From Candidatus Magasanikiibacteriota bacterium (lineage in GTDB: Bacteria; Patescibacteriota; Patescibacteriia; Magasanikbacterales; UBA922), in contig JACQQA010000007.1 in the NCBI GenBank assembly GCA_016207245.1, positions 1-60,936 on the forward strand: 60,936 nt of DNA. The letters run 5' to 3'. Shown here one piece after another: positions 1 to 60,936 of this stretch. The stretch's first letter is position 1. Each line of letters begins with the position of its first letter. A model generated the notes under the pieces. That model was not told the origin of the DNA, made no database searches, and was given only the letters and a program-made list of their open reading frames with translations. A program made the position numbers and the translations under genes.

Positions 1-140
1 GAGCCTTCGCAGGCGAAGCAATCCACACCGTTATCGCGTTCCCATGCGATTGCTGGATTGCTTCGTCGCGCGAGCTCCTCGCAATGACTGATTTGCCACA
101 TAAAGCTCGTAAAAGTATAAACAACGCGACTAATTCTTAC
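1..140. repeat. Window-truncated copy of a nested palindromic MITE-like element (inverted copy of 10050-10189)
   Basis: The reverse complement of 1-140 matches 10050-10189 at 139/140 positions, checked base by base. The inner core ends ...cctcgcaatgac at 88 (family-A terminus). The outer arm is 115-140. Confidence 0.9.
93..121 (+). promoter_or_regulatory. Sigma70-like promoter carried by the repeat element, reading into the first cluster gene
   Basis: TTGCCA (93-98), 17 nt spacer, TATAAA (116-121), 29 nt upstream of the ATG at 150. Confidence 0.4.
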
Positions 141-149
141 ATATAAAGT

Positions 150-1583
150 ATGAAAAATTTACCTCTCAATCCAAAAACAGAACTTTTTCGCTGGGGACCG
201 ATACCGGGCAGATTTTTGTATTGTTCGGTTTTTGTTGATATCAACGTAAAACCATTCCGAAAAAAGTATGGCGGTTTTGGCTGGCCGCGCACTTTATTTT
301 TATTCGGCGGCGATAAGCGGATGTTATGGATTGACGAGTATCCGGCCTTGCGCCGCGAGTGTTTGAAAGTCTTTATCAATTATTTACTGCCCGCAAAAAC
401 AAGAAAAAAAATTTATCGTCAGTGGCATGAGGAGATTAAAAGACTCTTGCGTTGGCACAAGCGTATTGAGTCTGTTGATTTGCGCGCGTTAACCAATAAA
501 GAGCTGTTATTTTTTTGGCGCGGATATCACAAAGATTATCGCGATTTTTGGATTGATGGCATGGTTCCGGAATTGGGCGGATATGGCGCTGATAAATTAT
601 TTGAAGAAAAGCTGAAAAATTTTGTGTCGGATGATGAGCTTAACGGCGTGTTGGAAATCTTGACGGCGCCGACCCGTTTGTCTTTTTATCAAGAAGAAGA
701 AAGGGATTTGGCGCGGACAAAAGATTTAAACAAACATCAGCGCGGATATTTTTGGTTAAAAAACAGTTATGCCGGAACGGAGATTTTGCCGGTAAAATTT
801 TTTAAGGACAGACAGCTGTCATTGCGAGGAAGCGCCGATGAGGCGCTGACGAAGCAATCCAGTCATCGTGTTCGTGTCGCGATGATTAAACAGAGAAAAT
901 TTGACCTGTGTAAAAAGTATGGTCTGTCAAATGAAATAATGGATATCTCGGAAGCGATTAGTATGGGAATTGCTTGGCAGGACGAACGGAAGAAATATAT
1001 TTTTATTACTCTTCACTATCAGGATTTACTGTTGAAAGAAGTGGGCCGACGTTTTGGATACGATAAAGACGATTTGTTAAATACGTGGTATTATGAGATT
1101 GACAAGATTATCGCCGGCCAAGATTTACGCGGTATTTTGCGCCAGCGGCGGAATGGCGTCGGTGTTGATTTTTTTCGTTCCTGCCGGACGCTTGTCGGCT
1201 CCGAAGTCAAAAGGTTGTGGAAAAAATACGAATATGACGCGCGGGACGATTTATCAGACGTTATCAGCGGATTGGTAGTCAGCAAGGGAAGCGGTTCGGC
1301 AGTACGCGGACGAGCGCGAATATTATTAGACCCAAGCCGAGCGGATGAATTTAAGACAGGAGAGATATTAGTGGCGCCAATGACCAGCCCGGAGTATATC
1401 TTTGCCATGCGAAAAGCGGCGGCAATTGTTACCGATGCCGGCGGCTTGACTTGCCATGCCGCGATTGTGAGCAGAGAATTGGGGATTCCCTGTATTGTGG
1501 GCACGAAAATAGCGACAAAAGCGTTGGAAGATGGTGATTTAGTGGAGGTTGATGCGAATCACGGAACAGTGAAAAAGTTATGA
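150..1583 (+). CDS. PEP-utilizing-enzyme mobile-domain protein (swivel-His subunit, paralog 1)
   Basis: C-terminal phosphohistidine domain GEILVAPMTSPEY...AIVTDAGGLTCHAAIVSRELGIPCIVGT. The roughly 380-aa N-terminal domain is weakly paralogous to ORFs 1588, 3667 and 5155. There is no ATP-grasp or TIM-barrel domain. Confidence 0.85.
   Translation: MKNLPLNPKTELFRWGPIPGRFLYCSVFVDINVKPFRKKYGGFGWPRTLFLFGGDKRMLWIDEYPALRRECLKVFINYLLPAKTRKKIYRQWHEEIKRLLRWHKRIESVDLRALTNKELLFFWRGYHKDYRDFWIDGMVPELGGYGADKLFEEKLKNFVSDDELNGVLEILTAPTRLSFYQEEERDLARTKDLNKHQRGYFWLKNSYAGTEILPVKFFKDRQLSLRGSADEALTKQSSHRVRVAMIKQRKFDLCKKYGLSNEIMDISEAISMGIAWQDERKKYIFITLHYQDLLLKEVGRRFGYDKDDLLNTWYYEIDKIIAGQDLRGILRQRRNGVGVDFFRSCRTLVGSEVKRLWKKYEYDARDDLSDVISGLVVSKGSGSAVRGRARILLDPSRADEFKTGEILVAPMTSPEYIFAMRKAAAIVTDAGGLTCHAAIVSRELGIPCIVGTKIATKALEDGDLVEVDANHGTVKKL
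818..863. repeat. Family-A half element inserted in frame in paralog 1
   Basis: gtcattgcgaggaagcgccgatgaggcgctgacgaagcaatccagt, translated as SLRGSADEALTKQSS. It is near-identical to 3025-3071. Confidence 0.8.
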
Positions 1584-1587
1584 TATT

Positions 1588-3057
1588 ATGATAGACATCA
1601 ATCATTTATTAAAAAAGAAATGGTATTTCCAGGGGTTTAACGGCACGCCGAGTTTGTTGTATGGGCCGGCTTTTTCCATGATTCGCGATATGCCGGAATT
1701 ATTGGGGTTTGGTTATTCCGCCTGTATTGAATATTTTGAAAAAGATGTTTGTTATTATCTTTACGCCTGGGACGATCTTTACGCGATTTTAGATAAATTG
1801 CTGGAACATTACAAAAATGATAAGGGGTATTTGGATTATTTGTTAAAAGAAAATGAGCGAATTTGCAGTGAAGTCTTGGCGGAATATAAACAGATTGGAA
1901 ACAAGAATTGGAAAAATTTGAGCGCGGAAGAACTATTCGCTTTGTGGAAAAAATCAGACCGATTATACGCGCATTTGTTGGCCGTATCTCACATTGTTGA
2001 GGGGTTTACTTTAACAACCGAAAATCGCATACGGGAATTAATAGAAGTTGAGTTTGGCAAGGATTTTTTAGATAAAATCTTGCTTCTCACTGCGCCGCCG
2101 CGCCATTCTTTTTTAGCGACAGAGCGCTATGAGCTGTGTTTGATCGCCCGTGAGATTAAATTGGAGAGCAAAGGCGCGACGAAAAAGATAAAAATCCATC
2201 AAGAAAAATATTATTGGAAATTGAACAGCTATACTTCAGCCAAAATAGTTTCAGTTGAGGATTTCATGACCGAAATAGAAGAAATTCTGGCCAAGAATAT
2301 AGACATAGATAAAATTATCGCTGATTACGAATTTTTACCAAAACAAATATTAAAAAAAGAAAAATTGCGTCAAACAATAAAGAGCGAAGAGCTTTTAACT
2401 TTGCTGGCCATTAATGATATAATTTTCAGTATTCATGACCGGAGAAAAGAGTGCATGACGCAGGCGATTCATTATTTGGATTTTTTAATGGCTGAAATCG
2501 GACGGCGATTTAATCTCCCTCTGTATGATTTAAGATATATTCGCGCCAGCGAGTTGGACCAACTGCCAAACATCGCCGAAGAGCTTCGTTCCCGCAGGGA
2601 GCGGAGTTTGTATGTCGTCCTGCCCGGCGGGAAAGAAGCGCTTTTTATAGGAGATGAAGCGGAAAATTTATTTAAAACTTTAGAAAAAACTGACGCTGAA
2701 AACAAATCCAGCGTGGAAATTTTAAGAGGGAATTGCGCTTCTCCGGGTAAGGTGACTGGCATTGTTAAAATTTGCCGAGGCGAAGTGGAACTTGGCAAGG
2801 TCAATGATGGAGATATATTGGTAGCCTGTATGACCCAGCCGGAATTTTTGCCGGCAGTTAAAAAAGCCAAAGCGATTATCACTGACGAAGGCGGCATCAC
2901 TTGCCATGCGGCCATTGTTTCCCGCGAGCTGGGTATCCCTTGCGTCATCGGCACAAAAATCGCGACGAAAGTGCTGAAAGACGGCGATGAGGTTGAAGTG
3001 GACGCGAATCACGGGGTGGTCACCGTCATTGCGAGGAAAGCGCCGATGAGGCGCTGA
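1588..3057 (+). CDS. PEP-utilizing-enzyme mobile-domain protein (swivel-His subunit, paralog 2)
   Basis: C-terminal GDILVACMTQPEF...AIITDEGGITCHAAIVSRELGIPCVIGT. It starts 4 nt after the previous stop. Confidence 0.85.
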   Translation: MIDINHLLKKKWYFQGFNGTPSLLYGPAFSMIRDMPELLGFGYSACIEYFEKDVCYYLYAWDDLYAILDKLLEHYKNDKGYLDYLLKENERICSEVLAEYKQIGNKNWKNLSAEELFALWKKSDRLYAHLLAVSHIVEGFTLTTENRIRELIEVEFGKDFLDKILLLTAPPRHSFLATERYELCLIAREIKLESKGATKKIKIHQEKYYWKLNSYTSAKIVSVEDFMTEIEEILAKNIDIDKIIADYEFLPKQILKKEKLRQTIKSEELLTLLAINDIIFSIHDRRKECMTQAIHYLDFLMAEIGRRFNLPLYDLRYIRASELDQLPNIAEELRSRRERSLYVVLPGGKEALFIGDEAENLFKTLEKTDAENKSSVEILRGNCASPGKVTGIVKICRGEVELGKVNDGDILVACMTQPEFLPAVKKAKAIITDEGGITCHAAIVSRELGIPCVIGTKIATKVLKDGDEVEVDANHGVVTVIARKAPMRR

Positions 3058-3071
3058 CGAAGCAATCCAGT
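3025..3071. repeat. Family-A half element forming the C-terminal tail and stop codon of paralog 2
   Basis: gtcattgcgaggaaagcgccgatgaggcgctgacgaagcaatccagt. It has one extra A compared with 818-863 and is read as VIARKAPMRR-stop. Confidence 0.8.
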
Positions 3072-3083
3072 AATTAAACAATT

Positions 3084-3689
3084 ATGACTCTGTATCTTTG
3101 GGACATGGCAAATACATTATTTCCGGAAAAATGGAACCCGGAAATTACCGGCTTTGCTGATTTTGGGGCATATGTTAAGTCGCTTGGCGTGGATGCAGAA
3201 AACCCGCGTGTTTTTGAGGAATGCTATAAAGAGCCCTATATCCACGGCGAGAGATTTAATTTGCGAATCGCGGACGGGTTCGCTGATGTATTGAGCTGGA
3301 CAAAACACAACGAAACATTTACTACCGGCATTCGCGAGCAAATGGACTGGCGCGCGGAATACTTAAATCTCAAAGTCGGGTTTGATATTATAAAATATTT
3401 TCAGAAAATCATTTCAACTTTTGATTTCGGCGAAACGAATGTTAAAACACAGGAGATGTTGGAAAAATATCTTGCGCGGAGAAAAAGCGATGGTTATAAT
3501 GCGGTTGTCTATACAGACGATAAATTAGCAAATTGCGAAATGTTTAAGAAAGCCGCGGAGAGTGTGGGCATTTCATTCCGGGTGTATAATATGAAAAATG
3601 ACAGCGGCGGTTTAAGAAATGAAGGATGGTATTGGGAGATTGGGAATTTGTATGATTTATTGAAAAATGAAAAAAATTATGAAAAATAG
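3084..3689 (+). CDS. Hypothetical protein, possibly a degenerate HAD-like hydrolase
   Basis: N-terminal LYLWDMANTLF resembles HAD motif I (DxDxT) with the second Asp replaced. The late VVYTDDKL resembles motif IV. This is weak motif-level evidence only. Confidence 0.3.
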   Translation: MTLYLWDMANTLFPEKWNPEITGFADFGAYVKSLGVDAENPRVFEECYKEPYIHGERFNLRIADGFADVLSWTKHNETFTTGIREQMDWRAEYLNLKVGFDIIKYFQKIISTFDFGETNVKTQEMLEKYLARRKSDGYNAVVYTDDKLANCEMFKKAAESVGISFRVYNMKNDSGGLRNEGWYWEIGNLYDLLKNEKNYEK

Positions 3690-5139
3690 AAATCTTCGCG
3701 TTTATGAACGAGCGTCGCTTTATCCGCAAAGTATTGCTTATTATTTTGAAATGTTTTATTTTTTGACCAGCGAGTATCCTTACCTGGCGAAGTTTTGGGA
3801 AGTGGTGGCTTCTATCCGCGGATATTTTTATTGGGCGCGGGATACGGACTATTTAGAAAAGGCCGCGAGGAAGTGGTTTAATAATTGGCTGGCTGATCCG
3901 CAAGAGAGAAAGAGGATCTACAGTTTATTTTTTCGGGATAAACAGGATTTACACAAAGTAGTTGTTCCTCTGGGGGGCAAAGATCTGGCGCGGCTTGGAA
4001 ATAAAGAATTATTTAAAGTTTACCAGACCGTGATTGATTTCGCGTTAAAGCACATTTGTTACGCGGAATACACCGTGGATTTGTTTGATGATTATTTTGC
4101 GAAGTTTTTTATTGAGCACCTGCGAAAGAATAAGGCGGCGCTGTCTGGCGATGATTTAAACTCTTGTATTCAGCCGGCGACAATTTCAGCTAACGCTGAT
4201 TATAGGCGGAAGATAATAAAATTGTCTTTTGCTAAAAAATTGCCAAAACACAAAATTAGCGGTCTCGTTAAACAATATAGCTGGATTCGCATGAGTTGGG
4301 ACGGCGCGAATGAGCTTGAGATTAAAGATATTTTGGCGGACATCAGTGAATTAAGAAAGACCAGCCGTGAGCAGCTTCTGCTAGAGTTAAAAAATATTGA
4401 GACATTGCCGGAAACGGTTAGACAAAAACGAAATAGTTTGATTGTGAAACTCGGCATAGAAACAAAATTAGTATTGCCGTTTTTTGAGCTGCTGGATAAT
4501 TTTGGCTTGTTTCACGATTACAGAAAAGAAATACAAATGAGGAGCAATCAAATTATTTTTAGAGTTTTGCGTGAAATTCCCAAACGATTCGGTTTGTCGT
4601 TTGAAGATCTGATGTGGTATTTTAATGATGAGATAAAGAATTTGTTATTAAAAAATGTAATGGTGCCGAGCGAAATAATCGCTGAACGGAAAGAAGGACT
4701 GGTTTTTCATATTCATAAAAATAAAATAAAAAAATATTTCGGAAGAAAAGCGGTTAAAAAATTGGAAGAGCTGGTTTTGTCTGCAATGAGGGCTGATGAT
4801 ACCAAAGAAATAAGAGGCGTTCCGGCCAGTATCGGTAAGACCTCCGGAACTGTGTTTGTGTGCAAAGATGCCGGTGTCGCCAATATCAGCATGCCAAAAG
4901 GAGCGATTCTGGTTACTTCGATGACCACAATTGATTTCATACCGTCAATGAGGCGTGCCAAAGCTGTGGTAACAGATGATGGTGGGGCAACCTGCCACGC
5001 GGCGGTCGTTTCTCGGGAATTTGGCATCCCCTGCGTTGTTGGCGCCAAAGTCGCGACGCAATTGTTGAAGACGGGAGACGTGGTGGAGGTAGATGGACGG
5101 AAAGGGATTGTGAAAATTATTTTAAGGAGAGAGAATTAA
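3667..5139 (+). CDS. PEP-utilizing-enzyme mobile-domain protein (swivel-His subunit, paralog 3)
   Basis: C-terminal GAILVTSMTTIDF...AVVTDDGGATCHAAVVSREFGIPCVVGA. It overlaps the upstream ORF by 23 nt. Confidence 0.85.
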   Translation: MKKIMKNRNLRVYERASLYPQSIAYYFEMFYFLTSEYPYLAKFWEVVASIRGYFYWARDTDYLEKAARKWFNNWLADPQERKRIYSLFFRDKQDLHKVVVPLGGKDLARLGNKELFKVYQTVIDFALKHICYAEYTVDLFDDYFAKFFIEHLRKNKAALSGDDLNSCIQPATISANADYRRKIIKLSFAKKLPKHKISGLVKQYSWIRMSWDGANELEIKDILADISELRKTSREQLLLELKNIETLPETVRQKRNSLIVKLGIETKLVLPFFELLDNFGLFHDYRKEIQMRSNQIIFRVLREIPKRFGLSFEDLMWYFNDEIKNLLLKNVMVPSEIIAERKEGLVFHIHKNKIKKYFGRKAVKKLEELVLSAMRADDTKEIRGVPASIGKTSGTVFVCKDAGVANISMPKGAILVTSMTTIDFIPSMRRAKAVVTDDGGATCHAAVVSREFGIPCVVGAKVATQLLKTGDVVEVDGRKGIVKIILRREN

Positions 5140-5154
5140 ATAAATTAACATCAT

Positions 5155-6696
5155 ATGCCGTTAAAATATATTTTTGACCGAGATAAAATGTTTATTTGGC
5201 CGTTCTATATCTCGGATTTGACAATTACCGGCGATGTGCAGGAAATTTGCGGAGGTAAGATTGCCGAGTCGTTCGCGATCATTGAGAATGATTTTTTTAA
5301 GCTTTATATAGACGCGCCCTCATGCCGCCAAACCAGCGAATCTGTTTTTAATCGCATAATGGCGGATAAAAAATATTTTAAGCGGGTAGTTAAGAACATT
5401 TATCGTTATAGCAAAGATTTGGAGCGGTTTAGCAGGAAGATAAAAAAGATTTCTGTCACCAAATTAGCGGACGACAAATTGGTTAGTCTATTAGCCGTTT
5501 ATATAAAAAAATTAAGAATCATCCGCGCTTGGGGCTGGGTGCCGGTTTTCTTGGATGCTTTGGAAAAGAGCTATCTGACGGAATACATTCAGGAAGAACT
5601 GCAGAAGATTTTGCGAGCGAAAAATTTATCAAATAAAATGGGCGAATATTATTCTGTTTTGACATCCAGCGAGAAAAAAAGCGAGGTGCAAAGAGAAGAA
5701 TTGGCTCGACTGAACTTACTTTTGGAAGTATTAAAACACAAAAAATCAGATGAGATTGCCGCGGCTATCAAAAATAATCAAGCTTTAATTATTAAACAGG
5801 AATCTCCGGCAGTTTATGGATTGTTGGAAAAACATTTAAGAAAATTCGGCTGGCTTACCTATGCTTATGACGGTCCGGTGATGCAAATGAACTATTTGTT
5901 AAAAACTTTGGGTGATAATTTGTTAAAGAGCGATATATCTGATCAGAAAAAAATTCTTTTGGAATATTATAAAAATATTAAAAAAGAAAAGAAAAAATTG
6001 ATCAAAAATTTAGATTTGCCAAAAAGTTCGATTTATCCGATGAACGTGTCGGCGGAGCTAATGTACATAAAGGATTATCGCAAGGGCGTCTATCAAAAAT
6101 CTTATGTGGCAATGGATAAGGTGTTGGAAGAGCTCGCCAAAAGATTACAGATGTCTTTATATGAAATTAAGTACATGGTTTTTGATGAAATTAAAGACGC
6201 GCTGCTTGGTGGTACGGCAGATAAATATCGCGATTTATTAAAAATAAGGACAAAGAAGTGTTGTTATCTGGCTGTTGATGGGAGGATTACTGTGTGGGAA
6301 GGAGAGGAGTGCGAAAAGAAGATTTCGGAAAAAATAGGAAGAGAAAAAACTCTAGAAGCAATGCCAGCAGATCAAAAAGAAATTAAAGGGCTGGTGGCCT
6401 TTGGCGGCAAGGCGAGAGGAAAAGTAAAAATCGTTTTGGTGGAGAAAGATGTGGCTAAGGTACAAGAAGGCGACATACTTGTGTCTTCTGCGACCAACCC
6501 GGATTTAATCATAGCCATGAAAAAGTGCAGCGCTATTGTGACAGACACCGGAGGAATCGTCTCTCACGCCGCAATAATTTCTCGCGAATTAAAAAAGCCA
6601 TGCGTTGTCGGCACAAGAATCGCCACCCACCTGCTCAAAGATGGCGATTTAGTGGAGGTTGATGCCGACAGAGGTGTAGTTGTAAAATTAAATTGA
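5155..6696 (+). CDS. PEP-utilizing-enzyme mobile-domain protein (swivel-His subunit, paralog 4, most divergent)
   Basis: C-terminal GDILVSSATNPDL...AIVTDTGGIVSHAAIISRELKKPCVVGT, where the TCH motif has become VSH. Confidence 0.8.
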   Translation: MPLKYIFDRDKMFIWPFYISDLTITGDVQEICGGKIAESFAIIENDFFKLYIDAPSCRQTSESVFNRIMADKKYFKRVVKNIYRYSKDLERFSRKIKKISVTKLADDKLVSLLAVYIKKLRIIRAWGWVPVFLDALEKSYLTEYIQEELQKILRAKNLSNKMGEYYSVLTSSEKKSEVQREELARLNLLLEVLKHKKSDEIAAAIKNNQALIIKQESPAVYGLLEKHLRKFGWLTYAYDGPVMQMNYLLKTLGDNLLKSDISDQKKILLEYYKNIKKEKKKLIKNLDLPKSSIYPMNVSAELMYIKDYRKGVYQKSYVAMDKVLEELAKRLQMSLYEIKYMVFDEIKDALLGGTADKYRDLLKIRTKKCCYLAVDGRITVWEGEECEKKISEKIGREKTLEAMPADQKEIKGLVAFGGKARGKVKIVLVEKDVAKVQEGDILVSSATNPDLIIAMKKCSAIVTDTGGIVSHAAIISRELKKPCVVGTRIATHLLKDGDLVEVDADRGVVVKLN

Positions 6697-6700
6697 TTTT

Positions 6701-7204
6701 ATGAAAATTCTTCTTATTTCCGACAGCCACGATAATATATTTAATCTGGAAAAAGTTTTGCGATGGGCTGGCAGTATCGGCATACAACACATTATTCACG
6801 CCGGCGATATCTGCGCTCCGGGGGTGGTCACCAAAACATTTTCGCCGTTACTTGGCGGACAGATGCATATTGTTTTTGGCAATGTTGGCGACCGAGAGTT
6901 GTTGGAGCAGTACTGCGCGAAAACAAACAATATTAAGTATTACGGAGATTTTGGCGAAGTGGAGCTAGATAATAAAAAAATTGCTTTTGTCCATTTTAAG
7001 GAAAAGGCGGAGGCATCGGCGAAAACCGGTAAATATGATTTGGCGGTGTTTGGCCATTCACACCAGTCGGAAGTTTATAAAATTGGGCAGACACAGCTGG
7101 TTAATCCCGGCACAATCGGCGGATTATATAATCGGGCGAGTTTCGCCGTATATGATACCAAGAATGAGAAAGTTGATATTGAATTTTTAGACCAGCTTCC
7201 CTAA
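6701..7204 (+). CDS. YfcE/MJ0936-family metallophosphoesterase
   Basis: MKILLISDSHDN, HAGD, GNVGD, FGHSH and NPG motifs appear in the canonical order. Length is 167 aa. Confidence 0.8.
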   Translation: MKILLISDSHDNIFNLEKVLRWAGSIGIQHIIHAGDICAPGVVTKTFSPLLGGQMHIVFGNVGDRELLEQYCAKTNNIKYYGDFGEVELDNKKIAFVHFKEKAEASAKTGKYDLAVFGHSHQSEVYKIGQTQLVNPGTIGGLYNRASFAVYDTKNEKVDIEFLDQLP

Positions 7205-7231
7205 ATACTCAGTTTTTAACTCTTCTTTTTC

Positions 7232-7260
7232 TTGCTTTTACTGAGTTTTGGTATTATACT
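7232..7260 (+). promoter_or_regulatory. Sigma70-like promoter for the 7303-9947 block
   Basis: TTGCTT (7232-7237), 17 nt spacer, TATACT (7255-7260). It lies in the only sizeable gap (98 nt) of the cluster. Confidence 0.4.
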
Positions 7261-7302
7261 TAAAAACAACTAAGTACTCATTGTTTTTAATTAAAAAACA
7301 CC

Positions 7303-8226
7303 ATGGAAAGAGAACACGCGATAGATGGTGCCATTGATGCGGTGCGAGAACGAGAAAAATACCACTCTAAGACTGTACTTGAGTGGCATCGGCACGGTCT
7401 CAAGGACGGAGACAAATTATCTTTACCAGGCAGAGAAAAAGCTGCTGCGGAAAGCGCGGAAAGCAGGATTTTGGTCAATAGAGGCGTGCCCACTCTCGCT
7501 ATAGGCAGTGATAAGTTGCGGACACAAGAAACAGCGGGCCTGCTTTTGCATGGAGATAAGTTAGAACCCGAGTTCGTCACTGCTTATGAAAACGTGGATG
7601 GCTTGGTAAAAAAAATTAATGCTGATTACGGCGTAAAAGTTGGGACGAAAATCGCGAAAGACAAGAGACTCGGCTTTAATTTCGCGGAAGGCGAATATAA
7701 GACGGCCGCTTATGCCGCCGATGGCCGCAAAGAATTTTTGAAATGGACAGTGGAAGAAAGCGACAGTTTGGCTGAAAAATGCGGCGATCGGCAGTCGTCA
7801 TCTTATCGTCGCATAGCATCTTCAGTAAGTGAGTTTGTCTTGAAATATGTGCAAGTTGAAAAAAATTTTGATAGACTATTAAAGAGGAAGCGGGATGAGG
7901 ACGTTTCTTTGAAACAAGAGATTGCGGACACCATGCAAAGAATAGTGGTATCTCATTCCGGAGTGATAGATGTATTTTTGGCGAAAGTGATTGAAGATAG
8001 CAAAGGCATCAACGCGCGGGATGAATTTGTAAAAGCGTTGGGCGATTCCGGCTTTGCTCCGCTGGAGGGCTTTAGTATGGAGATTATAACGAATACGGTT
8101 GGCAGTGAGCCGATTATTAAAATTGATTATGATAAAAAGGATGACGAGGGAAAGATTGTTTTTAGCTTCCACGAAAGTATGAATTCGGAATTTTTTAAGA
8201 GAATTGTTGAGGCGGAGAGAAAATAA
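7303..8226 (+). CDS. Histidine-phosphatase (phosphoglycerate-mutase-like) superfamily protein
   Basis: RHG motif (EWHRHGLKDGD) near the N-terminus and a second catalytic-His motif VVSHSGVIDVF. Confidence 0.5.
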   Translation: MEREHAIDGAIDAVREREKYHSKTVLEWHRHGLKDGDKLSLPGREKAAAESAESRILVNRGVPTLAIGSDKLRTQETAGLLLHGDKLEPEFVTAYENVDGLVKKINADYGVKVGTKIAKDKRLGFNFAEGEYKTAAYAADGRKEFLKWTVEESDSLAEKCGDRQSSSYRRIASSVSEFVLKYVQVEKNFDRLLKRKRDEDVSLKQEIADTMQRIVVSHSGVIDVFLAKVIEDSKGINARDEFVKALGDSGFAPLEGFSMEIITNTVGSEPIIKIDYDKKDDEGKIVFSFHESMNSEFFKRIVEAERK

Positions 8227-8240
8227 GATTTGGCCGCATT

Positions 8241-8582
8241 ATGATAAGAATTATTGATAAAAGAATTATCGTGTCAGAATTGCGTAAATTCTTAAATCAG
8301 CCGTTTCCGGAAATGATTAAATTTGTTGTTGACATAGAAAAAGAAATTTTGGCTTTGGGCGGTGAGGTGCACGCCGATGCGGAAGAAGCGCTTCTAGAAA
8401 ATGGTTCTGAACAAAAAAATCTATGGGGCGGGAATGTTTACCCGGATGCTATAGGCGAAAAATTAAAATACAATTCTTTAATCAATATCCGTCCATCGCA
8501 AAACAATCGCAGTTTAGATGTCCAAGATGAGTCATTGAAAAATAAAATTAAAGTGATTGTCTACAAATTATTACCCTTGTGA
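8241..8582 (+). CDS. Hypothetical protein
   Basis: Open frame tightly packed in the cluster. I recognise no motif. Confidence 0.5.
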   Translation: MIRIIDKRIIVSELRKFLNQPFPEMIKFVVDIEKEILALGGEVHADAEEALLENGSEQKNLWGGNVYPDAIGEKLKYNSLINIRPSQNNRSLDVQDESLKNKIKVIVYKLLPL

Positions 8583-8914
8583 ATCAGCTACACCCAAACT
8601 TAAATCCAGCAAAGTGGGGTAGTTTGCCGAAGGATAGGCAGATTTTGAATATCGCGTCGGAGTTTACGCGCGCGAAGCAATGGCTTGAACAGGATAATAG
8701 ACAGTATGCCGGCCATAGTTTAGATAGGGTTTTAGAGTTGGTGGATTTAACAATTCAGGATAAAAATTGCGGCAGAGGTTTTTTTCATGAACTTCTTCGC
8801 TGGAGAGAGCAGGTTGGCGTGTTGTATGTTGGCGCGCAAATGAAAACAGAGGCAAATTTACTGCTTAGATCATTGTTAGATTCTTTACCACAGACTTCAA
8901 TAATTCAAACTTGA
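8579..8914 (+). CDS. Hypothetical protein
   Basis: The GTG start overlaps the upstream stop (GTGA), and the gene ends 1 nt before the next gene. No motif recognised. Confidence 0.45.
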   Translation: MNQLHPNLNPAKWGSLPKDRQILNIASEFTRAKQWLEQDNRQYAGHSLDRVLELVDLTIQDKNCGRGFFHELLRWREQVGVLYVGAQMKTEANLLLRSLLDSLPQTSIIQT

Positions 8915-8915
8915 T

Positions 8916-9947
8916 ATGCAACATCTCAAATTTTTCTCTCATATCTCCAAATCCGACGTCGCCATCGCCGGAGGAAAAGGCGCATCGTTGGGCGAGATGA
9001 GTAAAGCAAAAATACCAGTGCCGCCCGGGTTCGTGGTGTTGGCGAACGCGTTTGATCGGTTTTTGGAGGAAACGGATTTGAACGCGGAGATAAAGGCGAG
9101 GTTGAAAGAGGTAAATCCGGAAGACACGAATTCAGTTGATAAAGCCAGTAATGTTATCCGCGATACGATTCACGACCACGAGATGCCGAAGGATTTGGCA
9201 GAGGAGATTTTGAAGGCGTTTGATGAATTGTTTGCGACGAACACACCCCCTGCCCCTATCCGAGAGGGGAGGTTGGTGGCCGTGCGATCAAGCGCGACGG
9301 CAGAGGATTCGGCGGTGGCGAGCTGGGCCGGAGAGTTGGAAACGTATTTGAATACAACCAGAGAAAATGTGGTGGAAAGAGTTAAAAACTGCTGGTCGTC
9401 TTTGTTCACTCCGCGAGCGATATTTTATCGGCATGAAAAAAAATTGATTGACCACTATGTTTCCGTCGCTGTGGTAATACAAAAAATGATTCAGTCGGAA
9501 ATTTCCGGCATTGCTTTTACAGTGCACCCGGTTACCGAAGATTATGATCAAATGATTATAGAAGCCGGATACGGGCTTGGCGAGGCGATTGTGTCCGGGC
9601 AGATCACGCCGGATAGCTATGTGGTTTCCAAAAGCGCGATGAGTATTGTGGATATTAATGTGGAAGCGCAGACTCGCAAGCTCGTTAAATCAAAAATCTT
9701 CGCTAAAGGCGAATCCGCCTCGGGCGGAATAAATCATAAATCTAAAATCGACAGTAATGAGTGGGTGGAGATTGGAAGTGAGGGCGAGAAACAGAAGCTG
9801 AGCGGGAGGCAGATTATTGAATTAGCGAAAGTTTGTAAAAGAATTGAAGAACATTATGGTTTTCCGTGCGATATTGAGTGGGCCTTTGCGGAAGGAAAAT
9901 TTTACGTGACGCAGTCAAGACCGATAACGACGTTGAAGAAGCTATAA
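8916..9947 (+). CDS. Stand-alone PEP/pyruvate-binding (PPDK_N, ATP-grasp) domain protein
   Basis: AIAGGKGASLGEM, PVPPGFVV, VAVRSSATAEDS, SWAGELETYLN, VAVVIQKMI, IEAGYGLGEAIVSGQITPD and DIEWAF...YVTQSRPIT match the N-terminal nucleotide-binding domain of PpsA/PPDK/RPH. His and TIM domains are absent. Confidence 0.85.
   Translation: MQHLKFFSHISKSDVAIAGGKGASLGEMSKAKIPVPPGFVVLANAFDRFLEETDLNAEIKARLKEVNPEDTNSVDKASNVIRDTIHDHEMPKDLAEEILKAFDELFATNTPPAPIREGRLVAVRSSATAEDSAVASWAGELETYLNTTRENVVERVKNCWSSLFTPRAIFYRHEKKLIDHYVSVAVVIQKMIQSEISGIAFTVHPVTEDYDQMIIEAGYGLGEAIVSGQITPDSYVVSKSAMSIVDINVEAQTRKLVKSKIFAKGESASGGINHKSKIDSNEWVEIGSEGEKQKLSGRQIIELAKVCKRIEEHYGFPCDIEWAFAEGKFYVTQSRPITTLKKL
9687..9749. repeat. Family-C-like short element in frame in the ATP-grasp gene
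   Basis: aaatcaaaaatcttcgctaaaggcgaatccgcctcgggcggaataaatcataaatctaaaatc, read as KSKIFAKGESASGGINHKSKI. It has the same flanking aaatc(t/a)aaaatc words as 22021 and 45192. Confidence 0.6.
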
Positions 9948-10049
9948 GCCGTAAGTCTTAAGCCATAAGTTTATGGAGGGGTTGGAGAAGTTTAGAAAAT
10001 TAAAAGTTTAAAAAGTAGTCTTAGCTAGGTATTACTTATGGCTTAAGGT

Positions 10050-10231
10050 GTAAGAATTAGTCGCGTTGTTTATACTTTTACGAGCTTTATGTGGCAAATA
10101 AGTCATTGCGAGGAGCTCGCGCGACGAAGCAATCCAGCAATCGCATGGGAACGCGATAACGGTGTGGATTGCTTCGCCTGCGAAGGCTCGCAATGACTTT
10201 AAGAAATATAAACAACGCTACCGATTCTTAC
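10050..10231. repeat. Complete nested palindromic MITE-like element
   Basis: Outer arms are 10050-10075 and 10206-10231 (22/26 complementary). The inner 96-bp palindrome 10102-10197 runs gtcattgcgagg...ctcgcaatgac. Positions 10050-10189 are the reverse complement of 1-140. Confidence 0.85.
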
Positions 10232-10256
10232 ACTTAAGGCTGATAACTTAGGGCTT

Positions 10257-11525
10257 ATGAACGAAGGGATGGAAAAAATATCATCGCGGCATTATTGGAA
10301 ATTGTGGCTGGTTTTGATATTGGTCGGCGCGAGTTTCGGCGCCGGATTATTTTTAGGCAAAGTTTGGCAGATGAAAGACTTGGTTAGTGATAAAAAAGGC
10401 GCTGTTGAAATAACAAAAGTTCTTAATTTATATTCAAAAAGCCGGTCTTCGTCAGCGGACTTTGAGCAGTTTTGGGCTTTGTGGAATAAAGTAAAAGAAA
10501 AATTCGTTGACCAGCCGGTTGATGATGTCAAATTGTTCTATGGCGCTTTGCAGGGCGTAGTGTCGGGTTTGGGAGATCCGTATTCAATGTATTTTCCGCC
10601 CAAGCAAGCGGAAGAATTTGCCGAAGAATTATCCGGCGAGTTTGAAGGTATTGGCGCGGAAATCGGAATTAAAGAAAACCAGCTGGTAATCATCGCGCCT
10701 TTGTCCGGTTCGCCGGCGGAAAAAGCGGGGATAAAATCCGGCGATAAAATTTATTTGATTGACGGCGAGGAAACTTACGGTTTATCTTTGGATAAAGCGG
10801 TAGCTAAAATCCGCGGGCCAAAAGGCACGGCGGTAAAATTAACCATCAGCCACGATGGTTTGCAAGAGGTGCAAGAAATAACGATTGTCAGAGATACGAT
10901 TGTCGTGCCGAATGTTACTTGGGAGATTAAAGATAAAAATATCGCTTATTTGCGCGTCAGTAGTTTTAACGATGACACCTGGGATCAATTTGATAAAGCC
11001 ATTAAAGAAATAAAATTAAAATCCGCGAAAGGCATTGTTTTGGATTTGCGCAGCAACCCGGGCGGTTATTTGGACACGGCGATATCTGTCGCCAGCGAAT
11101 GGATTAAGTCGGGTAATATCGTGACGGAAAAATTTAGCGGCGGGCGGGAGAATAATCACGCCACAATCGGCGCGCACCGCTTGCTTGGCGTGCCGACCGC
11201 GGTTTTGGTTGACGGCGGCTCCGCTTCCGCGTCGGAAATCGTGGCTGGCGCTTTGCAGGACTACGGGGTCGCGAAACTCATCGGCGCGAAGACTTATGGC
11301 AAAGGTTCGGTGCAAGATTTTGAGGTTTTGCCGGACGGCTCCGCCCTAAAACTCACAGTCGCGCGCTGGTACACGCCGAAAGACCGGCAAATTGATAAAG
11401 AAGGAATTATGCCGGATGTGGTTTTGGATAAGATGGTGGAGAGCGTGACTTCCACGGCGGGTGTTGTGGAGTATAAAGATTTAGGATTGGAGAAGGCGAT
11501 TGAAATCCTAACTCCGAAATCATAA
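10257..11525 (+). CDS. ctpA: S41-family carboxyl-terminal processing peptidase
   Basis: N-terminal TM, a PDZ region (GIGAEIG...SPAEKAGIKSGDKI), DLRSNPGGYL, and VLVDGGSASASEIVAGALQD...GKGSVQ. Confidence 0.9.
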   Translation: MNEGMEKISSRHYWKLWLVLILVGASFGAGLFLGKVWQMKDLVSDKKGAVEITKVLNLYSKSRSSSADFEQFWALWNKVKEKFVDQPVDDVKLFYGALQGVVSGLGDPYSMYFPPKQAEEFAEELSGEFEGIGAEIGIKENQLVIIAPLSGSPAEKAGIKSGDKIYLIDGEETYGLSLDKAVAKIRGPKGTAVKLTISHDGLQEVQEITIVRDTIVVPNVTWEIKDKNIAYLRVSSFNDDTWDQFDKAIKEIKLKSAKGIVLDLRSNPGGYLDTAISVASEWIKSGNIVTEKFSGGRENNHATIGAHRLLGVPTAVLVDGGSASASEIVAGALQDYGVAKLIGAKTYGKGSVQDFEVLPDGSALKLTVARWYTPKDRQIDKEGIMPDVVLDKMVESVTSTAGVVEYKDLGLEKAIEILTPKS

Positions 11526-11564
11526 CTCATAACTCCCAATTCTAAAATCCTAACTTTAAAATCT

Positions 11565-11954
11565 ATGGAGGGGGATTTTTCTAAATCGGATCGGGAAGAA
11601 TTTAAGAAACAGCTAAAGGCGAGGATATATAATTGGACAGTTAGGCTGACAAAACATGCAAGAAAGATAATAAAAAACCTACCAAATGAGTTGCACTCAA
11701 TTATTGATCAATTAATTCGTGCCGGAACAAGTGTTTGCGCAAATTACGTTGAAGCGCAGGGTTCACCAACGACGAAAGATTTTAGGAATTTTTTGTCTTA
11801 CGCGTTGAAGTCTTGTAATGAATCTAAATACTGGCTTTCTCTAATTAAAGATAGTAAGATAGACGAGGGTGAAGAGTTGAAGTGGTTGATAAAAGAAGGA
11901 ATTGAGATTTCAAATATTCTTGGCAAGAGCGTGTCGACAATGTATAGAAGTTAG
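11565..11954 (+). CDS. Four-helix-bundle protein (23S rRNA intervening-sequence protein family)
   Basis: GTSVCANYVEAQGSPTTKDFRNFLSYALKSCNESKYWLSLI is the typical signature. Confidence 0.7.
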   Translation: MEGDFSKSDREEFKKQLKARIYNWTVRLTKHARKIIKNLPNELHSIIDQLIRAGTSVCANYVEAQGSPTTKDFRNFLSYALKSCNESKYWLSLIKDSKIDEGEELKWLIKEGIEISNILGKSVSTMYRS

Positions 11955-12298
11955 CTTGCAAAAAAACCTCTGATTTTTTTAATATCTTTTTTGATTTTTT
12001 CTTTTAGTTGTTTTTGAGTTTTTGTGACCACCATTTCCGAAATTTTTTGTATCGGATTAACTTTTAAAACTGCTCCGTAAAAATCAGAACCCTTATAATC
12101 TATTAGATACACTTCAACCGTCAAAGGTTCTGTTTGAAAAACCAAAGCGCCTCGGTATTTTCTTTGATTTAGTAAAAATCTTGCCGAGTAAATACCAGTT
12201 TGTAGGTTTATTTTATCTTTGTGGGTGTCCAAATTGGCGGTAGGAAAACCCAGTTTTTTTCCAACACCCTTGCCTTTAATTACCATTCCACTAAACAT
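11951..12298 (-). CDS. Monofunctional riboflavin kinase
   Basis: GKGVGKKLGFPTANL...GIY...VEVYLIDYKGSDFYG matches the RibF C-terminal kinase-domain pattern. Length is 115 aa. Confidence 0.75.
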   Translation of the reverse strand: MFSGMVIKGKGVGKKLGFPTANLDTHKDKINLQTGIYSARFLLNQRKYRGALVFQTEPLTVEVYLIDYKGSDFYGAVLKVNPIQKISEMVVTKTQKQLKEKIKKDIKKIRGFFAS

Positions 12299-12360
12299 AA
12301 GAAGTCGGGATTTATGGTTTCTGAATTCGGAGTTAGGATTTTAGATTTAAGAGTTATGAT

Positions 12361-13212
12361 TTACACCCTCTCTATCCAATGCTTATCAACCTCTACCTCT
12401 AATTCAAGGTAGATTTTTTTATTCAGCGCGGCTTCCAGCTCGCGGCGGGCCATTTGGCCGACTTCTTTGATTTTTTGGCCGTTGCGGCCGATGATAATTT
12501 TTTTGTATCTTTCCTGATTGGTTAGGATTCGCGCGGAAATGACTGTGATGGCTTTTTTTTCTTCCACATTGTCAACTTCCACGGTAATGGCGTAAGGGAC
12601 TTCTTTTTCAAAAACCGAAAAAACTTTTTCCCGAATAATTTCTCCGATCCAAAAATAGTTATCAATATTGGTCCACTGTTCAGGCGGGTACATCGGCTCG
12701 CCTTCCGGCAAAAGTTCCAACACTTTTTCTTTAAGCGGTTTGATGTGGCTGGCGCGCAGAGCCGACAGTTTGAATACGCCATTAAATTCTTTGCCCCAAG
12801 CTTCATAATCAACTTCAAATTTTCGTTCGTCTGGCGGCAAGTCGGATTTATTAATTACCAAAAGTTTAGGAATATTCAGATGTCTTACCATGCCAAATGC
12901 CGCGCGTTCTTCCTGGCCGATTTCGCGCGACGGGTCAACCACGTAAACAATTAAATCCAGTTCTTGTTCCAGCAGACTGACGACTTTGTTTACTAATTTC
13001 GCGCTTAAAGGATTTTTTTTGTCTTTAAAAATACCTGGCGTGTCAACAAACACCGCTTGCGCTTCCGGTGTGGTAATTACGCCGTGGATTTCGTTTCTGG
13101 TCATTTGCGGACGAAAAGAAGTGGCGGCGATTTTGGTGCCGACCAGAGTGTTCAGTAGAGTGGATTTTCCCACATTAGAGCGGCCGATTAAAGCCACAAC
13201 GCCAGACCTCAT
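12361..13212 (-). CDS. era: GTPase Era
   Basis: GRSNVGKSTLLN (G1), DTPG, NKSD and a C-terminal KH domain. I prefer the ATG at 13212 (MRSGVVALIG) over the track start at 13239. Confidence 0.9.
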   Translation of the reverse strand: MRSGVVALIGRSNVGKSTLLNTLVGTKIAATSFRPQMTRNEIHGVITTPEAQAVFVDTPGIFKDKKNPLSAKLVNKVVSLLEQELDLIVYVVDPSREIGQEERAAFGMVRHLNIPKLLVINKSDLPPDERKFEVDYEAWGKEFNGVFKLSALRASHIKPLKEKVLELLPEGEPMYPPEQWTNIDNYFWIGEIIREKVFSVFEKEVPYAITVEVDNVEEKKAITVISARILTNQERYKKIIIGRNGQKIKEVGQMARRELEAALNKKIYLELEVEVDKHWIERV

Positions 13213-13334
13213 AATACTAATATACGAATAGAGTACCAATGATACTAATGGATACTAATTTTCTTTAATGACGGCTTGTATAATAACACCACCTTGTTAT
13301 TATTTCAAGGGGGTTGTATAATAGCATAAATAAT

Positions 13335-13781
13335 ATGAAAGTTATACTGTTGAAGGAGGTGCAAAATATTGGGAGTAGGGGAGAAATAAAAGAGGTCGCG
13401 GATGGGTACGCGCGGAATTTTTTGTTTCGACAAGGCCTTGCCAAAGCGGCCACGGCTGTGGCGATTGAATCAATCAAGGCGATGGAAGAAAAAAAAGCGC
13501 GAGAGATGAAGCGCGAGCTGGCCGAAAGCCAAAAAATAGCGAGCCGGTTAGACGGAGTAGAAATTGAAATTTTCGCGAAAGTGAGTGATACCAACACGCT
13601 TTATTCCGGAGTGGGTGCGGAACAAATCACCCGCGCTGTCCGCAAACAGTTGGGGGTTGATTTAAAAGCTGGACAAGTTGATTTGCGAAAGGGAATTAAA
13701 GAATGCGGCGAGCATCGCGTTAAAATAAAATTCCCGCATGGTTTGGAAGCGGAATTAATTGTCAGAGTATCTGCCGAGTGA
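13335..13781 (+). CDS. rplI: 50S ribosomal protein L9
   Basis: [30 protein letters not shown] is the canonical L9 N-terminus. An internal ATG is preferred to the track start at 13314. Confidence 0.9.
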
Positions 13782-13788
13782 TTAACGC

Positions 13789-13812
13789 CCCTCCGTCCGC
13801 GGAGGGATTTTT
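13789..13812 (+). terminator. Intrinsic terminator after rplI
   Basis: ccctccg / tccg / cggaggg followed by atttttaatt. Confidence 0.6.
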
Positions 13813-13830
13813 AATTAAAAATTATGTTTT

Positions 13831-15483
13831 ATGATTACTAAAAAAGCTCGTAAGTACATATTCGTTGTTGGTGGGGTTTTGAGCGGAGTAGGGAAGGGAG
13901 TAACTTGCGCGTCGCTGGGCGCGATTTTTAAAGCCAAGGGGTTTAAAGTTACCGCGCTTAAAATTGACCCATATATCAATGTTGACGCCGGCACAATGAA
14001 TCCTGTTGAGCACGGCGAAGTGTTTGTTACCGACGATGGCGATGAAACTGATCAGGATATGGGGAATTACGAGCGTTTTTTAGATGTGGATTTAAGCTCG
14101 GAAAGTTACATGACCACCGGCCGAGTTTATTTAACCGTGATTCAAAACGAGCGCGCCATGAAATACAAGGGCAAATGCGTGCAAGTGGTGCCGCATGTGC
14201 CGGAAGAAATCATCAGACGGATTGATAACGCGGCTGATAAGCACAATGCCGAGATTGCGTTGATTGAGGTTGGCGGGACGGTGGGGGAATATGAAAATAT
14301 TTTGTTTTTGGAAGCGGCGAGGATTTTAAAATTAAAACATCCGAGCGATGTTGCTTTTATTTTAGTCAGTTACCTGCCAATTCCCAGCCATCTTGGCGAA
14401 ATGAAAACCAAACCGACCCAGCACGCGGCGCGCGCTTTGAATAGCGTTGGCATTAACGCGGACTTTATCATCGCGCGCGGGAAAACCGAACTGGATAAGC
14501 CAAGGCGCGAGAAGTTGGCGATTTTTTGCAATGTTCCGGCCGATAACTGTGTTTCCGCGCCTGATGTGGCGTCAATTTATGAGATTCCGCTGTTATTGGA
14601 CAAAGAAAATGTCTGTAATAAATTATTAAAAATGATGCACTTGCGTCCGCGGCGGAAAGATTTGGTTGAGTGGAAAGATTTAAATAAAAAAATTGTCAAA
14701 GCCAAAAAAGAAGTAAAAATTGCGGTAGTCGGGAAATATTTCGGCACCGGCGAATTCACTTTGGCCGATTCGTACATTTCCGTGATTGAAGCGATAAAAC
14801 ATGCGTCTTGGTTTAATAATGTCAAACCGGTTTTGGATTGGATTGATTCCGAGGATTTTGAGAATGATTTGAGTAAGATAAATATTTTACGTGAATATGA
14901 CGGCGTGGTGGTGCCGGGTGGATTTGGCAGCCGCGGGGTTGAAGGCGTAATTATGGCGATTAAATTCGCGCGGGAGAATAAACTGCCTTATTTGGGACTA
15001 TGCTACGGCATGCAGTTAGCTTGCGTGGAATTCGCGCGTAATGTGTTGATCAAGAAGAAAGCGAACACAGTTGAAGTTGACGCGGAAACTCCGGATCCGA
15101 TTATCCACATCAGTCCCATTCAAGCCAAGAATGTGCGAGAAAATCGTTATGGCGGGACAATGCGATTGGGCGCGTATGATTGTGTTTTATCAGCCGGAAG
15201 CAAAACACAAAAAGCGTATGGCGTTGACAAAGTCAGCGAACGCCATCGCCACCGTTATGAATTTAATAATGATTATCGCGGGATGATTGGAGATGCGGGT
15301 TTGCAAATTGTCGGCATTAACCCGGAATCAAATTTAGTGGAGATAGTTGAGTTGAAAAATCATCCTTTTTTCGTCGGTACGCAGTTTCATCCGGAATTTA
15401 AATCCCGTCCGATGCGTCCTCATCCGCTGTTTAGGGAGTTTGTGCGGGCAAGTATATCAAGTAAATTAAAAAATAGCGCTTAA
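13831..15483 (+). CDS. pyrG: CTP synthase
   Basis: N-terminal KYIFVVGGVLSGVGKG, IDPYINVDAGTM, and a C-terminal glutamine amidotransferase domain (GLCYGMQ, HRHRYEFN). Confidence 0.95.
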   Translation: MITKKARKYIFVVGGVLSGVGKGVTCASLGAIFKAKGFKVTALKIDPYINVDAGTMNPVEHGEVFVTDDGDETDQDMGNYERFLDVDLSSESYMTTGRVYLTVIQNERAMKYKGKCVQVVPHVPEEIIRRIDNAADKHNAEIALIEVGGTVGEYENILFLEAARILKLKHPSDVAFILVSYLPIPSHLGEMKTKPTQHAARALNSVGINADFIIARGKTELDKPRREKLAIFCNVPADNCVSAPDVASIYEIPLLLDKENVCNKLLKMMHLRPRRKDLVEWKDLNKKIVKAKKEVKIAVVGKYFGTGEFTLADSYISVIEAIKHASWFNNVKPVLDWIDSEDFENDLSKINILREYDGVVVPGGFGSRGVEGVIMAIKFARENKLPYLGLCYGMQLACVEFARNVLIKKKANTVEVDAETPDPIIHISPIQAKNVRENRYGGTMRLGAYDCVLSAGSKTQKAYGVDKVSERHRHRYEFNNDYRGMIGDAGLQIVGINPESNLVEIVELKNHPFFVGTQFHPEFKSRPMRPHPLFREFVRASISSKLKNSA

Positions 15484-15498
15484 GCGCTATTTTTTAAT

Positions 15499-15777
15499 TT
15501 ACTTCTTCAACGCATCTTTCAATCCTTTGCCAGCCTTAAACTTCGGTACTCTGACCGGCGGGATTTGAATTTTTTCCGTTGGCCTCTGAGGATTAACGCC
15601 GACGCGGCCGGCGCGGGTGCGGGAGCTGAAAGCCCCGAAACCGGCGATGTTTACTTCGCCGTTGGCAACCAAAGTGCTGGTAACGATGTCAACCAACGCT
15701 TCCACCATTGCCTCGGCTTCTTTTTTAGAAGTACCCACTTTCTCGGAAATTTTTTGCGATAGTTCTGCTTTGTTCAT
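15499..15777 (-). CDS. hup: HU-family DNA-binding protein
   Basis: MNKAELSQKISEKVGTSKKEAEAMVEALVD...GFGAFSSRTRAGRVGVNPQRPTEKIQIP. The ATG at 15777 (M40 of the track ORF) gives the canonical ~92 aa. Confidence 0.9.
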   Translation of the reverse strand: MNKAELSQKISEKVGTSKKEAEAMVEALVDIVTSTLVANGEVNIAGFGAFSSRTRAGRVGVNPQRPTEKIQIPPVRVPKFKAGKGLKDALKK

Positions 15778-15979
15778 AGATTTTAGATTAACGAAAATTA
15801 AAAAACCGCTTAACTTACATACATAATATAGCATTTTAAACAAATAGACGTCAATAGAGCCAAAAATGTTATCCACAGTTGTAAATTTATTCACATAATG
15901 AAAAAAATCACCGACGATTATTACGTCAGTGATTTAATTTTTATTAGTGTAGATTAGTGGTCGTGTATTAGTGGGCTAT

Positions 15980-17515
15980 TTACCTGGCGTATTCAATCAC
16001 CCTCGTCTCTCGAATCACCGCCACTTTGATTTCACCCGGATATTGCAATTCGTTTTCGATTTTTCGGGCAATATCCTTGGCGAGATTATAAGCGGCGTAG
16101 TCATCTATCGCTTCCGGTTTGACGAACACGCGGACTTCGCGACCGGCTTGGATGGCGTAAACTTTTTCAATGCCCGGAAAATTACCGGCGGTTTTCTCCA
16201 AATCTTCCAAACGCGCGACATATTGTTCATAAGTGTCGCGCCGCGCTCCGACTCGCGCGCCGGAGATGGCGTCAGCGGCTTTGACAATCTGCGTGATTAA
16301 CAGTGTCGGTTTATCTTCATGATGATTTAACGCGGCATCCTGCATGTCGGCATCCAAGCCGAATTTTTTCAAGATGGTCGCGCCGATTTCCGGATGGCTG
16401 CCTTGAGTTTCTTGGTCAACCGCTTTGCCGATGTCGTGGAACAGCCCGGCTTTTTTAGCTTTGGCCGCGTCCACTCCGAGCTCCGCGGCGATTAAACCGG
16501 AAAGATATGCCACTTCCATTGAATGATTTAAAATATTTTGGCCATAGCTGGTGCGGTATTTGAGCCGGCCAACGATTGAAACAAGTTTGGGGTCAATGCC
16601 GGTAATGCCGAGCTGGTAAAGTGTTTCTTCGCCGACTTTTTTAATATCCAGCGATAATTCTTTTTTCGCTTCTTCAATAAACATTTCAATTCTGGCCGGC
16701 TGGATACGTCCGTCTTTAATTAATTTTTCCAATGCCAAAGCGCAGACGCGGCGGCGGATCGGGGAGAAGCTGGAAACTAAAATCATGTCCGGAGTTTCAT
16801 CAATAATCAACTCACAACCGGTTAATTTTTCAATGGTTTTGATGTTGCGGCCGTCTTTACCGATAATCCGCCCTTTCATTTCCTCGCTGGGCAAGGCGAC
16901 CGAGCTGGATGTGGTTTCCGAAGAATGATTCGTCGCGCAGCGCTGAATCGCGTCTAAAACAATTTCCCGCGCTTTTTCTTCATAAGTTTCGCTGTTCATT
17001 TTTTCCACTTTCATCAGCCGGACCATCAAATCTTCTTTACTGTTTTCTTCAACCACTTTGAAAAGTTCTTCTTTGGCCTGTTCTTTAGTATAACCCGCGA
17101 CAGTCTGCAATTTTTCCATGGCGGACAGATGAGCGTTGTCAATGCGGGTTTTTATTTCTTGAATTTCTTCAACTTTTTTTTGCAATTTGGTTTTCCGGTC
17201 TTCAAATTCCAGCAGTTTTTGATCAAACATTGATTCGCGCTGTTCCAAACGGGATTGAATCTGGCGCAATTCGCGATGCCTCTGCTCTTCTTCTCTTTTG
17301 GCGTCGTCAATTAGTTTGATCGCCTTTTCTTTGGCTTTGAGCAAAAGTTCCTGTTCTTTGTTTTTTGCCTCGCTGATGATTTTTTCCATTCTGGCCTCGG
17401 CCGAGTTTACTTGCGCTTGAGCAAGTTTTTTGCGCAAAATATAGCCGAGCAAGATACCAATCGCAATGCCTCCGCCCAATGCTGAAATCGCGAGAGTGAT
17501 TAATGATGTTGACAT
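15980..17515 (-). CDS. rny: Ribonuclease Y
   Basis: N-terminal TM, coiled coil, KH domain (GRIIGKDGRNIK) and HD domain (LFHDIGKA). Confidence 0.9.
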   Translation of the reverse strand: MSTSLITLAISALGGGIAIGILLGYILRKKLAQAQVNSAEARMEKIISEAKNKEQELLLKAKEKAIKLIDDAKREEEQRHRELRQIQSRLEQRESMFDQKLLEFEDRKTKLQKKVEEIQEIKTRIDNAHLSAMEKLQTVAGYTKEQAKEELFKVVEENSKEDLMVRLMKVEKMNSETYEEKAREIVLDAIQRCATNHSSETTSSSVALPSEEMKGRIIGKDGRNIKTIEKLTGCELIIDETPDMILVSSFSPIRRRVCALALEKLIKDGRIQPARIEMFIEEAKKELSLDIKKVGEETLYQLGITGIDPKLVSIVGRLKYRTSYGQNILNHSMEVAYLSGLIAAELGVDAAKAKKAGLFHDIGKAVDQETQGSHPEIGATILKKFGLDADMQDAALNHHEDKPTLLITQIVKAADAISGARVGARRDTYEQYVARLEDLEKTAGNFPGIEKVYAIQAGREVRVFVKPEAIDDYAAYNLAKDIARKIENELQYPGEIKVAVIRETRVIEYAR

Positions 17516-17818
17516 ACAAAAAATTTCCCAAGTGATAAGGGAGTGTGTAAGTTATTTCGCGAAGATGCTTAATCGGCAATCACAAGATTGCCATGAAGAA
17601 AAAATCTACTTGAGAAGAATTTATAAGATTCTGAATTTAGCATGGTATATAATAACATTCTGCTCGTTTTTTGCTTATTTAAGCGAACCCTTCGCTAACT
17701 TATCAGCCTTATCACAATTAAAGTTAGTTAAGTTTGGTTAGATTATAACAGAATGTTTTGAGGTTGTCAAGTTTGGCTGAAATTAGCGAAACGAATGTTT
17801 GTGTGTTAGAATATCAGT

Positions 17819-18790
17819 ATGTTTAATCAAGAAAACAAAACTTTAGGCTGGGGGGTTAGGGGAGAGGGCGGGGTTGAGATTTGGGACGCGGAGCCGGTCT
17901 TTAGAGATGAGACGATTACTTTGAAAGACAAACTAAAACTTCTGTTTTATCCGAAGAAGTGGTTTTTGTATCGTTATATCAATAAACAATTGACGACGAG
18001 TGAGAGGCGAGATACGAAACAATTAAGGCAGCTTAGGATATTGGATGTGGGGTGCGGAACCGGGGCGGATGTGATTGATTTGAAAAAGATGTTTGGCCGA
18101 AAAGCGGAAGTGGTCGGGGTTGATGTGGTGGCGTTGGAAATTGATATTGCCAGAGAAAAAATTAAACGGCATGGAGTTTGGGCGGAAGTGCTGGTTTATG
18201 ACGGAGAAAATTTGCCGTTTTCGGACCACAGCTTTGACGCGATATATACTTCAGATGTGTTGGGGCATGTCAAAAATGTGGCTGGGTGGCTAGAGGAATT
18301 AAGTCGGGTATTAAAACCGGGCGGCGTGCTGGCAATGTTCGCGGAATCAAAATTAGGCAAGCACGCTTTTATCAGAAATTTCCTGCTGAAGCGCGGGATT
18401 AACACTGACCCACACAAAGAATTTCACATCTCGCTTTATTCAAAAGAGGAGTTGCAGGAAAAGTTGCGCGTGGCTGGGTTTGCGGTGGAAAAGATGTATT
18501 CGGCATTTTGGGCTGGCTTTTGGGTGCACCCGGAAGAGTTTGCCCGCAGATTTGACGACGCAGATGGACGCAGATTTGTGGTGTTGCGATTGATAAACAA
18601 GGTTTTGTATTTGGTGAAGAGAAACTTGCACCCATATTCCACGGCGTTGTGCGAATTGTACGGGTTGGCGGAGATGTTGTTGGTTGGAAGATTTTTAGAA
18701 GTACAGGGGTATGTTATTTTGGGGGAGAAGAGGATGGGAGATGTTGAACGCTTGTCATTCCCGTGGAAACGGGAATCCAGAAATCGTTAG
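17819..18790 (+). CDS. Class I SAM-dependent methyltransferase
   Basis: ILDVGCGTGADVIDL motif I, then LKPGGVL. The C-terminal tail ERLSFPWKRESRNR is encoded by a family-B half repeat. Confidence 0.8.
   Translation: MFNQENKTLGWGVRGEGGVEIWDAEPVFRDETITLKDKLKLLFYPKKWFLYRYINKQLTTSERRDTKQLRQLRILDVGCGTGADVIDLKKMFGRKAEVVGVDVVALEIDIAREKIKRHGVWAEVLVYDGENLPFSDHSFDAIYTSDVLGHVKNVAGWLEELSRVLKPGGVLAMFAESKLGKHAFIRNFLLKRGINTDPHKEFHISLYSKEELQEKLRVAGFAVEKMYSAFWAGFWVHPEEFARRFDDADGRRFVVLRLINKVLYLVKRNLHPYSTALCELYGLAEMLLVGRFLEVQGYVILGEKRMGDVERLSFPWKRESRNR
18754..18780. repeat. Family-B half element forming the 3' end of the methyltransferase ORF
   Basis: gtcattcccgtggaaacgggaatccag. Compare 59231-59296. Confidence 0.7.
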
Positions 18791-18791
18791 T

Positions 18792-20087
18792 ATGTTTAGG
18801 AAAATATTATACACGCGGTTGAGTTTGGGAATTTTTTTGGTGACGGTGATTCTCGGTCTGATTTTTTTGTTGAATCCGTCGTGGGGGATAAAAGGCGATG
18901 GCCATGGTTATTATATTTACTTGCGTTCTCTGTATTTTGATCATGATTTGAATTTTAGCAACGAATATGCTCGTTACGACGCGCTTTACGGCACGCATTT
19001 TTTGCAAAGCGCCATTACTCCTATTGGGAAGTTGGGCAATCCATTCGCAATTGGTTTAAGCATATTTTGGCTGCCATTTTTTATCGCGGCCAGAATATTT
19101 AGCGCGTTTAATTCTCCGGATTATTTTTTGGCTGGTTTTGCTGACAGCTATCAAGTGTGGCTGGGTTTCGGTTCCATCATTTATGGAATAATCGGCGCGA
19201 TTTTTCTTTTTTGCGCTTTAAAGAAATTGTTTTCCGCGCGGTCAGCTTGGTCGTGTGTTTGCGCGGTTATTTTTCTTTCCCCGCTCGTTCACTATTTGGT
19301 TTATGAGCCGTTGATGTCGCACGCTTTGTCTTTTGCTGTTAATAGTGTTTTATTTTGGTATTCAATAATTATCTATCAGGCAAAAGAAATAAGATTAAAA
19401 AATTTATTGATGCTTGGTTTCTTGGGTGGTTTGGTAATTCTCGTGCGTTGGCAGGAGGTGTTCACTTGGTTAGTGCCATTGGTGATTTTGGTAAAAAAAT
19501 TAAAAGAGAATAAGATAAAACTTCGGCAGATTATTATTCCGCCGGCGGTTGCTTTCTTTTGTTTTATTCCACAAATGATAGTTTGGAAATATCTTTATGG
19601 TTCGTTTTTAGTTATTCCGCAAGGGCAGGGTTTTATTCAATTAGGGCAATTAAAAATTTTTGCGATATTGTTTTCCGGCATGCACGGCTTATTTTCTTGG
19701 CATCCTCTTTTGCTGATAGGTTTAGTTGGTTTGTTTGTATCTTATCGCCGAGACCGTTTGCTATTTTATTCTCTTTTGGCCGTATTTCTGGGGCAGATTT
19801 TTATCAATGGGAGTGTGATTGATTGGTGGGGCGGGTCTGCCTTTGGCGCCAGAAAATTTATTGGTGCGCTGTTTGTTTTTGCTTACGGTTTTTCTTATCT
19901 TTTAGATTTTTTATCTCAAAAAAAGTTTCTATATCGTTTGTTGGTTTTTGTTTTGTTGTTTGGAGTATTTTGGAATTATTTTTTGTTAATTTCCGCGCCT
20001 AAAGGTTATTTATCGCTTTCTGAATCTGTAAGTTACAAACAACTTTACTCCGCGCCGTTGAAGGCAGCGGTTGATTATTTTAGATAG
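18792..20087 (+). CDS. Polytopic membrane protein, GT-C (ArnT/PMT-like) glycosyltransferase candidate
   Basis: It has ten or more hydrophobic segments and an early loop GDGHGYYIYLRS...DHD. I prefer the ATG at 18792 (MFRKILYTRL), because the track's longer start runs through the repeat at 18754. Confidence 0.4.
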   Translation: MFRKILYTRLSLGIFLVTVILGLIFLLNPSWGIKGDGHGYYIYLRSLYFDHDLNFSNEYARYDALYGTHFLQSAITPIGKLGNPFAIGLSIFWLPFFIAARIFSAFNSPDYFLAGFADSYQVWLGFGSIIYGIIGAIFLFCALKKLFSARSAWSCVCAVIFLSPLVHYLVYEPLMSHALSFAVNSVLFWYSIIIYQAKEIRLKNLLMLGFLGGLVILVRWQEVFTWLVPLVILVKKLKENKIKLRQIIIPPAVAFFCFIPQMIVWKYLYGSFLVIPQGQGFIQLGQLKIFAILFSGMHGLFSWHPLLLIGLVGLFVSYRRDRLLFYSLLAVFLGQIFINGSVIDWWGGSAFGARKFIGALFVFAYGFSYLLDFLSQKKFLYRLLVFVLLFGVFWNYFLLISAPKGYLSLSESVSYKQLYSAPLKAAVDYFR

Positions 20088-20157
20088 GTTCAAAAAATAA
20101 AAAATCGCCATAGTTTTTATGAGCGATTTTTATTTTCTATCAAGGCCACACCCTCAG

Positions 20158-20186
20158 TTGCATTTTTCTCCCCTCTAATTTATAAT
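20158..20186 (+). promoter_or_regulatory. Sigma70-like promoter upstream of tkt
   Basis: TTGCAT, 17 nt spacer, TATAAT. Confidence 0.5.
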
Positions 20187-20211
20187 ATATCCGATTTAGA
20201 AATTTAGATGT

Positions 20212-22443
20212 ATGTCATACAAAATGCAAGGCGGCCAATATTTAAACTTGCAAGATTCCAAATTGGAAAATATTCCTGGCATTGATCCGGAAAAATTTAA
20301 CGAAGCCGCGCGGATAATGCGCGGGTTGATGTTTTGCGCGGTTGAAGCGGCTAAGTCCGGGCATCCGGGCGGTTCCAGTTCAAAAACCGAAATGTTTTTA
20401 GCAAAAGTTTTGGGCGGGGCAATGGCGTTTGACGTATTGGATCCAAAAAATCCCGGGCGGGATAGAGTGGTGTGGTCTGCCGGACATTGTTCGCCGGGTT
20501 TGTACGGCGGTCTTTCTTTAATATATGGCGCTCTGCGCAAAGCCGGAAAAAAGTTTGACGCGAAAAAATTAGGCGCGATTTTGCCGGAAGATTTAATTCG
20601 TTTTCGCCGGCCTGATGGTCCGCAAGGCCACATTGAAAATCATTACCCGCTGTCAGATATTTCCACCGGCCCGTCAGGGCACGGTTTATCAGCCGCCGGC
20701 GGAATGGCCATCGCGCATCGTTCCTCCGGATTAGACACGAAAGTTTGGGTGTTTATGGGCGACGCTGAATCAGAGGAAGGCATGAGTTACGAGGCGCGCA
20801 ATATTATAAATACGGTTGGCGCGTCAAACTTAATCGTCAGTTTGGATTACAACCATTTTGGCATTGACGGAAATATTAATGAAGTTATTTTATCTCCATA
20901 TATCAACCACTGGCTGGGACTGGGCTGGAATGTGATTGAGGTTGACGGGCATAATATTTTGGAATTAGTTCACGCTTATCAAAAAGCCGCGCAGGGATTT
21001 AATAATGGAAGCCCGACAGTTGTTTTGGCGCACGCGATTAAGGGTAAATTTTATGGCGCAAAAGAAAATACCGCTGATTCGCACGGGAATCCGGCCAAAA
21101 CTGAAGAATACGTGGATTTGATGAAAAATTTAGGTTTTATCGTTACCGGCGAGGTGAAAAAAGATATTGAAATAGTTTTGCAAGCTTTAACGCCGGAATT
21201 GGCGGGATATATTGTTGAGAGATTGGAGGTAGGAAAGACCCGCCTTCGCCCTGGTGGGGCTTCGGCGAGGCAAGCCGAAGAAAAATTAGTAGAAAAAATG
21301 CATTCCGCTTTGGTTGGTAGGCCATTAGTCAACCCGACGGACATCAGACGGCCGAAAGAATTGCCGAAAGAATTAATTTTTGAAGAAGGGACGAAAGTGG
21401 CGACCAGAAAAGCCACGCAAGCGTTTTTTGAGTGGCTGATGAAACAAACCGCGTTTTTTTGGGCCGGTTGCGGGGATTTAAGCAAATCAATCTTAACGCA
21501 AAAAGCGGAAAACGTTTTTGGCGACATTAATCGCGATAATCCGTTCGGCCGTGGCATCCGTTTCGGCATCGCCGAGCAAAATATGGCGATGATGAGCGTG
21601 GGCATGACGATGGATAGATTGCCCGGCGGGTTCGCGCCGATTTCCGTTTTTTCTTCTTACGCCGTGTTCACCTCAATGATGACCAACTGCGTGCGGTTGG
21701 GTTTAATCGGCAATCATTTGAATCCAAAAACCAAGGGTTTTTTTATTCTGCTCGCCGCGCATGACGGGCCGGAAACCGGCGAGGATGGTCCGACGCATCA
21801 GGGCTTGTATTGGATGAGCATATATAACGCTTACCCGGGAATTAAAGTTTTTAAACCAATGGACGCGAATGAGACGATTGAAATGCTGTTTTACGCGCTG
21901 GAAAAAGGCGAGCCGATCGCGTTGTCAGTTACCCGTCCAGATACGATAGTGTTTGACAGAAGCGTTGGCAAGTCAAAAGCGTCAGACGCAACCAACGGCG
22001 CCTATGTATTTTATGAAACTCATAAATCTAAAATCATTCCGCCAGCTGGCGGACATAAATCTAAAATTGTTCTTGTGGTGTGCGGCAGTCAAATTTTAAT
22101 AAATACTATGGAAGCGGTGCGGGAGTTAGAGGCGAAGGAGTTGGAAGTGAAAGTTGTTGCTGTTACTTCGCCGGAATTGTTTGAAGAATTGAGAAAAAAT
22201 AATCCAGAAAAAGCTAATGAAATTTTCAGCGATGAGGATCGCGAACGGACGATCACGATTCACAATGGCTGGAAAGGATTTTTGTATCCGTTTCTTCTGC
22301 CTAAAGATTATGTGAGCCGAACCATTGCGATTGATACTTATTTAAAGTCGGGGAATCAAGAAGAAGTATACGAACTCGCCAAACTTACGTCCGAAGATAT
22401 TAAGAATAAAATTTATGAGTTTACCAAAATTTCTCACCGATAA
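20212..22443 (+). CDS. tkt: Transketolase (with in-frame repeat insertions)
   Basis: AKSGHPGGSSS, DRVVWSAGHCSPGLY, MGDAESEEG, GIAEQNM and HDGPETGEDGPTHQ. At 743 aa it is longer than typical, owing to inserts such as RLRPGGASARQAEE and KSKIIPPAGGHKSKI. Confidence 0.9.
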   Translation: MSYKMQGGQYLNLQDSKLENIPGIDPEKFNEAARIMRGLMFCAVEAAKSGHPGGSSSKTEMFLAKVLGGAMAFDVLDPKNPGRDRVVWSAGHCSPGLYGGLSLIYGALRKAGKKFDAKKLGAILPEDLIRFRRPDGPQGHIENHYPLSDISTGPSGHGLSAAGGMAIAHRSSGLDTKVWVFMGDAESEEGMSYEARNIINTVGASNLIVSLDYNHFGIDGNINEVILSPYINHWLGLGWNVIEVDGHNILELVHAYQKAAQGFNNGSPTVVLAHAIKGKFYGAKENTADSHGNPAKTEEYVDLMKNLGFIVTGEVKKDIEIVLQALTPELAGYIVERLEVGKTRLRPGGASARQAEEKLVEKMHSALVGRPLVNPTDIRRPKELPKELIFEEGTKVATRKATQAFFEWLMKQTAFFWAGCGDLSKSILTQKAENVFGDINRDNPFGRGIRFGIAEQNMAMMSVGMTMDRLPGGFAPISVFSSYAVFTSMMTNCVRLGLIGNHLNPKTKGFFILLAAHDGPETGEDGPTHQGLYWMSIYNAYPGIKVFKPMDANETIEMLFYALEKGEPIALSVTRPDTIVFDRSVGKSKASDATNGAYVFYETHKSKIIPPAGGHKSKIVLVVCGSQILINTMEAVRELEAKELEVKVVAVTSPELFEELRKNNPEKANEIFSDEDRERTITIHNGWKGFLYPFLLPKDYVSRTIAIDTYLKSGNQEEVYELAKLTSEDIKNKIYEFTKISHR
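22021..22067. repeat. Family-C short element in frame in tkt
   Basis: cataaatctaaaat + cattccgccagctggcgga + cataaatctaaaat. A 44-nt stretch is identical to 45194-45237. Confidence 0.85.
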
Positions 22444-23872
22444 AAATTTAATTCCTAACATCACGATCAATCCCAATCTAAACTATCTCGGGACGGAGAC
22501 GGCTTTTGGTTTTGGGGCCGAAGTGCTTGCGGTTGAGAATTCAAAAAAATTTCCGCAAATTTTTAAATTTCATGTCGGCGATACCGGTCCGACCACGCCG
22601 GAGCCGATTATTGATATCGCGATTCAGGCCCTGAAAAACAAACAGACAAAATACGGCCATTTCGCCGGCTATCCGCAGGTGCGCGAAAATATCGCGAGAT
22701 ATTGGAGCGAAACTAGAGGCGTGGAAATTAAAAAAGAAAATGTTTTGCTTCAGCCCGGCGGCAAGCCGGTGATTGAATTAATGTTTCAAGCTTTGCTCGC
22801 TCCCGGCGATAAAATCATCGTGCAAGATCCAGGGTATCCGGTTTACGAATCTTTGGCCGAGTTTAACAATCACGACGGCGTATTGCGCTGGCAGGCGCAT
22901 AAAAATGAAAGCCCTTCGGCTGGTTCGGCAGGCTCACCACAGGGTGGCGTTCAGGGCAAGACTTTGGAGTTTAGAGTGGAGGATTTGGAAAAATTATTGG
23001 CGGGAAATAATCAAGTTAAAATTCTTTGTCTTAACACGCCGCAAAATCCAACCGGAATGATTATTGGCAAAGAAAAATTGGAAGCTATCGCCGAATTAGT
23101 CAGAAAACATAAGTTTTTTGTGATTTTTGACGATATTTACGATCAGATTGTTTTTGGCGGGAGAAAACAATACAGCTTTCTTTCCATTCCCGGCATGTTG
23201 GACTGGACGATTAATTTGAACGGTTATTCAAAAAATTACGCGATGACCGGCTGGCGTTTGGGATTTATCATCGCGCCGGAATGGGTGATAGAAATCTTCG
23301 GCCGGCTGGCGATAAATAAATGGAGCAACGTCAATCGGATGGAACAGATTGTCGCGGGCGCGATTTATGGCGATGTAACTTTGGATGGTTTTGAATATAA
23401 AAGCGTGAAAGACGAAGTGCAGGCGATTATTAGCAAAGATTTTATTGAATATGAAAAGAAAGGCGGGTTTGTTTCCGAATCTTTGAATTTGTTAAAGCCA
23501 TACATAGTTTGCAACGAAGCTGAAGGCGCGTTTTATTTGTTTCCTAGTTTTCAGAGAGTTTTAGATTTGAAGTATGTTAAAGAAAATTTAGGATTAAAAA
23601 GTGATGTGGATTTGCGCAATTGGTTGTTGTACGAGAGGGGGGTTGCCACGCTTTCCGGATCTGATTTTGGCAAAATGGGCGCGGGCTATATTCGTTTTTC
23701 TTACGCCGAAGACAGAAACCGTCACATCATACCGGGCATGAAATATATTTTGAAAGTGGTGATTGAGTTGATAGAAAAATCAAACGAGATTGCGCCGTTG
23801 AAAGTTGAGGAGGTTGATGAGAAGGTGGGGGAGCTGGAGAAGAAATATTTTGAGGTTGGTAAAGTTTGCTAA
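22415..23872 (+). CDS. Class I/II PLP-dependent aminotransferase
   Basis: NTPQNPTG, and YSKNYAMTGWRLG (the PLP lysine motif). It contains an in-frame low-complexity insert SPSAGSAGSPQGGVQGK. Confidence 0.8.
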   Translation: MSLPKFLTDKNLIPNITINPNLNYLGTETAFGFGAEVLAVENSKKFPQIFKFHVGDTGPTTPEPIIDIAIQALKNKQTKYGHFAGYPQVRENIARYWSETRGVEIKKENVLLQPGGKPVIELMFQALLAPGDKIIVQDPGYPVYESLAEFNNHDGVLRWQAHKNESPSAGSAGSPQGGVQGKTLEFRVEDLEKLLAGNNQVKILCLNTPQNPTGMIIGKEKLEAIAELVRKHKFFVIFDDIYDQIVFGGRKQYSFLSIPGMLDWTINLNGYSKNYAMTGWRLGFIIAPEWVIEIFGRLAINKWSNVNRMEQIVAGAIYGDVTLDGFEYKSVKDEVQAIISKDFIEYEKKGGFVSESLNLLKPYIVCNEAEGAFYLFPSFQRVLDLKYVKENLGLKSDVDLRNWLLYERGVATLSGSDFGKMGAGYIRFSYAEDRNRHIIPGMKYILKVVIELIEKSNEIAPLKVEEVDEKVGELEKKYFEVGKVC

Positions 23873-23898
23873 GTAGCTAAGTTTGCTAAGTTTGATTG

Positions 23899-23928
23899 TT
23901 GACGGAGGTTTTAGTTTGGTAGTATAAT
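23899..23928 (+). promoter_or_regulatory. Sigma70-like promoter
   Basis: TTGACG, 18 nt spacer, TATAAT, 10 nt upstream of the ATG at 23938. Confidence 0.5.
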
Positions 23929-23937
23929 ATAAAAACT

Positions 23938-24300
23938 ATGGAAAATGAAGATGCGCAGAAAATAATTAAGATATTGGAACAACATGGAAAGAGATTTGAT
24001 GAACAAGATGAGCTTTTGCATTTTATTTGTGAAACAGTAGCAACAAAAGATGAACTTGGCGAGTTAAAAAAAAAGATGAATGAAAGATTTGACGTGACTG
24101 ATAGCCAATTATCAGGGATTAAAGTTGAGCTGGTGAGTATCGGGAAGGATTTGGAAGAAATTAAATCAAGTTTGAAAAAATTGGAGGATAAAACACAGGA
24201 AGACGATGACGCGATGATTTCTGAAATTGAGAAATTAAAACAACGGGTCGCGGTTTTGGAGCGAGAGCTGGTGAAAGTAAGGCAAATGCAGCCGGCGTAA
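23938..24300 (+). CDS. Coiled-coil hypothetical protein
   Basis: Heptad-rich and charged. It shares a QL(S/G)GIKxE motif with ORF 42802. Confidence 0.6.
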   Translation: MENEDAQKIIKILEQHGKRFDEQDELLHFICETVATKDELGELKKKMNERFDVTDSQLSGIKVELVSIGKDLEEIKSSLKKLEDKTQEDDDAMISEIEKLKQRVAVLERELVKVRQMQPA

Positions 24301-24411
24301 AATCATAACTCCTAACTCTAAAATCTAAACTCCAAAATCCTAAATTATTAGTCCGTCCTCTTGGCCGTTCGGCAAGCTCACGGCTCGGGGCGGATTTTTT
24401 ATTTTTTGATA

Positions 24412-24440
24412 TTGACATTGTTTTGTTTTTTTGCTTAAAT
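24412..24440 (+). promoter_or_regulatory. Sigma70-like promoter upstream of the GC-rich OPT gene
   Basis: TTGACA (24412-24417), 17 nt spacer, TTAAAT (24435-24440), located in AT-rich host-like DNA. Confidence 0.45.
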
Positions 24441-24578
24441 ACACCCGGTTCATTCAAACTAAAAATAAATTCACGCGTTTGGGGCAAAACGCGTGTTAGT
24501 TTTATATAGTTCTAGTTGGTTCAAAGTTTCTGGCGGTTCTATGTGTCCTCTTGGGTGAGGACGAGGAGGGTTTCAATC

Positions 24579-26228
24579 ATGATAGCAGAAAGACCAAGTA
24601 TCTGGATGGGAGTCACACTGAAGAGTGTGATTTCCGGCTTCATCCTGGCGGTCATCATGTGCGCCGCCAATTCCTACCTGACGCTCAAGGCGGGCGTCAT
24701 CGAGGAAGGGCCAATCATCGCGGCCTTGATCTTCACCGGCATTTTCTTTGCACTGAAGCAGAAGGTGACGACCACCGAGGCTATGATCGCGGCCACCATG
24801 GGATCGGCCGGCGGAAGCTTCGGATTCGTCACCAATATCTTCGCGGCCTTCCAAATGGTGGGTATCACGCTCACCACCGGCCAGATGATGTTGCTCACGC
24901 TTTCCACCGGCGTTTTCAGCGTTCTGATGGCCATCCCGTTCTACTATCTCTTCATCGTGAAGGAAACTTTGCCTTGGGTCGTAGGCGAGGCTTGCGCCAA
25001 TGTCATCCAGAACACAGTGGCCTCAAAAGATACCAAGCAGGGTAAAATCATCCTATGGTTCACCATCCTGTTCTTCGGCGTTCTAATGCTACAAGGCAAG
25101 ATGTGGATGCCGGAGATGAGCGACTTCTACACCTTCGGAATGGTGGGAGTAGGCCTGGCTTGGAGCCCCTTCTTCTTGAGTGCCGGAGGACTGTTGGGTC
25201 TGCGCACAGGTTGGGGATTCGTGGTTGGAGCGCTACTGCTTGTGATTGTATCACCGTACACAAACAAGCCGGCCGCTCCCCACAAATTCTTCTATCCGGG
25301 CGTGGCCTTTCTCATCACCTCCGGCCTGACTACACTCGTGCTTAAGTGGCAAACCATGGTGTCTGCGTTGGGCGCCCTGAAGAACATCGGTAGTGATGAT
25401 GGTGGAATTCTCCCACTCAAATGGCTGGCCGGACTTAGCCTAGTCGTAGCTATGATCATTGTTGTGATCCTGAAATACTGGTTCGGGGTGCCTATCTATC
25501 TCGGTATCATCTATATCGTGGTGGGAGGAGTATTCCTGAATCTGGTCGCCATTCGAGCGGCAGGAGAAACAACTTTCAATCCGGTGCGCGCTATGGGTAT
25601 AGTAACCCAGGGCATCGGCGCTCTGACCGGCGCCGTGGACAAGCTGGTCAATCTGACTGGCGCGGGCGTGATGGCTGGCAGCAACAACCAAACCAGCATC
25701 CTGTGCCAGGATCTCTACTCCGGTTGGCGGCTCAAAATTAACCCGAAACTGCAGGTGGCCTTGCAGGCGATGGTACTGCCAGTCATTGCCGTCGTTAGCG
25801 TCGGCATCTTCTACTTCTTGTCATCCACCACTGAGATCTCGTTGGAAAACGACAAGCTGTCGGCGCCGGTAGCTAAGGCCTGGGCCGGATTCTCCCTGAT
25901 TCTTAATGGCGACAAACTGCCCGACAACGCTCTCAATCTGATGTACATATTCGGAATCGGTGGCGTGGTTCTGGCGTTGCTGGAAGGAAATGCCGCTATC
26001 AAGCGCTTCCTGCCTTCCACTACCGGCATCGGCATCGGGCTCATCCTGCCAATCGCTTACTCATTGGATTTCTTCGTGGGCGCAGTGATATTCCTCATCC
26101 TCGCCAAGAAATTCAAAATGGGCGAAGAGACAATAAGTAGCATAGCGGCCGCCGGCATTCTCGGCGAAGCGGCTGGCGGGCTACTGAACGGCGCCCTGAA
26201 AGTCGCAGGCATCTTCCCGTTAGAATGA
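24579..26228 (+). CDS. OPT-family oligopeptide transporter
   Basis: Polytopic, with an N-terminal ANSYLTLKAGVIEEGPIIAA signature resembling the OPT motif aNaYlgLKvG. The ATG at 24579 is preceded by GAGGAGGG. Confidence 0.65.
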   Translation: MIAERPSIWMGVTLKSVISGFILAVIMCAANSYLTLKAGVIEEGPIIAALIFTGIFFALKQKVTTTEAMIAATMGSAGGSFGFVTNIFAAFQMVGITLTTGQMMLLTLSTGVFSVLMAIPFYYLFIVKETLPWVVGEACANVIQNTVASKDTKQGKIILWFTILFFGVLMLQGKMWMPEMSDFYTFGMVGVGLAWSPFFLSAGGLLGLRTGWGFVVGALLLVIVSPYTNKPAAPHKFFYPGVAFLITSGLTTLVLKWQTMVSALGALKNIGSDDGGILPLKWLAGLSLVVAMIIVVILKYWFGVPIYLGIIYIVVGGVFLNLVAIRAAGETTFNPVRAMGIVTQGIGALTGAVDKLVNLTGAGVMAGSNNQTSILCQDLYSGWRLKINPKLQVALQAMVLPVIAVVSVGIFYFLSSTTEISLENDKLSAPVAKAWAGFSLILNGDKLPDNALNLMYIFGIGGVVLALLEGNAAIKRFLPSTTGIGIGLILPIAYSLDFFVGAVIFLILAKKFKMGEETISSIAAAGILGEAAGGLLNGALKVAGIFPLE

Positions 26229-26374
26229 ATATCTTATCACGACGGACAGCACACGCGCGCGTATTGCCCCACGCGCGCACTGCCTTGAATTGACTTCGCA
26301 GTCATTCAAGGTCCTACCGCGCTGTTCCGTCCTTCCCCATTTTTAGCATTAAAAATGTGAAAAGCGGGGAGGAG

Positions 26375-26428
26375 AAAATTTATATTAAAAAATCATTCAA
26401 TAAAGAATGATTTTTTAATATAAATTTT
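26375..26428. terminator. Perfect 24-bp-stem AT-rich palindrome between convergent GC-rich genes
   Basis: aaaatttatattaaaaaatcattc / aataaa / gaatgattttttaatataaatttt. Confidence 0.6.
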
Positions 26429-26538
26429 TTAACTTTCTTCAATCTCCGAAATCATTCAGAAATTTAAGGGAGTGGTGGAGGCGCGGGCGTTGTGATAAAC
26501 GTCGGCGTCTCCACGGGAGGGAAAGAGCGGTGTGCGCG

Positions 26539-27816
26539 CTACGCGGCAAGAGGATTCTCAATGATCAGAGAGATTCCCTGGCCGCCGCCGATGCACATGG
26601 TTATGAGCGCGTATCGCTTGCCAGTGCGGCGGAGGCCGTAGGCTGCGGTGAGAGTGAGGATTGCGCCGGTGGCGCCGAGCGGGTGGCCCAGAGCGATTGC
26701 TCCGCCGTATGGGTTGACTTTTTCAGGGTCAATACCCATTTCGGTGAAGCCTTTGATGCAGGCCAGAGCCTGCGGAGCAAAGGCCTCGTTGAGCTCCACC
26801 CAGTCAATCTGGTCGCCGGTCAGGCCGGCGCGTCCCAGCGCTTGCTTGGTGGCCGGCACCGGCCCCCAGCCCATGATCTTGGGGTCGCAGGCGCCGTAGC
26901 CCCAGGCCACGATGCGCGCCAGCGGTTGAAGGTTATGTTCTGTAGCGGTGAACTGCTGGCAGAGTACCATGGCCGCCGCGCCATCCACCACGCCGGAAGC
27001 ATTGCCGGCAGTGATCATTCCGCCGGGTTCGAATGTTGGTCGGAGACCGGCCAGCCCGTCATACGAGGCATCGTCCCGGATGTGGGTGTCGCGGCAGACG
27101 TCCATTGGGCTCACTCCGCCGTTCACCGGCACCGACACCGGTACGGTTTCCTCGTCGAAGTAGCCGGTGTCGCGCGCCGCCTTGGCCCGTTCGTTGGACT
27201 GCAAGGCGAAGCGATCACACTCTTCGCGCGTGATGCCGTTCTGCCGACCTAAGAGTTCGGCCGTATTCGCCATGGCCATGCCAGCCACGGGATCAAAGAG
27301 CGAGAGCAGCATCATGTCCTGCAGGGCAGCGCCAGGCGGGAGACTGGTCAGCGGCCCGTACTTGACGTGTCGTCCGCGCAGACCGTGCGCGACGTGCGGG
27401 TATTGCATTGACTGCATTCCCACGACAGCTACGAACGGCCCGTTGAGATCTCCTAGCAGGAGTTTCATGGTACCTTGAACGATCGCTTCAGCGCCAGACC
27501 CGCACAGCCGTTGAACCGTGAGCGCGGGGACGTCTTCGGGCAGACCGGCAAGGAGTCCGACATGGCGAGCGCCATACCACGATTCCCGATGCGAGTCGCC
27601 GACAGTGCCGGCAATCACGTGGCCGAACTTGTCAAGCAGGTTGGCCAGAGGCGTGATGACGGCTTTGAGAGCCATTGCTCCCAACTGGTTGGTTGTGAAG
27701 CCCGAGAACAGACCGGGCGAACGGTTCTCGTGCAGAATGTCAGCCCGTGGCGTTCGTTTGCCACCGTCAATGATGACCACAGGATCTTCGGCAAGAATCC
27801 TTTCGAAGTGTTTCAT
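26539..27816 (-). CDS. Acetyl-CoA acetyltransferase (thiolase)
   Basis: Active-site VQRLCGSGAEAI and the C-terminal NPYGGAIALGHPLGATGA...MCIGGGQGISLIIE. SD TAGGAGGA lies 7 nt upstream. Confidence 0.9.
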   Translation of the reverse strand: MKHFERILAEDPVVIIDGGKRTPRADILHENRSPGLFSGFTTNQLGAMALKAVITPLANLLDKFGHVIAGTVGDSHRESWYGARHVGLLAGLPEDVPALTVQRLCGSGAEAIVQGTMKLLLGDLNGPFVAVVGMQSMQYPHVAHGLRGRHVKYGPLTSLPPGAALQDMMLLSLFDPVAGMAMANTAELLGRQNGITREECDRFALQSNERAKAARDTGYFDEETVPVSVPVNGGVSPMDVCRDTHIRDDASYDGLAGLRPTFEPGGMITAGNASGVVDGAAAMVLCQQFTATEHNLQPLARIVAWGYGACDPKIMGWGPVPATKQALGRAGLTGDQIDWVELNEAFAPQALACIKGFTEMGIDPEKVNPYGGAIALGHPLGATGAILTLTAAYGLRRTGKRYALITMCIGGGQGISLIIENPLAA

Positions 27817-27828
27817 GTTGTCATCCTC

Positions 27829-29775
27829 CTACGAGTTCATGAACACGGCCGGAACCTTGGGGCCGTTGGCCATGAAGTTTGTGAGTCCGATTCGCATGTC
27901 CTGTGTCCCGAAGCAGTGGCCGAAGCCGTCCGCTTCCAGTTTGAGTCCTTCCGCGAGTGGCAGAGCGAGCCCTCTGCGGACCACGTCCACCAGGATGGCG
28001 TCGATCGCCTGCGAATGATGGCCGATGTCAACGATGGGCGTGCCGTCCGACACCCCCATCGGGTTGGGGTTGGTAGCGTGGATTTCCGGATCGGGGTCCT
28101 TCAGATGCGCCGCGATGAATCGCTTGGCGCTATCCATAGGGTCGCCCGAACCGAGGTCCCTCGCCCAGCCGATTTCTTTTGCCACGCCGGCATTGATTGT
28201 CTTGCCGGTGCGGAGGAGCTCCAGCGCTTTCGCGAATCCGACGAGGCGCGGGAGCCGTTGCGTGCCGCCGTAGCCAGGGATGATACCGAGATTGACCTCG
28301 GGTTGGCCGATGATGGCGTTCTTGCCGACCACGCGGTCGTGGCAAGCCATCACGAGTTCGCATCCGCCGCCGAGGCAGGGACCGTTCACCACTGCGATGA
28401 CCGGCTTGCCGAGGCTTTCGATGTAGTTGAATATGCCCTGTCCGCTGATCGCCATGACCGTGCCCTGTTTCGGGTCTGTCAGCGCGGCTAGTTCGTTGAT
28501 ATCTGCGCCGGCGATGGCGCCGTTGTAGCCGGTCAGGATGATGCCTCTGACCTTCTCGTCCGTCTCGAGTCCGCGGAATGCGTAGTCAAGCTCCACCATG
28601 GTCAGGCGGTTGAGCGCGTTCATAGCTTCGGGACGAAAAATTGTGACAACCACGATGCCATCATCGTTGATCTCCACCTTGACGTTGGAGAAGAAGTCTA
28701 TCGACATGGCCTCCACGATGCTTTCCGGCACAGTGAAGCCCGGGTTCTCCTGCGCGTAGATTGCGCAGATTGTTCTGATCTCGTTCGGGTCCTGGTTGAA
28801 CTGCGCCACGAGTCCGAACTTGAACCCGAGCGCGTTCTTGCAGAGCCAGTCCAAATCAGTCGCCGAGATCACGTTGTTATCCACGAGCCAGACTGCCCGT
28901 CCGATGATTGCGGCCATGAGTTGATCGTGGATTGTTCGTTCGGTTTCTTCATTGCAGGACTTGTCACCCGACAAATCCCACGGTTGCGAGCCCTGTTGGA
29001 GAAGAACCGGCGGTGCTGTCCAGTAGTCGCCGTATTTCTCCCGCATCATGTCGGCGCAGAATCTGATGATCTTGTTGCCGGCAGTGATGTTGAGCACGTT
29101 GAAAGCGCCACTGCCGCCGATGTACTTGTCGGCGATAGCGTTCACTTGGGCCACAGTCGCGACCCCGCGCTCAACCAGCCACGCGCAGGCCAGACAATAG
29201 ATCGTGAAGATCTGGTCTGCCGCGAAGCAGGGAACATCGGCCGTTGCGATCGGCACCTTGCCGAGCGCCACAGTCAGATCGTACGCCCTTTGCCAGTTCA
29301 CATGGTGGCCGACGAGCTCTACCGGCAGAGAGCGCCAGGCCGGAGTGAAGGGATGCCAGACGAAGAATCGTTGATGGCGCAGTACTTTCTTCGTAAGCAC
29401 AGCCCACGGAATGCTGGACGTGGTCGTGAGGATCAGGCAGTCATCCCGCACTATCTTTTCAAGTTGCGCGTAGATGCTCTGCTTGACTTCCACGTTCTCG
29501 CTTGCGGCCTCAAAGACCGCGTCGCATTGGGACAGGTCGGACAGGTTGAGGGTTGTTGTGATGGCCGCGAGCGCCTTGGCGGCGGCTCCTTCCGAAAGCT
29601 TGCCTTTCTTCACGGCTTTCGTGACATAGCCGCGGATACGGCCCATTGCCGCACCCAGTTGCTCTTGGCCGACATCGACCAGCAGCACTTTCCCGCCTGT
29701 TTTCGCGGCTAATCCAGTCGCGACATAGGCGATGTCAGCGCCGATGACTCCGGCGCCGACAATTCCGATATTCAA
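27829..29775 (-). CDS. Bifunctional 3-hydroxyacyl-CoA dehydrogenase (N-terminal) / enoyl-CoA hydratase (C-terminal)
   Basis: N-terminal Rossmann IGIVGAGVIGADIA. The C-terminal crotonase fold reads VVTIFRPEAMNALN...GADINE...VNGPCLGGGCEL. Apparent TTG start with AAGGAAGGTG upstream. Confidence 0.85.
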   Translation of the reverse strand: MNIGIVGAGVIGADIAYVATGLAAKTGGKVLLVDVGQEQLGAAMGRIRGYVTKAVKKGKLSEGAAAKALAAITTTLNLSDLSQCDAVFEAASENVEVKQSIYAQLEKIVRDDCLILTTTSSIPWAVLTKKVLRHQRFFVWHPFTPAWRSLPVELVGHHVNWQRAYDLTVALGKVPIATADVPCFAADQIFTIYCLACAWLVERGVATVAQVNAIADKYIGGSGAFNVLNITAGNKIIRFCADMMREKYGDYWTAPPVLLQQGSQPWDLSGDKSCNEETERTIHDQLMAAIIGRAVWLVDNNVISATDLDWLCKNALGFKFGLVAQFNQDPNEIRTICAIYAQENPGFTVPESIVEAMSIDFFSNVKVEINDDGIVVVTIFRPEAMNALNRLTMVELDYAFRGLETDEKVRGIILTGYNGAIAGADINELAALTDPKQGTVMAISGQGIFNYIESLGKPVIAVVNGPCLGGGCELVMACHDRVVGKNAIIGQPEVNLGIIPGYGGTQRLPRLVGFAKALELLRTGKTINAGVAKEIGWARDLGSGDPMDSAKRFIAAHLKDPDPEIHATNPNPMGVSDGTPIVDIGHHSQAIDAILVDVVRRGLALPLAEGLKLEADGFGHCFGTQDMRIGLTNFMANGPKVPAVFMNS

Positions 29776-29937
29776 TTGTCACCTTCCTTTTCTGTTGCTG
29801 TTTAGTAACCTCTTTGCCCTTTTTACTCCTTTCTGTTATTGGGCAAAATTAGGTTAACAAAAAAATCGTTTCGCGTCAAGATGAATACATTGACTTTTTT
29901 TTTCTTTTCAATTATACTTTAATCACTTTTCGCAATT

Positions 29938-30085
29938 GTCATCCCGAGCGACCCCGCCATAGCGGGGGAGCCGAGGGATCCCTTTCCAACGCACAGAAAG
30001 ACGCATCAGAATAGATTTTATTTAAAATGGATTAGCAGGCAAAGAAAAGGGATTCCTCACCGCCTCATCGGCGGTTCGGAATGAC
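29938..30085. repeat. Family-B palindromic element just upstream of infB
   Basis: gtcatcccgagcgaccccgccatagcgggggagccgagggatccc ... gggattcctcaccgcctcatcggcggttcggaatgac with an AT-rich interior. Confidence 0.75.
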
Positions 30086-30099
30086 AGACGACCCAACCT

Positions 30100-32133
30100 A
30101 TGAACGTCTCTGAACTCGCTCGCCAATTAAGAACCAACACCAAAGAACTGCTGGAAATTCTCCCGCAGTATGGTTTTGATATTGGCCAACGGGCGATTAA
30201 GATTGATAACAAAGTCGCGGATCAAATTTCTCGGCGCTGGCGGTTTATTAAAAAAGATTTGGAAGAAAAAAAACGGAAAGCTGAAGAAGAAAAAAAGCAG
30301 AAAGAAAAAGAATTACGCAAAGAAAGCGGACACAGCGTGGTTTTACCGCAACTCATAACTGTGCGGAATTTTGCCGAGCGCTTGAATCTTCCGATTACGC
30401 AAGTGATTACCGAGCTGATGAAAAACGGCATTCTTGCCAACCAAAATCAAAACATTGATTATGATACCGCCTCAATTATTGCCGGAGAGCTCGGTTTTAC
30501 CGTGCTAAAAGAAGAAGGCGGAGTCAAAGTTGATATTCAAAAAGAAGAACAACGCGGTCAGGTTTTGGAGCAAGCGCTAGCCAAAGCGGAACATTCTTTG
30601 CCCCGCGCGCCGGTGATTGTGGTGATGGGACACGTTGACCACGGCAAAACCAGATTGTTAGATACTATCAGAAAAACGAATATTTTAGATACTGAATCCG
30701 GCGGCATCACCCAGCACATCGGCGCTTATCAGACAATTTGGAAAGATCCGAAAAGCGGTGAGGAGCGCAAACTGACTTTTATTGATACTCCGGGTCACGA
30801 AGCGTTCACTGTTATGCGTAGCCGCGGCGCGAAAGTCGCTGACATCGCGATTTTAATTGTGGCGGCGGATGATGGCGTCAAACCTCAGACCGAGGAAGTT
30901 ATTAATATTATAAAAGCCGCGAAGTTGCCGATAGTAGTTGCCATCAACAAGATTGATAAGGATGGCGCTGATCCGCAGAGAGTGCGCGCGGAATTATCAC
31001 AGAGGGGCATTCAAAGCGATGAGTGGGGAGGCAGTGTGCCAATGGTGGAAATTTCCGCGAAACAAAATTTAAATATTGATAAGCTGTTGGATATTTTATT
31101 GTTGGTGGCTGATATGGAGCAGGAAAAAATTAAAGCTGACGCGAGTTTGCCTGCCGCGGGAACGATTATTGAATCCCATGTTGATAAGGGTATGGGGCCT
31201 GTGGCCACGGTATTGGTGCAGTCCGGCACTTTGAAATTAAATGATCCGTTGGTGGTTAATGGTGAGATTTACGGCAAGGTGCGGGCGATGAAAGACTATT
31301 TGGCTCGTACTTTGGAAGACGCTCCGCCATCAACGCCGGTGCAAATTGTCGGTTTTAAAGTCGCGCCGGAAGTCGGTGATATTTTAGATGTCAGCCAAGC
31401 CGGCCAAGCGGAAAAAATTAATGTCAAAGAGAAAAAATTGCGCCAAACCGGAGCCGAGCGTCAGATAGTTGTCGCTGGTAATGAAGATATTGAAGAAGAT
31501 AAAAAGAAAAAGATTTTGAATTTAGTTATTAAGGCTGATGTGTTGGGTTCATTGGAAGCGATTATCGGCACTTTGGAAAAATTTAAACACGAAGAAGTCG
31601 GCGTGGCGGTTGTTGGCAAGGGTTTAGGTTTTGTTACCGAGGATGACGTGAATAAAGCGGAAGCCGCCAAAGCCGTGGTGGTTGGGTTTCATGTTAATCC
31701 GACCTCCAGCGCGGAAAATTTGATGATGGAAAAAGAAGTTACTTTTACTCGTTATGATGTGATCTATGATTTGTTTAATTGGGTTAAGGCTGAATTGGAG
31801 AAAATGCTATCATCGGAAAAAATCGCAACCGAGATTGGCAAAGTTAAAGTTTTGGCGATATTCCGCACTGACCGTGGCATGATGACTGTCGGCGGCCGGG
31901 TAATGGATGGAAAAGTTAAATTAAATACTTTAGCCCGCGTTATTCGCGAAGGCGTGAATATGGGCAATGGCAAAATTGTCCAGTGCAAAGTCGGCCCGCA
32001 GGATGTGAAAGAGGCGTCCGAAGGCACTGAATGCGGCATGCGGTTTGAAGGCAAAGTTAAAATTGAAATTGGCGATAGTTTGGAAATTTATACAGAAGAA
32101 ACAAAAGCAAGAAAAATAGTTTTTGAAAAATAA
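30100..32133 (+). CDS. infB: Translation initiation factor IF-2
   Basis: GHVDHGKTRLLD, DTPGHEAF and NKIDK GTPase motifs, with a lysine-rich N-terminal region. Confidence 0.95.
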   Translation: MNVSELARQLRTNTKELLEILPQYGFDIGQRAIKIDNKVADQISRRWRFIKKDLEEKKRKAEEEKKQKEKELRKESGHSVVLPQLITVRNFAERLNLPITQVITELMKNGILANQNQNIDYDTASIIAGELGFTVLKEEGGVKVDIQKEEQRGQVLEQALAKAEHSLPRAPVIVVMGHVDHGKTRLLDTIRKTNILDTESGGITQHIGAYQTIWKDPKSGEERKLTFIDTPGHEAFTVMRSRGAKVADIAILIVAADDGVKPQTEEVINIIKAAKLPIVVAINKIDKDGADPQRVRAELSQRGIQSDEWGGSVPMVEISAKQNLNIDKLLDILLLVADMEQEKIKADASLPAAGTIIESHVDKGMGPVATVLVQSGTLKLNDPLVVNGEIYGKVRAMKDYLARTLEDAPPSTPVQIVGFKVAPEVGDILDVSQAGQAEKINVKEKKLRQTGAERQIVVAGNEDIEEDKKKKILNLVIKADVLGSLEAIIGTLEKFKHEEVGVAVVGKGLGFVTEDDVNKAEAAKAVVVGFHVNPTSSAENLMMEKEVTFTRYDVIYDLFNWVKAELEKMLSSEKIATEIGKVKVLAIFRTDRGMMTVGGRVMDGKVKLNTLARVIREGVNMGNGKIVQCKVGPQDVKEASEGTECGMRFEGKVKIEIGDSLEIYTEETKARKIVFEK

Positions 32134-32158
32134 TTAAATTTTTTTTAATCTTAATCTT

Positions 32159-32485
32159 ATGTCTGAAATCAGTTTCACCGACGCGAATTTTGACGCGGAG
32201 GTTCTTAAATCAAGAGTTCCTGTTTTGGTGGATTTTTGGGCGCCATGGTGCGGGCCATGTCAAATGATGGGTCCGATTGTGGAAGAATTGGCAAAAGAAT
32301 TTGACTCTGCCAAAGCGAAAATCGGCAAAGTTAATGTTGACGAAAATCAAGTTACCGCCGGTAAATATAAAGTTTTAAGCATTCCGACTTTTTTTGTTTT
32401 TAAAAACGGCGAGGTGGTTGACCAGATGGTCGGCGGAGTTTCTAAAGAAAAATTAGCAGGCATGCTGAAGAAACACACAACATAA
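32159..32485 (+). CDS. trxA: Thioredoxin
   Basis: WAPWCGPC active site. Length is 108 aa. Confidence 0.95.
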
Positions 32486-32512
32486 AGACAGAGCAACACT
32501 GAAACACTTTCT

Positions 32513-32611
32513 GTCATTGCGAGGAGTCCGCAGACGACGAAGCAATCCAGAACAATCACGGGTAACTGCGGTGGATTGCCGCGTCGCTCGTTCCTCGCTC
32601 CTCGCAATGAC
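32513..32611. repeat. Family-A palindromic element (intergenic)
   Basis: gtcattgcgaggagtccgcagacgacgaagcaatcc...ggattgccgcgtcgctcgttcctcgctcctcgcaatgac. Confidence 0.85.
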
Positions 32612-32638
32612 AGACAAATTTTTTTTAATCACTCATCT

Positions 32639-33622
32639 ATGTCAAAACCTCTCAAAATCGTTTCGTGGGCAGTCGGAATTTTAGTATTAATTTTCGTTGT
32701 CATCGGCGTCCTCACAGTCTGGACTTCTTATAAAGAATCAAGAGGTGTAACGACTGGCAGCGCAATGAATGAAGGCGGTCCTTCCGGTGAGAGCGCTTCT
32801 TTCGGTCTAACTTATGGCACGGCTACCGGTTTAGGCCAATCAAGCGGTGGTTTGCTCGCAAAGGTGCAAGAAAAATTTGCGGGTAGCGAGTCAGGTGAAT
32901 CCGGCGCGGCTGTTTCTGACAGCGCGCAGGACTTGAAAACCGATCGCATGATTATTAAAACCGGTTCGTTGGCAATGGTGGTTAAAGATGTAAAATCCGG
33001 CGTAGCCGCTATTACGCAATACGCGGAAAAGAACGGCGGTTTTGTGGTTTCCAGCAATGTCCGCAAACAGGGCGTGGCGCCTTATGGGGAAATAACTATC
33101 AGGATTCCATCAAAACTTTTTGATAAGGGCGTGGCGGATTTAAAAAGTATGGGTCAAGTTGAAAGCGAGCAGGTGAATGGGCAAGATATTACGGAAGAAT
33201 ATGTTGATTTGACTGCACAGCTAAAAAATCTGCGCGCGGCTGAAGAACAATTTTTAGTAATCATGAAACAGGCGACGCAGATAAATGACATTTTGTCAGT
33301 TCAGAGAGAACTGACGAATATCCGCGGACAGATAGAACGGATACAAGGTCAAATGAAATATCTTGAACAAAGCGCTAAACTTTCCACTATCAGCGCGTAT
33401 TTATCAACCGACCCGGATGTTTTGCCTGCTGTTGACCAGCAAGACAAATGGAAGCCATTGGGGCAAGTAAAATCCGCGGCCCGCAGTCTGCTGTCCGTTG
33501 GCAAGGGTTTGGCCAATCTAATCATCTGGTTAATCATCTACATCCCGCTCTGGTTAGTAATCGGCTTGGCAGTGTGGGGTTTGGTGAAAGGCGTGAGATG
33601 GGTGAGAGGGAGAAGAATTTAA
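32639..33622 (+). CDS. DUF4349-like membrane-anchored protein
   Basis: N-terminal TM, MIIKTGSLAMVVKDV, a coiled-coil, and a C-terminal TM pair. I prefer the ATG at 32639, because the track's longer start is read out of repeat 32513-32611. Confidence 0.5.
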   Translation: MSKPLKIVSWAVGILVLIFVVIGVLTVWTSYKESRGVTTGSAMNEGGPSGESASFGLTYGTATGLGQSSGGLLAKVQEKFAGSESGESGAAVSDSAQDLKTDRMIIKTGSLAMVVKDVKSGVAAITQYAEKNGGFVVSSNVRKQGVAPYGEITIRIPSKLFDKGVADLKSMGQVESEQVNGQDITEEYVDLTAQLKNLRAAEEQFLVIMKQATQINDILSVQRELTNIRGQIERIQGQMKYLEQSAKLSTISAYLSTDPDVLPAVDQQDKWKPLGQVKSAARSLLSVGKGLANLIIWLIIYIPLWLVIGLAVWGLVKGVRWVRGRRI

Positions 33623-33633
33623 AAATAAAAAAA

Positions 33634-33658
33634 CTGCTCCGATGTAACATCGGAGCAG
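33634..33658. terminator. Bidirectional intrinsic terminator
   Basis: ctgctccgatg / taa / catcggagcag, flanked by an A-run on the left and a T-run on the right. Confidence 0.7.
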
Positions 33659-33750
33659 TTTTTAATAGAAATGTTGTTGAGGACGGCGGGCAAGTGCAGA
33701 GCACTGCCCGCCGTCCTCGTTGTGGTCCCTGTCGTAGTGCTCACGCCGCG

Positions 33751-33849
33751 CTACTTGTGGGACGCCGGGCCCCTGCCGTCTTCGTCGATGTTGGCCATCT
33801 TCCGCATTTCCATCTGCTTGGACGAACGCCGGTTGTAGAGTCGGAGCAT
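33751..33849 (-). CDS. GC-rich 32-aa small ORF (MLRLYNRRSSKQMEMRKMANIDEDGRGPASHK)
   Basis: ATG preceded by TAGGAGGTG at 6 nt. Codons are GC3-rich. It sits downstream of a perfect consensus promoter and upstream of a 14-bp GC hairpin (33679-33718). It is too short for the ORF track. Confidence 0.4.
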   Translation of the reverse strand: MLRLYNRRSSKQMEMRKMANIDEDGRGPASHK

Positions 33850-33926
33850 TGGGCACCTCCTAATGTTGTGCGCTTTTGATGGCGCACTTGTGGTGAAGCA
33901 TCCGCCGTGGACGCAACATAAAATAG

Positions 33927-33955
33927 ATTATACTCACAGGAAGCAAGATTGTCAA
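33927..33955 (-). promoter_or_regulatory. Perfect consensus sigma70 promoter
   Basis: On the minus strand: TTGACA (33955-33950), 17 nt spacer, TATAAT (33932-33927). Confidence 0.65.
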
Positions 33956-34097
33956 GGTCTTGTGGATAACCCTCTATCATCTATCACTTATCTCTTATCT
34001 CAATCTATCTCCATTTATCTCTTGCCTTTTTTTCTCAAAAGAGTAAAATATCACTACTTTATACTTTACAAACTTTATAACTTTTAAACTATCGTTT

Positions 34098-35366
34098 ATG
34101 TCCAACCCCTTCGTAAACGCCATGGCCCAGCTTGATAAGGCGGCCAAAATCGTGAACCTGGATAAAAATATTCACGAGGTTTTAAAACAGCCGGAACGAG
34201 TGCTTACTGTTTCTATTCCGGTGAAAATGGACAACGGCGAAACAAAAATTTTCACCGGTTATCGTTCGCAATACAACAATGCGTTAGGCCCATACAAAGG
34301 CGGTATTCGTTATCATTGGAATGTAAGTTTGGATGAGGTCAAAGCGCTGTCTTTTTGGATGATGGTAAAATGCGCGGTGGTGAATATACCGATGGGTGGC
34401 GGGAAGGGTGGAATAATTGTTAATCCCAAAGAATTGTCAGTCGGAGAATTGGAAAGATTATCCCGCGAATATATTAGAAAAATTTGGCGCGTCATAGGTT
34501 CGGATAAAGATGTTCCGGCGCCGGATGTTTATACCACGCCGCAAATTATGGCTTGGATGCGTGATGAGTTTGAGAAATTGCTCGGTCGTCCAGACCCGGG
34601 CGTTATCACCGGCAAACCGCTGGCGCAGGGCGGGTCGGAAGGACGCGAAACCGCTACGGCCATGGGCGGGGTTTGTGTGGTTAGAGAATTGGCAAAGAAA
34701 AAAGGATTGAAGCCATCAGAAACAACGGTCGCGGTTCAAGGCGTGGGGAATGTCGGCGGTTTTATGGCAAAATTATTGCGCCAAGACGGCTACAAAATTG
34801 TCGCGTTGAGCGACTCCAAAGGCGGTGTTTATAATCAGGACGGGATTGACCCGGATAAAGCGGAAACGATTAAAAAGAACGGAGGAATGTTAGGTTGTTA
34901 TTGCCTCGGCTCGGTTTGTTCTTTGGAACAGATGCCGACCGATGGGCCGTGCCGCCATGTCAGCAATGAAGATTTGCTGGAATTACCGGTAGATATTCTG
35001 GTGCCGTCAGCGTTGGAAAATCAGATTACTAAAGAAAATGTTGACAAAATAAAAGCGAAATATATTGTTGAAATGGCTAATGGTCCGACCACGCCGGAAG
35101 CGGATGAAATTCTACACGCGCGCGGAATTCCGGTTGTACCTGATGTTCTCGCCAATGCCGGCGGAGTGACAGTCTCATGTTTTGAATGGGAACAGAATTT
35201 GAAAGGCGAGCATTGGAGCGAAGCAGATGTGTTTGTAAAATTAGAAAAAATAATGGTGAACGCGTTTAATGAAGTTTGGGACACGGCCGAGAAATATAAT
35301 GTTACTTTACGGCAAGGGGCATTTGTTAAGGCGATAGAACGAGTCGCCGGGAAGATGACAAAATAA
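34098..35366 (+). CDS. gdhA: Glutamate dehydrogenase (Glu/Leu/Phe/Val dehydrogenase family)
   Basis: KGGIRYH, NIPMGGGKGGI and the Rossmann VQGVGNVGG. Confidence 0.9.
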   Translation: MSNPFVNAMAQLDKAAKIVNLDKNIHEVLKQPERVLTVSIPVKMDNGETKIFTGYRSQYNNALGPYKGGIRYHWNVSLDEVKALSFWMMVKCAVVNIPMGGGKGGIIVNPKELSVGELERLSREYIRKIWRVIGSDKDVPAPDVYTTPQIMAWMRDEFEKLLGRPDPGVITGKPLAQGGSEGRETATAMGGVCVVRELAKKKGLKPSETTVAVQGVGNVGGFMAKLLRQDGYKIVALSDSKGGVYNQDGIDPDKAETIKKNGGMLGCYCLGSVCSLEQMPTDGPCRHVSNEDLLELPVDILVPSALENQITKENVDKIKAKYIVEMANGPTTPEADEILHARGIPVVPDVLANAGGVTVSCFEWEQNLKGEHWSEADVFVKLEKIMVNAFNEVWDTAEKYNVTLRQGAFVKAIERVAGKMTK

Positions 35367-35385
35367 AATATTAGAAAAATATTAA

Positions 35386-35419
35386 CCCCGTCCTTTGGCT
35401 ACGCTCAGGACGGGGTTTT
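35386..35419 (+). terminator. Intrinsic terminator after gdh
   Basis: ccccgtcc ... ggacgggg followed by tttt. Confidence 0.65.
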
Positions 35420-35656
35420 GTTTGGAGGGAAGTAGGGGAGTCTTTGCCAGCTAAGACTCCCCAAAAAGGGAAAGGACGGGGTAGAACGTGCTCGTGTCGC
35501 AACCGTTGCGGTTTACTTTGCGTCTGGAGGGACACCGGACGCCAAGTAGCTGGCGATAGTATTTAAACACAGATTTGATTTTTTGGGAAGAGTGGGCTAA
35601 AATGTAATCACGGGATCCGTTACAATCCGTTTAATCCGTGTGCTATCAATCACAAT

Positions 35657-38600
35657 ATGCAAAAAAAATACAACCATAAACAAGTAGAAGCGAAGTGGAA
35701 AAAATATTGGGAAGTAAAAAAATTATACAAAACAAAAGATCCTTCGACTTCGCTCCGCTCCGCTCAGGATAAACCCAAACAATATATCTTGGACATGTTC
35801 CCGTATCCTTCCGGCGCAGGTCTTCATGTCGGCCATCCGAAAGGATATATCGCGACTGATGTGGTTTCCAGAATGAAAATGATGCAGGGCTACAATGTTT
35901 TGCACCCTATGGGTTGGGACGCGTTCGGTTTGCCGGCGGAAAACTACGCGTTGAAAAATAAAGTCCATCCGGCGGTCGCGACCAAAAAAAATATTCAGGT
36001 TTTCAAAAAACAACTTGGCCTTTTGGGTTTCACTTACGATTGGGACCGCGAAATCAACACTACTGATCCCAACTATTACAAATGGACGCAGTGGATATTT
36101 TTGCAGATGTTTAAACGCGGGCTGGCTTATGAATCTAACGAACCGATAAACTGGTGCCCATCATGCAAAACCGGTTTAGCTAACGAGGATTTGGAAGACG
36201 GCAAATGTGAGCGTTGCGGATCAGCCATAGAACAAAAGCCAATGCGGCAGTGGGTTTTGAAAATTACCGATTACGCGGAGAGGTTGTTGAAAGATTTGGA
36301 CACAAAGATTGAAGTACTAATTCCACATGTTATTGATAAAAAGAATCCACCAAAGCCCGGCAAGAAAACGGTTGAAAGAAAAACTATTCATGCGATTGTT
36401 CGTGACCCCAAAACTGGAAAGTTTTTGTGTTTGCATTGGAAAAATCATCCTTGGACAACTTTTATCGTGGGTGGGATTGAAGATAATGAAGAAGTTGTGT
36501 CTGCCGCCAAACGCGAGGTGTTGGAGGAAACAGGTTATGACGATTTGCGATTCGTCAAGATACTGGGTGGACAGATTAAGGCCGAGTATTACGCCGCCCA
36601 TAAAGACGAAAATAGAATTGCGAACGTCACTGGCATACTTTTTGAATTAAATAGTCATAGGCATGTGCCGGTTGCTGCTGAAGAAGCCGACAAACACGAA
36701 GCGATTTGGCTGGATAAGGCCGAGATAACAGAAGAGAGAATGACTTGCGCGGAATTATCATTTTGGCTAGAACAGCTTGATTCGGCCTCTAATAGTTGTC
36801 AATCAAGGCCATTGCTTGACTGGCCGGAATCAATTAAAGAAATGCAGAGAAATTGGATTGGACGTTCCGAAGGCATAAATTTTAAGCATAAAGTCAAAGA
36901 TTTGGGAATTGAATTTGAGGCTTACGACTCAATTCCGCAAACATTTTTAGCGCAGACATTTGTTATTATTGCTCCAGAACATCCATTGGTGAAGAAATTA
37001 GTTGAAGGCACGGATAAAGAAAAATCAGTGATGGCGTTTGCGGAAGAAATTAAGAAAAAAAAACTTAACAAAAAATTTGATATTGAAACCGACATGGAAG
37101 GTATTTTTACAGGTCGGTATTCTGAAAATTATATGGGGACTGGCAAAGATTTACCGATTTGGGTAGCGAGTTTTGCTTTGATGGATTATGGCACTGGTAT
37201 TGTGGGTTGTTCGGCGCATGATGAGAGAGATTTTAAGTTTGCTAAAAAGTACAATTTACCTCTACTTTCGGTTTTGTTTCCTGTGGATAAAGAGCTGGCA
37301 GAAAAAGTCAGAAAGCAAGAAATATTTTATCGCGAGTCAGGTGGAATTTTAGAAGAGCCAAAAAAGTTTGCTGGTATGCGTTGGGATAAAGCGCGCGAGC
37401 CAATTATAGATTATATTGTGGAAAATGGTTGGGGCAGAAAAACTGTCAATTATAAACTCCGCGATTGGGTGTTTTCCCGCCAGCGCTACTGGGGCGAACC
37501 GATTCCGTTGGTGCATTGTGAGAAGTGCGCCCGTCTGCCCGGCGGGCAGGGTTGGGTGGCCGTTTCAGAAAAAGACCTGCCCTTAGAACTTCCCAAAGTA
37601 AAGCATTATGAACCATCAGGCACTGGCGAGTCGCCGTTGGCGAATATCAAAAACTGGGTGAACACAAAATGTCCTCAATGCGGCAGACCGGCAAAACGGG
37701 AGACAAACACAATGCCGCAATGGGCGGGAAGCTGTTGGTACTACCTTGCTTATTGCATGAAACACAAAAATAAGTATGAGTGGGATAAAGAAAAAATTGA
37801 TTATTGGAATCCAGTAGACCTGTATGTCGGCGGGGCGGAGCACGCGACGAGGCATTTGATTTACGCGCGGTTTTGGCACAAGTTTTTGTATGATATCGGC
37901 GCGGTGAGCGCAGTCGAACCATTTACCAAATTGCAGAACGTCGGTTTGATTTTAGCCGAGGACGGACGCAAGATGAGCAAGCGTTGGAATAATGTTATCA
38001 ATCCCGATGATGTCGTTAAACAATACGGCGCGGACGCGATGCGGTTGTATGAAATGTTTATGGGACCGTTTGATCAACCTTGTGCGTGGAGCACACAGGG
38101 AGTGGTGGGGATGTGTCGTTTTCTTGATAAAGTATGGAATTTGAAAGCAAGAATTACAAGTTACAAGAAACCCGCCTATCGGCGAGGCAGGCAAGATACA
38201 AACAATATCCAATATACAATATCCAATATACAAGTGATATTGCATCAAACCATCAAAAAAGTCACCGAAGATATTGAAAATTTAAGATTCAACACCGCGA
38301 TTTCGCAGTTGATGATACTTACCAATGAAATGTCTCGGTCGGAAGTCATAAGTCCTACGTCATACGCCACACTACTTCAACTCCTCGCCCCCTTCGCTCC
38401 CCACATTTGCGAAGAACTCTGGAGCCAGCTCGGCAATAAGAAATCAATCTTCTCGTCCGACTGGCCAAAATATGACGCGGATAAATTGGCCTTTGACACC
38501 ATGAAACTCGCGGTGCAGGTGAATGGACGGGTGCGCGCGACGATTGAAGTGGCGACTGATGCCAGCGAGGAGGAAATAAAATCTTCTGCTTTAGCGGATG

Positions 38601-38683
38601 AAAATGTAAAGAAGTGGTTGGAGGGCAAAGAGCCGAAGAAAATTTTTTATGTGAGAGGGAGGTTGGTGTCGGTTGTTGTTTAA
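35657..38683 (+). CDS. leuS: Leucine--tRNA ligase with an inserted NUDIX domain
   Basis: HIGH (HVGHPKG), the Zn module CPSCKTGL...CERCG, [18 protein letters not shown], CP1 ([14 protein letters not shown]) and KMSKRWNN. At 1008 aa it is longer than the roughly 800-860 aa typical of bacteria. Confidence 0.95.
   Translation: [1008 protein letters not shown]
36302..36820 (+). other. 173-aa NUDIX hydrolase domain inserted in LeuRS (aa 216-388)
   Basis: Nudix box G272-Y294, [23 protein letters not shown] (nt 36470-36538), fits GX5EX7REUXEEXGU exactly. Confidence 0.85.
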
Positions 38684-38686
38684 TCC

Positions 38687-40201
38687 GTGTTTTATTTGTT
38701 TATGTGGGAGGGGATTATTAATTCAAAAAGCAAGACGTTTTTAACGTTTTGTTTTTGTTTTATCATCGGGGTGGCGGCAGCGTCTCTCTTAGAATTAAAA
38801 ATTGGATTTCTTTATCTCTATCTATCTTTATTTATAATCGTCACTCTTTTAATCATTTTTTGGCAAAACAAAATAACGCGGTTTTTCGTTATTTGTATTC
38901 TGTTTTTTGTTATCGGCGTTATCCGTTATCTCCTCGCTTTCCCATTATCTTCAAACCACATCGCTAATTATGTTGGCAAAAAAGCGGAGTTGACCGGTTT
39001 TGTATCCAGAGAGCCGGACGTGAGAGAAGATGGTGTTAGATATGTTTTGAAAATCAAAAATCCTAAATCAAAAATCCTAAATCACGAAATTGATGGCCGG
39101 GTTTATTTTAAATCAAATCTCTATCCTCGTTTTCAATACGGGGATGTATTGAAATTAAATTGTGAGCTGGAAAAACCGGAAGCGAGCGATGACTTTCGTT
39201 ATGATATGTATATGGCGAAAGAGGGGATATTCGCGCTCTGTCAATCGCCGTGGGCGGAAAAGGTTGGAGAGGGTGAAGGATTTTTCGCGTATAGCGCGAT
39301 TTTGTGGTTGAAAAATAAAGCGGCGGACAAAATTAATTTGCTTTGGCATGAGCCGATGGCGAGTTTTATGGCCGGTTTGCTTTACGGCTATCGCGGCGGG
39401 TTGGGGGAGTTGAATCAGGCATTCAATCGCACCGGCATTACGCACATTGTCGCGATTTCCGGTTATAATATCAGCATTATTGCGACAATTTTAATTGCCT
39501 TTTTTACTTTTTTATATATTCCGCGCAAAAAAGCGTTTTGGCTGGTCTGCGGAGGAATTTTATTATTCGTAATTTTTGCCGGCGCCAGCGCTTCGGTCGT
39601 GCGGGCCGGCATTATGGGCGCGTTAGTTTTGCTGGCAAAACAACTTGGTCGGTTGTCTCGCGTTGGCAATGTGCTGGCTCTGTCAGCGGTATTAATGTTG
39701 CTCCAGAATCCGTTGGTTCTCCGTTGGGATGCCGGTTTTCAACTTTCTTTCGCCGCGACATTGGGTTTAGTTTATTTGTCGCCAAGAATTCAACGCTGGT
39801 TTGTCAGATTACCGGAATTTTATGGTCTGCGTGAGACTTTTGTTTCAACTATTGCCGCGATTATCGCGACTCTGCCGTTGATTTTATTTAATTTCGGCCG
39901 CTTGTCAATCGTCGCGCCAATCGTGAATGTGTTAGTTTTGTGGTTGATTCCGTTCCTGATGCTGTTTGGATTTCTTGCTGTAGTGTTAAGTCTTATTTTT
40001 CTCCCGGCCGGGCAAGTCGTCGCGTGGATCGCTTGGGTTGGATTAAAATATATCGTACTCGTCGTAACTTGGTTTAGCAATCTCAAATGGGCGGCGATTG
40101 AATTTAGGATTAATTGGGTTATAATGGTATTATTGTACTTATTGATAATCTCTATTTTTTATGCCAAAAGTAAAAATTTTAGATTCCAAAGTCGGTTATA
40201 A
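38687..40201 (+). CDS. comEC: ComEC/Rec2 competence channel protein (DUF4131 plus Competence domains, no MBL domain)
   Basis: Polytopic, with an OB-like N-terminal region and FNRTGITHIVAISGYNISI, typical of the Competence domain. Confidence 0.8.
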   Translation: MFYLFMWEGIINSKSKTFLTFCFCFIIGVAAASLLELKIGFLYLYLSLFIIVTLLIIFWQNKITRFFVICILFFVIGVIRYLLAFPLSSNHIANYVGKKAELTGFVSREPDVREDGVRYVLKIKNPKSKILNHEIDGRVYFKSNLYPRFQYGDVLKLNCELEKPEASDDFRYDMYMAKEGIFALCQSPWAEKVGEGEGFFAYSAILWLKNKAADKINLLWHEPMASFMAGLLYGYRGGLGELNQAFNRTGITHIVAISGYNISIIATILIAFFTFLYIPRKKAFWLVCGGILLFVIFAGASASVVRAGIMGALVLLAKQLGRLSRVGNVLALSAVLMLLQNPLVLRWDAGFQLSFAATLGLVYLSPRIQRWFVRLPEFYGLRETFVSTIAAIIATLPLILFNFGRLSIVAPIVNVLVLWLIPFLMLFGFLAVVLSLIFLPAGQVVAWIAWVGLKYIVLVVTWFSNLKWAAIEFRINWVIMVLLYLLIISIFYAKSKNFRFQSRL

Positions 40202-40766
40202 TTTATTGGCTGATTATTACGCCAGTAAAGAGAAGTACTGGAATAGTTTTGAAAAAGACAAAGTCCTGCCGATGCTCGGCGATTTAAAAGATAAGAAAGT
40301 TTTAGATGTCGGAGCTGGGACAGGGAGATTGGCCTTAAGAATTGCCCATGCCGGCGCGCAGGTGACGGTGTTGGATGTGTCAAGGGAAATGTTAAAAAAA
40401 GTACAAATTACAAATTACAAATTACAAATTATTATTGGCGATGTTGAAAATTTGCCGTTTGCTGACGAAAGCTTTGACGCTGTGATTGCGACATTTTTAA
40501 TCGTACATTTGAAAGATTTGCGAAAGTTTTTTGATGAAGCTTATAGAGTATTAAAAACTGGCGGGTTGTTTTTGGTTACTAATATTAACCAGCGAAAAGC
40601 TCCGGCAATAAAAACAAAAGACGGATTGGTTGAAATTGAATCTTTTTATCACCGTCCTGAAGCCGTGGTTAAATTGCTGGAAGAATTGGCATTTTCAGTT
40701 GAGAAAAATGAATTTGTGAGAGAAGGGGAGAATTGGGTCAATCAGATCGTTTTGGCTAAGAAATAA
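40161..40766 (+). CDS. Class I SAM-dependent methyltransferase
   Basis: VLDVGAGTGRLALRIA motif I. It contains an in-frame (acaaatt)x4 repeat at 40403-40430. Confidence 0.8.
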   Translation: MPKVKILDSKVGYNLLADYYASKEKYWNSFEKDKVLPMLGDLKDKKVLDVGAGTGRLALRIAHAGAQVTVLDVSREMLKKVQITNYKLQIIIGDVENLPFADESFDAVIATFLIVHLKDLRKFFDEAYRVLKTGGLFLVTNINQRKAPAIKTKDGLVEIESFYHRPEAVVKLLEELAFSVEKNEFVREGENWVNQIVLAKK

Positions 40767-40770
40767 ATTT

Positions 40771-41697
40771 ATGTTTAGGGCAGCAAAAGTAGTTTTTATT
40801 TTATTAATAATCACTTTCGGACTGATTTTTTATGTTAGGTTTGAGAATGGAAAAATGGAAGTTAAAGTAGATAGCAAAGAGAGTGTTGTTGATAAAAACC
40901 GGAAAGAAAATTTGCGGATAACTTTTTTAGACATCGGCCAAGGCGACGCGAGTTTTATTGAGTTTCCGACCGGCGAGCAGATGCTGGTTGATTGCGCGGT
41001 GGACAGCAGAATTTTGTCCGCTCTCGGACGCGTAATGGAGTTTTATGATAATAATTTGGATTATTTAGTAGTCACCCATCCGGATTCCGATCATTATGGC
41101 GGCTGTGAAGATGTTTTGCGCCGTTTTCAGGTAAAAAATATTATTTATAATGACGCGAAAAAATACAACGATCCGGTTTGGCGCTCCTTCTGGCAGGCGG
41201 TTCAAAACGAGAACGCGGTTTATTATCCGATTAATCAACCGGTCATTTGGCAGATTGGCAGCGGCACAATTAACTTCATCTATCCCGACCACTCGGTCGC
41301 GTCAAGCACCGCTTTTGCTCCCGGACAAAAAGAAATGGGGGATAATAATGCTTCGGTTGTCTTTCGTTTAGATTATGCCGGGCACAGAGTTTTGTTTACT
41401 GGAGATATGGAAAACGAGCTGGAGCAATATTTAATTAACAAAAACAGTGGACAATTAAAATCCGATATTTTGAAAGTCGGCCACCACGGCAGCGGCGGAG
41501 CATCCGGGAAATTATTTTTGGAAGCAGTGGCGCCGGAATACGCCGGAATTTCCGTTGGCGCGGACAATACTTACGGTCATCCCTCATTGCGGGTCTTAAA
41601 ACGTCTTGACCGCGTCGGAGCGAAAGTGTTTAGAACTGATTTGGACCGTGATATTGTCTTCGAAATAACCGCTGACGGCACTATCTTGAAAAAATAG
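40771..41697 (+). CDS. MBL-fold metallohydrolase (ComEC C-terminal-domain-like)
   Basis: N-terminal TM, FLDIGQGDASFIE, VVTHPDSDHYGG and VGHHGS. Confidence 0.8.
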   Translation: MFRAAKVVFILLIITFGLIFYVRFENGKMEVKVDSKESVVDKNRKENLRITFLDIGQGDASFIEFPTGEQMLVDCAVDSRILSALGRVMEFYDNNLDYLVVTHPDSDHYGGCEDVLRRFQVKNIIYNDAKKYNDPVWRSFWQAVQNENAVYYPINQPVIWQIGSGTINFIYPDHSVASSTAFAPGQKEMGDNNASVVFRLDYAGHRVLFTGDMENELEQYLINKNSGQLKSDILKVGHHGSGGASGKLFLEAVAPEYAGISVGADNTYGHPSLRVLKRLDRVGAKVFRTDLDRDIVFEITADGTILKK

Positions 41698-41802
41698 TAT
41701 AAAGGGAGTAAATTACACCTCATCACTACACCCCTGCACCACACCATCACTTGGCGATTCGGTGATGTGGTGATGAAGTGATGCCGTGATAAAGTGACAC
41801 TT

Positions 41803-41961
41803 ATGAAAAATTACTCCTCAAATCGCGCGCAAAAAGGCAAAACCGCATACCGCACACCGAGCCGGTGGATTAAAAATCGTCCGGAGAGTTTTAAGAAGGC
41901 GCAGGGGACTAAGTTAAATGATCTAAAGTCGTATTTCCAGCGTAAGAGTGTTGTGAAATAA
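41803..41961 (+). CDS. Possible 52-aa basic small protein
   Basis: MKNYSSNRAQKGKTAYRTPSRWIKNRPESFKKAQGTKLNDLKSYFQRKSVVK. It sits between two hairpin-forming repeats, with no SD (as for native genes). It is not in the ORF track. Confidence 0.3.
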   Translation: MKNYSSNRAQKGKTAYRTPSRWIKNRPESFKKAQGTKLNDLKSYFQRKSVVK

Positions 41962-42050
41962 GAGATAAGAGATAAAATTTTTAACAAAATTATTTCTTAA
42001 TTATCTCTTATCTCCCATCTCTATTATTTATTTAATCATCGCTCTGTTAT

Positions 42051-42770
42051 ATGTCAAAAGAATCTCCTTACAAAATTCTCTCCGTCGGCGGTTCAATCAT
42101 TATCCCCAAAACCGGTTTTGACGTTAAATTTTTGAAAAAATTTCGTCAATTAATTTTGTCGCGAGTAAGAAAAGGCGATAAGTTTGTGTTGGTTATTGGG
42201 GGTGGAGCGACTTGTCGGGCGTATCAAAACGCACTCACCCAAGCCATAAAATTGCCAAACCGGCAGCTGCATTGGCTCGGAATTTATACCACTTGGTTTA
42301 ACGCGGAGTTTGTGAGATTATTGTTTTCCGGTAAGTATGTTTACGAAAGTGTAATCAAGAATCCAACTGATAAAATAGTTACTAACAAATCAATCATTAT
42401 CGCCGGCGGATGGAAGCCGGGATTTTCCACTGACACTGATTCAGTTTTGTTGGCAAAACAATTTTGCGCGAAAGAAGTGTTGAATCTCTCTAACATTGAT
42501 TATGTTTACGATAAAGACCCGAATAAATTTTCTAATACAAAAAAAATAGAAAAAATAAATTGGAAAGATTTTCGCAAGAATATTGTCGGTTATAAATGGC
42601 TGCCCGGCAAAAATTCTCCATTTGATCCTATCGCCAGCGGATTAGCCGATAAGTTGGGTTTGAAGGTAATGATAATGAACGGGAATAATTTAGCAGAAGT
42701 TAGGAAAGCGTTGGAGGGACGGAGGTTTAAGGGGACAGTTATACAATCATTTGACACGCTTTCAACGTAG
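42051..42770 (+). CDS. Amino-acid-kinase-fold protein, archaeal-type UMP kinase-like
   Basis: KILSVGGSIIIPK near the N-terminus and VLVIGGGATCRAY. Length is 239 aa. Confidence 0.5.
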   Translation: MSKESPYKILSVGGSIIIPKTGFDVKFLKKFRQLILSRVRKGDKFVLVIGGGATCRAYQNALTQAIKLPNRQLHWLGIYTTWFNAEFVRLLFSGKYVYESVIKNPTDKIVTNKSIIIAGGWKPGFSTDTDSVLLAKQFCAKEVLNLSNIDYVYDKDPNKFSNTKKIEKINWKDFRKNIVGYKWLPGKNSPFDPIASGLADKLGLKVMIMNGNNLAEVRKALEGRRFKGTVIQSFDTLST

Positions 42771-42801
42771 ATGTATAATATATTGGCTTAATTTTTTAAT
42801 T

Positions 42802-43338
42802 ATGATAGATACAAAAGAACCAACACTTAAAAACGTTTTAGATGCGTTTAACAATTATGCTTTCCATACTGATCAGCAGTTGGGTGGGATCAAAGAAGAG
42901 ATTGGTGGCATAAAGACTGAGATTGGTGGGATCAAAGAAGAGATTGGTGGCATAAAGACTGAGATTGGTGGAATCAAAGAAGAGATTGGTGGCATAAAGA
43001 CTGAGATTGGTGGAATCAAAGAAGAGATTGGTGGCATAAAGACTGAGATTGGTGGGATGAGAGGTGAGATTGATATGATTATGGAAGAGGTGGGTGGCAC
43101 GAAAGTAGAAATGAGCGGCCTGAGAGCGGACATCGCCGATATTAGGGCTCAAATGGTAACCAAGTCATATCTTGATGATAAGCTGGCAGATTTACGCGGC
43201 GATTTAACTGTATTAATGCGCAAAGAAGACACAAAGCTAAAAGCTCTAGTGGATATTTTAACAAAGAAGAAAGTTTTATCCACTGAAGAAACTAAAATTA
43301 TTTTTTCAATGGAGCCCTTTCCACAGTTGGCATTGTAA
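42802..43338 (+). CDS. Tandem-heptad repeat protein (GGIKEEI/GGIKTEI)
   Basis: I prefer the ATG at 42802 (MIDTKEPTLKNV). The central region is the 42-bp x4 repeat, and the C-terminal part is coiled-coil-like. Confidence 0.6.
   Translation: MIDTKEPTLKNVLDAFNNYAFHTDQQLGGIKEEIGGIKTEIGGIKEEIGGIKTEIGGIKEEIGGIKTEIGGIKEEIGGIKTEIGGMRGEIDMIMEEVGGTKVEMSGLRADIADIRAQMVTKSYLDDKLADLRGDLTVLMRKEDTKLKALVDILTKKKVLSTEETKIIFSMEPFPQLAL
42883..43050 (+). repeat. Four near-perfect 42-bp tandem repeats (each being two 21-bp sub-repeats)
   Basis: Unit ggtgggatcaaagaagagattggtggcataaagactgagatt at 42883, 42925, 42967 and 43009. A degenerate fifth unit follows. Confidence 0.95.
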
Positions 43339-43410
43339 TTTTCCCGCATCATTCTAAGAGTACGGGCACTTGCCCGTATTTTTATTACCCTTGAAAAGAG
43401 GGGTGTTCTA

Positions 43411-44523
43411 TTGTATGCTAACTTTGATATGTCTCTTTCATCCAACTACAAAATTTACTCCACCTCCAAAGACGCTTGGGACGCGATGTATCAGGCGATT
43501 TCAAGCGCACAAAAGTCAATTTATTGGGAGTTGTATATTTTTCTTGATGATGAAGCCGGTAATCCATTTTTTGATTTGTTGGAACAAAAAGCCAAAGCGG
43601 GGGTTGACGTGAAAATTGTGGTTGATTCGCTGGGCAGTTTTTGGCTGTCAAACAGGCGAATAAAGCGTCTGCGCGAGGCAGGAGTTGATTTTCGTTTTTT
43701 TTATGAGCGCAAAAAGCGTTATCGTGGCTGGTGGAAACGTTTGTGGAGTAGGACGCATCGCAAAATTTTGATCATTGATCAGACAATCGGTTTTATCGGC
43801 GGCGTCAACGTCGGCAAAGAAATGAAAGATTGGTTGGATATTCATGTGCGGTTGGAAGGAAACGTGGTGCACTCGCTCTTGCGCGCATTTGCTAAATCGT
43901 ATATTATTTGCGGCGGCGAGAAAAAGAATGTCCGTCGATTTTTAAAACATAAATTATTTTTTTCACGCGGAGATGGTGAGTTGATTTTGGATGAACCGCA
44001 CGCCCGGCATTCCTCGGCGCGGGAAAGATATACCAAGGCGCTTTCGCTGGCCCGCAGGCGGGTAATTTTTTTTTCGCCGTATTATTTTCCAGATAAAAAA
44101 TTTTTACTGGCCTTGTGGCACGCGCGCAAGAGAGGCGTCAGAGTTGATTTATTGATTCCATTCCGCACCGATGTGAAAATAATGGCGCTTGTTACTTATA
44201 CTTGGTTTTCTTTGTTAAGAAAAGCCGGGGTTAAAGTGCATTTAATCGACCAGATGTTGCACGGTAAGGGAGTCATTGTTGACGATGATTGGGCGATGGT
44301 GGGAAGCAGCAATCTTGAGCATACCAGTTTTTATGATAACTACGAAGCAAATTTAAAAATAGAAGATAAGGCGGCCATCAAATTTATTAAAGATGTTGTG
44401 GAAAGTTGGATAATGAAATCAAAGCATTTATACGATAACCCTTCAATTAAATACAGCTTTTGGCAGAGGTTTCAACAGCGGGTCGCCGTTAAGTTGTATA
44501 GATTGTGGCATGGGGAGAAGTGA
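43411..44523 (+). CDS. Phospholipase D / cardiolipin synthase-family protein
   Basis: Two HKD motifs: HRKILIIDQTIGFIGGVN and LHGKGVIVDDDWAMVGSSN. Confidence 0.85.
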   Translation: MYANFDMSLSSNYKIYSTSKDAWDAMYQAISSAQKSIYWELYIFLDDEAGNPFFDLLEQKAKAGVDVKIVVDSLGSFWLSNRRIKRLREAGVDFRFFYERKKRYRGWWKRLWSRTHRKILIIDQTIGFIGGVNVGKEMKDWLDIHVRLEGNVVHSLLRAFAKSYIICGGEKKNVRRFLKHKLFFSRGDGELILDEPHARHSSARERYTKALSLARRRVIFFSPYYFPDKKFLLALWHARKRGVRVDLLIPFRTDVKIMALVTYTWFSLLRKAGVKVHLIDQMLHGKGVIVDDDWAMVGSSNLEHTSFYDNYEANLKIEDKAAIKFIKDVVESWIMKSKHLYDNPSIKYSFWQRFQQRVAVKLYRLWHGEK

Positions 44524-44529
44524 TCGGCG

Positions 44530-45786
44530 ATGAATTATGAATTAAGAATTATGAACACCGATAAAATTCAACCACTCGCCGACAGAATGCGGCCGCGGAG
44601 TTTCGCGGAATTTGTTGGGCAGGAAGAAATAGCGAGCAGCGGGAAATTATTGAGAAAATTAGTGGAAAATGATGAATTATCTTCTATCATTTTTTGGGGT
44701 CCGCCGGGAGTGGGGAAAACCACTTTGGCGCAGATAATCGCTAATCAAACCAAGGCGCATTTTGTTGTTTTGTCAGCTGTAGACGCCGGCAAAGAAGAGT
44801 TGAGAAAAGTGGTTAGAGAAGCCAAAGACAGGTCGCATGAGATAGAAAGACAAAGAACAATTTTATTTATTGACGAGATTCATCGCTGGAATAAAGCCCA
44901 GCAGGACGCGCTTTTGCCGTGCGTGGAGCGCGGAGATATTATTTTAATCGGCGCGACCACGGAAAATCCATCGTTTGAAATTATCGGCCCGCTATTATCG
45001 CGCTCGCGGGTGTTTATTTTGAAAAGTTTGACGGAAAAAAATATTTTTGAAATTATCAAACGGACGTTAAAAGATAAAGAAAGGGGATTGGGCGGTTATG
45101 AAATAAAAATCGAAAATGAAGTTATAGAATTATTGGCAGGATTATCCGGTGGCGACGCGCGGGTGGCGTTGAATGGGCTTGAACTCGCATTCAAATCTAA
45201 AATCATTCCGCCAGCTGGCGGACATAAATCTAAAATCACCACCGACGATATTAAAGAATCGTTGCAGAGGACGCATTTGATTTTTGACAAGAAAGGCGAG
45301 GAGTTTTACAATTTAATCTCGGCATTGCACAAATCAATGCGCGGGTCGGACGCAAACGCGGCGCTATATTGGCTCGCGAGAATGTTGGAGGGCGGTTGTG
45401 ATCCGCTGTATGTCGCGCGCAGAGTTTTGCGGTTTGCCAGCGAGGATGTCGGGATGGCAAACAGCGAAGCATTGATTCAGGCTAACGCGGCTTATGACGC
45501 TTGCCATAAAATCGGTTTTCCGGAATGCGCCGTGCATTTAGCTCAAGCGGTTGTCTATTGCGCGAAGTCCAAAAAGTCCAATTTGCTGTATGTCGCTTAC
45601 GGCAAAGCCGCCGCAGACGCGCGCAACACCTCTCATCTTGGCGTTCCCATTCATCTTCGCAACGCTCCCACCAAATTTATGAAAGAGATCGGGTATGGTA
45701 AGGATTACAAGTATAATCCGGATTTTGACAAGCCGGTGGAGCAGGAATATATGCCGAACGAGCTAAAGGAGAAAAAATATTTATGA
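44530..45786 (+). CDS. rarA: Replication-associated recombination protein A (AAA+ ATPase)
   Basis: GPPGVGKTTLA, LFIDEIHRWNK, and the MgsA C-terminal region (ALHKSMRGSDANAALYWLARM). Confidence 0.9.
   Translation: MNYELRIMNTDKIQPLADRMRPRSFAEFVGQEEIASSGKLLRKLVENDELSSIIFWGPPGVGKTTLAQIIANQTKAHFVVLSAVDAGKEELRKVVREAKDRSHEIERQRTILFIDEIHRWNKAQQDALLPCVERGDIILIGATTENPSFEIIGPLLSRSRVFILKSLTEKNIFEIIKRTLKDKERGLGGYEIKIENEVIELLAGLSGGDARVALNGLELAFKSKIIPPAGGHKSKITTDDIKESLQRTHLIFDKKGEEFYNLISALHKSMRGSDANAALYWLARMLEGGCDPLYVARRVLRFASEDVGMANSEALIQANAAYDACHKIGFPECAVHLAQAVVYCAKSKKSNLLYVAYGKAAADARNTSHLGVPIHLRNAPTKFMKEIGYGKDYKYNPDFDKPVEQEYMPNELKEKKYL
45192..45237. repeat. Family-C short element in frame in rarA
   Basis: caaatctaaaat + cattccgccagctggcgga + cataaatctaaaat, read as KSKIIPPAGGHKSKI. 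Confidence 0.85.
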
Positions 45787-46325
45787 TAAGGTTTTTGTTG
45801 CATGCCTGTTGCGCTCCATGCGGTATCGCGGTAATTGACGAGTTAAAAAGCCAGTATGATTTGACCGTCTTTTTTTATAACAACAATATTTATCCGGAAG
45901 AAGAATATCTCAAGCGAAAAAAATACGTTGTACAAATATGTGATGAGTGGTTGATTCCAATGATAGATTTTGACTATAATCAAACGGACTGGCGCGAAGC
46001 GGTTCAAGGATTAGAAAACGAGCCGGAAGGCGGGGCGAGATGTTCAAAATGTTTTAGATTGCGATTGGAAACAACCGCACGGTATGCCAAAGAAAATAAT
46101 TTTGATATTTTTTGTACCACATTGACCAGCGGCAGAAATAAAAAAGCCGAAGTTATCAATCCCATCGGCGTGGAGGTTGGTTTAAAATATGGCGTTATGT
46201 TTTTTGAAACAGATTGGAAGAAGGCTGGCAGGCAACAGAAAGCGAGAAAAATGGTAGAGGAGCGTGGAATTTATCGGCAGAATTATTGTGGCTGCCGGTT
46301 TTCACATAACAATTTAATAATTTAA
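45783..46325 (+). CDS. queH: Epoxyqueuosine reductase QueH (DUF208)
   Basis: LLHACCAPCG and CSKCFRLRL cysteine motifs. Length is 180 aa. Confidence 0.8.
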   Translation: MIRFLLHACCAPCGIAVIDELKSQYDLTVFFYNNNIYPEEEYLKRKKYVVQICDEWLIPMIDFDYNQTDWREAVQGLENEPEGGARCSKCFRLRLETTARYAKENNFDIFCTTLTSGRNKKAEVINPIGVEVGLKYGVMFFETDWKKAGRQQKARKMVEERGIYRQNYCGCRFSHNNLII

Positions 46326-46988
46326 CAATTTAGCAATCCGATGTATCACATACAGCCTCCACCCAATCAGCATTATCTCCAACCCCATTTTGATTCTCGC
46401 GAGGATGCCCAGTAAAGGCCCTCGCTTTTTTTCTTTTATCACATGTCTAATGCCTTCGAGAAAACAATGACCGACTTTTTGACCGCTGGTTTTAGCAAAA
46501 TAATTTAGCGCGATTTCCATTTGATAACCCCTTTTATATTTGTTAGGAATTTTTAGCCACAATTCTTTTTTTATCACCCGCAATCCGGAGATGAGAGGCA
46601 GGAAGCGCATTATTTTATTTAACCAATAAGCCCGTCGTCTTATCACGCCAATATACATGATGCGGTTACCGTTGAGTACTGGCAAAATAATTTTTTCCAT
46701 TTTTTGCGCGGTGAAGCCGGTGATGTCCGCGTCAACAAACATGATTATTGAGTTTTTTGCCGCTTTTACGCCCGATTCCATCGCCGCGGATTTTCCGGTA
46801 TTATTTTTGCGGGAAATAACCCGCGCGTCAGCTAACCGCGTTATTTTCGCCGTATCATCGTCCGATCCGTCATCAACAACAATAACCTCGTCAACTAATT
46901 GGCAATTTTTCAACTCGCGTATAATCGGCTCAATAGTTTTTTCCTCATTATAAGCCGGAATCACTGCGCTCACTTTTTCTGTAGGCAT
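46314..46988 (-). CDS. Family 2 glycosyltransferase
   Basis: VSAVIPAYNEEKTI, VVDDGSDDDT and DADI. I prefer the ATG at 46988 (MPTEKVSAV). The track's start at 47036 reads through an ATCTC-rich repeat. Confidence 0.8.
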   Translation of the reverse strand: MPTEKVSAVIPAYNEEKTIEPIIRELKNCQLVDEVIVVDDGSDDDTAKITRLADARVISRKNNTGKSAAMESGVKAAKNSIIMFVDADITGFTAQKMEKIILPVLNGNRIMYIGVIRRRAYWLNKIMRFLPLISGLRVIKKELWLKIPNKYKRGYQMEIALNYFAKTSGQKVGHCFLEGIRHVIKEKKRGPLLGILARIKMGLEIMLIGWRLYVIHRIAKLLNY

Positions 46989-47032
46989 ATCTCTTACTCT
47001 CCTATCTCTTATATTTTTTATCTCTATATATC

Positions 47033-47458
47033 TCAATTTATCTCCACTCTTCTTCTCTCACCTTCCACCTCAATAGAAACCCTCTTCACTCTCTTGCCTT
47101 CCAGTAATCCACTAGCTTTCTCCGGCCACTCAATCACACAAACAGTCTCCGGATCGCCAATATAATCCTCCACCCCGATTTCGTACAGTTGTTTTTCGTT
47201 TTTTAATCTGTAAGTATCAATATGCGCCAATATTTTAATCTTGCAATCTTTCAATCTTTTAATATTATACACTTTCATCAACCCAAACGTGGGGCTAACT
47301 ATATTTTTTTTAATTCCTAATCCGGCAGCAATCCCTCTCGTTAACGTAGTTTTTCCCGCTCCCAATTCGCCATACAACAAAATCACATCGCCGCCTTTTA
47401 ATTCAGCGGCGATTTTTTTACCAAATGAAATCATTTGTGTTTCGGTTTTGATGTCCAT
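47033..47458 (-). CDS. tsaE: tRNA t6A biosynthesis ATPase TsaE
   Basis: LYGELGAGKTTLTRGI...VSPTF. Confidence 0.85.
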   Translation of the reverse strand: MDIKTETQMISFGKKIAAELKGGDVILLYGELGAGKTTLTRGIAAGLGIKKNIVSPTFGLMKVYNIKRLKDCKIKILAHIDTYRLKNEKQLYEIGVEDYIGDPETVCVIEWPEKASGLLEGKRVKRVSIEVEGERRRVEIN

Positions 47459-48708
47459 AAAATACCAGTTTGATCAGTCAGCCATCTCCACAATGATTTA
47501 ACTTCAATAGTGGTTCCATTTTGTTTGATTGTCTTTTCTTGATTAATGGTTAGAATCAGTCCTTTTTTAAGATGGCTGGCTTTCATTGCTTCCAACAATC
47601 CGCTTATTTCTCTTTCCTGATTTTCATCTCCCAAGTGGGTCGTAACTTGAATTGCCGAGGTGATTTTGTTTTTTTCTTTTATCAGAAAATCGCATTCTTT
47701 TTTGTTTTTGAAATAATAAATTTCATGCCCGCGCCGTTTCAATTCAATAAACACCGAATTTTCCAATAATCGCCCTTTGTCTTCGGATACGGAGAAAGCT
47801 ATTTCATTACGCAGGCCGTTATCAATCACAAAAACTTTTTTGTCGGAAATAAATTGTTTTTTAAGCGAGTAGTCATATTTCATCAATTCAAAAACCAAAT
47901 AGGCCTCGGTCATAAAGCCGACATGTTTACGTACTGACATTGGGCTTTTGTAACCCAGAGCTTTTTTAAGACCATTATAACTGATTTCTTTGCCGACATT
48001 GGAAAAAAGATAAGCCGCCAATTGCTGGAATAATTTGGTCTCTCTGATTTTGAATCTGGCGATCAGATCTTTGTATAACACATCTTCATAGATTCTTTTT
48101 AGGTATTCTTTTTCTTGATATTTTATGGCTTCGGGAAATCCGCCGCCGGTCAGATATTCGTCAAAGTTTTTTAACATGGCCGCTTGTCCGGCGGAAGAAC
48201 GGTCAGCCGGATTTATATTTTTAAATGTCAGAAATTCCCGAAAAGAGAAAGGGTAAAGTTCAATTTTAAAATAACGGCCGGTTAAATGCGTGGCCAATTC
48301 CGAGCTCAACAGTTTGGCATTGGAGCCGGTGACAAAAATTTTATAGCCCTCTTCGTAAAGACGGCGCGCAAACCTTTCCCAACCGATTATATTTTGCACC
48401 TCATCCATAAAGATGACCGCGGCTTCGCGCGATTTTTTGAAAACCAACATTAAATTGGAAAAATCATCAACGGTAAAGTTGATTAGTCGTTCATCATCAA
48501 AAGTGATGTAGTAGAAATCCGGGAAGCGGGCGGAGAATTGTTTGAGCAGAGTGGATTTTCCACTGCGCCGGACCCCGGAGATGGCGGTTATTTGTTTGGT
48601 TTTGAGGTATTTGGAAAAGTCCACCTCTCTGGCAATGCCGATATCTTTTACATCAAAGTTTTTCTTTTGATCGGCGATGATTTGTTCAAGTAAATTTAGC
48701 TCTATCAT
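47431..48708 (-). CDS. AAA-family ATPase with a DUF4143-like C-terminal domain
   Basis: Walker A GVRRSGKSTLL and Walker B IFMDEVQ. The architecture is typical of the AAA_14/DUF4143 family. Confidence 0.7.
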   Translation of the reverse strand: MIELNLLEQIIADQKKNFDVKDIGIAREVDFSKYLKTKQITAISGVRRSGKSTLLKQFSARFPDFYYITFDDERLINFTVDDFSNLMLVFKKSREAAVIFMDEVQNIIGWERFARRLYEEGYKIFVTGSNAKLLSSELATHLTGRYFKIELYPFSFREFLTFKNINPADRSSAGQAAMLKNFDEYLTGGGFPEAIKYQEKEYLKRIYEDVLYKDLIARFKIRETKLFQQLAAYLFSNVGKEISYNGLKKALGYKSPMSVRKHVGFMTEAYLVFELMKYDYSLKKQFISDKKVFVIDNGLRNEIAFSVSEDKGRLLENSVFIELKRRGHEIYYFKNKKECDFLIKEKNKITSAIQVTTHLGDENQEREISGLLEAMKASHLKKGLILTINQEKTIKQNGTTIEVKSLWRWLTDQTGILWTSKPKHK

Positions 48709-48877
48709 ATATTACTAATATATATTAGGTGTAATTTTGTATATTACTAATATACAGTAAGAGTGGTGTTTTGTCAAGGATTTATCCACAGTTGGGGGGG
48801 TTGTAATTAAGAGAGAGAGAGAGAGTAGTATTTAGTTAGATTAGAAGATTATAATTCTTATTTATTAAACAAAATAT

Positions 48878-49189
48878 ATGAGTGAACCAACAAGAGGGGC
48901 GGGTAACCCTTCAGAAAATGAGCAACCAAAAGAAACAATCGAAAGTTTTGTAAAACGCGTTGAGGAGGCAACAGGGCTTAAATTGAATCGTATTCCTGAC
49001 GCTCCGCCTGATGATTTGCTCGGTGGATCGATTATTGAGAGATCTCCATACGGAACGCTGATTTTTAGAGATTTATCTCATCAAGATGCGGACGGTAATG
49101 ATATTTTTGATAAAGCGGCAATTGTCAATAGATCAAAAGAGCTTCTTGAAGCTGATCCAGATGCTGATGGATTGATGTCACACGATTAA
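48878..49189 (+). CDS. Hypothetical acidic protein with an MSEPxRGxGNPSE N-terminus
   Basis: Open frame. Its N-terminal motif is related to the two downstream genes. Confidence 0.5.
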   Translation: MSEPTRGAGNPSENEQPKETIESFVKRVEEATGLKLNRIPDAPPDDLLGGSIIERSPYGTLIFRDLSHQDADGNDIFDKAAIVNRSKELLEADPDADGLMSHD

Positions 49190-49191
49190 TA

Positions 49192-49863
49192 TTGATAAAA
49201 AACGTAAAAATTTATTCTATGTCAGATCCAAAACGAGGTTATAATCCAGATGAGATAGCGCGTGAAACAGAAACACCATTGGAAATAGCACGAAAAGCGG
49301 TTGATTCAACTATTGCTAATATCAGTCAGGAATTATCGACGGAGTTACATCAGAAATACGCCGGAGACAAGGAACAGGTGGCATCTGATTTACGAAAATA
49401 TAATGAGGAGGCTGGGCCTGAAGGGTGGAAATATGTAATAATAGATAATTCTAGCTTTGGGGAAGTCGGCGGCGGGGCTATTGATTTGGGGGCATTTTTA
49501 GCAAGTAAGTTTGGGGCTTCTTTCGAAATTTTACCAGAATTAAAAAATCAAGGAATTGAATCAATACGTAAATATTGGAAAATTTTAGCTGATTTGGAAA
49601 AAACGAGTGAAAAAAAACGAATCATTCTCACAGGAAATGAGGCTGTGTTTTTAGCTGCACAAAACACGGTATACGATGGAAAAGTTAATCACAATGAAAT
49701 GGTATTTTTAGTAAGTGACAAAACGGAGGGTAAGAGTGGTGTTGAATCAGTAGTTATGAAGCGTGTACGTTTAAACGAAAGAGGCGCGAGGATGGAGGAA
49801 TGGCCTGGCACTGACGAAGGGGATTTTTACGACTGGAAAGCCGAGGCTTTGCATATCAGATGA
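49192..49863 (+). CDS. Hypothetical protein with a (KIYS)MSDPKRGYNPDE N-terminus
   Basis: TTG at 49192 or ATG at 49219. The 5' 48 nt are near-identical to the 5' end of the next gene. Confidence 0.55.
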   Translation: MIKNVKIYSMSDPKRGYNPDEIARETETPLEIARKAVDSTIANISQELSTELHQKYAGDKEQVASDLRKYNEEAGPEGWKYVIIDNSSFGEVGGGAIDLGAFLASKFGASFEILPELKNQGIESIRKYWKILADLEKTSEKKRIILTGNEAVFLAAQNTVYDGKVNHNEMVFLVSDKTEGKSGVESVVMKRVRLNERGARMEEWPGTDEGDFYDWKAEALHIR

Positions 49864-50411
49864 AAATTTTAAAAATTTATTCTATGCCAGATCCAAAACC
49901 AGGTTTTAATCCAGATGAGTCTAAAGTTAACACTGGTGGAGAGCCAACAGGTCAGGATTATTTTAATGCTTCTAGATTTGAAAAAATAAAAGGTATTTAT
50001 ACAAATTATATAGAAGAAAGAAAAAAGCTCACAAAATTGTACGATGAAAAACTGAAAGATTTTCCGATTACACTAGGGCCTTGGAAAAAAATTAAAGACA
50101 GAAGTGGCATTGACGTAAAAGGATTTATTTTTAATACATGGCAGAGAGAACCCGACAGCAGATTCACAGAGGACGATCACGGCGTTTCATATGATTTTAG
50201 CGAACCCCACCTCAACAGATTTATTGCTGGCGTTTTAGAGAGAGAAGGAAAATTTATCGCTAAAGCACTAAGCGTAACAATAAAAGATGTGATTGGAACT
50301 TATTCTTCTCTTGAAGATGCTCAAAAAGCCGCAGACGAATTTACCAAGCAAAAACTTAATGAATATCAAGAAAAACAAAAACGCGGTGACGAGATGGATA
50401 GTGATGAATAG
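49860..50411 (+). CDS. Hypothetical protein with a (KIYS)MPDPKPGFNPDE N-terminus
   Basis: The ATG overlaps the upstream stop (ATGA). An alternative ATG is at 49884. Confidence 0.55.
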   Translation: MKILKIYSMPDPKPGFNPDESKVNTGGEPTGQDYFNASRFEKIKGIYTNYIEERKKLTKLYDEKLKDFPITLGPWKKIKDRSGIDVKGFIFNTWQREPDSRFTEDDHGVSYDFSEPHLNRFIAGVLEREGKFIAKALSVTIKDVIGTYSSLEDAQKAADEFTKQKLNEYQEKQKRGDEMDSDE

Positions 50412-50477
50412 TTTGGAAATAGAACAGACTATTCAAAAAAGCAACGTAGTTTTTATATAGAATGTGAGATTCTCTAA

Positions 50478-51734
50478 TTAAGTTTGGGGTGACGATTGGA
50501 AATACAACGGGAATTTTTTAGTCAGTTCAATCACTTGCCGGCGGATATTTGCCAGCTCGGTTTCGTTTTGCCAATTGACAACTGCCTCGTTAATCCACTC
50601 TGCGATTATTTTCATCTCTTCTTCTTTCATCCCGCGAGTGGTAATGGCCGGCGTGCCCAGACGGATGCCAGATGGATCCATGGGTGAGCGCGGATCATCC
50701 GGCACCATATTTTTATTCACAGTAATGCCAGCCGCATCCAAAGCGATTTGAGCTTGTTTGCCGGACAGTCCTTTATTTGTCACATCAATCAACAACAAAT
50801 GATTGTCCGTGCCGCCAAAACATAATTTGTAATCGCGTTTGATAAATTCCGCTTCCAAAACTTTAGCGTTTTTTTTAATTTGGCGCGCGTAATCCTTGAA
50901 AGCGGGTTCCAGCGCTTCTTTGAAAGCCACGGCTTTAGCCGCGATATTGTTTTCATGCGGTCCGCCTTGGAGTCCGGGAAAAACCGCCTTGTCAATTTGT
51001 TTTGCCCATTTTTCTTTGCACATAATCATACCGCCTCTTGGACCGCGCAATGTTTTGTGAGTGGTGGTCGTAACAACATCAAAAATTGGCACGGGATTGT
51101 TCATCTCTCCGGCGGCAACAAGTCCGGCAATATGGGCGATGTCAGCCATAGTGAGCGCGCCAACTTCGTCAGCGATTTTTTTGATGGCTTCGTATTCAAT
51201 TTCGCGCGAATAGGCGCTGTAACCCACTAAAATCATTTTGGGCTTGTGTTCCAATGCCATTTGCCGCAAATTATCTAAATCAATCTTTCCTTCCGCGTTG
51301 GTTTTATAACGTATAAAATTAAAAATTTTTGCCATGTAAGTAACCGGATGGCCATGTGTAAGGTGTCCCCCATGGGATAAATCCATGCCGAGTATTGTTT
51401 CGCTTGGCTGAAGCAGGGCAAAATATACGGCGATATTGGCTGGCGCGCCGGATAATGGCTGAACATTCACATGTTCGGCATTAAAAAGTTGTTTGGCGCG
51501 GTCAATGGCCAGTTTTTCCACCTCATCAATAAATTCACAACCGCCGTAATATCGTTTGCCCGGGTAGCCTTCGGAATATTTATTCGTTAAAACAGAACCC
51601 AATGCTTCCAAAACCGCTAGCGACACAAAGTTTTCCGATGGAATCATTTCCAGGCCTTCTTCTTGGCGTTTGAGTTCACGATCTATTGCATTTTTAATGT
51701 CCGGATCAAATTGAGAGAGCGGTTGTTTGTTCAT
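50478..51734 (-). CDS. glyA: Serine hydroxymethyltransferase
   Basis: [20 protein letters not shown] and [14 protein letters not shown] (the PLP lysine). Confidence 0.95.
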
Positions 51735-51736
51735 AA

Positions 51737-52135
51737 TTATTTTAAATCTTTAATTATTTCATAAACATTGGGGGCGCAGTCTGATGGCAAATTATTTATA
51801 TCATGCCACGCCCACTCAATCGTCTCCGGCCCTGGTTTGATTTCGCCAATACGTTCAGCAAGATAATGCACCAAAATAACCAGCTTGTCTTCCGCCTGCG
51901 GTCTGCGCTGGATTATTGTGCGGAGCGGGCGGATTATTTTTATATCAATACCCAGCTCTTCTTTTACTTCTCGGCGGCAGGTTTCTTCCAGAGAAATGTC
52001 AAAATTCTCAACCATTCCGCCCGGAATCATCCAAACCGTTGAGCCATACTCTTTCTTTTCTTTATTAAGCAAAATCTTGCCGTTCTCTATAATAACCGGT
52101 CCGGAAGCGATGATTGTGCCTTGCGGTAGCTCCAT
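51737..52135 (-). CDS. NUDIX hydrolase
   Basis: Nudix box [25 protein letters not shown]. Confidence 0.85.
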
Positions 52136-52192
52136 ATAATTGAAATTTAAGTGGTTTTATAGTATCATAGCCTTAATTTATTTTCAACAGCT

Positions 52193-53089
52193 ATGCTTTG
52201 GGTTTTTTTGGCGATTTCAGCCCATTTGGTTTGGGCTTTGGTTAACCTGCTTGACCGCTATGTCATGGAAAAGAGACTGAAAGAGCCGTTTTTTTACACG
52301 GTCGTTATTCTTATTTTTGACGGTCTGGCGAGTTTATTATTCCTGCCTTTTATCGCATTTCATTGGATCGGTTGGACGGCAGTGGTTGGCGCGCTGTTCG
52401 CCGGCATTGTTTTTATATTAGGTACTATATTTTTTAGCCGGGCCATTCAAATTGAAGAAGCAAGCCGCGTCAACATTCTTTGGGTGTTTATACCGATATT
52501 TGATTTTATTTTTGGTTGGTTATTATTAGGTGAAAAATTGGCCGGTAAACAGTTATTGGCTTTTATTATTTTGTTATCAGGAAGTTTAATCGCCTGCTTG
52601 CATTGGCGGGGCGGCAAGTGGAAATTTTCTCGCGCTTTTATTTTAATGCTGATAAGCTGTTTGTTTTATTCCGGCTATGATATTATCATAAGATATTTTA
52701 CGCGGTCAGCGCCGTTTTCTCTTTTGTATTTCATCGCGTCTTTTTCCATGCTGTTTTGGTTGGTTCCGATTTTATCAACAAAAAAATTCAGACAAAAATA
52801 TCAATCTGAATTCAAATATTTTAATTTGTCGCTTGCGGTTATCGCAGTTTTCGTTTCTTTTTTCAGCGGACTCGGTTTGTTTTTGAACACTCGGGCGATT
52901 TCATTGGGACCGGTTTCATTAGTCAGCGCGCTGGAAGGATTTCAAATGATTTTTGTTTTTGTCATCGCCGCGCTGTTGACTATTTTCGTCCCGCAGATAA
53001 TGAAAGAAGAGTTTGATCGAAAGAATTTGGTTTTGAAATTGATGGCGCTTGTGCTGATGTTGGGTGGAATAGCGGTGCTATACTTGTAA
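52193..53089 (+). CDS. EamA/DMT-family transporter
   Basis: About ten TM segments in two halves. Length is 298 aa. Confidence 0.65.
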   Translation: MLWVFLAISAHLVWALVNLLDRYVMEKRLKEPFFYTVVILIFDGLASLLFLPFIAFHWIGWTAVVGALFAGIVFILGTIFFSRAIQIEEASRVNILWVFIPIFDFIFGWLLLGEKLAGKQLLAFIILLSGSLIACLHWRGGKWKFSRAFILMLISCLFYSGYDIIIRYFTRSAPFSLLYFIASFSMLFWLVPILSTKKFRQKYQSEFKYFNLSLAVIAVFVSFFSGLGLFLNTRAISLGPVSLVSALEGFQMIFVFVIAALLTIFVPQIMKEEFDRKNLVLKLMALVLMLGGIAVLYL

Positions 53090-53127
53090 TCGCCGCAAAC
53101 TTTATGGACTTTAAAGACTTTTAGACT

Positions 53128-54855
53128 TTACAGACTTTTTACCATATACGTCCCTTTTTTTCTATACCCTAATTTTCTATAATAATTTCTTACTCCAACT
53201 CCGGCGATCACCGAGAGTTTTTTAAATTTATTTTTCTTCGCGATCTTTTCCGCTTCTTTCATTAACTTTTTTCCCAAGCCGGTATGCTGTATTTCGCTTT
53301 TGTTAATTGCTAATTGTTTATTGTTAATTGAAATAAGTTGGCCGTAGGTGTGGAGTTCACGGATGAAGGCGAGCATACTGTCATTGCGAGGAGCGAGGAA
53401 CCTGCCTACCGGACAGGCAGGCGAGCGACGCGGCAATCCAGTCGTTTGGCCACTGGATTGCTTCGCTTCGTCGCTCGCAATGGCGAAAGGGAGACGCAGA
53501 CGGCAAAACGCGAAAACTACCTGCCGCTTTTTGTCCTCGTAACTTAAAAAGTATTCCACACCGCCTGTGGTTTCGTATTTCTCCACAAACAATTTCGGTG
53601 ATGTAGTGATGTAGTGATGTAGTGATGCGGTGATATGCCCCACTTCGCGGCACCGCAAACACTTACACTTCAACCCGTGTTTCGCCATTTCCGCTTGCAG
53701 AACTTGCCGCAGATTCGTTTCTTTGTTTCCGGCTTGAATGTCAGTTGCCGGAATATCGCGAATCAGACGGGAGATGCGGCAATAGCGCGGAGTGGCGAGT
53801 TTCATTTGAATAAGCGCGTTGATAAGTTTTTTCTGGCTGTATGGTCTGTATTTGCCTTGTTTATACCACTTATATAATTCGGTATTTTTTATTACCGAGC
53901 AGGGGTAGATTTTTACCATATCAGGCTTTAATCCCGGGTCAGAAAAAATTTGTTTATACATTTCCACATCGTGTTTTGGGGTCGTTCCCGGAAGATTTGG
54001 CATGAAATGCAAATCAACCTTGAATCCCGCTTGCCGCAGTAAATACATCGCGTCCTTAAATTGCTGAACCGTATGTCCGCGTTTGGTTAATTTTAAAATT
54101 TTGTCATCCGGCGCTTGCAAACCGAGTTCAACGCGGGTGCAGCCCATCTCCCGCATGTGGAGGATGGTTTCCGGCGTGATCAGGTCTGGGCGGGTTTCAA
54201 GAGTGAGGCCGATGATTCTATGCCGCGCTGTTTCATTGCGTTCCTGCTCTTTTTTTAGCGCAGTTTGTAAGTTACTTATACACTTACTCATTTGTACACT
54301 TACGCACTTTTTGTCTCTGTTTGTAGCTCTAAACGACTCCAACATAAACCAATACTGATACCACAACTGATACGCGTTCCAACTCCCGCCTTTGACAATA
54401 AATTCAATCTTATCGGTCGGGTGGCCGTTTTGTTCCAGCATTTCTATTCTTCTTTTCATCTGTAAATATGGATCAAACTTAAGTCCAAACGCTCGCGCCG
54501 CGGCCGGTTCGGTGGCGAGATAACTTTTTGGCATTTTGGCTTCAGACGGGCAATACACGCATTTGCCCGGGCAGGGGAATGGTTTGGTTAAAGATGTCAC
54601 AATCGCCACGCCGGAGAGAGTGCGGATGTCAGCTTTGCGCATTAACTTTTCTAATCGTTTATTTGCGACTGTTCTTTTCTTTTTTACTAAATTCTGGTAA
54701 GCTGATAACAACTGATGATTGGGTGGTTGATTGATTCCCAACTTATTGCAAGTAATCCGCCGCGAGTTATCAAATTCCGCCTTGGTTAGAGGTTTTTTTG
54801 ATATAATTTCTAAAATTATTTTTTCATTAATGTTTTTCATGTTTATGAACCCCAA
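53128..54855 (-). CDS. elp3: Elp3-like radical SAM / GNAT acetyltransferase (tRNA U34 modification family)
   Basis: Radical-SAM cluster motif CPGKCVYCP and the C-terminal GNAT motif IQHTGLGKKLMKEAEKIA. The start may be the ATG at 54840. It carries in-frame inserts at 53380-53483 and 53597-53632. Confidence 0.8.
   Translation of the reverse strand: MGFINMKNINEKIILEIISKKPLTKAEFDNSRRITCNKLGINQPPNHQLLSAYQNLVKKKRTVANKRLEKLMRKADIRTLSGVAIVTSLTKPFPCPGKCVYCPSEAKMPKSYLATEPAAARAFGLKFDPYLQMKRRIEMLEQNGHPTDKIEFIVKGGSWNAYQLWYQYWFMLESFRATNRDKKCVSVQMSKCISNLQTALKKEQERNETARHRIIGLTLETRPDLITPETILHMREMGCTRVELGLQAPDDKILKLTKRGHTVQQFKDAMYLLRQAGFKVDLHFMPNLPGTTPKHDVEMYKQIFSDPGLKPDMVKIYPCSVIKNTELYKWYKQGKYRPYSQKKLINALIQMKLATPRYCRISRLIRDIPATDIQAGNKETNLRQVLQAEMAKHGLKCKCLRCREVGHITASLHHYITTSPKLFVEKYETTGGVEYFLSYEDKKRQVVFAFCRLRLPFAIASDEAKQSSGQTTGLPRRSPACPVGRFLAPRNDSMLAFIRELHTYGQLISINNKQLAINKSEIQHTGLGKKLMKEAEKIAKKNKFKKLSVIAGVGVRNYYRKLGYRKKGTYMVKSL
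53380..53483. repeat. Family-A palindromic element in frame inside elp3
   Basis: gtcattgcgaggagcgaggaacc...ggcaatccagtcgtttggccactggattgcttcgcttcgtcgctcgcaatggc. On the minus strand it reads ...IASDEAKQSSGQTTGLPRRSPACPVGRFLAPRNDS... Confidence 0.85.
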
Positions 54856-55561
54856 AGATATAATAAAACAAAATCGCCTCGCTTACAACCTCATCGCCGA
54901 GGAGTTTTTGCTAAAACGCCAGTATCGGCTTGATGAATTGCGCTTTTTAGAACAATACCTTGACGACGGCGACAAGATTCTTGACCTCGGCTGCGGGTGG
55001 GGCAGATTGTATCAGGTTTTTGTCGGCAGGTCAATAAATTATGTCGGCGCCGACCAAAGCATTGAACCTCTCAAAATCGCGCGAAAAAAATTTCCTAAAA
55101 TAAAATTCGTCAGGGCGGAGATGACAAATTTGCCTTTTGAAAACGAAGAATTTAATAAAATTTTCTGTATTAATACTTTCCACCATCTTTTATCCAAAGA
55201 TTTGATGTTGGAAACGTTGCAAGAAATGAAAAGAGTTTTAAAGCCGGGCGGACAACTAATAATGACAAATTGGAACTTAAGAGGAGGTTGGCGCGAGAAA
55301 AAAATTGAGTCCAAAGAATATAAAGATATCGGGAATAATAATTATGAAATTCCATGGAAGAATGATCTTGGAATAGTGTTGGCCAAAAGATATTATCACG
55401 CTTTTTCTCCTTTGGAATTGAAGAAACTTTTGAATCAAGCCGGTTTTGAGGTTGAAAAACAGTATTATGAGAAGTGGGGAAATAGAAAAAAGTGGGGAAA
55501 GAGGAGCAATAAAAAAGATGGAGCGAATATTGTGAGTGTTTGTCAACCCTTGACAAGTTGA
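54830..55561 (+). CDS. Class I SAM-dependent methyltransferase
   Basis: ILDLGCGWGRL motif I, then LKPGGQLIM. The start is ambiguous (ATGs at 54830, 54839 and 54845). The track's 54731 start would overlap elp3. Confidence 0.75.
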   Translation: MFFMFMNPKDIIKQNRLAYNLIAEEFLLKRQYRLDELRFLEQYLDDGDKILDLGCGWGRLYQVFVGRSINYVGADQSIEPLKIARKKFPKIKFVRAEMTNLPFENEEFNKIFCINTFHHLLSKDLMLETLQEMKRVLKPGGQLIMTNWNLRGGWREKKIESKEYKDIGNNNYEIPWKNDLGIVLAKRYYHAFSPLELKKLLNQAGFEVEKQYYEKWGNRKKWGKRSNKKDGANIVSVCQPLTS

Positions 55562-55578
55562 TGGTTTTATAGTATAAT
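55550..55578 (+). promoter_or_regulatory. Perfect consensus sigma70 promoter
   Basis: TTGACA (55550-55555), 17 nt spacer, TATAAT (55573-55578). It overlaps the last codons of the methyltransferase gene. Confidence 0.6.
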
Positions 55579-55689
55579 TTTGTATTAAATTTTATACATA
55601 GAATAAACAAGCCAGCAGTTAGTTAAATTTAATTATAATTTGTTTAACTGGTGTCTTATTTTGCGCAGTTTTTGCGCTAGGAGGTTAGG

Positions 55690-55887
55690 ATGCCGGATCC
55701 ATGGGATCTCACCGTTGAGCAGGCCCGTGCCGAGGGCAAGAGGCTCCGTCCGAGGCTGGAAGAGGCCGACAGAATCGCGTCTTCGCTCTTCGCCGAGCAG
55801 ATCAAGGACTACGACTTCGTCGTGGTCGAGCTCGGCCCACCAGCACCTCCGACAACCTCTCGCAAACCGAATCGTCGCCGTCGTTAG
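55690..55887 (+). CDS. GC-rich 65-aa small ORF
   Basis: MPDPWDLTVEQARAEGKRLRPRLEEADRIASSLFAEQIKDYDFVVVELGPPAPPTTSRKPNRRRR. TAGGAGGTT lies 5 nt upstream, preceded by a short hairpin gcgcagtttttgcgc. Codons are GC3-rich. Confidence 0.45.
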   Translation: MPDPWDLTVEQARAEGKRLRPRLEEADRIASSLFAEQIKDYDFVVVELGPPAPPTTSRKPNRRRR

Positions 55888-56071
55888 CACTTTTTCCAGC
55901 CGTTTATCATCTCTCAATGATGTAAGACGGCAAAAACGCAGACGATCCAACCTGTCTGCGTGAGGGCCTCGGAACCCCTCACCCCATCATTGTTTCTATT
56001 ATTAAATGGATTCAGTGATGAAAAAACAACCTTTTCGCGGGTTGTTTTTATTCTTCCCCCTCCCTTCTGCC

Positions 56072-56974
56072 TTACATTCCAGTCACCAAACACACCACCG
56101 GCCCGTTCCACTGCCAGCCGGAAAGCGCGGCTTTTTTAAGTCCGGCGACAGAGAGGGCGCTGTTGGGGGAAATTGCGAGTTTGCAAGTTTCTTTTACCAG
56201 ACTTATTGCTTCCAGAATTTGTTTATTATCAATAATCCAGCCCGATCCTCCGCTGGTTTTTGTTATTTCAATCACTTTCTCTTTTCGCATCGCGACGTGG
56301 TCAACGATGGCGCCGGCTATTGATGGATTATTTAACTGTGTGGCGACTGTCAGATCAAACTCTTGCGCAATCGGGTGGCAAGCAACAGTTTGAACAATAT
56401 GAATCTGCGGACGGTTTTTTAATTTTAAATAATTATCAGTCCAAAACGCCTCGCCCAAACCTTGCGCGGTCGTGCCGGAAGAAGTGGGGACGAATATTGC
56501 CGCTAAGTTTGGAATCTTATCTAATTCTTCGGCCAATTCAAAATAGCCTAAAAGCGCGTTGTCGTCGGTTGATTGACGCAGAATTTTCGCGGCGCCGTCT
56601 TTGTCCATTTGAAACGCGGATTGTTTTGGCCTTTCCACTTGTTCAATTTTAATTTTTGTGTCCTCAATCGTCAGCAGAAGAAGTTTTAATTTTTTTTGGT
56701 CAATGTTTTGGCCGACAAAAACCGTAAGCTTAATTTTGCTCGGATTGTTGCGGTTGTGCGCTTGCGCGGCGTGAATCGCGGCCAGCGCCGCGTTGCCGGA
56801 AGAAGAAATCACGAAGTCGGTTTTACCCTCTTCTTTGAAGTATTTTTTTATCATCAGCGGGATTGACCGCCCCTTGTGCGAGCCGTATTTGTGCTGATCC
56901 TCGCGTTTAAGGTAAATATCTTTTACCCCGAGCGCTTGGGCCAGTTCGGCATAAGGCATTTGGATTGTCTTCAT
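56072..56974 (-). CDS. PLP-dependent enzyme of the Trp-synthase-beta fold (threonine-synthase-like)
   Basis: LKREDQHKYGSHKGRSIPLMI (the PLP-lysine region) and ISSSGNAALAAIHAA. Confidence 0.6.
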   Translation of the reverse strand: MKTIQMPYAELAQALGVKDIYLKREDQHKYGSHKGRSIPLMIKKYFKEEGKTDFVISSSGNAALAAIHAAQAHNRNNPSKIKLTVFVGQNIDQKKLKLLLLTIEDTKIKIEQVERPKQSAFQMDKDGAAKILRQSTDDNALLGYFELAEELDKIPNLAAIFVPTSSGTTAQGLGEAFWTDNYLKLKNRPQIHIVQTVACHPIAQEFDLTVATQLNNPSIAGAIVDHVAMRKEKVIEITKTSGGSGWIIDNKQILEAISLVKETCKLAISPNSALSVAGLKKAALSGWQWNGPVVCLVTGM

Positions 56975-57084
56975 ATATATGCGAACTTACGAAAAAAATA
57001 CGAAACTGCGAACTACGAAAATATGCTTGCAATTTGTCCGCTGTTATTGTATCATATTTTCATCTTAACATTAACTTTATTCTT

Positions 57085-57246
57085 ATGAAACTCGTCTGTC
57101 CAGAATGTAAAAACGAAGTTGATTTGTCCCGTTATCCAAATTTGGCGGTGGGCAATGTGATTGAGTGCCAGATGTGCGGGATTTCTTTGCTGGTGAATAA
57201 AATCGGTGATGATGTGGAAGCGGAGATTGTAGATGAGGGAAAATGA
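57085..57246 (+). CDS. LysW-like zinc-ribbon small protein
   Basis: MKLVCPECKNEVDL...GNVIECQMCGISLLV...EAEIVDEGK has a CPxC...CxxCG spacing and an acidic tail like amino-group carrier proteins. An internal ATG is preferred to the track start at 56965. Confidence 0.4.
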   Translation: MKLVCPECKNEVDLSRYPNLAVGNVIECQMCGISLLVNKIGDDVEAEIVDEGK

Positions 57247-57282
57247 GTGTTTTGATTAATAAGTGTGTAAGTGTATAGGTAT

Positions 57283-57317
57283 GTAAGTTTTTAAGTACAC
57301 AATACTTAAAAACTTAC
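57283..57317. terminator. Perfect 15-bp-stem hairpin between convergent genes
   Basis: gtaagtttttaagta / cacaa / tacttaaaaacttac. It overlaps the mpl stop codon. Confidence 0.55.
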
Positions 57318-58870
57318 TCACTTACAAACTTATTCACTAACATTTCAATCATCCCTCTAAAACCATGACTGCCAAGAAAAACGATAACATCCCCAGCGCG
57401 TGAGTTATCAATCAGAAATTGCACCAGCTCTTTATCATCCTCAATAAATTCAACATTTGAATGTGTTTTGCCGATTATTTTCTTTAAGTCCTCACCCTCA
57501 AGCGGCGGGGATTTTTTTTGGTCATGTTTGATATGAGTTAATTCAGGAATTATGACTAAGTCTGCCGCATTGAATTTATTATCATAACTTGGTATCGCTT
57601 CCAGCTGTCGGTTGCCGGTGTTGGGTTCAAAGATGGCGATGATTTTCCTGTCATTGCGAGGAGGATCCGCCGGCTGGCGGAGACGACGCGGCAACCCAGT
57701 GTTGTTTGGTGACTGGATTGCTTCGCTGCGGCTCGCAATGACAGACGCCAGTGTTTTCAGCGTTGATTCCGCTTTCGCCGGCGAATGCGCGATATCGTCA
57801 AAAATCGTAATTTTGCCTTCAAATCTTTTTTCCAATCTTCTTTTTAATCCCTTAAACTCGCCAATGGCTTTAATAATTGTCTCAGGCTTAATTCCAATCT
57901 CACACGCCATCGCGAACGCGCCGGTAATGTTTTCTGCCATGTAGTCACCGAGCATGTTAGTCTTTAGATGATAGGTTTTAGATTTTAAGGTGATATTGAA
58001 TTCTATGCCATCTGTATTTATTGTTAAATTATTAAATTGATAAATTGCCGACTTCGAATGTCCATAAGTAACAATTTGACAATTTGACAATTTGACAATA
58101 TTTCTTACCATCTCGTTTGCCACAATCGTCCCATTTTTCGGCACAGACTTTACTAAACTCTCAAAAGCCGCGAAATAACTATCTTCCGTCGGATACACAT
58201 CCGCGTGGTCCCATTCCACCGCGGTCAGAAGCAGGTGAGTGGGGGAGTAGTGCGCGAATTTCGGCCGATTGTCCCAACGCGCAGTTTTATATTCATCTCC
58301 CTCGAGCACGGAGTAGCATCGTCCGTCATCGCGAGCCATGACGCAGGGGCGTGGCGAACCAGTCGAATCGGACACTGGATTGCTTCGTCGTCGCGCGAGC
58401 TCCTCCTCGCAATGACAGATTGCGGACGGGAAATCCTCGTCTATTGCCAGCCCCCCAAACATATAGCTCGGCTCCAATCCGGCTTGCGTCAAAATCCAAC
58501 TCAACAGCGCGGCCGTAGTAGTCTTGCCGTAAGTTCCGGCGCAGACGATAGAATTTTTTCTGACAAAATATTCCGCGATTAGTTCCGGATAAGATTTGTA
58601 TTCAAGCTTGTGTGTTTGCGTATAAAGCCACTCGGAGTTGTTGGAGCTTGCCACATTACCAACTATAACTAAATCTGGTTCGCCATTTTTACACATTAAG
58701 TCAGGATGCCAGCCAGTGTAATAGTCAACTTTGTTTTTTTTAAGGTAATCAGAAATCGGCGGGTAAATGCCAACATCACTGCCCGTGACTTGCCATCCGG
58801 CTTTTTTAAACGCCAAAGCCAGCGCGCTCATCGCGACGCCGCAAATGCCGATGAAGTGGATGTGTTTCAT
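57314..58870 (-). CDS. mpl: UDP-N-acetylmuramate:L-Ala-gamma-D-Glu-meso-DAP ligase-like Mur ligase
   Basis: HIHFIGICGVAMSALALAFKKAGWQVTGSDVGIYPPIS resembles the Mpl N-terminus. GTYGKTTT is the P-loop. It carries two in-frame palindromic inserts. Confidence 0.8.
   Translation of the reverse strand: MKHIHFIGICGVAMSALALAFKKAGWQVTGSDVGIYPPISDYLKKNKVDYYTGWHPDLMCKNGEPDLVIVGNVASSNNSEWLYTQTHKLEYKSYPELIAEYFVRKNSIVCAGTYGKTTTAALLSWILTQAGLEPSYMFGGLAIDEDFPSAICHCEEELARRRSNPVSDSTGSPRPCVMARDDGRCYSVLEGDEYKTARWDNRPKFAHYSPTHLLLTAVEWDHADVYPTEDSYFAAFESLVKSVPKNGTIVANEMVRNIVKLSNCQIVTYGHSKSAIYQFNNLTINTDGIEFNITLKSKTYHLKTNMLGDYMAENITGAFAMACEIGIKPETIIKAIGEFKGLKRRLEKRFEGKITIFDDIAHSPAKAESTLKTLASVIASRSEAIQSPNNTGLPRRLRQPADPPRNDRKIIAIFEPNTGNRQLEAIPSYDNKFNAADLVIIPELTHIKHDQKKSPPLEGEDLKKIIGKTHSNVEFIEDDKELVQFLIDNSRAGDVIVFLGSHGFRGMIEMLVNKFVSE
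57650..57742. repeat. Family-A palindromic element in frame inside mpl (copy 1)
   Basis: gtcattgcgaggaggatccgccggctggcggagacgacgcggcaacccagt...actggattgcttcgctgcggctcgcaatgac. It is read as IASRSEAIQSPNNTGLPRRLRQPADPPRNDR. Confidence 0.85.
58325..58416. repeat. Family-A palindromic element in frame inside mpl (copy 2)
   Basis: gtcatcgcgagccatgacgcaggggcgtggcgaaccagt...actggattgcttcgtcgtcgcgcgagctcctcctcgcaatgac. It is read as ICHCEEELARRRSNPVSDSTGSPRPCVMARDDG. Confidence 0.85.
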
Positions 58871-58882
58871 AATATTTGATCG

Positions 58883-59659
58883 CTATCTCAATTTATCTCT
58901 ATCTACCAACACTGTCTTCAGTCCCTCCAAATCTTCACTCCACTTCTCCCCATCAAACCACTCCAACCCCTCAAACTGCAATTTGTAAGTATCGGTCGGA
59001 CGCTGGGCCGAGCCGAGATAAACATGCTTCTTGCCTTGTTCTTTTGCCCAAAGAATCGCTTTAAGCATCATGCCGAGGCCGGTGTTCGGGTTGAAGGTGT
59101 AAGACGTAGGACATAGGACGTAAAATGGATAGCAGTAGTGAAGGAGTTCGTCTGTTTCTAAACAAATGGCATAACCCACGTCTTTTTTACCACTCCCGTT
59201 GTCTGTTTTTTCGCCCTCGCTCCCTGTCTTGTCATCCCCGTGGAAACGGGGATCCATCGCGTTCGATTCTTGGACCCCCGCCTGTGCGGGGATGACAAAA
59301 GTAAGCAGCCTGTTGAAATTACTTTTTTTCTCATCAGTCAACAATTTTTTTACTTTGTTAGCGCTGAACACGCCTTCGCCAAACTTCGTATCATAAAAAT
59401 CCTTTGCCATCTTTCCGATTGACCAATGGTAATTGGTAATTGGTAATTGGTAATTGGTAATTTGCAAGCCTTCCGTCTTTTTTAAAATCCGTCTATTTTC
59501 GCTCGTCAGCTTGAACCTTTCTAAATCAATGCGAATACTGCGTGTCTGGTTCATCACACCTTTGCCAACGCGCGTAAATAAATAGCCCTGATTGTAGAGG
59601 GAATTAATGTTAGAGTCGGAGAAGTCAGTGATTGTTTCTTCAGCCCACTTAAGATACAT
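58883..59659 (-). CDS. Arginyl/leucyl-tRNA--protein transferase (ATE/Bpt)-like protein
   Basis: The N-terminal GYLFTRVGKGVMNQTRSIRIDLERFKLTSENRRILKK and the C-terminal HVYLGSAQRPTDTYKLQFEGLEW fit the ATE_N/ATE_C patterns loosely. The conserved N-terminal cysteines are not visible. Confidence 0.45.
   Translation of the reverse strand: MYLKWAEETITDFSDSNINSLYNQGYLFTRVGKGVMNQTRSIRIDLERFKLTSENRRILKKTEGLQITNYQLPITNYHWSIGKMAKDFYDTKFGEGVFSANKVKKLLTDEKKSNFNRLLTFVIPAQAGVQESNAMDPRFHGDDKTGSEGEKTDNGSGKKDVGYAICLETDELLHYCYPFYVLCPTSYTFNPNTGLGMMLKAILWAKEQGKKHVYLGSAQRPTDTYKLQFEGLEWFDGEKWSEDLEGLKTVLVDRDKLR
59231..59296. repeat. Family-B palindromic element in frame in the ATE-like gene
   Basis: gtcatccccgtggaaacggggatcc...cccgcctgtgcggggatgac. 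It is read as IPAQAGVQESNAMDPRFHGDD. Confidence 0.8.
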
Positions 59660-59660
59660 A

Positions 59661-60809
59661 TTAGTAGAGCGCTATCCAGAGACCAAGTAAGACGACTGCC
59701 GCGTGCATGATCCAAAACCGCATCACGGTTTTTTCCTCGCTCCAGCCGCGTAATTCAAAATGATGATGAAGTGGCGCCATTTTAAAAATTCTTTTGCCTA
59801 ACAAATATCGCCCGAAAAGCTGGACAATCACACTGCAGAGCTCAAGAAAAAAAATAAAGCCGAAAAAAGGTAGTAACAGCATTTTATTTATAATAATTGT
59901 GTTTATCGCCAATAACGCGCCTAATCCGAGCGAGCCGACATCTCCCATCTGAAAACGGGCAGGTTTGACGTTAAAATAAGTGTAAGTAATCAAAGCGCCG
60001 GTGGCGGTGGCGTTAAGCAAAGTAATTTCTCGGTAACCGGAAAGCCAGCTTAAAACTGCCAGCGCGGAAAAAGTGATCATTAGCGAACCGCCGGCCAAGC
60101 CATCCATGCCATCAGCGACATTGACCGCGTTCGCGGTAAACATGACAAAAAATATAATCAGCGGAACCAGCCACCAGCCGATATTGATATAGCCGTCAAA
60201 TGGAATAAAAATTTGCTGCCAATGTTCTCCGAGTTTGAAATAAATCCACCACGCGGTAATCGCGCCGGCCGCGAATTGCAAAAGCAGTTTTTCATGAACA
60301 TGAATGCCTCTGCCCGGATGGGAGCCGAGCCACAGAGATGAGCGTTTGAAAATTGACCACGGTAAAGTTAATATCAGCCAAATTCGCTGTGAAATTGATT
60401 TGTGAACGCGAATTAGTTTTAAAACTTGCGCGAGCTTTCTGTTTCTACGTTCATGGCCGTAAATATGCAGGACATCGTCTATTCCTCCTAATAACGCTGA
60501 TAATAACATCACGCCAATAGGCATCCAGGTAAATTTTCTTTCCCAGTTAAATAGTCCGGTAATAACCGTTATCGTCACAATTACCAAGAGTCCGCCCATA
60601 ATCGGTATGCCGGACTTGCTTTTTCGTTCTGAAATAGCCAGTGTCGGGTCATATTCCGCCCGACGGGTGATTTTGTATTTATATAGTATTTTAGTCAAAA
60701 TCGGCGCCCAGAGGAAGGCGATTAAACATGAAAACAGACCAAAAGCAATGGCCGTGCGGAGGAGATTAAGCGAGACGTCTGGAAAAGGCATATTTGGCAC
60801 CGTCGCCAA
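59661..60809 (-). CDS. mraY: Phospho-N-acetylmuramoyl-pentapeptide transferase
   Basis: About ten TMs, with GIPIMGG, GGIDDVL, NAVNVADGMDGLAGG and APLHHHFE motifs. Confidence 0.9.
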   Translation of the reverse strand: MATVPNMPFPDVSLNLLRTAIAFGLFSCLIAFLWAPILTKILYKYKITRRAEYDPTLAISERKSKSGIPIMGGLLVIVTITVITGLFNWERKFTWMPIGVMLLSALLGGIDDVLHIYGHERRNRKLAQVLKLIRVHKSISQRIWLILTLPWSIFKRSSLWLGSHPGRGIHVHEKLLLQFAAGAITAWWIYFKLGEHWQQIFIPFDGYINIGWWLVPLIIFFVMFTANAVNVADGMDGLAGGSLMITFSALAVLSWLSGYREITLLNATATGALITYTYFNVKPARFQMGDVGSLGLGALLAINTIIINKMLLLPFFGFIFFLELCSVIVQLFGRYLLGKRIFKMAPLHHHFELRGWSEEKTVMRFWIMHAAVVLLGLWIALY

Positions 60810-60936
60810 ATTAACTTTTTAAATTAAAATGACACAAGCGAAGTGAAAATCGTCAGATTTTCATCCCGCTTTTGTCATTTTTTGTTCGTTCTCTTCCATT
60901 AGAGTGTGTTTTGTTCCGTAAGTTACATTTTTAAAC

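Follow-up and report, generated by a model that had tools for sequence, protein, structure and literature searches.

A putative small-molecule dikinase locus with four carrier subunits and one stand-alone ATP-grasp subunit in Candidatus Magasanikbacteria

Background

The characterised two-component small-molecule dikinases, i.e. phenylphosphate synthase PpsAB of Thauera, CreHI, AcvAB, PasAB, and HpeHI of Rhodococcus, are split homologs of rifampin phosphotransferase (RPH). They consist of a stand-alone ATP-grasp subunit (~340–390 aa) and a second subunit in which an RPH-type substrate-binding domain is followed by a C-terminal swivel His domain, and they have no PEP/pyruvate TIM barrel. Protein 1 of phenylphosphate synthase is charged on His569 by Protein 2. 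No stable complex forms between HpeH and HpeI, and the second half-reaction is carried out by HpeH alone. In their hosts, which are free-living Proteobacteria and Actinobacteria, the two genes form 1:1 pairs within operons for aromatic catabolism and have carboxylase genes as neighbours; pathway-linked phosphatases occur there too (e.g. AcvF, a HAD enzyme).

Here, we describe a locus in a 61-kb window (the whole stretch of DNA analysed, 60,936 nt) from Candidatus Magasanikbacteria, an ultra-small groundwater bacterium. The locus shares the subunit architecture of these systems, phosphatase-type genes included, and likewise has no TIM barrel. It differs in having four carriers per ATP-grasp subunit (1 to at least 11 in its relatives), in lacking a carboxylase, and in its shorter carrier N-domains (~370 aa versus ~500 aa in PpsA and HpeH, the latter inferred from the position of His569/His581 near the C-terminus of 70–71 kDa proteins). 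Systems of the present type are hosted by CPR bacteria and DPANN archaea. We consider it quite probable that the locus represents a form of the two-component small-molecule dikinases with several carriers. An earlier note on this DNA had known of no described system with its one-to-four split architecture; trans-split dikinases as such have, however, been characterised (phenylphosphate synthase, CreHI, AcvAB, HpeHI), and the only potential novelty is the one-to-many layout, which appears undescribed: no description of one ATP-grasp with many carriers was found in the literature.

Organization of the locus

The cluster comprises ten ORFs, all on the + strand:

150–1583, +: carrier 1, 477 aa (PF00391, E 1.8e-27, aa 401–472)
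1588–3057, +: carrier 2, 489 aa (PF00391, E 1.7e-26)
3084–3689, +: HAD-fold protein between carriers 2 and 3, 201 aa (predicted by AF2 and Foldseek)
3667–5139, +: carrier 3, 490 aa (PF00391, E 5.1e-26)
5155–6696, +: carrier 4, 513 aa (PF00391, E 1.5e-23)
6701–7204, +: YfcE-type metallophosphoesterase, 167 aa (Metallophos_2, E 1e-29; TIGR00040)
7303–8226, +: histidine-phosphatase-superfamily protein, 307 aa (His_Phos_1, E 0.06; H-R-H-G near aa 29–32)
8241–8582, +: DUF5674 protein, 113 aa (PF18924, E 1.7e-36)
8579–8914, +: unannotated protein, 111 aa (matches no family in Pfam or NCBIfam)
8916–9947, +: stand-alone ATP-grasp (PPDK_N) subunit, 343 aa (PF01326, E 2.7e-95)

The co-directional arrangement and the spacing given in the earlier note (−23 to +26 nt, with a single 98-nt gap) were both reproduced. 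This gap (7205–7302) lies 5′ of the histidine-phosphatase-superfamily gene and had been thought to hold a promoter-like site. It does contain an extended −10-like element (TGgTATTAT), but the promoter scanner has no entry within it, and promoter-like matches in the region are barely more frequent than expected by chance (30 versus 22.8 ± 4.4). Between the last carrier and the ATP-grasp gene lie 2.2 kb with four unrelated genes and this possible internal promoter. The HMM scan of the whole window detected neither a fused ppsA/ppdK nor any ATP-grasp or His domain beyond those of the cluster. Since the array begins 149 nt from the contig edge, the number of four carriers is a lower bound.

Carrier proteins

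Each carrier (477–513 aa) is composed of a divergent N-domain of ~370 aa and a C-terminal phospho-His swivel domain. Consistent with the earlier note, Pfam assigned the PEP-utilizers mobile domain (PF00391) to the C-terminus of all four proteins (E 1.8e-27 to 1.5e-23) and no other significant domain, hence neither an ATP-grasp nor a PEP/pyruvate TIM barrel. The phosphohistidine motifs were located as previously quoted: (i) carrier 1 (N-domain ~aa 1–372) carries GGLTCHAAIVSRELGIPC with catalytic His436 (codon at nt 1455–1457) and an invariant DxRK motif starting at D278; (ii) carrier 2 carries GGITCHAAIVSRELGIPC with His440 (nt 2905–2907) and DxRK from D284; (iii) carrier 3 carries GGATCHAAVVSREFGIPC with His444 (nt 4996–4998) and DxRK from D284; and (iv) carrier 4 carries the variant motif GGIVSHAAIISRELKKPC with His471 (nt 6565–6567) and DxRK from D307.

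Overall identity among the four carriers amounts to 26–31%, with 16–24% in the N-regions and 45–57% in the His regions. The conserved islands reported for the N-domains are real: seven residues (H196, W202, D278, R280, K281, E297, and R301 in carrier 1 numbering) are invariant in all four carriers. Equivalents of the first six are invariant across 35 family members, and that of R301 is at least 90% conserved among them. The N-domain family comprises 4040 representative clusters, mostly of 460–520 aa. Orthologs of carrier 1 were found in five sampled loci (cluster 3) and of carrier 4 in one (L024), carrier 2 has at least 30 ortholog clusters (~490 aa, 45–74% identity over the N-domain query), and carrier 3, at 35% N-domain identity, clusters with no other carrier from the sampled loci. 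Public annotation often names these ORFs 'phosphoenolpyruvate synthase'.

The AF2 model of carrier 2, the paralog that was modelled, reached a pLDDT of 92.1 and a pTM of 0.90. Its top six Foldseek matches were all RPH of Listeria (RPH-Lm; E 1e-13 to 7e-12, ~570 aligned columns, TMq up to 0.56, identity 16–18%), in line with the kinship to the RPH substrate-binding domain suggested earlier. RPH-Lm was the only match across both N-domain and His domain, and thus the only structural match to the N-domain; the remaining matches covered the His domain alone. As this model matches RPH over both domains, the carriers are predicted to join a substrate-binding domain of the RPH type to a swivel domain. 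Homology of the N-domain to RPH is drawn from the fold and from HMM alignments that are weak and below threshold; in profile searches of PDB sequences, the carriers aligned in the His domain and had no match in the N-domain. Three independent alignments placed D-x-R-K at RPH model position ~672 (extrapolated). It is probably the counterpart of catalytic block 9 of RPH (Arg666/Glu667/Lys670), which it adjoins. For carrier 4, a weak NCBIfam alignment to RedH includes the N-domain (aa 97–509 versus model positions 463–875).

Once joined, the window proteins show the same domains in the same order as RPH-Lm (PDB 5FBS/5FBT/5FBU/5HV1) and the RPH/PigC/RedH family. RPH, however, is one polypeptide with one substrate domain, whereas the present system is split and has several carriers, and NCBIfam RPH models score only 62–73 bits against a cut-off of 999. 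PRK08296 models match the carriers in the His domain, but not outside. The best sequence matches are PEP synthase and PPDK (8a8e, E 8e-72 for the ATP-grasp and 2e-28 for the His domains), and the PEP-synthase form of the phosphohistidine motif, GGxTCHAA, is present in three of the four carriers. In contrast to PpsA and PPDK, the TIM barrel is absent from the window, the carrier His domain is C-terminal instead of central, and the carrier N-domain bears no relationship to the domains of PpsA or PPDK. Equivalog scores stay far below the cut-offs (carriers 110–132 bits and ATP-grasp 336 bits, each versus 598).

The resemblance of the His domains to those of PEP synthase and Enzyme I, with T-(C/S)-H of the PEP synthase type kept in most of them, would also suit a protein- or polymer-directed phosphorelay like PTS Enzyme I or glucan water dikinase, in which the N-domains would recognise macromolecules and the histidine-phosphatase-family genes would encode SixA-type phospho-His phosphatases. 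Glucan water dikinases are a precedent for dikinases acting on polymers. SixA, a phospho-His phosphatase, belongs to the His_Phos_1 superfamily, and His_Phos_1 genes are enriched in the arrays (see below). We regard such a relay as unlikely, given that the small-molecule-binding domain of RPH is the only fold match of the N-domain, that the characterised two-component relatives all use small phenolic molecules, and that Pfam domain scans of window and arrays found no carbohydrate-binding or HPr-like partner. With an RPH-type predicted fold, a macromolecular substrate seems less likely than a small molecule.

The ATP-grasp subunit

The product of 8916–9947 is a full-length PPDK_N protein (model positions 3–314 of 328) in which Pfam detected no His domain; the window HMM scan agrees, so that its earlier description as a separate PPDK_N protein lacking a His domain stands. 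Nucleotide-site motifs are found at aa 19 (GGKG), aa 124 (RSS), and aa 129 (AEDS). Among PDB sequences, it matches RPH (5fbs, 1e-54) in addition to PEP synthase, and aligns over its full length (aa 3–342) to HpeI (9goj, E 9e-52), the entry 9GOJ being the crystal structure of that stand-alone subunit. More than 100 clusters of stand-alone orthologs (70–88% identity) contain PF01326 only and measure 313–413 aa, nearly all 313–388 aa. Presumably, the 343-aa protein is the ATP-dependent charger of the carriers.

Related loci and natural fusions

With the ATP-grasp as query, 80 loci were fetched (L007–L086), 77 of them non-redundant, across which ATP-grasp identity ranges from 57 to 88%. A stand-alone ATP-grasp is present in 69 of the 77; a second such gene was found in none of the loci, whatever the number of carriers. 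One locus (L063) additionally has a classical PpsA-like fusion. Carriers were counted in the 42 loci with at least 8 kb upstream: at least one was found in 32 (76%), at least two in 21 (50%), and at least four in nine (21%). The 32 loci hold 1–6 carriers each; in the other ten, no carrier lies within 10 kb of the ATP-grasp. Larger arrays are L087, with at least 10 carriers and one ATP-grasp on a single strand, and L005, with 11 carriers and the ATP-grasp ortholog of the same genome on another contig (L014). ATP-grasp and carriers therefore do co-occur in relatives, and the carrier-free loci and the L005/L014 pair indicate that linkage is frequent, not obligatory.

All 115 carriers keep the catalytic His. 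They form 75 clusters, and N-domain identity does not exceed 29% in any within-locus pair. His domains show a median identity of 52% (in 97% of pairs), whereas N-regions are alignable in 32% of pairs, with a median of 23%. At the sequence level, this combination of conserved ATP-grasp and His domains with divergent N-regions is what would be expected for a shared charger.

The same data bear on whether the genes are decayed fragments of one or several fused ppsA or rph genes, i.e. pseudogenes or assembly artefacts. The frequent public name 'phosphoenolpyruvate synthase' and the truncated 263-aa product (P0032) that public annotation of this contig gives for carrier 2 could be read this way. 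Yet every ORF is intact with full-length domain matches, no TIM-barrel remnant exists anywhere in the window, full-length orthologs of each carrier lineage occur in other species, the N-domain family is large and its members mostly fall within 460–520 aa, and the identity of ATP-grasp orthologs across so many clusters points to strong purifying selection. Decay is effectively refuted, and the split, judged from these comparisons, is a conserved one.

The order predicted for joined subunits is realised in nature. In L080, ATP-grasp, N-domain, and His domain form one chain of 845 aa, which restores the RPH order. L074 encodes a grasp-(N-His)x2 fusion, and in DPANN archaea, one ATP-grasp is followed by four carrier units within a single polypeptide (L071, 2217 aa; L070, 2019 aa). 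GGxx(C/S)HAA is kept in every carrier unit of the fusions. Such polyproteins, in which two to four carrier units share a chain with one ATP-grasp, favour a single ATP-grasp serving several carriers.

Alternatively, the ATP-grasp may serve a single local carrier or none. The other carriers would then act as phosphotransferases independent of ATP, moving phosphate groups from phosphorylated metabolites to unphosphorylated ones, or would draw on another donor or a kinase encoded elsewhere. HpeH alone indeed moves phosphate from 4-phosphoacetophenone to acetovanillone without HpeI, the eleven carriers of L005 have no ATP-grasp in their locus, ten of the 42 ATP-grasps have no carrier nearby, and four unrelated genes intervene in the window. 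We hold this to be unlikely in view of the polyproteins, the single stand-alone ATP-grasp gene per locus irrespective of carrier number, and the conserved His domains of the paralogs, which would fit docking to one shared partner; moreover, the L005 genome does encode an ATP-grasp ortholog.

Proposed mechanism

The core reading of the earlier note, one ATP-grasp charging several swivel-His carriers in trans, is supported, and those of its proposed checks that were carried out agree with it; we infer that all four carriers are charged in trans, that the chemistry is that of a dikinase, and that the substrates are small molecules. The 343-aa protein would bind MgATP and form a transient complex with a carrier; a transient interaction like that of HpeH and HpeI is what one-to-many sharing requires. 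The beta,gamma-pyrophosphoryl group would pass from the ATP-grasp to the conserved His on the carrier swivel domain, and the gamma-phosphate would leave as Pi. The phospho-His domain would then swing back to its own RPH-type N-domain and phosphorylate the small molecule bound there (net: ATP + substrate + H2O -> AMP + Pi + substrate-P). Because the N-domains have diverged so much further than the docking His domains, the four carriers may share the single ATP-grasp and each phosphorylate a different small molecule. Removal of phosphate from the products, or resetting of phospho-carriers, is the probable role of the HAD-fold and histidine-phosphatase-family proteins encoded within the cluster.

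Accessory genes

The earlier note had suggested that the co-clustered phosphatase-type proteins could be reset or processing enzymes. Their association with the system is supported in part, for the classes and not for the specific window genes: His_Phos_1 and HAD proteins are enriched inside arrays (12 and 6 of 91 intra-array ORFs, respectively, versus at most 3 of 150 flanking ORFs each; Fisher p 0.0014 and 0.0002), but the YfcE, DUF5674, and 111-aa genes of the window are not conserved partners.

ORF 3084–3689 shares its last 23 nt with the start of carrier 3. Its product has no Pfam or NCBIfam match; the AF2 model (pLDDT 97.2) retrieved HAD enzymes as best Foldseek matches (2g80, 4.5e-7; 4dfd/4f71), which predicts a HAD fold. 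HAD motif I reads D7-x-A9-x-T11 (Asp+2 replaced by Ala), with K121 as motif III and D145-D146 as motif IV; as these HAD-fold proteins lack the Asp+2 general acid/base, their phosphatase activity is uncertain. The 56 homolog clusters in CPR bacteria are all unannotated, and homologs also lie between carriers in L024 and L087.

For 7303–8226, the weak His_Phos_1 match is complemented by its homolog in L027 (phmmer E 5.8e-23), which passes the Pfam cut-off of 21.7 bits with a score of 26.0; further homologs occur in L017 and L067. The protein encoded by 6701–7204 is YfcE-type (TIGR00040, 78.4 bits versus a cut-off of 56.25), and without homologs within ±10 kb in the fetched loci it is locus-specific. 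DUF5674 is a sporadic neighbour, found also after the 11-carrier array of L005 and in L077. The 111-aa gene shares its first 4 nt with the end of the DUF5674 gene and stops 1 nt before the ATP-grasp gene; it has homologs in L005 and in L007, in the latter immediately 5′ of the ATP-grasp gene.

Domain organization of the gene cluster

The ten open reading frames between positions 150 and 9947 lie on one strand, and ORF checks and Pfam searches bore out the coordinates, domain layout and His motifs that an earlier note had described for the four carriers and the ATP-grasp protein:

150-1583, + strand, carrier 1, C-terminal PEP-utilizers mobile domain (PF00391)
1588-3057, + strand, carrier 2, C-terminal PF00391
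3084-3689, + strand, 201-aa protein
3667-5139, + strand, carrier 3, C-terminal PF00391
5155-6696, + strand, carrier 4, C-terminal PF00391
6701-7204, + strand, YfcE protein
7303-8226, + strand, 307-aa protein
8241-8582, + strand, DUF5674 protein
8579-8914, + strand, 111-aa protein
8916-9947, + strand, stand-alone 343-aa ATP-grasp protein (PPDK_N, PF01326)

PF00391 (E = 1.8e-27 to 1.5e-23) was the only significant Pfam match in the carriers, whose catalytic histidines are residues 436, 440, 444, and 471 in carriers 1-4, respectively. PEP-utilizers_C was not matched by any ORF of the cluster. Identity among the four carriers is 26-31% overall, 16-24% in the N-regions and 45-57% in the His regions. 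In the public annotation, carrier 2 is a 263-aa product (P0032) whose start is an internal Met; the 489-aa ORF is favored by its full-length orthologs (480-518 aa).

The ATP-grasp protein matched PF01326 over its full length (E = 2.7e-95) as its sole domain, with neither a His domain nor a substrate domain. It also aligned over its full length with PEP synthase (E = 8e-72), rifampin phosphotransferase (RPH; E = 1e-54) and the 387-residue chain 9goj (E = 9e-52). Chain 9goj is HpeI, which forms the separate ATP-grasp subunit in a characterized two-component dikinase and was solved by Dexter et al. 2025 (PMC12167813). Scanning the whole 61-kb window with family-built HMMs revealed no further ATP-grasp or His domain and hence no fused ppsA or ppdK in the window, in agreement with the earlier note, which had taken the 8916-9947 protein for the only nucleotide-binding module of the cluster.

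The carrier N-terminal domain

The fold was tested directly for carrier 2, to which carriers 1, 3, and 4 are tied through the family alignment. The AlphaFold2 model of carrier 2, built from an alignment of 35 sequences, had a pLDDT of 92.1 and a pTM of 0.90. When it was compared with the PDB using Foldseek, the six best matches were all to the Listeria enzyme RPH-Lm (E = 1e-13 to 7e-12, about 570 aligned columns, TMq 0.40-0.56), and the remaining matches covered the swivel domain alone (TMq at most 0.21). From this pattern, the N-terminal domain is predicted to be an RPH-type substrate-binding domain, as the module order had led the earlier note to suspect. The link to RPH comes from the fold search and is only faintly seen by sequence methods: sub-threshold NCBIfam alignments of the carriers extended into the RedH, PRK06241, and RPH models, and phmmer and 35-sequence profile searches of PDB sequences aligned the His domain only.

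His, Trp, D-x-R-K, and Glu positions of the N-domain are invariant over 35 family members. In the paper describing the RPH structure, the RIF-binding domain was reported to lack structural homologs, and the catalytic residues Arg666-Glu667 and Lys670 (block 9) to be conserved in a 'small molecule dikinase' family of wide extent. In three independent alignments, which are not exact at the level of single residues, D-x-R-K(E) extrapolates to about position 672 of the RPH model, close to R666/E667/K670; the putative correspondence of D-x-R-K to block 9 is suggestive.

Comparison with known dikinases

Dikinases split into two subunits have been described before. In phenylphosphate synthase, Protein 2 (40 kDa, ATP-binding) moves the β,γ-pyrophosphoryl group of ATP to His569 near the C-terminus of Protein 1 (70 kDa); the γ-phosphate is hydrolyzed and the β-phosphate is passed to phenol. 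PasAB, AcvAB, and CreHI are homologous pairs. Recognition of this subfamily is recent and has been confined to 1:1 pairs from aromatic catabolism. The window shares with it (i) a stand-alone ATP-grasp subunit, alignable with HpeI over its full length; (ii) a second subunit in which a predicted RPH-type substrate-binding domain precedes a C-terminal swivel domain with the catalytic His; and (iii) the location of the subunit genes in the same cluster on the same strand. The point of difference is the number of carriers, with four per ATP-grasp protein in the window instead of one. Thus, for the split kinase proposed in the earlier note, the chemistry is well founded on the precedent of PpsAB and HpeHI, but the split in trans was already known. 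By analogy, we infer that the window would provide ATP-dependent phosphorylation of small molecules via phospho-His, yielding AMP and Pi.

The carriers nevertheless stand apart from the characterized families. PpsA/HpeH-like models (NCBIfam PRK08296 group) were matched in the His domain only (model positions ~485-608), with 57-107 bits against cut-offs of 578-730, and on these scores the N-domain represents a separate subfamily. RPH, whose substrate-binding fold carrier 2 shares, is a single polypeptide (ATP-grasp, RIF-binding, swivel), whereas the modules of the window are on separate genes; scores against the RPH equivalogs NF041857 and NF000283 were 62-73 bits (cut-off 999) and 42-58 bits (cut-off 1700). 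PEP synthase and PPDK have a C-terminal PEP/pyruvate TIM barrel and a central His domain, neither of which the window has, and all scores against their equivalogs fell below the cut-offs. The known systems also have phosphatases (AcvF), but these act after carboxylation, and the window contains no carboxylation gene.

Carrier arrays in related genomes

The ATP-grasp protein was used as a query against species-representative genomes. It returned 520 relatives, and the best 80 loci were analyzed with our own HMMs; 77 were classified after one duplicate and one locus without an HMM match above threshold had been dropped. The ATP-grasp gene was stand-alone in 69 of these and fused in eight, and none of the classified loci contained a second stand-alone copy. 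In one locus (L063) a classical PpsA-like fusion adjoins the stand-alone gene. The genes of the window could be decayed fragments, an alternative raised in the earlier note. Gene decay is ruled out by the stand-alone ATP-grasp orthologs: more than 100 clusters share 70-88% of their residues with the protein of the window, and almost all have lengths of 313-388 aa, so that this explanation is effectively refuted.

The ATP-grasp gene and carriers also occur together in relatives, a co-occurrence whose lack the earlier note would have counted against its proposal. Among the 42 loci with at least 8 kb of upstream sequence, 32 had at least one carrier, 21 at least two, and nine at least four. In 103 of 111 cases the carriers preceded the ATP-grasp gene; of 65 related loci for which sequence upstream was present, 22 had a carrier directly next to it on that side, at most 150 nt away. 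The ratio of carriers to ATP-grasp genes, 4:1 in the window, ranged from 1:1 to at least 10:1, the latter in L087, where at least ten carriers are followed by one ATP-grasp gene, all on one strand. A Magasanikbacteria genome has eleven tandem carriers (L005), with the ATP-grasp ortholog on another contig (L014). The count of four is itself a minimum, as only 149 nt separate the array from the contig edge; translation of nt 1-149 in all three frames gave nothing resembling the His-domain end of an additional carrier.

Proteins homologous to the carrier N-domain were almost all ~490 aa in length with PF00391 as their sole domain, and belonged to Candidatus Magasanikbacteria and further CPR groups. 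When all four N-domains were used in an exhaustive profile search, 4040 representative clusters were recovered (2432 at E ≤ 1e-10), giving a family of at least 4040 clusters at 50% identity. Most members are 460-520 aa long, but many are polyproteins with two to four units (983-2309 aa). In some proteins of ~750-785 aa the N-domain does not begin until about residue 285-330, as would fit an ATP-grasp at the N-terminus.

Many contigs with a window-type ATP-grasp gene (57-84% identity), among them L009, L012, L017, and L020-L027, are titled 'uncultured Gammaproteobacteria', 'Deltaproteobacteria' or 'Methanosarcinales'. These titles probably reflect mislabeled MAGs rather than true hosts.

Pattern of constraint

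The modules differ strongly in conservation. Identity of the ATP-grasp protein to that of the window was 57-88% across the sampled loci. Carrier His domains could be aligned in 97% of pairs (median identity 52%) and N-regions in only 32% (median 23%), and the 115 carriers fell into 75 clusters at 35% identity. The catalytic His was kept in all 115. Within a locus, N-domain identity between carriers never exceeded 29%, so that each array brings together long-separated lineages instead of copies made by recent duplication. Orthologs in other species exist for three of the four window paralogs. If the ATP-grasp is the engine, the His domain the docking module and the N-domain the seat of specificity, then the gradient from conserved through moderately conserved to hyperdiverse is the pattern that a shared charger predicts.

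Fusions and split variants

Several variants of the arrangement were found at the related loci (locus handle:coordinates):

L071:10001-16654, L070:5565-11624, L074:10001-13957, L084:9989-13093: giant polypeptides of an ATP-grasp and two to four carriers, with an intact catalytic His per unit
L033:5301-5618, L048:115-432, L012:514-834, L028:4699-5049: stand-alone swivel His domains of 105-116 aa, four species
L013:7940-9028, L015:3616-4689, L021:8929-9999, L059:8901-10004 and others: second carrier class, ~350-370 aa
L025:6503-8011, L050:6191-7693, L030:6173-7681, L031:5062-6588, L044:4413-5930: variant-motif carriers, ~500-508 aa

An 845-aa fusion at L080 has the order ATP-grasp, N-domain, His domain, as in RPH. 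The L074 fusion joins an ATP-grasp to two carrier units, and the DPANN polyproteins L071 (2217 aa) and L070 (2019 aa) each contain one ATP-grasp followed by four, with GGxx(C/S)HAA kept in every unit. These natural fusions give Rosetta-stone evidence for one ATP-grasp working with several carriers. An alternative in which the carriers act mostly without the ATP-grasp is unlikely; the two are encoded on separate contigs in the eleven-carrier genome and on one polypeptide in the fusions.

The ATP-grasp part of the polyproteins shares 57-58% identity with the window protein, a level similar to that seen among CPR lineages. As far as MAG taxon labels can be relied upon, this suggests that the gene has passed between CPR bacteria and DPANN archaea. 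According to these MAG records, the polyprotein loci belong to DPANN (L071, Woesearchaeota; L070, Nanoarchaeota) or to uncultured Gammaproteobacteria/Methanosarcinales.

The stand-alone swivel domains carry the motif HGG(V/I)TSHxAI, lack an N-domain, and have non-coding sequence upstream. In all four species their gene lies directly upstream of a stand-alone ATP-grasp gene, a three-way split of the dikinase modules. Carriers of the second class have an N-region of ~240 aa that the HMM of the long N-domain does not match, and also form the first units of the L070 and L084 polyproteins. The variant-motif carriers, orthologous in five species, have GGHGIT(S/T)HPATL(S/A)REA instead of GGxTCHAAIVSRE.

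Proposed mechanism and role

The best-supported reading, which we consider likely, is that one ATP-grasp protein charges each of the carriers for carrier-specific phosphorylation of small molecules. The ATP-grasp protein would dock transiently on the swivel domain of each carrier and pyrophosphorylate its His, with release of Pi; the phospho-His domain would then return to its own RPH-type cleft and phosphorylate a small molecule specific to that carrier. Two roles would fit reduced episymbionts: the irreversible phosphorylation of metabolites as a means of capture, and the inactivation of antibiotics or toxins.

A broader proposal, plausible but more tentative, is that CPR and DPANN organisms maintain a modular phosphorylation battery, in which one conserved charger serves ancient, hyperdiverse RPH-type carriers, each capturing or inactivating a different small molecule. 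It would include trapping of host metabolites by irreversible phosphorylation, or antibiotics and toxins as targets, and draws on the presence of up to 11 carriers per ~1-Mb genome, four-unit polyproteins, free swivel domains of ~105 aa, and embedded phosphatases. An anti-phage defense system was rejected, as PADLOC gave no meaningful match for any of the ten proteins. No RNA element in the window matched Rfam at gathering thresholds.

Full-text searches of the literature outside subscription journals turned up no account of arrays with several carriers, of the polyproteins, or of the CPR/DPANN family as such. A survey of the CPR resistome lists rph-like hits, and a DPANN paper annotates a 'phenylphosphate synthase' without a carboxylase. 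The multi-carrier layout, for which no earlier description was found, is real, conserved, and unusually expanded; the split in trans is not new.

If one ATP-grasp truly serves many carriers, the system would have a plug-in architecture of one ATP-consuming engine and interchangeable specificity modules, of interest to enzymology and, with swappable substrate-binding subunits, to biocatalysis. CPR and DPANN organisms are thought to live by scavenging. The carrier family accounts for over 1% of the sequence in some 1-Mb CPR/DPANN genomes, and the battery, if it exists, would be a previously unrecognized major investment of these ultra-small episymbionts. The identities of the substrates could reveal what they take up, detoxify or modify, and the four-unit polyproteins and stand-alone swivels offer natural material on how a swivel chooses between docking sites.

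Accessory genes and phosphatases

According to the earlier note, the co-clustered phosphatase-type genes could be reset or processing enzymes. As conserved orthologous partners, the accessory genes of the window were rejected: tblastn searches of the fetched related loci found homologs of the 307-aa protein in three loci, of DUF5674 in two, of the 111-aa and 201-aa proteins in one each, and of YfcE in none. Although these genes are not conserved partners, their functional class recurs in the arrays. The 91 intra-array ORFs of 33 loci included 12 His_Phos_1, six HAD, two acylphosphatase, and one Metallophos_2 protein. Among 150 ORFs flanking the same arrays, where housekeeping synteny prevails, His_Phos_1 and HAD were both absent from the 25 largest families (cut-off three members). 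With conservative upper bounds for the flanks, Fisher's test gave p = 0.0014 for His_Phos_1 and p = 0.0002 for His_Phos_1 and HAD together. What survives of the proposal is therefore an enriched class rather than conserved genes. A relay directed at macromolecules, in which phospho-His phosphatases take part, is an improbable explanation of the arrays. Through a homolog in L027, the 307-aa protein can be placed in the histidine phosphatase superfamily.

The 201-aa protein sits between carriers in the window, L024, and L087. It has no family match, 56 CPR homolog clusters, and a predicted HAD fold (pLDDT 97.2, Foldseek); comparison with the recurrent HAD cluster by hhalign gave a probability of 2%, and the assignment comes from the structure prediction. 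Its motif I reads D-x-A-x-T; since the Asp+2 general acid/base is missing, its chemistry is uncertain.

The array of at least ten carriers in L087 also holds two 309-aa His_Phos_1 genes, one HAD gene, and the following:

L087:4402-5442, 346-aa Fic-domain protein

The carrier arrays of three relatives are directly preceded by a gene for a VirD4/TrwB-like ATPase (T4SS coupling protein, DUF87), a family also seen repeatedly in the flanking ORFs:

L001:7967-9964
L003:7346-9637
L005:1-1376

In the window, this position is beyond the contig edge. The association could reflect conserved synteny or a functional link.

Of the promoter-like site placed by the earlier note in the 98-nt gap, an extended -10-like TGgTATTAT was seen, but the promoter scanner listed nothing there, and its matches across the region were near chance.

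Other features of the window

A block of ~5.3 kb (24500-29800) has a GC content of 0.55-0.65 against a background near 0.42 and contains three genes:

24516-26228, + strand, OPT oligopeptide transporter
26539-27816, - strand, thiolase
27829-29775, - strand, FadB-like 3-hydroxyacyl-CoA dehydrogenase/enoyl-CoA hydratase fusion

As β-oxidation genes and such a sharp jump in GC are unexpected in CPR, the block either arrived by horizontal transfer as an island or reflects chimerism in the assembly. Elsewhere in the window, the leucyl-tRNA synthetase (35657-38683, 1008 aa) contains a NUDIX domain (aa 241-357) between the first stretch of the catalytic domain and the editing domain.

Follow-up and report, generated by a model that had tools for sequence, protein, structure and literature searches.

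Hydratase, dehydrogenase and thiolase functions are normally missing from CPR genomes (PMC5220378, PMC9166423). The question raised by this locus is how a GC-rich block of about 5.2 kb, with a gene pair predicted to supply these functions, came to lie next to infB in such a genome. The window, i.e. the whole stretch of DNA that was analyzed, measures 60,936 nt with a GC content of 43.8%, so that the genome, preliminarily described as AT-rich, is moderately AT-rich (44% GC) but not extremely so. The host is a member of Candidatus Magasanikbacteria (CPR/Patescibacteria), as its IF-2, CTP synthase and thioredoxin fall in clusters (at least 90%) with proteins of Magasanikbacteria MAGs. It is a small groundwater bacterium. 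The block proved to be a case of ordinary horizontal transfer with an informative history. In all likelihood it consists of two foreign modules, an OPT transporter gene (module A) and an HADH/ECH–thiolase pair (module B), which arrived at different times between a small host ORF and infB on this Magasanikbacteria contig.

Composition and layout of the block

The GC-rich three-gene block is real, as GC, GC3 and tetranucleotide composition all clearly depart from the flanks. In sliding 1-kb windows the GC content is 0.38-0.39 at 23-24.5 kb, 0.53-0.64 at 24.5-29.5 kb and lower again, at 0.46-0.47, past 30 kb, while outside the block it never exceeds 0.49 anywhere in the window. The GC and GC3 values are 0.546 and 0.696 for OPT, 0.624 and 0.718 for the thiolase, and 0.595 and 0.758 for HADH/ECH. 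The 43 other ORFs of the window show a GC of 0.424 +/- 0.034 and a GC3 of 0.447 +/- 0.056 (range 0.25-0.535), placing the three genes at z = 3.6-5.9 (GC) and 4.4-5.5 (GC3). Tetranucleotide usage in 2-kb windows of the host correlates with the host background at 0.92 +/- 0.02; inside the block the correlation is -0.07 to 0.26. Long spurious ORFs in alternative frames, likewise announced in the preliminary description, are present at 26530-27252, 27475-28491 and 28921-29712. The composition shifts at the coding borders, i.e. at about 24560-24600 on the left and at 29775 on the right. The features are:

23938..24300, plus strand: left host anchor, a 120-aa coiled-coil ORF of host composition (GC 0.37)
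24301..24578, plus strand: left spacer, 39% GC (sequence reading, repeat and hairpin scans)
24579..26228, plus strand: OPT transporter, module A (Pfam PF03169)
26229..26335, plus strand: OPT 3' tail, GC-rich (57%), non-coding, with short GC hairpins
26336..26460, no strand: AT-rich spacer (24% GC) between the convergent OPT and thiolase genes
26461..26538, minus strand: thiolase 3' untranslated tail, 62% GC, with a GTGGAG...CTCCAC hairpin
26539..27816, minus strand: thiolase, second gene of module B (Pfam, TIGR01930)
27829..29775, minus strand: HADH/ECH, module B (Pfam)
29776..29937, no strand: divergent control region (32% GC) between HADH/ECH and infB
29938..30085, no strand: palindromic repeat in the leader of infB, about 150 nt long, host GTCAT(T/C)(G/C)CGAG family (I18, I24)
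30100..32133, plus strand: infB (IF-2), right host anchor (Pfam, clusters)

The thiolase and HADH/ECH genes both lie on the minus strand, which corrects their initial strand description. The three spacers are AT-rich as had been stated, but the middle one is bordered on both sides by the GC-rich 3' tail of the adjoining gene block; the tail behind OPT probably moved in together with its gene. Both repeat families that had been named recur elsewhere in the window: the repeat scan gave further copies of the motif at 24300 (D3, I2, I4, I5) and copies of the palindrome family (D10, I14, I18, I24).

The left spacer contains the host motif of the first family (24300-24354, copies D3, I2, I8), a T-run, a 9-bp hairpin (24472-24495) and a promoter-like TTGACA (24413-24418)-17-TGnTTAAAT (to 24441). 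The latter had been presented as one of the host-type promoters of the block. AT-rich, host-style regions do precede the genes and the sequence is indeed present, but it can serve OPT only, and the promoter scan did not accept it, its second hexamer failing the scan's rule. Judged by its sequence, it is a candidate OPT promoter. The enzyme pair is read from the other side, where the divergent region common with infB holds the putative promoters. On the minus strand, before HADH/ECH, sequence reading gave TTGACG (29879-29874)-17-TGnTAACCT (to 29851) and an AGGAAGG ribosome-binding site; the promoter-like site is kept as TTGACT-17-TGnTAATCT in L006, L007 and L101. On the plus strand, before infB, the scan gave TTGACT (29890)-17-TATACT (to 29918).

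Between OPT and thiolase, an inverted repeat whose 24-nt arms match perfectly (26375-26398 / 26405-26428, I15) is terminator-like in both directions; an Rfam search of this spacer gave only a sub-threshold chance match. The palindromic repeat in the infB leader is not found at the same position in L006 and L101, and is therefore a lineage-specific insertion outside the island. In the metagenomes the arm of this repeat occurs in multiple copies (depth 74 vs 38).

The enzyme pair

The thiolase (425 aa) contains Thiolase_N and Thiolase_C (Pfam) and scores 349 bits against TIGR01930 (cut-off 240.55). The motifs LCGSG, NEAFA, GHPLGATG and CIGGG are all there, and 126 of the 136 columns invariant among outside homologs are kept. 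In HADH/ECH (648 aa), 3HCDH_N covers residues 2-180 and ECH_1 residues 372-560, a domain order that is swapped with respect to all solved FadB, FadJ and MFE1 chains. It has GAGVIG, His141, VELV, GGGCE and PEVNLG; in GF(V)NR, the whole subfamily has an aspartate in place of the usual asparagine. Substitutions at outside-invariant columns lie mostly in the dehydrogenase half (39/44). With their catalytic motifs intact, both enzymes look active.

Neither an acyl-CoA dehydrogenase nor an acyl-CoA ligase occurs within the 61 kb window. The pair would form a partial beta-oxidation or a crotonyl-CoA to acetyl-CoA segment. The predicted chemistry leads from enoyl-CoA via (S)-3-hydroxyacyl-CoA and 3-ketoacyl-CoA to acetyl-CoA and a shortened acyl-CoA, all steps being reversible.

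The OPT transporter as a separate acquisition

The OPT protein (549 aa) matches PF03169 with 139.6 bits (cut-off 25.8). Its start, first placed at TTG 24516, was corrected to ATG 24579, which is preceded by a GAGGAGGG Shine-Dalgarno; independent assemblies also call a protein of 549 aa.

The closest OPT (87% identical) belongs to another Magasanikbacterium, in a PBP-GreA locus; in L018, OPT lies at a locus other than this one. The next relatives (67-69% identity) are native in contigs of about 53% GC whose gene content is unlike CPR, and the Magasanikbacteria OPTs nest among them in the tree. The direction of transfer is read from the composition and gene content of the relatives L010 and L013. 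Given this different phylogenetic neighborhood, the lower GC and the different distribution, module A was acquired separately from the enzyme pair.

This bears on the preliminary reading, a horizontal gain of one three-gene island from one GC-rich donor. An origin outside the host lineage and a GC-rich source hold, but the single island and the single donor do not. One recent transfer that brought in the three genes together would explain their contiguity, their GC3 of 0.70-0.76 and the AT-rich host spacers at the flanks, and the L017 copy also has an OPT-family gene beside its thiolase. That gene, however, is an unrelated OPT of 691 aa, a distant family member in opposite relative orientation, accompanied by a GC-rich peptidase-like ORF (M20/M42-like by eye). 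L006 carries the pair at the same locus with AT-rich DNA instead of OPT in the slot after the thiolase, and at synonymous sites the pair is as diverged as host genes are. OPT was found near the pair in 0 of 80 outside loci, and its GC (0.546 vs 0.60-0.62) and nearest relatives differ from those of the pair. Such a single transfer is therefore improbable. Since the slot is empty in one relative and filled with a different OPT and a peptidase in another, it seems to tolerate or attract foreign cargo.

History of the enzyme pair

L006 is the Magasanikbacteria MAG GCA_016212615.1. Its gene order is ComEC-LeuRS-GDH-DUF4349-trx-infB, followed by the divergent HADH/ECH-thiolase, and its infB is 86% identical to that of the window. 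Whether relatives carry the island at the same locus had been proposed as a check; the pair does recur beside infB, but OPT is not part of it and the slot varies. The GC3 of the L006 pair is 0.785, compared to 0.38-0.61 in L006 host genes. Between window and L006, the island genes diverge by 0.52-0.54 at fourfold sites and six host genes by 0.49-0.80. From the shared synteny and the synonymous divergence equal to host genes it follows that the pair was acquired before the window and L006 lineages split, and that the ancestor shared by at least two Magasanikbacteria genomes already had it next to infB.

Four copies of the pair (window, L017, L006/P0002, L008/P0003), two from shown Magasanikbacteria and two from probable ones, judged by their CPR-type flanks, form a clade in 50/50 bootstraps on a stem of 0.35. 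Both the 3' tail of the thiolase and the promoter region upstream are kept across copies; the tail matches L017 at 92.6% over 108 nt and is alignable with L006. The nearest homologs are thus vertical within the same lineage, an outcome named beforehand as one that would refute acquisition. They are, however, equally GC-anomalous, which pushes the transfer back in time rather than refuting it.

Parallel, separate acquisitions of related cassettes at a hotspot near infB are marginally less probable again than the single transfer. They would fit the lower identity of the island proteins (68-76%, against 86-94% for most host proteins, window vs L006), the high GC3 in every copy (0.70-0.89) and the variable slot downstream of the thiolase. 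Against them stand the monophyly of the four copies, with distances of at least 0.84 to outside sequences versus 0.21-0.64 within the clade, the synonymous divergence matching the host, and the homology of the non-coding tail and promoter region.

Under the older, shared acquisition, module B shows partial GC decay. On the branch leading to L006 the polarized fourfold changes (GC>AT : AT>GC) amount to 16:1, on that leading to L017 to 22:8. The terminal branch of the window itself, with 9 GC>AT and 12 AT>GC changes, shows no net GC loss, these being small numbers; the window composition may be near local equilibrium or maintained.

Donor type

Outside HADH/ECH homologs (44-50% identity) were located in 80 metagenome loci. 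All are GC-rich (locus GC 0.54-0.75), with a median gene GC3 of 0.89 and a gene GC equal to the locus GC, and in 70 of the 80 the thiolase lies directly next, at most 99 nt away. Named homologs come from Myxococcota, Planctomycetota and Acidobacteria, and Haliangium has the same pair with a GC3 of 0.95. The searches yielded no donor above 50% identity for HADH/ECH or 61% for the thiolase. Long residence may also account for the long stem.

A slightly smaller chance still is given to ancestral CPR genes that were retained in few lineages and whose GC-rich codons are under selection. The nearest homologs are all in CPR-type contexts, the stem is long with no close donor, the window branch shows no net GC decay, and Ca. 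Parcunitrobacter offers a precedent, its beta-oxidation genes having been considered too divergent for a recent acquisition (PMC5220378). Yet only four copies face thousands of outside homologs (5.8 billion clustered proteins and metagenome contigs searched), GC-rich bacteria have exactly the same operon structure, the 3' tails are GC-rich while the 5' regions are AT-rich, and two branches carry a strong GC>AT excess.

Contig integrity

The contig is not chimeric, as previously argued: contigs of several independent runs span both borders. Logan contigs of SRR12113383, SRR12113384 and SRR12113385 match the window at 100% identity, as do window fragments in a 2017 study. The left border is spanned by 22691-25338 (X2, L003) and 23927-26332 (X3, L004), which join the 120-aa ORF and OPT on the same contigs in two other runs. 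The right border is spanned by 26492-30380 (X2, L002), 27373-30725 (X3) and 27543-30090 (X4). Unitig breaks in X1 (24438, 29392) correspond to Nextera-adapter k-mers and not to alternative joins. In three runs the k-mer depth of the block exceeds that of the left flank by a factor of 1.5-2.5. We attribute this to GC-dependent coverage; a second carrier strain may also add to it.

An assembly or binning chimera, in which GC-rich DNA from a different organism had been merged into a contig of CPR origin, would fit the abrupt switch in composition and the raised depth, but is practically negligible given the single contigs across both borders in three or four independent runs, the adapter origin of the breaks, the same infB-HADH/ECH junction in a separately assembled MAG from another sample, and the GC-rich genes with CPR-type AT-rich spacers and repeats in L017 and L008 (other projects).

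Proposed course of events

Module B would have been taken as a block, a two-gene operon, from a GC-rich bacterium of a kind where this exact pair is common. It would have entered an ancestor of several Magasanikbacteria lineages and then been inherited vertically at infB. The coding sequence and 3' tail would have retained most of the GC-rich composition, the 5' region being AT-rich and host-like, and the pair would be read leftward from the promoter region shared divergently with infB. Module A would have come from a different lineage of about 53% GC and would have settled downstream of the thiolase terminator at a later time. The cell could turn scavenged short-chain or hydroxy-acyl-CoA into acetyl-CoA, and OPT would bring in peptides or a related substrate.

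Comparison with known systems

Classical genomic islands resemble the block in their deviant composition, their accessory metabolic or transport cargo and a content that varies between relatives. They are tRNA-associated, carry an integrase and have direct repeats at their flanks, whereas domain searches found no integrase, transposase domain or mobility gene in the window, the whole window is free of tRNA genes, and the window repeat scan gave no direct repeats bracketing the block.

Among CPR genomes, fatty-acid oxidation genes were first reported for 'Candidatus Parcunitrobacter nitroensis' (PMC5220378). It is likewise a CPR bacterium with hydratase, dehydrogenase and thiolase functions (here predicted). 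Its set is complete and co-located, with acyl-CoA dehydrogenases, ETF and acyl-CoA synthetase among its members, and the argument made there was against a recent acquisition; the window has two enzyme genes only, lacks dehydrogenase and ligase genes within its 61 kb, and its composition marks a foreign origin.

With regard to the domain order of HADH/ECH, FadB' likewise has an N-terminal NAD-binding 3HCDH domain and a C-terminal crotonase domain, an order opposite to that in E. coli FadB/FadJ and in all solved multifunctional chains that were matched. HADH/ECH has the catalytic His/Glu pair expected of the dehydrogenase as well as the two glutamates of the crotonase, and a thiolase gene adjoins here too. 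The likeness to FadB' (86 kDa, compared to 648 aa) is one of description, the activity and stereospecificity of HADH/ECH being predicted.

A further counterpart is the two-gene HADH/ECH-thiolase operon of Myxococcota, Planctomycetota and other GC-rich bacteria (Haliangium sp., L019), which has the same domains, gene order and orientation. The gap between the two genes is 12 nt in the window and 0-99 nt in the 70 outside loci with an adjoining thiolase. The sequences are only 44-50% (HADH/ECH) and 46-61% (thiolase) identical to the window. The copies of the GC-rich bacteria match their own genome GC, whereas the window copy is preceded by an AT-rich promoter region and lies in a genome of 44% GC.

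Composition and layout of the island

The whole contig (60,936 bp) has a GC content of 43.8%, and sliding GC values of 0.53-0.64 are reached only within about 24.5-29.8 kb. The host genome, which had been called AT-rich in the preliminary description, is so only moderately. The GC-rich block holds an HADH/ECH fusion gene (minus strand, GC3 0.758) together with two further genes:

24579-26228, plus strand: OPT-family transporter, 549 aa, likewise called in other assemblies, GC3 0.696
26539-27816, minus strand: thiolase, GC3 0.718

The other 43 ORFs have a GC3 of 0.447 +/- 0.056 (maximum 0.535), which places the island genes at z = 4.4-5.5. The tetranucleotide correlation with the host background is -0.07 to 0.26 for the island versus 0.92 +/- 0.02 for host windows. 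Sliding GC, GC3 and tetranucleotides thus all bear out the GC-rich island that had been described by eye, and the last two measures mark the island as compositionally foreign, as expected after horizontal acquisition.

The OPT gene (Module A) and the enzyme pair (Module B) both carry GC-rich 3' tails (26229-26335, 57%; 26461-26538, 62%), and their 5' sides are AT-rich. The spacer between the modules is 24% GC and contains a perfect hairpin with 24-nt arms, terminator-like in both directions. The spurious overlapping ORFs, AT-rich spacers and two repeat families mentioned in the preliminary description were each found in the window. Copies of an AT-rich motif (AAATCATAACTCCTAACTC...) that forms a family lie at 11503-11562, 12307-12363, 24300-24354 and 39044-39089. 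The motif starts at or just before a gene stop codon at 24300 and 11503-11562 and just past one in the inverted copy at 12307-12363; the copy at 39044-39089 lies inside a ComEC-like ORF.

Host genome

Three proteins encoded in the window, IF-2, CTP synthase and thioredoxin, cluster at 90% identity or more with Candidatus Magasanikbacteria MAG proteins. The remainder of the window shows a CPR-like housekeeping content, and no further acyl-CoA enzymes were found in it.

Several other features were observed. The leucyl-tRNA synthetase (35657-38683, 1008 aa) carries an inserted NUDIX hydrolase domain (residues 241-357); its ortholog in another Magasanikbacteria MAG (L006, GCA_016212615.1) has 870 aa and gives no NUDIX match. 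The regions 150-6696 and 8916-9947 hold four tandem paralogs of 477-513 aa, whose sole recognised domain is a C-terminal PEP-utilizers mobile domain, and a nearby stand-alone PPDK_N (ATP-binding) protein. Together they resemble a pyruvate-phosphate-dikinase-like system that has been split and multiplied. The paralog array is flanked by a 148-nt inverted repeat (1-148 / 10042-10189, 97% complementary), one arm of which is the very start of the contig. Ten 21-nt tandem units at 42836-43140, inside ORF 42751-43338 (no Pfam match), would encode a 7-residue repeat protein.

Contiguity of the island

A chimeric join, against which the preliminary description had already argued, is contradicted by the continuity of independent contigs across both borders. 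Logan contigs from the runs SRR12113383, SRR12113384 and SRR12113385 (one groundwater study), retrieved by exact-protein look-ups and placed on the window, are 100% identical to it. The left border is spanned by the contigs 22691-25338 (run X2) and 23927-26332 (run X3), and the right border by 26492-30380 (X2), 27373-30725 (X3) and 27543-30090 (run X4). Low-coverage fragments of the island and flank from a separate 2017 study are also 100% identical. The unitig breaks of run X1 at 24438 and 29392 are artefacts, because their loose ends consist of Nextera adapter sequence. The X1 contigs also break at 22038-22053, inside one copy of an exact 44-nt duplicate (AAATCTAAAATCATTCCGCCAGCTGGCGGACATAAATCTAAAAT) that is shared by two unrelated ORFs, a transketolase-like gene (22024-22067) and an MgsA-like ATPase (45193-45236).

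In three runs the island is covered 1.5-2.5x as deeply as the left flank, and its depth follows GC. We read this extra depth as probable GC coverage bias. A second genomic context was rejected as its source: contigs with a different junction did not appear at a likeness of 90% or above, and all loose ends were adapter.

The enzyme pair in related genomes

The best match to Module B was found in L006 (contig JACRFT010000130.1), with 67% identity for the fusion and 75% for the thiolase. The gene order is the same as in the window, ComEC-LeuRS-GDH-DUF4349-thioredoxin-infB followed by the divergent HADH/ECH-thiolase, so that the pair lies beside infB at the same locus in a relative too. Its GC3 is 0.785 there, versus 0.38-0.61 for the other genes. 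Protein identity between the window and L006 amounts to 68-94% for the host and 68-76% for the island. At fourfold-degenerate sites, the divergence of the island genes is 0.52-0.54 and that of six host genes 0.49-0.80, so the pair has been diverging as long as the genomes themselves. Such matched divergence would be expected if the pair was inserted once in an ancestor and then inherited vertically.

Two further copies are known. In locus L017 the HADH/ECH is 82% and the thiolase 71% identical, with AT-rich, CPR-style spacers. The copy in locus L008 is 57% and 66% identical (GC3 0.87-0.89) and is preceded by a putative host-type promoter and the host GCTCCTCGCAATGAC repeat. Over 108 nt, the thiolase 3' tails of the window and L017 share 92.6% identity, and the region upstream of the fusion gene (putative promoter) is kept among the copies and in L101, a contig of the closest relative. 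The four copies form one clade (50/50 bootstraps) on a long stem, with tree distances of 0.21-0.64 among themselves and 0.84 or more to all others.

Searches of very large databases turned up only these four copies, but short GC-rich contigs are likely to be mis-binned, so that the distribution among relatives of the host may be less patchy than this count suggests. A metagenome search with the four-copy alignment returned no further CPR-type copies (maximum identity 50%) and supplied the 80 outside loci that serve below as donor-type controls, and the sole match of a genome-contig search with HADH/ECH was an unrelated Bacteroidota crotonase (37% identity). The L101 contig (GCA_016214105.1, JACRPD010000027.1) stops 136 nt upstream of infB, right at the putative divergent promoter, which points to assembly breaks at the island border and a possible loss of island-bearing fragments from bins.

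Control regions

A putative HADH/ECH promoter is found on the minus strand (TTGACG-17-TGnTAACCT; TTGACT-17-TGnTAATCT in the loci L006, L007 and L101), and a putative infB promoter (TTGACT-17-TATACT) lies on the plus strand of the same divergent region. The enzyme pair would thus be read from a control region that it has in common with infB. The TTGACA-17-TTAAAT site of the preliminary description is present upstream of the OPT gene, with an extended -10 TG and a 9-bp hairpin behind it, but it fails the promoter scan rule. An Rfam scan of 23800-30200 returned no riboswitch or leader family and only a sub-threshold miRNA chance match.

Within the infB leader lies a palindromic element (29938-30085, about 150 nt) that L006 and L101 lack at this position. 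Metagenome depth (about 74 vs 38) shows its arm to be multi-copy. Other members of its family, GTCAT(T/C)(G/C)CGAGG, are found in the window at 816, 3023, 32511, 53378 and 57648, and one lies upstream of the L008 island. The element looks like a MITE-like mobile repeat.

Origin of the enzyme pair

Outside the four copies, homologs plateau at 44-50% identity for the fusion and about 60% for the thiolase, and those with a name belong to Myxococcota, Planctomycetota, Acidobacteria and 'Deltaproteobacteria'. All 80 outside metagenome loci are GC-rich (locus GC 0.54-0.75, median 0.67), and their genes have the GC content of the surroundings, with a median GC3 of 0.89. The closest non-host relatives thus come from unrelated phyla in which the gene is compositionally native, as expected of an acquired gene. 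The thiolase follows 0-99 nt after HADH/ECH in 70 of the 80 loci; most of the other ten are cut off where the thiolase begins or inside it, or have no long thiolase match. The same pair is found in Haliangium sp. (GC3 0.95-0.97). Since GC-rich outside loci carry the same pair, a ready-made two-gene operon entered a 44% GC lineage.

Polarised fourfold changes (GC>AT:AT>GC) number 16:1 on the L006 branch (p = 0.0003) and 22:8 on the L017 branch (p = 0.016), and amelioration is therefore under way and incomplete. The window's own short branch has no GC>AT excess (9:12). Incomplete amelioration would fit the modest synonymous distance of roughly 0.27 per lineage since the split. The GC3 range of the donor group (0.60-0.99) allows a donor not much richer than the present copy.

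The OPT transporter as a separate acquisition

The preliminary description had proposed that all three genes were acquired together, implicitly recently, from one donor. This does not hold: the pair is older than the window lineage, and the OPT gene is, judging from its sequence relatives and loci, an acquisition separate from the enzyme pair. No OPT gene was found near the pair in the 80 outside loci, and the GC content of the window's OPT gene (0.546) is below that of the pair. The protein scores 139.6 bits with PF03169 (Pfam gathering cut-off 25.8) and 104 with the NCBIfam OPT superfamily model (cut-off 128), and is therefore a divergent family member. Its homologs are few and graded (86, 73, 68, 68, 65, 63, 58, 55 and 51% identity, then about 40% in Myxococcota).

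The nearest relative (L018, 86-87%) occurs in another Magasanikbacterium, assigned by its GreA cluster, in a PBP-GreA-OPT locus where OPT has a GC3 of 0.70 vs 0.50-0.54 for the other genes. Its flanks have no homology to those of the window, so the two OPT genes sit at different loci. The 67-69% relatives are found on contigs of about 53% GC with similar GC3 in every gene. Their neighbours (GH2, DUF1080-type hydrolase, radical-SAM/SPASM, M42 peptidase, response regulator) are not CPR-like, and cluster look-ups of the proteins next to these OPT genes gave no named members. In the tree, the Magasanikbacteria OPTs nest inside this small group. The core proposal of the preliminary description, foreign genes from GC-rich donors and no chimeric join, stands.

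The DNA that follows the thiolase in L006 is AT-rich and includes the beginning of an AT-rich ORF. In L017 this position is taken by an unrelated OPT of 691 aa, with the opposite relative orientation, and by a GC-rich, peptidase-like ORF. The content of the slot behind the thiolase terminator thus varies between genomes, and an OPT gene has arrived there twice, perhaps owing to a functional link or perhaps just because the site is permissive. L017 (5321-5410) and L006 (13447-13537) share a hairpin element of 91 nt (CCATCCTCTCAATAA...TTATTGAGAGGGGGATGG) with 96.7% identity, which is absent from the window; the genes near it reach only 72-77% identity. The element is a mobile repeat or else a terminator under strong constraint. 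As the hairpin is far more conserved than the adjoining genes and may be mobile, its use as empty- versus filled-site proof for OPT-B is tentative.

Predicted function of the enzyme pair

Enzymes of this type catalyze reversible enoyl-CoA hydration, NAD-linked oxidation and thiolysis, and the window pair would by analogy do the same. The fusion contains 3HCDH_N (residues 2-180) followed by ECH_1 (372-560), the inverted-order (FadB'-type) architecture, with intact catalytic motifs (GAGVIG as GxGxxG, His141 in HPFTP, the VELV glutamate, GGGCE and PEVNLG). The dehydrogenase half is the most diverged, with 39 of 44 changes at positions invariant among outside homologs. Loss of its catalytic Asn was considered and rejected, since the alignment to solved HBDs shows Asp at this position in all of the subfamily, the outside homologs among them. 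The thiolase scores 349 bits with TIGR01930 (acetyl-CoA C-acyltransferase subfamily, cut-off 240.55) and retains LCGSG, NEAFA, GHPLGATG and CIGGG with the catalytic Cys-His-Cys; none of the NCBIfam equivalogs BktB, FadA, PhaA and PcaF attains its cut-off.

The ORFs scanned in the 61-kb window (those of at least 150 aa and three shorter) include no acyl-CoA synthetase, acyl-CoA dehydrogenase or ETF, so that the window by itself would not provide a complete beta-oxidation pathway. With neither acyl-CoA dehydrogenase nor ligase, the claim is limited to the segment from crotonyl/3-hydroxyacyl-CoA to acetyl-CoA, which is the most defensible statement of the predicted function.

Significance and comparison with known systems

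The vertically kept and apparently intact cassette in several Magasanikbacteria implies that reduced genomes can gain acyl-CoA metabolism laterally, from large-genome, GC-rich bacteria, and retain it. A bolder and rather doubtful reading is that a Magasanikbacteria subclade has domesticated a foreign module from crotonyl/3-hydroxyacyl-CoA to acetyl-CoA and that the site just downstream of its terminator recurrently captures nutrient-uptake cargo (two unrelated OPTs and a peptidase in different lineages), forming an evolving scavenging island whose GC-rich coding composition is held, not decaying, at least in the window's lineage. If true, a CPR cell that otherwise lives by fermentation and depends on a host would have gained a broader energy metabolism. 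There is also a practical warning: an island with composition and depth unlike the host is likely to be broken or mis-binned on short contigs, and such capacities would then be under-reported in CPR MAGs.

The block differs from a classical integrative genomic island: no ORF of the window has an integrase or transposase Pfam domain, the window contains no tRNA gene as target, and no direct repeats bracket the island. The fusion likewise differs from FadB and FadJ, whose domain order is the reverse; their NCBIfam equivalogs score only 246 and 233 bits (cut-offs 870 and 869). The characterised enzyme with the inverted order is FadB' of R. eutropha (PMC4230905). CPR bacteria are thought to be almost entirely without fatty-acid synthesis and beta-oxidation (PMC9166423), and beta-oxidation genes are reported to be essentially missing from them (PMC9166423, PMC10811913). 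No paper linking Magasanikbacteria to these enzymes was found in the literature; the one described CPR exception with beta-oxidation genes is Ca. Parcunitrobacter (PMC5220378). Overall, the block is best regarded as a further example of ordinary horizontal gene transfer, here with a CPR genome as recipient.
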